This document shows, piece after piece, positions 1-18,527 of a stretch of DNA of 18,527 nt (the first letter of the stretch is position 1; every line of letters starts with the position of its first letter). Under the pieces are notes generated by a model. The model had not been told where the DNA came from. It was given only the letters and a program-made list of their open reading frames with translations, and searched no databases. Source of the stretch: Gemmatimonadales bacterium (GTDB taxonomy: Bacteria > Gemmatimonadota > Gemmatimonadetes > Gemmatimonadales > GWC2-71-9); contig JBDIWC010000066.1 of assembly GCA_039794085.1 (NCBI GenBank), positions 1 through 18,527 on the forward strand, written 5' to 3'. Position numbers and translations under genes: made by a program.

Positions 1-198
1 TTTTAAACCAGAAACCGGCATCCGAATTTCCATCCAGTGCCGGGGGTTCAACCGTTGGCCTTCCCGTTTGGTTTGAATTTTGAAGTTTGAAGCCTTTAAG
101 CCGGGGTTTGGTTTCCCATCCCGGTAAAAAGTAGGCTTCCGTTTTCCCGGGAAAAAGCCCCCCCCCCCCCCCTCCCCCCCCTCCCCCCCCCCCCCCCC
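1..198. other. Probable low-quality or artefactual sequence at the contig or read end
   Basis: Many short homopolymer runs, ending in a ~40 nt poly-C tract with two T interruptions (158-198). Composition differs from the rest of the window. Confidence 0.7.
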
Positions 199-240
199 GG
201 AGCGCTGCTGGCAGGCGATCCAGCATGGCGTCGGTCAGGG

Positions 241-482
241 TTTTTTCGTGTCTTTTCGTGGTTGAAGCCATTTCATACATCTCAGGGAAAGCCTGATCGC
301 CGGGAATCAGGATAATTCGGAACCACGAAAAACACGAAAACGCACGAACAGAAGCACCCACCTTCGATAAACTCTTGTGCCGTTTTGTGGTTGGGTTACC
401 ATCTCACCATAGGAGAAGAGGATTCAGGCCCCGGCGGCCGTCGGGGGAACCTTTCGTGTCCTTTCGTGTCTTTTCGTGGTTC
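241..482. repeat. Cluster of TTT(T)CGTG...TTTTCGTGGTT short repeats in alternating orientation
   Basis: 241-263 ttttttcgtgtcttttcgtggtt (+); 321-349 aaccacgaaaaacacgaaaacgcacgaac (reverse complement); 374-392 cttgtgccgttttgtggtt (degenerate, +); 451-482 ctttcgtgtcctttcgtgtcttttcgtggttc (+). Confidence 0.85.
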
Positions 483-544
483 AAAGGCAGTTCCCCCCAC
501 TGTGGGCTGGCATGGCGGCTATTCGAGGGCGCGAAGGAGGCCCC

Positions 545-560
545 TGTTTCACGTGAAACC
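545..560. promoter_or_regulatory. parS: parS centromere-like site (ParB binding)
   Basis: TGTTTCACGTGAAACC matches the canonical palindrome TGTTTCACGTGAAACA at 15/16 positions and lies ~180 bp upstream of parAB. Confidence 0.92.
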
Positions 561-597
561 GATTGCCCTTTGCCTAATCCTTCGGTCATGGCATCCC

Positions 598-623
598 ACT
601 TCAAACTTCGAACTTCAAACTTC
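598..623 (+). repeat. Tandem heptamer repeat (ACTTCRA)x3.7
   Basis: acttcaa acttcga acttcaa acttc. A related array occurs on the opposite strand at 17345-17386. Confidence 0.85.
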
Positions 624-738
624 CTCTCTTCTCTTTCTCCCCCGTTCCGTATATCCTCCGTTTCACTCCGCATGGGTGCCCGTCGTTGCGAAAGCGATGT
701 GTTCTCATGTAAAACATTGTCACCAAAAGAGTTACTTG

Positions 739-1572
739 ATGGCCAGAGTGATTGCAATCGCAAACCAGAAGGGGGGCGTCGGCAAGACCACGACCGCCGT
801 CAACCTTGCGGCCTCTCTCGCCATCGCGGAACGGAGGACGCTCCTCATCGATGCCGATCCCCAGGGGAACGCCACCAGCGGTGTCGGGATCGCGCGGGAT
901 GACCGCGAGGCGTCCCTGTACGATGTGATGATCGAGGGACGGCCTCCCGCGGAGGTGATTCGCGAGAACACCGAGCTTCCCTATCTGCATGTTCTCCCCG
1001 CAACCCAGGATCTCGTGGGGGCGGAGATCGAACTCGTGGATCGACCGGGCCGTGAGCAGGTGCTGCGCGCGGCGATCGCACCGGTTCAAGCCTCGTATGA
1101 TTTCATCGTGGTGGACTGTCCTCCCTCCCTCGGCCTGATCACGCTCAATGTTCTGGCGGCGGCGGACGCGGTGATCATCCCGATCCAATGCGAGTACTAC
1201 GCCCTGGAGGGCATGAGCCAGTTGCTGAACACGGTGCGGCTGGTGCAGCAGAACTTCAACCCGGCGCTCGCGATCGACGGGGTGCTCCTCACCATGTATG
1301 ACTCGCGGCTCAACCTCTGCCGCCAGGTGGCGGAGGACGCCAAGGAATACTTCGGGTCCCAGGTGTTCCGGACTGTGATTCCGCGGAACGTGCGGCTGGC
1401 CGAGGCGCCAAGTTTCGGCAAGCCGATCCTGCTGTATGATGTGCAGTCGGCCGGCGCCAAGAGTTACCTCGCGGTGGCACAGGAGCTCCTCCGGCGGGTC
1501 GCGCACGGGAAGTCTCCCTCACACTCTCCTGCCTCTCCTGCCTCTCCTGCCTCGTCGGAGGTGAAGTCATGA
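739..1572 (+). CDS. parA: Chromosome partitioning ATPase ParA/Soj (277 aa)
   Basis: MARVIAIANQKGGVGKTT deviant Walker A, DADPQGNAT, DCPPSLG, EYYALEG and IPRNVRLAEAPSFG motifs. Start reassigned to ATG 739 because the upstream ORF extension crosses repeats and parS. Confidence 0.97.
   Translation: MARVIAIANQKGGVGKTTTAVNLAASLAIAERRTLLIDADPQGNATSGVGIARDDREASLYDVMIEGRPPAEVIRENTELPYLHVLPATQDLVGAEIELVDRPGREQVLRAAIAPVQASYDFIVVDCPPSLGLITLNVLAAADAVIIPIQCEYYALEGMSQLLNTVRLVQQNFNPALAIDGVLLTMYDSRLNLCRQVAEDAKEYFGSQVFRTVIPRNVRLAEAPSFGKPILLYDVQSAGAKSYLAVAQELLRRVAHGKSPSHSPASPASPASSEVKS
1525..1551 (+). repeat. In-frame 9-bp tandem repeat (TCTCCTGCC)x3 encoding SPASPASPA at the ParA C-terminus
   Basis: Three perfect copies read directly from the sequence. 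Confidence 0.9.
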
Positions 1573-2474
1573 GCGAAACCCGCCGCCTCGGTCGCGGGCT
1601 CGAGGCCCTGCTCGGTCCGCTCTCCCGGGAGGAGACCGCTCCGGGAACCGCCCTCGCCGACCTGCCCGTGGGGGCCATCGGATCCAATCCGTTCCAGCCC
1701 CGGCAGCACTTCGACGAGTCGGCGTTGAACGAGCTGGCCAGTTCGATCAAGGCCTCCGGGTTGCTCCAGCCACTGGTGGTGCGGCAGAACGGCTCCCGCT
1801 ATGAGCTGATCAGCGGCGAGCGGCGGTGGCGCGCGGTCCAGCGCCTCGGGTGGGCATCCGTCCCCGCCGTGGTGCGCGAGGCGGACGACCGGGCGATGCT
1901 CACCCTGGCGCTCATCGAGAACCTGCAACGCGATGACCTCTCGGCCATCGACACCGCGACGGGGTACCAGCGCCTCATCGACGAGTTCGGTCTTCCGCAT
2001 GGGGAGATCGCCCGGCTCGTGGGCAAGAGCCGCACCGCCATCTCCAATACCCTCCGCCTCCTGGCGCTCCCCCGCGAGGTCCAGACCATGGTGCAGGAGG
2101 GCGCCCTTTCCGAGGGGCATGCCCGTGCGCTACTCGGAATCGGCGAGGCCAGCGAACAGATCCGCGTGGCCCGGGCGGTGGTGGAAGGGGGATTCTCCGT
2201 CCGCGACACCGAGGCACTCATTCGGGGTGAAGGCCCGGCCGCCGTGGCCATCGGGTCGGCGGAGCGACCCCGCCGAAAGATCTCCGCCCGCAAGCCCCTG
2301 CCCAGCACCGCTGATGCCCGACGGGTCGAAGATGCTCTCCGTGCCCGGCTCGGGACCGACATCCGGCTCACGGCCCGGCGGAAGGGACGGGGGACGCTTG
2401 CGATCTCCTATTATTCCAACGACGACCTGGCGAGGATTCTCGAGATCATCCTCGGCCACCCCTTCGACGGATGA
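1569..2474 (+). CDS. parB: ParB/Spo0J partitioning protein
   Basis: N-terminal RRLGRGLEALL ParA-interacting peptide, NPFQPR, GLLQP, ISGERRWRA (CTPase arginine patch), ALIENLQRDDL and HTH region. Overlaps the parA stop by 4 nt. Confidence 0.97.
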   Translation: MSETRRLGRGLEALLGPLSREETAPGTALADLPVGAIGSNPFQPRQHFDESALNELASSIKASGLLQPLVVRQNGSRYELISGERRWRAVQRLGWASVPAVVREADDRAMLTLALIENLQRDDLSAIDTATGYQRLIDEFGLPHGEIARLVGKSRTAISNTLRLLALPREVQTMVQEGALSEGHARALLGIGEASEQIRVARAVVEGGFSVRDTEALIRGEGPAAVAIGSAERPRRKISARKPLPSTADARRVEDALRARLGTDIRLTARRKGRGTLAISYYSNDDLARILEIILGHPFDG

Positions 2475-3268
2475 CCCCGCGGCGGTCGGTTTCCCTGATC
2501 CTCCATGTGGATGGATCACCGGCATCGCGGACCCTGCGGTTTCCCCTCTGGGTTGTTCGGCTGGCGGTGGGAGGATCCATCGGCATCATCCTGCTGCTCC
2601 TGGCGGGGGTCAGCTTCTACGCGCCTCTTGCCCGGCAGGCGGCGCGGGTGCCGGGACTCGAGCAGGAACTCGAACGCCTCCGGACCGACAATGCGACGAT
2701 CCGGGATCTCGCCGCCACCCTCGATAGCGTGGAGTCGCGGTATGCGCGGTTGCGGGAGGTGATCGGGACCGAGGTGGCGCCGGATCCCCTGGCTCTCGGT
2801 TCCGATCTCCCGGTTGCCGCCGCGGTGCTGGCCCGGGTGGCGGGCCAGATACCCCGGTATGAATCGGGACCGTCGATCCCCAGTCACTGGCCGCTCGATG
2901 AGGCGGGGTACATTACGCGTGGTGTCGTCGGAGCGGGGGGGAGTGGTGCGGAGGACCCCCACCCGGGTCTGGACATCGCGGTGCCGGTCGGGTCGCTGGT
3001 CCGGGCGGTGGGTGGGGGCGATGTGGTGCAGACCGGACAGGATCCGGAGTATGGGATCTTTGTCCTCATCGGTCACCCCGGGGGGTACACCTCGCGCTAT
3101 GGACACCTCTCGGCGATCACGACACGGCAGGGGACCACCATCAATGCGGGCGAGGTTCTCGGCCGTTCGGGGAACACCGGACGGTCGAGCGCCCCGCACC
3201 TTCACGTGGAAATCCGCAAGGACGGCGCCGTGGTCGATCCCACGACGCTCATCAAGGAGGGCCGATAA
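2471..3268 (+). CDS. M23-family metallopeptidase, membrane-anchored with coiled coil
   Basis: N-terminal TM helix, coiled coil (LEQELERLRTDN...), HPGLD (HxxxD), YGHL and GRSSAPHLHVE (HxH) zinc motifs. ATGA overlap with parB. Confidence 0.93.
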   Translation: MTPRRSVSLILHVDGSPASRTLRFPLWVVRLAVGGSIGIILLLLAGVSFYAPLARQAARVPGLEQELERLRTDNATIRDLAATLDSVESRYARLREVIGTEVAPDPLALGSDLPVAAAVLARVAGQIPRYESGPSIPSHWPLDEAGYITRGVVGAGGSGAEDPHPGLDIAVPVGSLVRAVGGGDVVQTGQDPEYGIFVLIGHPGGYTSRYGHLSAITTRQGTTINAGEVLGRSGNTGRSSAPHLHVEIRKDGAVVDPTTLIKEGR

Positions 3269-3269
3269 C

Positions 3270-3704
3270 ATGGGCATTTTCACAGGAACCACCAACGGGC
3301 GTGAGACCGGACACGCAGCCCGCACTCCCGGCCGGGGAGACCTCGGCGGGGCGGGAGGGGGAGGAGGGCTGTCGATCGTGGCGCCCGATCTCGTCATCAC
3401 GGGTGATCTGGCGGCCGAGGGTGTCATCAAGGTGGAGGGTCGGGTGCAGGGGACGGTGCGCGCGGGCCATCAGGTGTTGGTGTCGCCCGGGGCGGTGGTG
3501 GAGGGGGATATTGAGACCCGGGAAGCGATCATCGGGGGAGTCGTCCGGGGGGACATCCGGGCCGCCGACCGCGTGGAACTCCAGAGCTCCAGCGAGGTCC
3601 ACGGCAACATCCGGACGGCACGCCTGCTCATCCACGAAGGGGGTGTGGTGAACGGGGAGGTCCGGATGGAGGGAGAGTCGCCCGCGGACTCGGGGGAGGC
3701 GTGA
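3270..3704 (+). CDS. Bactofilin (polymer-forming cytoskeletal protein, CcmA/DUF583-like)
   Basis: Beta-helix repeats (SIVAPDLVITGDL...IKVEGRVQGTV...VEGDI...VRGDI...VHGNI...GGVVNGEVRM). AAGGAGG RBS at 3254-3260 supports ATG 3270 rather than the ORF-track start at 2814. Confidence 0.92.
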   Translation: MGIFTGTTNGRETGHAARTPGRGDLGGAGGGGGLSIVAPDLVITGDLAAEGVIKVEGRVQGTVRAGHQVLVSPGAVVEGDIETREAIIGGVVRGDIRAADRVELQSSSEVHGNIRTARLLIHEGGVVNGEVRMEGESPADSGEA

Positions 3705-4660
3705 TGAGGGGACGCCTGGTGCTGGTGCTGGCCATTCTCCTCACAGGGTGTGGCGGCAGCGCTCCGGTGGACGACGGGTTCCGTGTGGCGCTGGTGACGC
3801 CGGGCTCGGTGGCGGACGCGGCCTGGAACAGCGGCGCCTGGGCGGGACTCAACCGGATCCGGGATTCTCTCGACGTTCCGATCAGCCACGTCGAGGCGCG
3901 CACTCCCGCCGAACAGGAGGAGGCCCTCCGCACCTACGCGGCCCAGGGGTACGATCTCATCTTCGGGCATGGGTTCGAGTTCCAGGACGCCGCGGAACGG
4001 GTGGCGGCGGAGTACCCGGAACCGGTGTTCGTGATCACGAGTGGTCAACGGGTGTCCGGGAAGGTGGTTCCGCTGATCTTCCGGTTTTCGGAGGCCACCT
4101 ATCTGGCGGGAGTGGTGGCGGGATCGCTCACCCGTACCGGGCGGATCGGGTTCGTGGGAGGGATCGAACTTCCGCCGGTCAAAGAGGGCTACGAGGCGTG
4201 GGTGGCCGGTGCTAGGTCGGTCCGGCCCGACGTCGACAGCCGGGTGACCTACCTCAACACCTTCGACGATGCGGTGGCCGGCCGGGAGGCGGCGCTGGCC
4301 ATGATGCAGCTCCGGGTGGACATGCTTCACCACAACGCCGATGCGGCCGGGCTTGGCGTGTTCCAGGCGGCCAAGGAGAAGCCGGGGGTGTACGTGTTCG
4401 GCGCCAATGCTGACCAGAGCGGGCTCGCTCCCGACCGGGTGCCGGGGTCGGCGGTGATCGACCTTGCCCGGGCCTTTCTGGCCGTGGCCCGGGAGGTGCG
4501 CAGCGGGGATTTTGTGCCCACCGTGAAGACCTTCGGGCTCGCGAGTGGTGTGGTGCGGTTCGTGGAGAACCCCGCCCTGGCCGATCTCTTCACGCCCGAG
4601 ATCCGGGCGCGGGTTGACGCGGCACGGGATTCCATCGAGGCCGCTGGAAAGACGCGGTGA
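3701..4660 (+). CDS. BMP/Med-family substrate-binding lipoprotein (often nucleoside-binding)
   Basis: Lipobox LTG-C, PGSVADAAWN, GYDLIFGHGFEF, YLAGVVAG, IGFVGG, GLGVFQAAKE. Confidence 0.9.
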   Translation: MMRGRLVLVLAILLTGCGGSAPVDDGFRVALVTPGSVADAAWNSGAWAGLNRIRDSLDVPISHVEARTPAEQEEALRTYAAQGYDLIFGHGFEFQDAAERVAAEYPEPVFVITSGQRVSGKVVPLIFRFSEATYLAGVVAGSLTRTGRIGFVGGIELPPVKEGYEAWVAGARSVRPDVDSRVTYLNTFDDAVAGREAALAMMQLRVDMLHHNADAAGLGVFQAAKEKPGVYVFGANADQSGLAPDRVPGSAVIDLARAFLAVAREVRSGDFVPTVKTFGLASGVVRFVENPALADLFTPEIRARVDAARDSIEAAGKTR

Positions 4661-5313
4661 CCGACGCACCACCCACCCCGGAACGCTCTCAGACGGTTGG
4701 CGAGGAGATCGCCAACAGCATCAGCCATGGGGCCGGGTTCGCGGCGGCCCTCGTCGCCACCCCGTCCCTGATCGCCGATGCCGTGACAACCGGCAGCACC
4801 TACTTTGTGGTGGGTGTCGCGGTCTTTGCCGTCACCGTGGCTCTCCTTTATCTCGGCTCCACACTCTACCATGCCCTGCCGCACGGTAAGGCCAAGGAGA
4901 CCTCTCGGCTGATCGAGCACAGTGCCATCTACCTTCTCATCGCGGGGACCTACACCCCGTTCACGCTCGGCGCGCTGCGCGGGCCCGTCGGGTGGACGCT
5001 GCTCGGCGTGATCTGGACCCTGGCCCTGGTGGGTGTTCTCCTCCAATCGAGGGACGCGCACCGCTTTCGGCGGGTCTCAATGGCCCTGTACCTCGGGATG
5101 GGGTGGCTCATGGTGGTGGCGATCCGCCCCCTCTGGGTCCATGTGCCCCTCGCGGGTCTCCTGTGGCTTCTGGCGGGAGGGATCGCCTACACGGTCGGGG
5201 TGGGGTTCTACCGGGCCCGGCAGCTTCGGTACGCCCACTTCATCTGGCACCTGTTCGTCCTGGCGGGAACGGCGAGTCACTACATGGCAATTCGGTTCTA
5301 CGCGATGCCATAG
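4657..5313 (+). CDS. Hemolysin III / PAQR (TrhA-like) membrane protein
   Basis: EEIANSISHG, STLYH, EHSAIYLLIAGTYTP, YLGMGW and HFIWHLFV motifs, with about 7 hydrophobic segments. Confidence 0.95.
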   Translation: MTDAPPTPERSQTVGEEIANSISHGAGFAAALVATPSLIADAVTTGSTYFVVGVAVFAVTVALLYLGSTLYHALPHGKAKETSRLIEHSAIYLLIAGTYTPFTLGALRGPVGWTLLGVIWTLALVGVLLQSRDAHRFRRVSMALYLGMGWLMVVAIRPLWVHVPLAGLLWLLAGGIAYTVGVGFYRARQLRYAHFIWHLFVLAGTASHYMAIRFYAMP

Positions 5314-5445
5314 GTTCTGTTGCCCTCACCCCCGGCCCCCTTGTCGCGAGGCGGCACCAGCCGCCGTGGCGATCGCTACTCCCGCGGGACGGCAGATGGG
5401 AGTCACTTCCTCGGTCATGTCGATGTCCACGCCGGGACCTGCCGC

Positions 5446-6066
5446 TCACCTCAGCGTGGCCAAATAGGCCAGGACAGCCTCGATCTCCTCGGGCGTGAGG
5501 CCGAAGTTCGGCATCATCGAGGTTGCTCTGTCAAACGTCGGATTGGCGAGCTTCCGGCGCAGGAAGTCGGGACTCCGGCGACCGGTCACGCCGTCGAGCG
5601 TGGGCCCAACGTTGGCACCTTTCCCTTTGATCATGTGACACCCGACACACCCCTTCCCTTCCACGATGCTGCGTCCGGCGTCCGCCAATTCCGGTCGAAT
5701 CGGGGCCTCCGTGTATTCCGCTGGTGGACGCGCGAGATCCCCCGGGGGGACTTGGCCGGGGTCGCCGTTGGTGGCCTGAAGAAACGCCAGGACGTGACGC
5801 ACCTGCCCCCCCGTCAGATTGGCCCTGATCCGCATGTGGTTGATGACCGTGACCCAGTCCCGATCGCTGCGCTCGAGTGGCGAGCGCGGGTTGTGACACC
5901 GACCGCACATGTTGCCGTACACCGCGGCCCCGGCGGTGACCGGGCTCATCTGCTGTCCCGGCAATTCCGAAGCCCCCAGAAACGCGGACACGGCCACGGT
6001 CGTGATGCCGGCCAGGACGGCGCGAACGAACATGGAGGGTCGGCGGTTCTTCTTCCTGTCGATCAT
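5446..6066 (-). CDS. Exported diheme c-type cytochrome
   Basis: Signal peptide. First heme site CGRCH followed by W...HM. Second site CVGCH...GPTL...MMPNF, a class I domain with probable Met ligand. Confidence 0.9.
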   Translation of the reverse strand: MIDRKKNRRPSMFVRAVLAGITTVAVSAFLGASELPGQQMSPVTAGAAVYGNMCGRCHNPRSPLERSDRDWVTVINHMRIRANLTGGQVRHVLAFLQATNGDPGQVPPGDLARPPAEYTEAPIRPELADAGRSIVEGKGCVGCHMIKGKGANVGPTLDGVTGRRSPDFLRRKLANPTFDRATSMMPNFGLTPEEIEAVLAYLATLR

Positions 6067-6076
6067 TGTGTCCTCC

Positions 6077-7198
6077 TCAGAAGCCGAATGCGACGTGCAC
6101 GAGGAATCGGTCGTTGTCCAGCTCCGGGCCGTCCTCGCGATTCAACTCGAACCCGGCCATGACGGCGACGGTCGGACTGAACCAGTAGTCCAGTCCGATC
6201 CCGGCCTGCCAGGCGCCGGGACGGGTCGTGGTGTCGCCAATCTTGTCGTCGAACACCTGGGTCCACCGGAGTACGGGTTCCCATTGGGCCACTCGATAGG
6301 CGGCTTGCGCGTAGAAGCCGTGCCTCCGCAGTGTCGGGAACGCGGTCAAAGTCTCTATCTCCTGGCGGACCTGCAGGTACTCACCGCGGAGCTCGAACCC
6401 CGAACGACGAAACTCGGCGGCGAGATTCCATCCGGTGAAGTCGAGGTTGCTCTCGGAGTCGTAGTCGCTGTTCAGGAACGAACCACTGACTTCGAACCAG
6501 GGTGGCAACGCGATGTCCAGTCGGAGGCCGGGCATCTTGGCCGTGTTGTTATCGCCGGAGCTGGCGGGGAAGGTCAACTCGGGCGCCTCGAAATCCTCTC
6601 CGACGTCGACCGCGTCCGGAAATTCCCCTTCCAGTTGAGGCCCCTGGGTCAGATAGCCATTCAAGCTCAGTTGCCAGTCACCCACCGGCACGGTTGCGCG
6701 CCCCATCACGCCGATGTCGGTGAGAATCGACATCAGCGGCTTGGCACCGAATTGTGCCACGTGATGGCCGTACAGTGGAGGAGGACTGGGAAACTTGTTG
6801 ATCCAGGTTGGATGGAGACGTTCGCCGAACACGCCGAAGGGCACGAGGAACTTGCCTGCCGTGAACGTGAGATGGTCGGTCGCGACATAGTCGAGCTGCG
6901 CGTACTCGAGCCCGGTTTCGGTGACCCCCTCCTGCAGTTCGAACTCGAATTCCGCTTCGAACAGGATCCGGTCCTGGAACTGGAACAACATGATGGGGTT
7001 GAAGCTGGCCGTGAACTGGTTCTCGTTCTCGCCTTCAGTGCGAAGGCCATAGCCGACCGTTCCGTAACCTGTCAGCACGAAGGAATGCGTCGGGACAATG
7101 CGCATTATCGTTGGCTCGTCGTCCGCTCGTGCGTCCTGTGCCTCGATCGCCCTCGGAAACGCGAGCAGAACCATGATGGCAAGAGGACGTGCACGCAT
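6077..7198 (-). CDS. Outer-membrane beta-barrel (porin-like) protein
   Basis: Signal peptide ending AIEA, amphipathic beta-strands (LEYAQLDY, FTAGKFLVPFG, FELRGEY, GFYAQAAY) and C-terminal HVAFGF beta-signal. Start is 7198 or 7219; the ORF-track start at 7339 overlaps the upstream gene. Confidence 0.82.
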   Translation of the reverse strand: MRARPLAIMVLLAFPRAIEAQDARADDEPTIMRIVPTHSFVLTGYGTVGYGLRTEGENENQFTASFNPIMLFQFQDRILFEAEFEFELQEGVTETGLEYAQLDYVATDHLTFTAGKFLVPFGVFGERLHPTWINKFPSPPPLYGHHVAQFGAKPLMSILTDIGVMGRATVPVGDWQLSLNGYLTQGPQLEGEFPDAVDVGEDFEAPELTFPASSGDNNTAKMPGLRLDIALPPWFEVSGSFLNSDYDSESNLDFTGWNLAAEFRRSGFELRGEYLQVRQEIETLTAFPTLRRHGFYAQAAYRVAQWEPVLRWTQVFDDKIGDTTTRPGAWQAGIGLDYWFSPTVAVMAGFELNREDGPELDNDRFLVHVAFGF

Positions 7199-7208
7199 GC
7201 GCCACAGT

Positions 7209-8018
7209 CTAGTGCCCATGACCGGCTCCATTGTCTTCGGCTGGTGGGGGGGCGTCGCTCGCGGACGGAACCCGGATGTGGAACTCGGAGTGCTCGTCGT
7301 CCTCCTGCCCTTCGTTGGCCTCGTCGTGTCCCGTTCCATTCGCGAGGCCGACCTGGAGGCTATAGGTGCCGGCGGTCGGGAAGACGGCCTGACCCACGTA
7401 CTCGCCGTGTCCTCGTTCGGCCCAGGCGATCATGACCATGGTTCCATCGGGGAGGTGCAGCGAACCCGCAAGCTGCAGGTCGTGCGCCTCGGGGCCCTTG
7501 CTGCCGTCCGCTTCCAGCTCGAAGGCGAACGCATGGAGCAGCGCCAGTCCGCCCGGAAGAATGGGAGCGGGGCTGGTTTCGAGCTCGAATCGGTGACCAT
7601 CGACCATAATGTGGGCGCGCGCGGCCGTGATTTCGTGCTCCCAGAGATCCATCATCAAATGATGCCCGGGGGCCTGTCCACGCAATCGGAGGTGATGTTC
7701 TCCGGCGGCGTAGAGATATACCGGGGCGTGCCATTCGCCGTCCACCTCCTCGATCGGTATACGTTGGGCGGGCGCTCCTCCGGGGGGGAGCACGTCGAAC
7801 TCCAGGCGCGACATGTGGGTGGGATCACTCCCCGAAGACACCTGAAAGTGAAACTCGTTGGATGTGAGTGTGTGCATGTGGCCAGGAAACTCGACATTCA
7901 CGGCCAGGTTCAGGTCCGAGAGTGCTGTCGGGTTGTCCAGGCCGGCGCAGCTCGCAAGGCCGACGGCAACGGTTGCCGCGCGGAGGGCCGCGATCCAGTC
8001 TCGGGGGTTCATGGTCAT
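7209..8018 (-). CDS. His-rich lipoprotein with two YtkA/FixH-like Ig-type repeats; candidate copper chaperone
   Basis: Lipobox LAS-C24, AGGAG RBS, 21 His in 269 aa (GHMH, EHH, GHHLMM, terminal HGH). Internal similarity between GEWHAPVYLYAAGEHHLRL and GEYVGQAVFPTAGTYSLQV. Confidence 0.6.
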   Translation of the reverse strand: MTMNPRDWIAALRAATVAVGLASCAGLDNPTALSDLNLAVNVEFPGHMHTLTSNEFHFQVSSGSDPTHMSRLEFDVLPPGGAPAQRIPIEEVDGEWHAPVYLYAAGEHHLRLRGQAPGHHLMMDLWEHEITAARAHIMVDGHRFELETSPAPILPGGLALLHAFAFELEADGSKGPEAHDLQLAGSLHLPDGTMVMIAWAERGHGEYVGQAVFPTAGTYSLQVGLANGTGHDEANEGQEDDEHSEFHIRVPSASDAPPPAEDNGAGHGH

Positions 8019-8087
8019 CTCGTCTCCTGTGGTGGATTCAATTGGTAGCTGTCCGCCTCGAGCTTGAGTGCTCCTGACATCGGACCT

Positions 8088-8534
8088 TCAGTTCCCCTCG
8101 CGGCTCGGACTCGCTCTCTCGGCCACGACGATCGTGCCCTTCATTCCCATCGCTTGGTGGGGTGTACAGACGAAGGCGTAGGTGCCCGGGGAAAAGCGGT
8201 CGTCGATCCGGAGCTCGTAGGCCTCGCCCCTGGTCATCAGGAAGGGGCCCATTCGGGCGTCATCGAGCTGAGCTCCCGGGGGCAGCGTCTTGAATTCGAC
8301 GTTGTGGGGGACTCCACCCTGCTGGACGAACCGGATCGTCTGGCCCGGGGTCACGGTGATGAGCGATGGCTCGAAGGCGTAGCTGGTGGCCGACTTGTCG
8401 ATCATCTGGATCACGACGATGTCCGTCTCTGCTTCCGTGATGGTTCTGGTGGACGCGGTGGCCTGAGCCTGTGCACCAGATGCGGTCAGGATCGTCGCGA
8501 CCGTGAGCATGAGGGTCCTGGTGGTTCCTGGCAT
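8088..8534 (-). CDS. Plastocyanin/azurin-family type-1 blue copper protein
   Basis: Signal peptide (AQA), FEPSLITVTPGQT, PHNV and C-x2-H-x4-M (CTPHQAMGM). GGAGG RBS precedes ATG 8534. Confidence 0.92.
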   Translation of the reverse strand: MPGTTRTLMLTVATILTASGAQAQATASTRTITEAETDIVVIQMIDKSATSYAFEPSLITVTPGQTIRFVQQGGVPHNVEFKTLPPGAQLDDARMGPFLMTRGEAYELRIDDRFSPGTYAFVCTPHQAMGMKGTIVVAERASPSREGN

Positions 8535-8592
8535 TTCCCTGTCCTCCGTGTGGCGTGATCGTCCGTTTGAACGCGCGGTCGAGGAATGGCTT

Positions 8593-8609
8593 CGCAGGAG
8601 ATATGCCGG
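8593..8609 (-). promoter_or_regulatory. Candidate sigma-54 (-24/-12) promoter
   Basis: Minus strand reads CCGGCATATCTCCTGCG: GG-N10-GC with GGCA and TGC cores. It lies ~60 bp upstream of the cupredoxin start, and a sigma-54 activator is encoded nearby. Confidence 0.72.
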
Positions 8610-8703
8610 TGGGGCGGGGCCTGATGAAACTTCCATAACTACAGGCAGGTCAGTCGGTTGCGGAGACGATGCCGCTCGAGCGACGGAAGGGAGGAGGGGA
8701 AAC

Positions 8704-8743
8704 TGTAACCCCCACCGTCCCAGGTGGGGCGAGGAGCGTCACA
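8704..8743. promoter_or_regulatory. Two tandem imperfect palindromes, candidate enhancer (UAS) for the NtrC-type regulator
   Basis: TGTAACC-N5-CGTCCCA (8704-8722) and TGGGGCG-N5-CGTCACA (8725-8743) both fit TGTGACG-N5-CGTCACA. They are 21 bp apart centre to centre and ~100-135 bp upstream of the -24 element. Confidence 0.55.
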
Positions 8744-8768
8744 CCGACTTGGAGGGGGGGGACGGGTC

Positions 8769-10232
8769 TCAGAACGCCACGTCGAGACGCAGCCAGAGGT
8801 TGTGGGGTCGGTTGAGGCCCGCCTGGCTGGTCTCGGAATGCCGCAGGAAGAATTCGCCCTCCATCACCAAGCGGACGTTCTGGCGCAGCAGCAGGATGAC
8901 CCCCGGGAGCACACGAGTCGACTCGGTTGGGGGAGGAGCGGCGGAGACGTCCGGGGGGAGATCGCTTGCGAGCACCTGGATCCGCTCGGCCTTGAGCGAA
9001 CCGATGATCCACGGGAGGGCCAGATACTCGGAGCGGGCGAAGACACTCTCCACTTCGAGGTGTCCCGTGGAGACATCGGGCCAGGGTTGCGCAAAGTTCC
9101 GGATCACGTAGCCCGCGCCGAGGTCCAGGCGTCCCAGCAGCGCGCGAGCCGCGAGGCCGAACGCCGTGTGCTCCCCTTGGGGAGCGCTCTCCGTCGATTC
9201 GTTTCCCAGATAGCCGAAGTGCTCGAGGATGAGAGCGTGGTCAAGGAGCTGACCGGTGAGGGTCTGTGCCGGTGCCTGCGCTGAACCGTAGGAGCCGGTG
9301 AGATCCAGCCCGCCGACCTTGTAGCGCATGGTGTAATAGAGATCCTTTCGCCCGTTCCGATCGGTCGCGCCATCTCCGCGACCCTGCGAAAGGCCGACTC
9401 CGAAGTGGAGGCGTCGCCCGATGAGGCCGTTGAGTTCGACGGCCGGCTGGGAATGGTCGAGCATGAGGTCGTTGTCGGTCCGGAATGGCTCGGCCACGTC
9501 GCTCTTGCGCAGCTCCACCTCGGATGCTTCGAACGTCTGCCAGAGGAAGGGTTGACGCGCCACAAGGTCGATGTGTTGATGGGCGAAGGTCATCAGGTAC
9601 GGATCCAGCAGGCCGACCCTGAGATTCAGCATTCGCGCCGGAAGTCCGGGGATGGGATCCCGGAACTCCACCTTCGCCTGGTGGATCTCCACCCCGTTGT
9701 CGGGGCTCCACCCCGCGTCGAGGAAGACGGAAACCTCCTTGCCCAGAGGGGCACCGGCGAGGAGTTGGATTTCGTCTGGAAATTGGTATGTGGCGTCGTA
9801 GGGAAGCCGCTCGTCCCGGGTGACCCGGGCGTCGGACACGATTCGAAGCGCGAGTGGAACGAATCCCGGGAGATCGCTCGACCGGATGGATCTCGGCCAC
9901 GCCTCGTCCCATTCCGGTGCGCCCAGTGAGACCGGATCATCCTTCCGAACCACGAGCTTGGTCGAGGGCATCCGATATCCGTTCAGGCGGAACACTTCGC
10001 CGAACACGTTCAATTTCGGAGCTGCCGTGTGACATGTGGAGCACGCGGTTCCGTACATCCGGGAAAAGGCCGGGATCGACACGTCGTGGTATCCGGTCGG
10101 CGCGATGACACGTGCCGGTGCCGAGTCAGCACGCCCGGAGGGTCTTGTCGGCACGGCGGCTGCCGACAGGACCGCGACCGCCGAGAGGGTCAGGGCCACG
10201 GTGTCGCGGAGACTCGACGGCCCGGTGCTCAT
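8769..10232 (-). CDS. Cyc2-like fused monoheme cytochrome c / outer-membrane beta-barrel
   Basis: IPAFSRMYGTACSTCHTAAPKLNVFGEVFRLNGY (aa 53-86) resembles the Cyc2 N-terminal PxFAR...CxxCH...PxL..FG..F...GY motif. Single CxxCH, long beta-strand-rich C-terminus ending RLDVAF. Confidence 0.8.
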   Translation of the reverse strand: MSTGPSSLRDTVALTLSAVAVLSAAAVPTRPSGRADSAPARVIAPTGYHDVSIPAFSRMYGTACSTCHTAAPKLNVFGEVFRLNGYRMPSTKLVVRKDDPVSLGAPEWDEAWPRSIRSSDLPGFVPLALRIVSDARVTRDERLPYDATYQFPDEIQLLAGAPLGKEVSVFLDAGWSPDNGVEIHQAKVEFRDPIPGLPARMLNLRVGLLDPYLMTFAHQHIDLVARQPFLWQTFEASEVELRKSDVAEPFRTDNDLMLDHSQPAVELNGLIGRRLHFGVGLSQGRGDGATDRNGRKDLYYTMRYKVGGLDLTGSYGSAQAPAQTLTGQLLDHALILEHFGYLGNESTESAPQGEHTAFGLAARALLGRLDLGAGYVIRNFAQPWPDVSTGHLEVESVFARSEYLALPWIIGSLKAERIQVLASDLPPDVSAAPPPTESTRVLPGVILLLRQNVRLVMEGEFFLRHSETSQAGLNRPHNLWLRLDVAF

Positions 10233-10858
10233 GGGGACGTGGTCTCCACCAGCCGACCCGGCCGGGAGAGGTTCAGGACGAGTCCTCGCGCTCCGGCTGC
10301 GGGGACCACCAGCGTCTCGTGCCGTGGTTCGGACCCCCGTCGCCAGACGTTCAGATGGTAGGTACCCGGGGGAACATCGGGGATTCGGAACAGACCCCCG
10401 GTGTCAGTCACCGCGTAATACGGGGTGGTGACCACCACCACGTACGCGAACATCTCCGGATGCACGTGGCAGAGGATGACGTGGAAACCGGGTTTCGTGA
10501 ATGTATGGTTCCGACTCGTGTTCGATGGATACGTTCCGAGATCGAACGCTTCGCCCTCCCCTCCGGGGCTGAACACATTGTGGAGAATCGGGTCGCTGTT
10601 GAGGAAGTGTACGGTGAGTCCCGGACGTCCAACGACGACCGGCGGGAGGAAGCGGAGCCGGCTCTGGTCGATCACGGTCGTGTCGACGCTGGGGGTGGGT
10701 TCTGCAGCGGCACTCTCGCTTTCGAGGTACAGTACGACACCGTCGGCCGGGTGTCCTGCGATCAGCACGACGCCGTCGATTCCACCTTCCTGGCCGAGGA
10801 TTGGGGCGGGAAGGAGCAGGAGCAACATGAGGACAGCGCCCGGTCTAGCGCGTTTCAT
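10229..10858 (-). CDS. Exported MauL-like cupredoxin with carboxypeptidase-regulatory-like beta-sandwich
   Basis: Signal peptide, IDQ...FLP, NSDPILHNVFS, FDLG, C-x2-H-x2-M (CHVHPEM), C-terminal TDTGGLFRIPDVPPGTYHLNVW. Start reassigned to MKRARP (10858). Confidence 0.82.
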   Translation of the reverse strand: MKRARPGAVLMLLLLLPAPILGQEGGIDGVVLIAGHPADGVVLYLESESAAAEPTPSVDTTVIDQSRLRFLPPVVVGRPGLTVHFLNSDPILHNVFSPGGEGEAFDLGTYPSNTSRNHTFTKPGFHVILCHVHPEMFAYVVVVTTPYYAVTDTGGLFRIPDVPPGTYHLNVWRRGSEPRHETLVVPAAGARGLVLNLSRPGRLVETTSP

Positions 10859-12266
10859 CGGTCTTCCTTTCGTTCTGCGCCTCTTCCAGTTCGGCAAGCC
10901 ACCGGTGGATGGTGCGACGGTGGACACCGGCGGCCCTGGCGGCCTGCGAGACGTTGCCGTCGTGGGCTTCCAGCAGCCGCTCCAGGTAGGCGGCGTGGAA
11001 GGTGCGCACGGCCTCCTTCCGGGCGCTGTCGTAACTCAGGTGTGACCCGGGGTCCCCGAGCGCGGCGTGCTCGCTCGGATAGACGCCCGGCAACGAGTTC
11101 TCGGTCAGAAGGTCCCCGGCCACGATCAGCCCGTCCTCGTCCAGCACGACAAGGCGCTGAATGACGTTCCGGAGTTGTCGGATGTTCCCCGGCCAGTTGT
11201 ACCGCTCCAGGATCCGCCACGCCTCGGGAGAGACCCTGGGCACCTTTTTTCCGACGGACGCGGAGAATTGCTCCAGAAAGTGTCCGGCCAGCAGGGGGAC
11301 GTCGCCGGTTCGATCCCGCAGGGGGGGCAACGCGATCTCGACGACGTTGAGTCGGTAGTAGAGGTCTTCACGAAAGCCACCTACCTGGAGGGCCTCGCGG
11401 AGGTTGGCATTCGTCGCCGAGACGAGTCGGATGTCCACATCAAGGAGGCGGGAGTCACCCAGGCGCCTCAGCTGACGTTCCTCGAGCACCCGAAGCAGCT
11501 TGGACTGGAGCGGCACGCTCAGTTCGCCGATCTCATCCAGAAAGAGCGTCCCGCCGTTGGCCCCGACGATCAGCCCGTCTCGCCGGGACACCGCCCCGGT
11601 GAAGGCTCCCTCGGCGTGGCCAAAGAGCTCGCTCTCCAGGAGATTTTCCGGCAGGGCCGCGCAGTCGACGGGAATGAAGGGCCCCTCGGATCGCCCGCTC
11701 ATGTCGTGCACCAGGCGCCCGAGGAGCTCCTTCCCCGTGCCGCTCTCACCGGTGATGAGAACATTGACCTCGGTGCGCGCGACCTTTCGGGCACGCTCCA
11801 GAACGCGTTCGAAGGCGGGACTCGTCCCGATCGCGGCCGGCGCGCGCGGTCCCCGGCGAATCTCCTCCCGCAGCCTGCGGTTCTCCAGAGTCAAGTGGCG
11901 GTGGCGCACGGCTCGTTGCACCGCCACCAGAAGTTCGTCGACCGTGAAGGGCTTGGTCAAATAGTCGAACGCGCCCTCGTGCATCGCATCGACGGCGGAG
12001 GACACGGAGCCGTACGCCGTGATGAGAATGACAGGGAGGGCCGGATCGTCGGCCCGGGCCGCGGCCAGGATCGTCATGCCGTCGGCCCGTGGCATGCGGA
12101 GGTCCGTGATCAGGACGTCCGGATTCACCTCGCTCCGCAGTGAGCGGAATCGGCTCGGGTCGGGGAGTGTCCAGCAGCGATACCCCTCGGATGAGAGCAT
12201 GCGGTCAATGTTCTCGAGCATTTCGGGCTCGTCGTCGAGGATCAGAACGCGCGCCTGGTCATTCAT
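10845..12266 (-). CDS. Sigma-54-dependent NtrC/AtoC-family response regulator
   Basis: REC domain (LDDE, TDLRMP, KPF), AAA+ domain (GESGTGKE, ELFGHAEGAFTGA, LFLDEIGE, FREDLYYRL, WPGNIRQL) and Fis-type HTH (GNVSQAARAAG). Confidence 0.97.
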   Translation of the reverse strand: MNDQARVLILDDEPEMLENIDRMLSSEGYRCWTLPDPSRFRSLRSEVNPDVLITDLRMPRADGMTILAAARADDPALPVILITAYGSVSSAVDAMHEGAFDYLTKPFTVDELLVAVQRAVRHRHLTLENRRLREEIRRGPRAPAAIGTSPAFERVLERARKVARTEVNVLITGESGTGKELLGRLVHDMSGRSEGPFIPVDCAALPENLLESELFGHAEGAFTGAVSRRDGLIVGANGGTLFLDEIGELSVPLQSKLLRVLEERQLRRLGDSRLLDVDIRLVSATNANLREALQVGGFREDLYYRLNVVEIALPPLRDRTGDVPLLAGHFLEQFSASVGKKVPRVSPEAWRILERYNWPGNIRQLRNVIQRLVVLDEDGLIVAGDLLTENSLPGVYPSEHAALGDPGSHLSYDSARKEAVRTFHAAYLERLLEAHDGNVSQAARAAGVHRRTIHRWLAELEEAQNERKTDETR

Positions 12267-14544
12267 CGCTCATCCCCGGAAAACATGGAAAGCCGACGAC
12301 GAATACCGCTCCCGTCCCGTTGCCCCCGACCAGGTTGATCGTGCCCCCGTGGCGCTCCATCAGTGCCCGGCAGACCGCCAGCCCGAGCCCGGTTCCTCCC
12401 CGGTCGGCCTTCGTGGTGAAAAAGGGCTGGAAGATCCGGTTGCGGAACTCGTCCGGCACTCCGGGACCGTTGTCCCGGACCTCGATCTCGACGCATGTGG
12501 ATCTGCCCCTGGTGCGAGTCGTCACGGTTATCACCCCTCCGGGTGCACACGCCTGCTGGGCGTTCAGGAGCAGGTTCACCAGGACCGTCTCCACCGCCGT
12601 GGCGCTGGCCACAACGCACGGGAGATCGTCGCCCAGACGGATCTCCAGCCGTACGCCTTCGGGAGCCACGACCCGGTTGAGGAGCCGCGCGACCTGGACC
12701 ACCACGTCATTTACCTGGAGGGAGGACATCTCCTTGGTGTCGTCGCGTGCGAACCGGAGCAAGTCTCCCGTGATCGAACCGATCCGGCGCACCTGCTCGC
12801 GCAGGACCGCGAGGTCCTTGCGGAAAAGGTCCCCCGTGTCGGAGCGCAACGCCTCGCGTTGCATGAGTTCGAGGCGGTTGTCGAGAACCGCCACCGGGTT
12901 GTTCAGTTCGTGGGTCAGCCCGGCGGCCATCACGCTCATGGCGGACAGGCGTTCGGAGCGCAGCATCTGCTCCTGAATCTGTTCCTGCACGCGCGTGTCC
13001 CGGAAGATCACCGACGAGCCGGTGAGGGCACCTTCCTCATCCTCGAGCAGGGTTTGCGTGATGCCCACCGGCACCAGCTCGCCGGATTTCGTCTTCCGCG
13101 TTGTCTGGTGTGCGATCACGGCCCCGGACTCCTGGACGGTTTGACGGAGATACACCTGCTCTCGACGGTTGCGTGGACTCTCCGGGAGAATCAGGTCGTC
13201 CAGATACCGGTCCAGGGCCTCGTCGGAGGTGAATCCAAACAGCCGCTCCGCACCCCGGTTCCAGAGGCGAATGCGGCCGGCGGAATCGAGGCCGACGATC
13301 CCGTCGGCTGACAGGGAGACGATGCGTGAGAGTTCGGTCTCGGTCCGCCGCAATTCACGCGTTCTCTCCTCGACGGCGGACTCGAGGCGTCGGCGATGCC
13401 GGTCCACTTCGGCGGCCATCTGCTCAAAGTCCTCGGAGAGATCCTGGATCTCATCATTCGTCTCGATGTTCAGTGGCTCGTGAGACGCACCTCCGGTCAC
13501 CCGCCGGGCCGCTCTCTGGAGAAGGTGCAGGGGCCGGGTGATCTGGCGCGCCGCCACGACCGCGACCCCCAGCACGGAGAGCGCGATGAAGAGCGCGGCC
13601 AGCCCGATGGCGCCGAGGAACTGGCGCACTGATCCACCAAGTGACGCCTGGGAAAAGGTGCGGTAGAGCGCGAAGGGAGAGACCGGGAGTCCCGGCACCT
13701 GCAGGGGGCGGTAGGTCACGACGACCCCATCCTCCGTTCGGACCGTACCGACATCCCCCGAGAGGACCGCCGTGGCGACGGACTTCGGAAGGTCGCTGGC
13801 AATGCTCTCCTCGTTCCGGCGCGCGAGGAGCGTCGCCCAATCCCGCTTCCGGCGAGTGTGGTAGAAAAAGCGCCCCGCCCCGTCCACCAGGCCGGTGACA
13901 CCGGCCACGTCAGGAGAGGCGCGATCGATCTCCCTGAAGATGCTGGCCGCCAACGCTTCGCCGACGACGGCCCCTCTCACCCGGCCCGCCGCGTCATGGA
14001 CGGGCCGCACGACCGCGACGGCGGGAATGAGTCCGGTGCCGGCCCCGTTCCGGAGCTCCACCGGGACCAGTCTCGTCGCTCCCTGCTCCAGTTCCGAGGC
14101 CACCCAGAGGTAGAACGGTTGAGTCGTCCCAGTTGCGTCCACGTCCCCGGTGCCCGGTCGCCGGGCGTCGGCGACGACCTGCCCCCGTGAATCCACCGCC
14201 TTCACACGGAACAGCGCCGAGGAATCGGCCACCAGATATTTCTGCACGGCCGCGGCCAGATTCCCTCCCGACACCCGATCTCCCTGCAGGATGCGGTCCG
14301 CCATGCCGAGATCGGCGATGTAGCCGACCTGTTGCACCAGATCGCCAAGAGACCGAGCCGTCCGCTGCCCGACCGTCTCAAGATCGTGTTCCAGAAGATC
14401 GCGCTCCCGCGCACGCATCTGCTGCACCGTGAAGAACGCCCCCACGGTGCTCACCAGGGTCAGCGGCACAAGCGCCAGAAGAACGAAAGCGATCGCGAGC
14501 TTCGCGGTCAGGCCCAAGCGGGGAAACAGGCGGTTCAGATTCAC
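12259..14544 (-). CDS. Membrane sensor histidine kinase (periplasmic Cache-like, HAMP, PAS, HisKA, HATPase)
   Basis: Two TM helices flanking a ~275 aa periplasmic domain, HAMP (ITRPL...NDEIQDL), PAS (WNRGAERLFG), H-box HELNNP, N-box NLLLNA, DNGPG, PFFTTK and GTGLGL. GTG start. Confidence 0.95.
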   Translation of the reverse strand: MNLNRLFPRLGLTAKLAIAFVLLALVPLTLVSTVGAFFTVQQMRARERDLLEHDLETVGQRTARSLGDLVQQVGYIADLGMADRILQGDRVSGGNLAAAVQKYLVADSSALFRVKAVDSRGQVVADARRPGTGDVDATGTTQPFYLWVASELEQGATRLVPVELRNGAGTGLIPAVAVVRPVHDAAGRVRGAVVGEALAASIFREIDRASPDVAGVTGLVDGAGRFFYHTRRKRDWATLLARRNEESIASDLPKSVATAVLSGDVGTVRTEDGVVVTYRPLQVPGLPVSPFALYRTFSQASLGGSVRQFLGAIGLAALFIALSVLGVAVVAARQITRPLHLLQRAARRVTGGASHEPLNIETNDEIQDLSEDFEQMAAEVDRHRRRLESAVEERTRELRRTETELSRIVSLSADGIVGLDSAGRIRLWNRGAERLFGFTSDEALDRYLDDLILPESPRNRREQVYLRQTVQESGAVIAHQTTRKTKSGELVPVGITQTLLEDEEGALTGSSVIFRDTRVQEQIQEQMLRSERLSAMSVMAAGLTHELNNPVAVLDNRLELMQREALRSDTGDLFRKDLAVLREQVRRIGSITGDLLRFARDDTKEMSSLQVNDVVVQVARLLNRVVAPEGVRLEIRLGDDLPCVVASATAVETVLVNLLLNAQQACAPGGVITVTTRTRGRSTCVEIEVRDNGPGVPDEFRNRIFQPFFTTKADRGGTGLGLAVCRALMERHGGTINLVGGNGTGAVFVVGFPCFPGMSDE

Positions 14545-14691
14545 GACTCGTCCCTGGATGCCTTCCGTTCAGCGACGGGCATCGCGGTGGCCTGGCGTCC
14601 TCAACCAGAAATCGTCTTCTGGGACGGAGGCCCGCCGAGAACTGACGTTCTCATGCAGTGGCGGTCGGGTTGGGGTCTTGTGGTTCCTGCA

Positions 14692-14707
14692 TGTGACCAC
14701 CGTAACA
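14692..14707. promoter_or_regulatory. CRP/FNR-family-like box upstream of the kinase operon
   Basis: TGTGA-CCACCG-TAACA matches TGTGA-N6-TCACA at 9/10 positions. It sits next to an AT-rich patch and a minus-strand TTGACG (14754-14749). Confidence 0.35.
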
Positions 14708-14788
14708 GGAGAACCCCGTCAATAGATATATCCTGTTGCAGGCGCATGCGTCAACCTGCACGTGCTGGCGGGGGATCGCCTGTGAGGT

Positions 14789-15382
14789 TCACAGGGCGGG
14801 GGGGCATTCTCCGGATTGACCGGGGAGTCGCCGTACTCGATCCCATTCCCGTTCGACGCCGAGGCGCCGGGCCCAGCGCTCCACCTCCCCATGATTAACC
14901 AGGTCCCCGCTGATGCGGAGCATATGCCTGATGTCCGTCAGGTGCCGATCGGATCCTCCCATCTGGAAATAGCGGAGCTTGCTCACAATGACCGCTTCGA
15001 TCGGGGCGACACGGACCTCGTCGCCTTCAACGTGCCGCAGGGCAGGGTGCCGCAGGGCCCAGGAATTAAGGGGATCCTCACCGGACAGATAGATATCCGC
15101 CCGCATTGCCGTTTCATGATGGCTGACGTTGAAATGGCCGTGTGCAGGGCGCCGACTCTCCTCCCCGATGACTTCCACCGGCGGGACATAGAACTCCCCT
15201 GATGGCCACGCTGCCGCGAAACGGTCGGCGTCCCCTGTCTGCAACTGGACAATCAGGTCGATGTCCCGGGTGAAACGCGGTTCTCCGTAGATCACGGAGG
15301 CCACGCCTCCAGTGATCAGATAGGGAATGCCCAGCTGGTTGAGGGGTCGGACGAACAGGGCAATGAGGCTAGGGTCGGTCAT
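14789..15382 (-). CDS. Pol-beta-superfamily nucleotidyltransferase (DUF6036/AbiEii-like), putative toxin
   Basis: YLITGGVAS..YGEPRFTRDIDL motif, RADIY and later KL...G.D.H..DI motifs. Confidence 0.75.
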   Translation of the reverse strand: MTDPSLIALFVRPLNQLGIPYLITGGVASVIYGEPRFTRDIDLIVQLQTGDADRFAAAWPSGEFYVPPVEVIGEESRRPAHGHFNVSHHETAMRADIYLSGEDPLNSWALRHPALRHVEGDEVRVAPIEAVIVSKLRYFQMGGSDRHLTDIRHMLRISGDLVNHGEVERWARRLGVEREWDRVRRLPGQSGECPPAL

Positions 15383-15563
15383 GACGGAAGAACTCGCGGA
15401 CGGCGGCTTTCACCTCCTCCTCGGACCAATCCGGATGGTGACCCCGCACGCCGGCCTCCTTCAGCGACCACGCTTGCCGCCACAGGGAGTGCATGACGGC
15501 CACCTTCTCGGTGGCGGTCATGGCGCGGAGCCGAGCAACCTCGAGATCGAGAACCGATGGCAT
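15369..15563 (-). CDS. Small helical protein (64 aa), putative antitoxin or partner of the nucleotidyltransferase
   Basis: LRAMTATEK...AGVRGHHPDWSEEEV pattern. Overlaps the NTase start by 14 nt and fills the gap between same-strand genes. Confidence 0.7.
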   Translation of the reverse strand: MPSVLDLEVARLRAMTATEKVAVMHSLWRQAWSLKEAGVRGHHPDWSEEEVKAAVREFFRHDRP

Positions 15564-15590
15564 GGGACAAGTATGACGCCCACGAGGCCC

Positions 15591-17129
15591 CTACGGCAAC
15601 CCGTACCGACGGCGGAGTTCGGTCATCACCACCTGCCGGATGTCGCGAAGCTCTCGGAGCAACCGGAGACCGGGATGGCCGGGCGCGAGGTAGCCCAGGT
15701 TGCGCTCGGCGCCGCTCACCAGATAGTCGGTGGTGACCACGCGATAGGTGTGGGTGGTGTCGAGGGGCGCTCCGCCGACCGACCACTGCCCTGACGAATC
15801 ACGGCCCACATTGTCCCAGGCCAGATATCCCCCCGTGCCCCGATTCGACTCCCCGGTGGCCAGAACACGGCTGAGGAGTGACCCCGTCATCTCGACCTCC
15901 ACCACGTGGCCGCCGAAGGGGAGGAGACGGATGAGATCGTACTCGGTGATCGGCCCGGGAGGGAGCACATCATCGATCCGGATGGAACCGGTGTTGAAGA
16001 GCCCGACGTCGGCATTGGTTTCGTGGCGGAGCGCCGAAGCCACGATGGCGCCGAGAAGCGTGGGCCGGGTCCGCATCACGGCTTCGCGACCGTCGAGAGG
16101 TACGGTGGTACGGGTCACCACGCGATCGGGTTCGAATCCCGACGCCCGCATGCCGGCCGTCCCCAGCGTCATCCACTGGTTTGCCTCGGCCCGCACGACC
16201 GGATCCTCGGGGATCGAGTCGGTCACCACGACGAGTTCGTATGACACATGGGCCGGAGCGCCAGGACTGAGGGTCAGGTGAACAATCACGGCGGAACGGG
16301 CATTGGCGTCCGCCTTGAGGACGGGGGTGAAGTGCGGCCCCCGGCGGTAGGCCTGGTTGTCGTGCTCGTGGCCCCCGAGAATGACGGTGAGTTCAGGGAC
16401 CGTCTCGGCGAGGTGGAGGTCGGTGGCGATGGGAAGGTGTGTCAGGGCCACGATGGCGTCGGCGCTGTCGCGGATCAGGGTCACCTCGTGCCGGAGCGCC
16501 GAGTCCGGGTCGGTGTAGCGCACCCAGTCGCGTGAGTTGGACCGAATCGTGGCCCCGACGAAGCCGATGCGCACCGTGCGCCTATCGGGCGCGGTGATGG
16601 TAACGATCCGGTGGGGGACAGTCCCGGGAAAGAGGTCCCCGTTGGCATCGGTGACGTTTGTCGCGAGGTAGGGAAAACGTGACTCCCCGAGCCGGGAAAG
16701 GAACTCCGGCTCCCGGAGATCGAACTCATGGTTCCCGAACACGGCGAGGTTGACCCCGGTGGCGTTGAGGGTGGCCACCATCTGACGCCCAGCCAGGCGG
16801 GCGCCATCCACCAACGCGGTGCCGACGGCGGAGGGACTGAAGAAGTCTCCGCCGAGCGTCAAGAGGGTGTTGGGGTTGTCCGCGAGGAGCCGGTGCCGAA
16901 GGGTGGCGATCCGGGACAGGCCGCCACTCCGTCCCTGGTCGAGGGGGGTGATCTCGTAGACGTCGTTGATGTGGAGGAGGGTCACCCGGATCGGTTCTCC
17001 GCCGGTCAAGGGAAGAGGGGTTGGGGTCCCCGTGGTGGGAGCACAGCCCTGAATGGGGCTGACCAGGGCGAGCAGAATCCAGAGGTGGGAGGTCATGGAC
17101 CGGGCCACCGGGGGGACGGTGGTGATCAT
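15591..17129 (-). CDS. Bifunctional metallophosphatase / 5'-nucleotidase, probable lipoprotein
   Basis: LHINDVYE, GDFFSPS, GNHEFD, ALTH and GGHEH motifs. C-terminal domain has NTGSIR, LLPFGG and YRVVTTDYL. Hydrophobic leader with IQG-C. Start is 17129 (ATGA overlap) or 17096. Confidence 0.93.
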   Translation of the reverse strand: MITTVPPVARSMTSHLWILLALVSPIQGCAPTTGTPTPLPLTGGEPIRVTLLHINDVYEITPLDQGRSGGLSRIATLRHRLLADNPNTLLTLGGDFFSPSAVGTALVDGARLAGRQMVATLNATGVNLAVFGNHEFDLREPEFLSRLGESRFPYLATNVTDANGDLFPGTVPHRIVTITAPDRRTVRIGFVGATIRSNSRDWVRYTDPDSALRHEVTLIRDSADAIVALTHLPIATDLHLAETVPELTVILGGHEHDNQAYRRGPHFTPVLKADANARSAVIVHLTLSPGAPAHVSYELVVVTDSIPEDPVVRAEANQWMTLGTAGMRASGFEPDRVVTRTTVPLDGREAVMRTRPTLLGAIVASALRHETNADVGLFNTGSIRIDDVLPPGPITEYDLIRLLPFGGHVVEVEMTGSLLSRVLATGESNRGTGGYLAWDNVGRDSSGQWSVGGAPLDTTHTYRVVTTDYLVSGAERNLGYLAPGHPGLRLLRELRDIRQVVMTELRRRYGLP

Positions 17130-17320
17130 GCCAGCTGTTCGAAAAGGCGGCGAGAGGCAAGGGCCACGTCCTGCACGGCCGTCTCGAAGGCGTGCTGGTT
17201 CTTCTGGGACGGGGCCCGGAAGCCGCTGATCTTCCGGATGAACTGCAGGGCGGCGTCGTGGAGCTCGTCGTCGGTGGGCGAGGCCTCCGGGCGACGCAGC
17301 TTCTTGATGTTGCGGCACAT
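17126..17320 (-). CDS. DUF2277-like small protein (64 aa)
   Basis: MCRNIKKL...T.DE...AALQFIRKISG...PS..N..AFE.AV signature. Start reassigned to MCRN (17320). Confidence 0.85.
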   Translation of the reverse strand: MCRNIKKLRRPEASPTDDELHDAALQFIRKISGFRAPSQKNQHAFETAVQDVALASRRLFEQLA

Positions 17321-17344
17321 GGCAGATCTCCGAAATGCGATGAG

Positions 17345-17386
17345 GTTCGAGGTGAGAAGTTTGAAGGGTGAAGTTCGAAGTTTGAA
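17345..17386 (-). repeat. Tandem heptamer array, six imperfect copies
   Basis: Minus strand reads ttcaaac ttcgaac ttcaccc ttcaaac ttctcac ctcgaac. Confidence 0.8.
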
Positions 17387-17387
17387 A

Positions 17388-17413
17388 TGGACCCCGGCGT
17401 TCGCCGGGGTGAC
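17388..17413 (-). repeat. REP-like GC-rich palindrome
   Basis: Minus strand reads GTC-ACCCCGGC-GAAC-GCCGGGGT-CCA: a perfect 8-bp stem with a 4-nt loop and no U-tract. Confidence 0.6.
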
Positions 17414-17597
17414 GCTTCCGGTATTGGCCGGCGCATGTTGCAATGGGGCGCAGCGCATCCGGGGGTCAGTGCTCCCAGGAAGAGGAACGACAGGGGGAGG
17501 GTGAGGTTCCGGTCACATGCTGCCCGTGAGTGAGAGTAGTTTGGAGGCTATCTAGAATATAGGTATCCCCGGAGTTCCCTTACCGGTTTGCAGAATC

Positions 17598-17637
17598 GGG
17601 GTTTGTGGGCCATACTTGGGGTTTGTGGACCATACTT
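17598..17637. repeat. 20-bp tandem direct repeat, two copies with one mismatch
   Basis: ggggtttgtgggccatactt followed directly by ggggtttgtggaccatactt, ending 31 bp before the kinase ATG. Confidence 0.9.
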
Positions 17638-17668
17638 GTCGGATACCTGACACGGTTCGAGGCGACTG

Positions 17669-18527
17669 ATGGACGATCTGCGCACCCGGTTGGAGCAGGC
17701 GCTGAGCCCGACGTATACCCTGGAGCGGGAGCTCGGGGGCGGAGGGATGTCGCGCACCTACCTGGCCCGGGAGGTGGCGCTGGACCGGCGGGTGGTGATC
17801 AAGGTGCTGGCGCCGGAGCTGCTGGCGGGGATCTCGGTGGAGCGGTTCCGGCGGGAAATCCTTCTGGCGGCGCAGCTGCAGCATCCCCACGTGGTGCCGG
17901 TGCTGACGGCGGGGGACGTGGGAGGGATCCCGTGGTTCACGATGCCGTATGTGGAGGGGCAGTCGCTGCGGCAGCGGGTGGCGGGGGGCCCGCTCGGGAT
18001 CGGGGAGGTGGTGAGCACGCTGCGGGATGTGGCGCGGGCCTTGGCGTACGCCCATGCGCGGGGGATCGTGCACCGGGACATCAAGCCGGACAATGTGCTG
18101 TTGTCGTCGGGGAGTGCGACGGTGACGGACTTCGGGATTGCGAAGGCGATCAGCGCGGCGCGGACGGGGGATGCCGCGAGGGGGGCGACGCTGACGCAGG
18201 TGGGGACCTCGATCGGCACGCCGACCTACATGTCTCCCGAGCAGGCGTTGGGAGATCCGAACACCGATCACCGGGCGGACCTCTATTCCTTTGGGGTGTT
18301 GGCCTACGAGCTGCTGGCGGGTCACCCCCCGTTCCAGGCGGAGGCGCCGGCGCGGATGCTGGCGGTGCACATGGGGGAGACGCCACGGGACGTGCGGGAG
18401 GTGCGGGCGGACTGTCCCGCGCCGCTGGCGGATCTGGTGATGGCGTGCCTGGCGAAGGATCCGGGCGAGCGGCCGAGCCAGGCGGGGGACCTGGCGCGGG
18501 TGCTGGACTCGATCACCTCGAGCGGGA
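17669..18527 (+). CDS. Hanks-type Ser/Thr protein kinase, 5' part (runs off the window; absent from the ORF track)
   Basis: Manual translation: MDDLRTRLEQALSPTYTLERELGGGGMSRTYLA...VVIKVL...ERFRREI...HRDIKPDN...DFGIAKA...GTPTYMSPEQ...DLYSFG. Confidence 0.96.
   Translation, partial: MDDLRTRLEQALSPTYTLERELGGGGMSRTYLAREVALDRRVVIKVLAPELLAGISVERFRREILLAAQLQHPHVVPVLTAGDVGGIPWFTMPYVEGQSLRQRVAGGPLGIGEVVSTLRDVARALAYAHARGIVHRDIKPDNVLLSSGSATVTDFGIAKAISAARTGDAARGATLTQVGTSIGTPTYMSPEQALGDPNTDHRADLYSFGVLAYELLAGHPPFQAEAPARMLAVHMGETPRDVREVRADCPAPLADLVMACLAKDPGERPSQAGDLARVLDSITSSG

Follow-up and report, generated by a model that had tools for sequence, protein, structure and literature searches.

A sigma-54 regulatory head unit with exchangeable redox payloads: a candidate trans-outer-membrane electron conduit in a Gemmatimonadales bacterium

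In an 18,527-nt stretch of DNA from a Gemmatimonadales bacterium (hereafter the window), eight minus-strand genes at 5446-14544 form two units, divided by a 234-bp regulatory gap 3' of the gene for a Cyc2-like haem-porin (cyc2). Among relatives, one fixed head unit carries interchangeable payloads, with a conserved enhancer. With roughly even confidence, we interpret the locus as an inducible trans-outer-membrane electron conduit that has its own copper loader and feeds oxidases encoded elsewhere in the genome.

Gene content and layout

The head unit consists of a sensor kinase, a sigma-54 activator, the cupredoxin CupA and the Cyc2-like haem-porin, while the payload unit here consists of a plastocyanin, a YtkA-like lipoprotein, a 16-strand OprP-like porin and a diheme cytochrome. 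Eight co-oriented genes in a Gemmatimonadota host had been proposed in the original prediction; all eight were found, and the host assignment is supported. The split at the 234-bp gap had been overlooked. Start codons were corrected for three genes (CupA, 10858; plastocyanin, 8534; porin, 7219), and the export signals of the cluster proteins were called by eye only. The features, all on the minus strand, are:

12259..14544, minus: sensor histidine kinase, head gene 1 (Pfam; orthologues in relatives)
10845..12266, minus: sigma-54 enhancer-binding response regulator, head gene 2 (GAFTGA present; Pfam)
10229..10858, minus: CupA, exported amicyanin-like type-1 cupredoxin, head gene 3 (overlaps the regulator's stop)
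8769..10232, minus: Cyc2-like fusion of a monoheme cytochrome and a predicted 16-strand porin, head gene 4 (sequence motifs, alignment, model, Foldseek)
8725..8743, minus: enhancer palindrome 1, TGTGAC-N7-GCCCCA (predicted to be bound by the head regulator)
8704..8722, minus: enhancer palindrome 2, TGGGAC-N7-GTTACA (21 bp after site 1)
8593..8608, minus: candidate sigma-54 -24/-12 element, GG-N10-GC (weak alone, 7/12 positions; similar position in relatives)
8088..8534, minus: exported plastocyanin-like type-1 copper protein, payload gene 1 (Copper-bind, 7e-20)
7209..8018, minus: acidic His-rich lipoprotein with YtkA-like domain(s), payload gene 2 (family profile matches)
6077..7219, minus: acidic 16-strand OprP/OprO-like porin without a haem motif, payload gene 3 (model, fold match)
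5446..6066, minus: basic exported diheme cytochrome c, payload gene 4 (Pfam and motif evidence)

The same gene order was seen again in two other metagenome contigs, and a groundwater relative retains the block (5409-14799) on a single contig. Thus, the conserved neighbourhoods that the original prediction suggested looking for do exist. A Pfam search of the eight genes found no terminal oxidase, in agreement with that prediction, and no copper exporter or multicopper oxidase; nor does the cluster encode an inner-membrane or quinol oxidase partner. No protein in the cluster has more than two CXXCH motifs and both barrels are modelled with 16 strands, so that a porin-multiheme complex of the Mtr/Mto/Uet type, in which a barrel of 26-28 strands encloses a cytochrome with some ten haems or more, is absent.

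The head unit

The kinase contains dCache (below cut-off), HAMP, PAS, HisKA and HATPase domains (Pfam). The activator combines a receiver, a Sigma54_activat AAA+ domain with GAFTGA and a Fis-type helix-turn-helix (HTH_8), as a sigma-54 enhancer-binding system should, and clusters with other head regulators, which have in common a helix of the S/H-RR-T/S-x-x-RW type. CupA joins an amicyanin-like cupredoxin to a carboxypeptidase-regulatory-like domain, and its residues H93, C130, H133 and M136 are unchanged in 18/18 aligned homologues; together with the plastocyanin it accounts for the two different type-1 copper proteins predicted originally. It follows the activator in all 17 kinase-anchored loci, at a gap of -8 to +11 bp in 16/16 loci where both genes were called. 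The Cyc2-like gene comes next in 13 of the 17, and where it is missing CupA is still coupled to the regulator (L113, L115, L117, also L105).

The Cyc2-like protein (487 aa) has a hydrophobic N-terminal stretch, judged by eye, and the core SIPAFSRMY-GTA-CSTCH-TAA-PKL, in which CSTCH at residue 64 is the sole CXXCH. The two cysteines and the histidine of this motif are invariant in 125 aligned Cyc2-like sequences, as are P27 and L29 of the alignment. The model has 16 long strands (pLDDT 89), and Foldseek returned porin matches. The single CXXCH and the modelled barrel bear out the earlier assignment as a Cyc2-like cytochrome-porin, and the model supports a Cyc2-like fold. In the Cyc2 iron oxidases, as described by Keffer et al. 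2021 (PMC8406198, in excerpt), a single N-terminal CXXCH, a PXL 4 aa downstream (here CH-TAA-PKL), a 16-strand barrel and a length above 365 aa likewise occur, along with a signal peptide, for which the hydrophobic stretch is the candidate here. However, the strict motif AXPXFAR[Q/K][T/Y], 5 aa upstream of CXXCH, is replaced by SIPAFSRMY, so we use the label "Cyc2-like" rather than Cyc2. PXFAR[QK][TY] is exact in 50 of the 125 aligned homologues, and the spacing is the same in 122. The window's protein, known from sequence and model, also differs in that its gene is tied to those of a cupredoxin and a sigma-54 two-component system, and the same excerpt treats the function of distant Cyc2 homologues as uncertain.

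An enhancer between the two units

The 234-bp gap contains a tandem TGTGAC-N7-GTCACA palindrome and a weak -24/-12 site. The tandem pair is the top match in the organism's own 4.16-Mb genome (4 mismatches; next best, 6), with a score reached by 0 of 1000 shuffles, and is predicted to be the binding site of the head regulator. An enhancer follows cyc2 in 10 of the 12 testable kinase-anchored loci, all excluded from the definition of the consensus (at most 1 of 60 shuffles), and it is the sole perfect palindrome in each of three whole genomes. The GG-N10-GC site lies 102-144 bp after the first palindrome, the layout of enhancer and promoter found in sigma-54 systems, with a weak match here and predicted binding; one separate search of the sequence did not single out the candidate. 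Of the eight genes, only the four payload genes lie behind the footprinted sigma-54 promoter in this organism, cyc2 and CupA being coupled to the regulator genes. No description of the internal enhancer was found in the literature searched.

The payload and its exchange among relatives

The plastocyanin is also payload gene 1 in seven related loci (L016, L079, L080, L082, L084, L085, L118). The lipoprotein (269 aa, 21 His) has an LASC lipobox and a C-terminal H-G-H, and is likely a copper chaperone, judging from its sequence: 23/23 members of its family match YtkA (PF13115) at E<=0.001 (best 2e-14), the window's own score of 22.6 lying below the cut-off of 25.9, and an Atlas match (0.88) gives a lead only. 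The porin model has 16 strands (pLDDT 91), its top fold match is OprP (Z 27.4, rmsd 4.7, 303 aligned), and conserved residues include E61/E63/E65/E78 and H109/H125. OprP/OprO is also the template reported for Cyc2 (PMC8406198, in excerpt); profile comparison detected no sequence homology between the window's two barrels (probability 0.9%). The diheme cytochrome joins an N-terminal domain with a weak TorC match to a C-terminal class I domain; M78 and M185 are conserved and both hemes are predicted to be His/Met. The pI is 4.4 for the porin and 9.1 for the cytochrome. Neither this four-gene payload nor the lipoprotein-porin-diheme triad within it was found described in the literature searched.

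Behind the same head, relatives carry a Uet-like plastocyanin-NHL-multiheme-barrel payload (L016, L079, L082, L114, L118), a tandem-cupredoxin lipoprotein with cytochromes and a barrel (L074, L076, L077, L107, L109, L119-L122, some cut by contig ends), a porin-diheme payload (L075, L111 and, partially, L112), the window type (L084, L085), or little or no redox payload (L017, L080, L106, L113, L115, L117). The porins that accompany the head fall into three separate subclades, and no copper exporter or multicopper oxidase was found in the head loci (0/11 Cyc2-anchored, 0/17 kinase-anchored). Genomes with a Cyc2 orthologue also have a porin-family gene in 7/9 cases versus 29/400 overall, the kin among them not being independent.

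Since most payloads are sets of cupredoxins, cytochromes and barrels, the electron-transfer theme of the original prediction is supported. Contrary to its description, the block is not one self-contained module, because payloads are interchangeable behind a fixed head and candidate electron sinks (caa3, cbb3, NosZ) lie elsewhere in the genome. These comprise two COX1-family genes (contigs C99 and C3) along with blocks of ccoNO-like and nosZ-like genes, recognised by their motifs and neighbouring genes.

Proposed mechanism and alternatives

In the conduit that we favour, the kinase would phosphorylate the activator, which would bind the tandem TGTGAC-N7-GTCACA sites and drive transcription of the four payload genes. 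At the outer membrane, single electrons would be exchanged between a dissolved metal and the Cyc2-like protein, which would hand them on to CupA or the plastocyanin; to judge from the rest of the family, Fe(II) is the most likely donor. The acidic porin and basic diheme cytochrome could form a second, unfused cytochrome-porin pair, and the YtkA-like lipoprotein may supply the cupredoxins with copper. The final electron acceptor would be a caa3 or cbb3 oxidase, or NosZ.

The main alternative is envelope copper homeostasis, a serious possibility if on balance an unlikely one, in which the payload handles copper. The acidic, His-lined porin would admit or release copper ions, the lipoprotein would buffer copper, and the plastocyanin and diheme cytochrome would oxidise periplasmic Cu(I), a role proposed for cupredoxin and cytochrome genes of copper operons such as Myxococcus curA. 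The triad family occurs mainly in copper islands under a different sigma-54 system; thus, the copper alternative allowed by the original prediction gains real support for the lipoprotein-porin-diheme half. Copper genes (copA, cusCBA, copB/MCO, PCYCGC or DUF411) accompany 13 of 29 triad loci versus 1 of 16 other Cyc2-like loci, a count that leaves out fragment L071 and is favoured by queries drawn from triad loci and identity thresholds chosen by the analyst; the other 16 triad loci show no copper gene, several of these stretches being short. The islands have an enhancer of another kind, TGGGGCA-NN-TGCCCCA, which is found ahead of the triad, of cusC and copA, and of the island kinase; that kinase has a conserved H plus an HxH motif and adjoins a plastocyanin-lipoprotein-porin-cytochrome set in L102 and L103. 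CorSR is a precedent: it regulates copper genes together with the genes for a His-rich cupredoxin and a cytochrome c (PMC3707914, in excerpt). The window's porin groups with the porins of L062 and of L044, the latter encoded next to copA, copB and a multicopper oxidase gene, and in L084, the other full copy of the window's order, cusCBA-like genes adjoin the head. However, the triad here is detached from the genome's own copper island, on contig C26, where copper exporter and multicopper oxidase genes are found, and the island enhancer is absent from the gap 5' of the window's lipoprotein gene (best, 7 mismatches). Moreover, HxH is absent from residues 40-310 in 7/7 head kinases examined, including the window's, and the same head drives multiheme conduits in relatives.

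The head itself could be the sensor. CupA, with the Cyc2-like haem-porin as outside antenna, would then be the redox input of the two-component system, an extracellular-redox receptor switching on interchangeable conduit cassettes via one shared enhancer; we regard this as doubtful. The related proposal that CupA, with or without the Cyc2-like protein, reports outside or periplasmic redox to the Cache-like domain while bulk electrons pass via the payload only seems quite doubtful to us. The unbroken coupling of CupA to the regulator, even without cyc2, speaks for such sensing, as does the enhancer kept in 3 of the 4 loci named above as lacking cyc2. In the same direction, the window's head has no upstream enhancer (best tandem, 11 mismatches) and would thus be made at a basal level. 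Yet at least 6 of 17 relatives carry the enhancer ahead of the kinase gene too, which makes the head inducible in them, and characterised Cyc2 proteins are catalysts. If the sensor reading were true, many 'cyc2' genes scored as iron oxidases in uncultured bacteria would be sensors.

As a rule, type-1 copper and His/Met haems carry electrons at high potential. This, together with the missing quinol oxidase partner, makes it very unlikely that the locus is an outward conduit reducing external metals or humics under low oxygen, although porin-cytochrome conduits can work in both directions (PMC10734462, in excerpt), the midpoint potential of one Cyc2 is -130 mV (PMC13692758), and the organism's own genome encodes nar-like genes as well as proteins with 16 and 18 haems. 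Most improbable is a chance chimera, a copper-island triad that landed behind an unrelated regulator without the halves cooperating: the window's porin is indeed 55-73% identical to copper-island porins versus 38-39% to those of L084/L085, and of the same-genus genomes one lacks both barrels and the other has a different payload, but L084 and L085 repeat the order with a porin of another subclade, a third subclade lies behind the head in L075, L111 and L112, and the groundwater relative keeps the block intact.

Comparison with known systems

The rus operon of Acidithiobacillus ferrooxidans includes oxidase (cox) genes. Because the window cluster has none and the strict Cyc2 motif is not present, the analogy drawn in the original prediction is a loose one. 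What the locus does have in common with the Cyc2-rusticyanin-Cyc1-oxidase chain (PMC5566968, in excerpt) is the grouping of a monoheme outer-membrane porin with one or more blue copper carriers and a diheme cytochrome. Among the proteins compared, its cupredoxins best match plastocyanin and amicyanin and may differ in type from rusticyanin. Unlike that chain, its diheme protein has a different N-terminal domain, and there are in addition a further porin, a lipoprotein of the YtkA kind and a sigma-54 switch of its own.

The Uet-like payloads resemble, by Pfam composition only, the Uet conduit of Tenderiales (bioRxiv 10.1101/2022.05.06.490989, PMC10734462, both in excerpt) in their cupredoxin, NHL repeat, c7-type cytochromes and large barrel; the window's own payload differs in having a 16-strand barrel and a diheme, with no undecaheme. 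With Myxococcus xanthus CorSR/curA (PMC3707914, in excerpt) the window shares a sigma-54 two-component system within the cluster, a His-rich cupredoxin, an orphan cytochrome c and internal sigma-54 promoters, but curA as excerpted has CopA and a multicopper oxidase and lacks porins, whereas the window has two barrels and no exporter. Finally, Bacillus subtilis CtaK (YtkA), which supports CuA assembly (PMC13344008, in excerpt), is a lipoprotein with a YtkA-like domain, as the window's protein probably is too; the latter differs in its Gram-negative host, its 269-aa, very His-rich sequence and its ties to a porin and cytochrome rather than a caa3 oxidase.

Significance

Cyc2-like genes of uncultured bacteria are routinely scored as iron oxidases with no knowledge of their control or of the electrons' destination. 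With this locus come a specific regulator, its predicted binding site of 40 bp and several naturally exchanged payloads, and thus the inducing signal (Fe(II), Cu, O2 or electrode potential) is directly testable by reporter. The triad, possibly the unfused equivalent of Cyc2, shifts between regulators of the copper-island and redox types and links copper handling with trans-envelope electron transfer.

Gene order and surroundings of the block

The original prediction of eight co-oriented genes was borne out: all eight were called on the minus strand, and their domains agree with those it had listed. The first four (a sensor kinase, a sigma-54 activator, the amicyanin-like cupredoxin CupA and the Cyc2-like haem-porin gene cyc2; here the "head") overlap by 8, 14 and 4 bases in the window's gene coordinates. 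A 234-bp gap follows, after which the last four genes (the "payload": a plastocyanin, then a "triad" of YtkA-like lipoprotein, OprP-like porin and diheme cytochrome) are spaced by 69, -11 and 10 bp. Searches of the window for tRNAs and against Rfam found none, and a sigma-70/terminator scan of the window performed no better than chance. In RNA-library run X5, coverage is even across the block and its intergenic DNA, as in DNA run X6, and thus X5 provides no evidence of transcription; runs X12 and X13 gave only scattered short pieces.

The window corresponds to contig C66 in a 4.16 Mb genome, and near-identical DNA was recovered from one hot-spring study, possibly its origin. A groundwater relative carries positions 5409-14799 on a single contig, with 440 letters different. 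This contig diverges at 14799, so an AbiEii-like nucleotidyltransferase gene and its 64-aa partner upstream of the head (window 14789-15563), likely a toxin-antitoxin pair, may be a recent insertion. Beyond the other end of the block, parA/parB-like genes (recognized by translation) and genes for an M23 peptidase, a bactofilin, a BMP lipoprotein and an HlyIII-family protein occupy 739-5313 on the opposite strand, reaching the end of the block. Several contigs of runs X5 and X6 that are unrelated to one another match a short intergenic element at 5321-5392, probably a dispersed repeat.

The head is conserved among relatives

The Cyc2-like protein has close orthologues in 9 of 400 genomes of the phylum and in two genomes among the first 60 relatives, and the order kinase-regulator-CupA-cyc2 recurs in those 11 loci, as far as contigs and gene caller show (in locus L074 the kinase is cut off, and in L077 the regulator genes were called only in a later, kinase-anchored pass). 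Using the kinase as anchor yielded 17 further loci, all 17 with CupA and 13 with a Cyc2 orthologue; one of the other four is truncated and three lack the gene. CupA matches amicyanin, and its type-1 copper ligands are kept in 18/18 aligned sequences.

The Cyc2-like protein was modeled with an N-terminal haem region and 16 strands. The source of the Keffer definition of Cyc2 (PMC8406198) names CXXCH, PXL, a barrel, length and a strict upstream motif. Our protein agrees with the first four and lacks the strict upstream motif, and for this reason we call it Cyc2-like; the core of that motif occurs unaltered in 50 of 125 homologues. Cyc2 matches in Gemmatimonadota are mentioned, without context, in PMC11316326. 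The wider family is common in the order, with some Cyc2-like haem-porin match in 39 of 60 related genomes. A different, IPSFARQT-type family is found in L018, L025, L028 and L029, within a conserved run that includes an ECF sigma factor, a likely anti-sigma factor and a second barrel. L021 has a Cyc2-like gene immediately ahead of genes for a diheme cytochrome, a CupA-like protein and cox2/cox1-like proteins, an arrangement nearer to a rus-type operon than the window's.

A predicted sigma-54 switch lies between head and payload

Comparison of the gaps after cyc2 revealed the palindrome TGTGAC-N7-GTCACA, which in most cases is present twice at a spacing of 20-21 bp; a GG-N10-GC element lies 102-144 bp past the first copy. 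The consensus was drawn from L016, L079 and L082, three relatives whose copies are perfect, and the window matches it as follows.

8704-8743, minus strand, tandem palindrome pair matching the relatives' consensus

No other 21-bp tandem site in the genome fits the consensus as well as this pair (4 mismatches; the next has 6), a score reached by 0 of 1000 shuffles. Of the 12 gaps tested, ten stay at ≤1/300 shuffles, three of these by construction. The kinase-anchored loci form an independent set, in which 10 of the 12 that could be tested stay at ≤1/60, the two misses having enhancer sites further downstream. L079 failed at the fixed 21-bp spacing because its own spacing is 20 bp; no enhancer was found in the short gaps tested in L074 and L081, and L017 has no gap. 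In three of five genomes scanned the enhancer palindrome is the only perfect one, while in the other two a one-mismatch site occupies this place, among 4 and 17 such sites. The regulators of the heads cluster together and have a recognition-helix pattern in common, and the head activator would bind the palindromes. The GG-N10-GC (-24/-12) element is weak alone (7/12 positions). A plain sigma-54 consensus search returned 12 matches against 14.7 expected, which is chance level, and missed the window site, found by footprinting only.

No enhancer precedes the kinase in the window, whereas at least 6 of 17 relatives carry one there (L106 and L109 have sites further upstream), and a reading in which the head never lies behind an enhancer was accordingly dropped. 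Thus, the predicted sigma-54 target here is the payload, not cyc2. About 150 bp upstream of the kinase, at 14692-14707 on the minus strand, there is a palindrome, TGTTA-N6-TCACA, which we take to be CRP/FNR-like and which may control the head here; by eye, it shows no clear conservation among relatives. Contigs C17, C25, C46 and C47 of genome G305 hold numerous near-identical TGTCAC-N7-GTCACA-type sites; these probably belong to a dispersed repeat and have no connection with the enhancer.

Payloads vary behind the switch

The original prediction had treated all eight genes as one self-contained module. This needs revision: behind a constant head, relatives carry one of four main payload sets. 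One set (5 loci) comprises plastocyanin, NHL, multiheme cytochromes and a large barrel, and is similar in its Pfam domains to the Uet cluster, described as having a cupredoxin along with NHL and c7 proteins (10.1101/2022.05.06.490989; PMC10734462). A second, in 9 loci of which some are truncated, adds cytochromes and a barrel to a tandem-cupredoxin lipoprotein, and a third consists of porin and diheme cytochrome (L075, L111, L112 in part, and L105, which lacks cyc2). The window's own type recurs in L084, with a monoheme cytochrome, and in L085, as far as the contig end; since both also join head and triad, the reading that these meet only in the window was dropped. In a few loci the payload comes down to plastocyanin, DoxX, a multiheme protein or an additional CupA, or to unrelated genes. 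The payloads share a theme, the combination of an outer-membrane barrel with c-type cytochromes and type-1 copper.

The triad

In 30 porin-anchored loci, the lipoprotein gene precedes the porin in 23 and a cytochrome gene follows it in 26, most misses falling at contig ends; 29 of the 30 loci with named relatives belong to Gemmatimonadota, and any range of the porin family outside this phylum rests on Atlas leads. All 23 lipoproteins of the family match YtkA, the window's own with a score below the cut-off, and they have a conserved C-terminal H-G-H. Bacillus YtkA/CtaK supports CuA assembly, according to PMC13344008, and the lipoprotein here may be a copper loader. The porin is modeled as a 16-strand barrel with OprP/OprO as nearest folds, and has conserved acidic residues and histidines and a pI of 4.4; the pI of the diheme cytochrome is 9.1. 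Sequence searches found no solved-structure relative of either of the window's barrels, no Cyc2 structure was among the Foldseek matches listed, and profile comparison detected no sequence homology between the two barrels.

A quick tree built from 49 porins places the window's porin with those of L044 and L062 (SH-aLRT 98) and the other head-linked porins within two further clades. Thus, the link between head and porin arose, or was refreshed, more than once. L038 has a distant porin-diheme pair, with an MtrB/PioB-type barrel fragment and several small cytochromes on its flanks.

Copper islands and a second sigma-54 system

Of 29 triad loci, 13 have copper-resistance genes nearby, versus 1 of 16 other Cyc2-like loci, the copper-gene queries having been drawn from the triad loci themselves. 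Copper homeostasis, for which CorSR offers a precedent (PMC3707914), is the leading alternative function of the locus, though a doubtful one. No copper exporter was found in the 11 Cyc2-anchored and 17 kinase-anchored head loci, with the exception of L084, where cusCBA-like genes, identified by their N-termini only, lie beside the kinase. In copper islands the triad is preceded by a different enhancer, TGGGGCA-NN-TGCCCCA, as are cusC, copA and the island kinase; because this motif is short and common in the window's own genome, a single site counts for little. A conserved His and HxH are present in the island kinase and absent from the head kinase, and the own genome has a copper island, without the triad, on another contig. 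The copper islands of Gemmatimonadota thus have a sigma-54 regulon of their own, the second described here, with this enhancer, the His + HxH kinase and a regulator helix SRDTLRYR.

Loci and sites of the second regulon
Loci: L051, L054, L055, L057, L058, L068, L069, L072, L037, L038
Sites in the own genome: C26:12186, 20610, 23893, 35754

Proposed function

That CupA and the Cyc2-like protein serve as sensors is improbable, an outward direction of electron flow still more so, and a chance fusion of head and triad is the hardest to credit. The features tested set the locus apart from the rus operon, from Mtr/Uet complexes and from cop/cus operons, and no description of the arrangement was found in the literature searched, most subscription journals lying outside its coverage. 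Elsewhere in the genome (C31:20131-26578), genes for 16-, 18- and 8-haem proteins and a barrel-like gene lie beside ccm genes, a candidate porin-multiheme conduit.

The reading that we favour, at roughly even odds, is that the locus is an inducible electron conduit. As such it would work, by analogy, like a Cyc2-cupredoxin-cytochrome chain, and the porin and diheme cytochrome may form a second, unfused conduit. Electrons would pass from the Cyc2-like haem to the cupredoxins, on to the diheme cytochrome and finally to a caa3 or cbb3 oxidase or NosZ, the genes for all three of which are present elsewhere in the organism's own genome.
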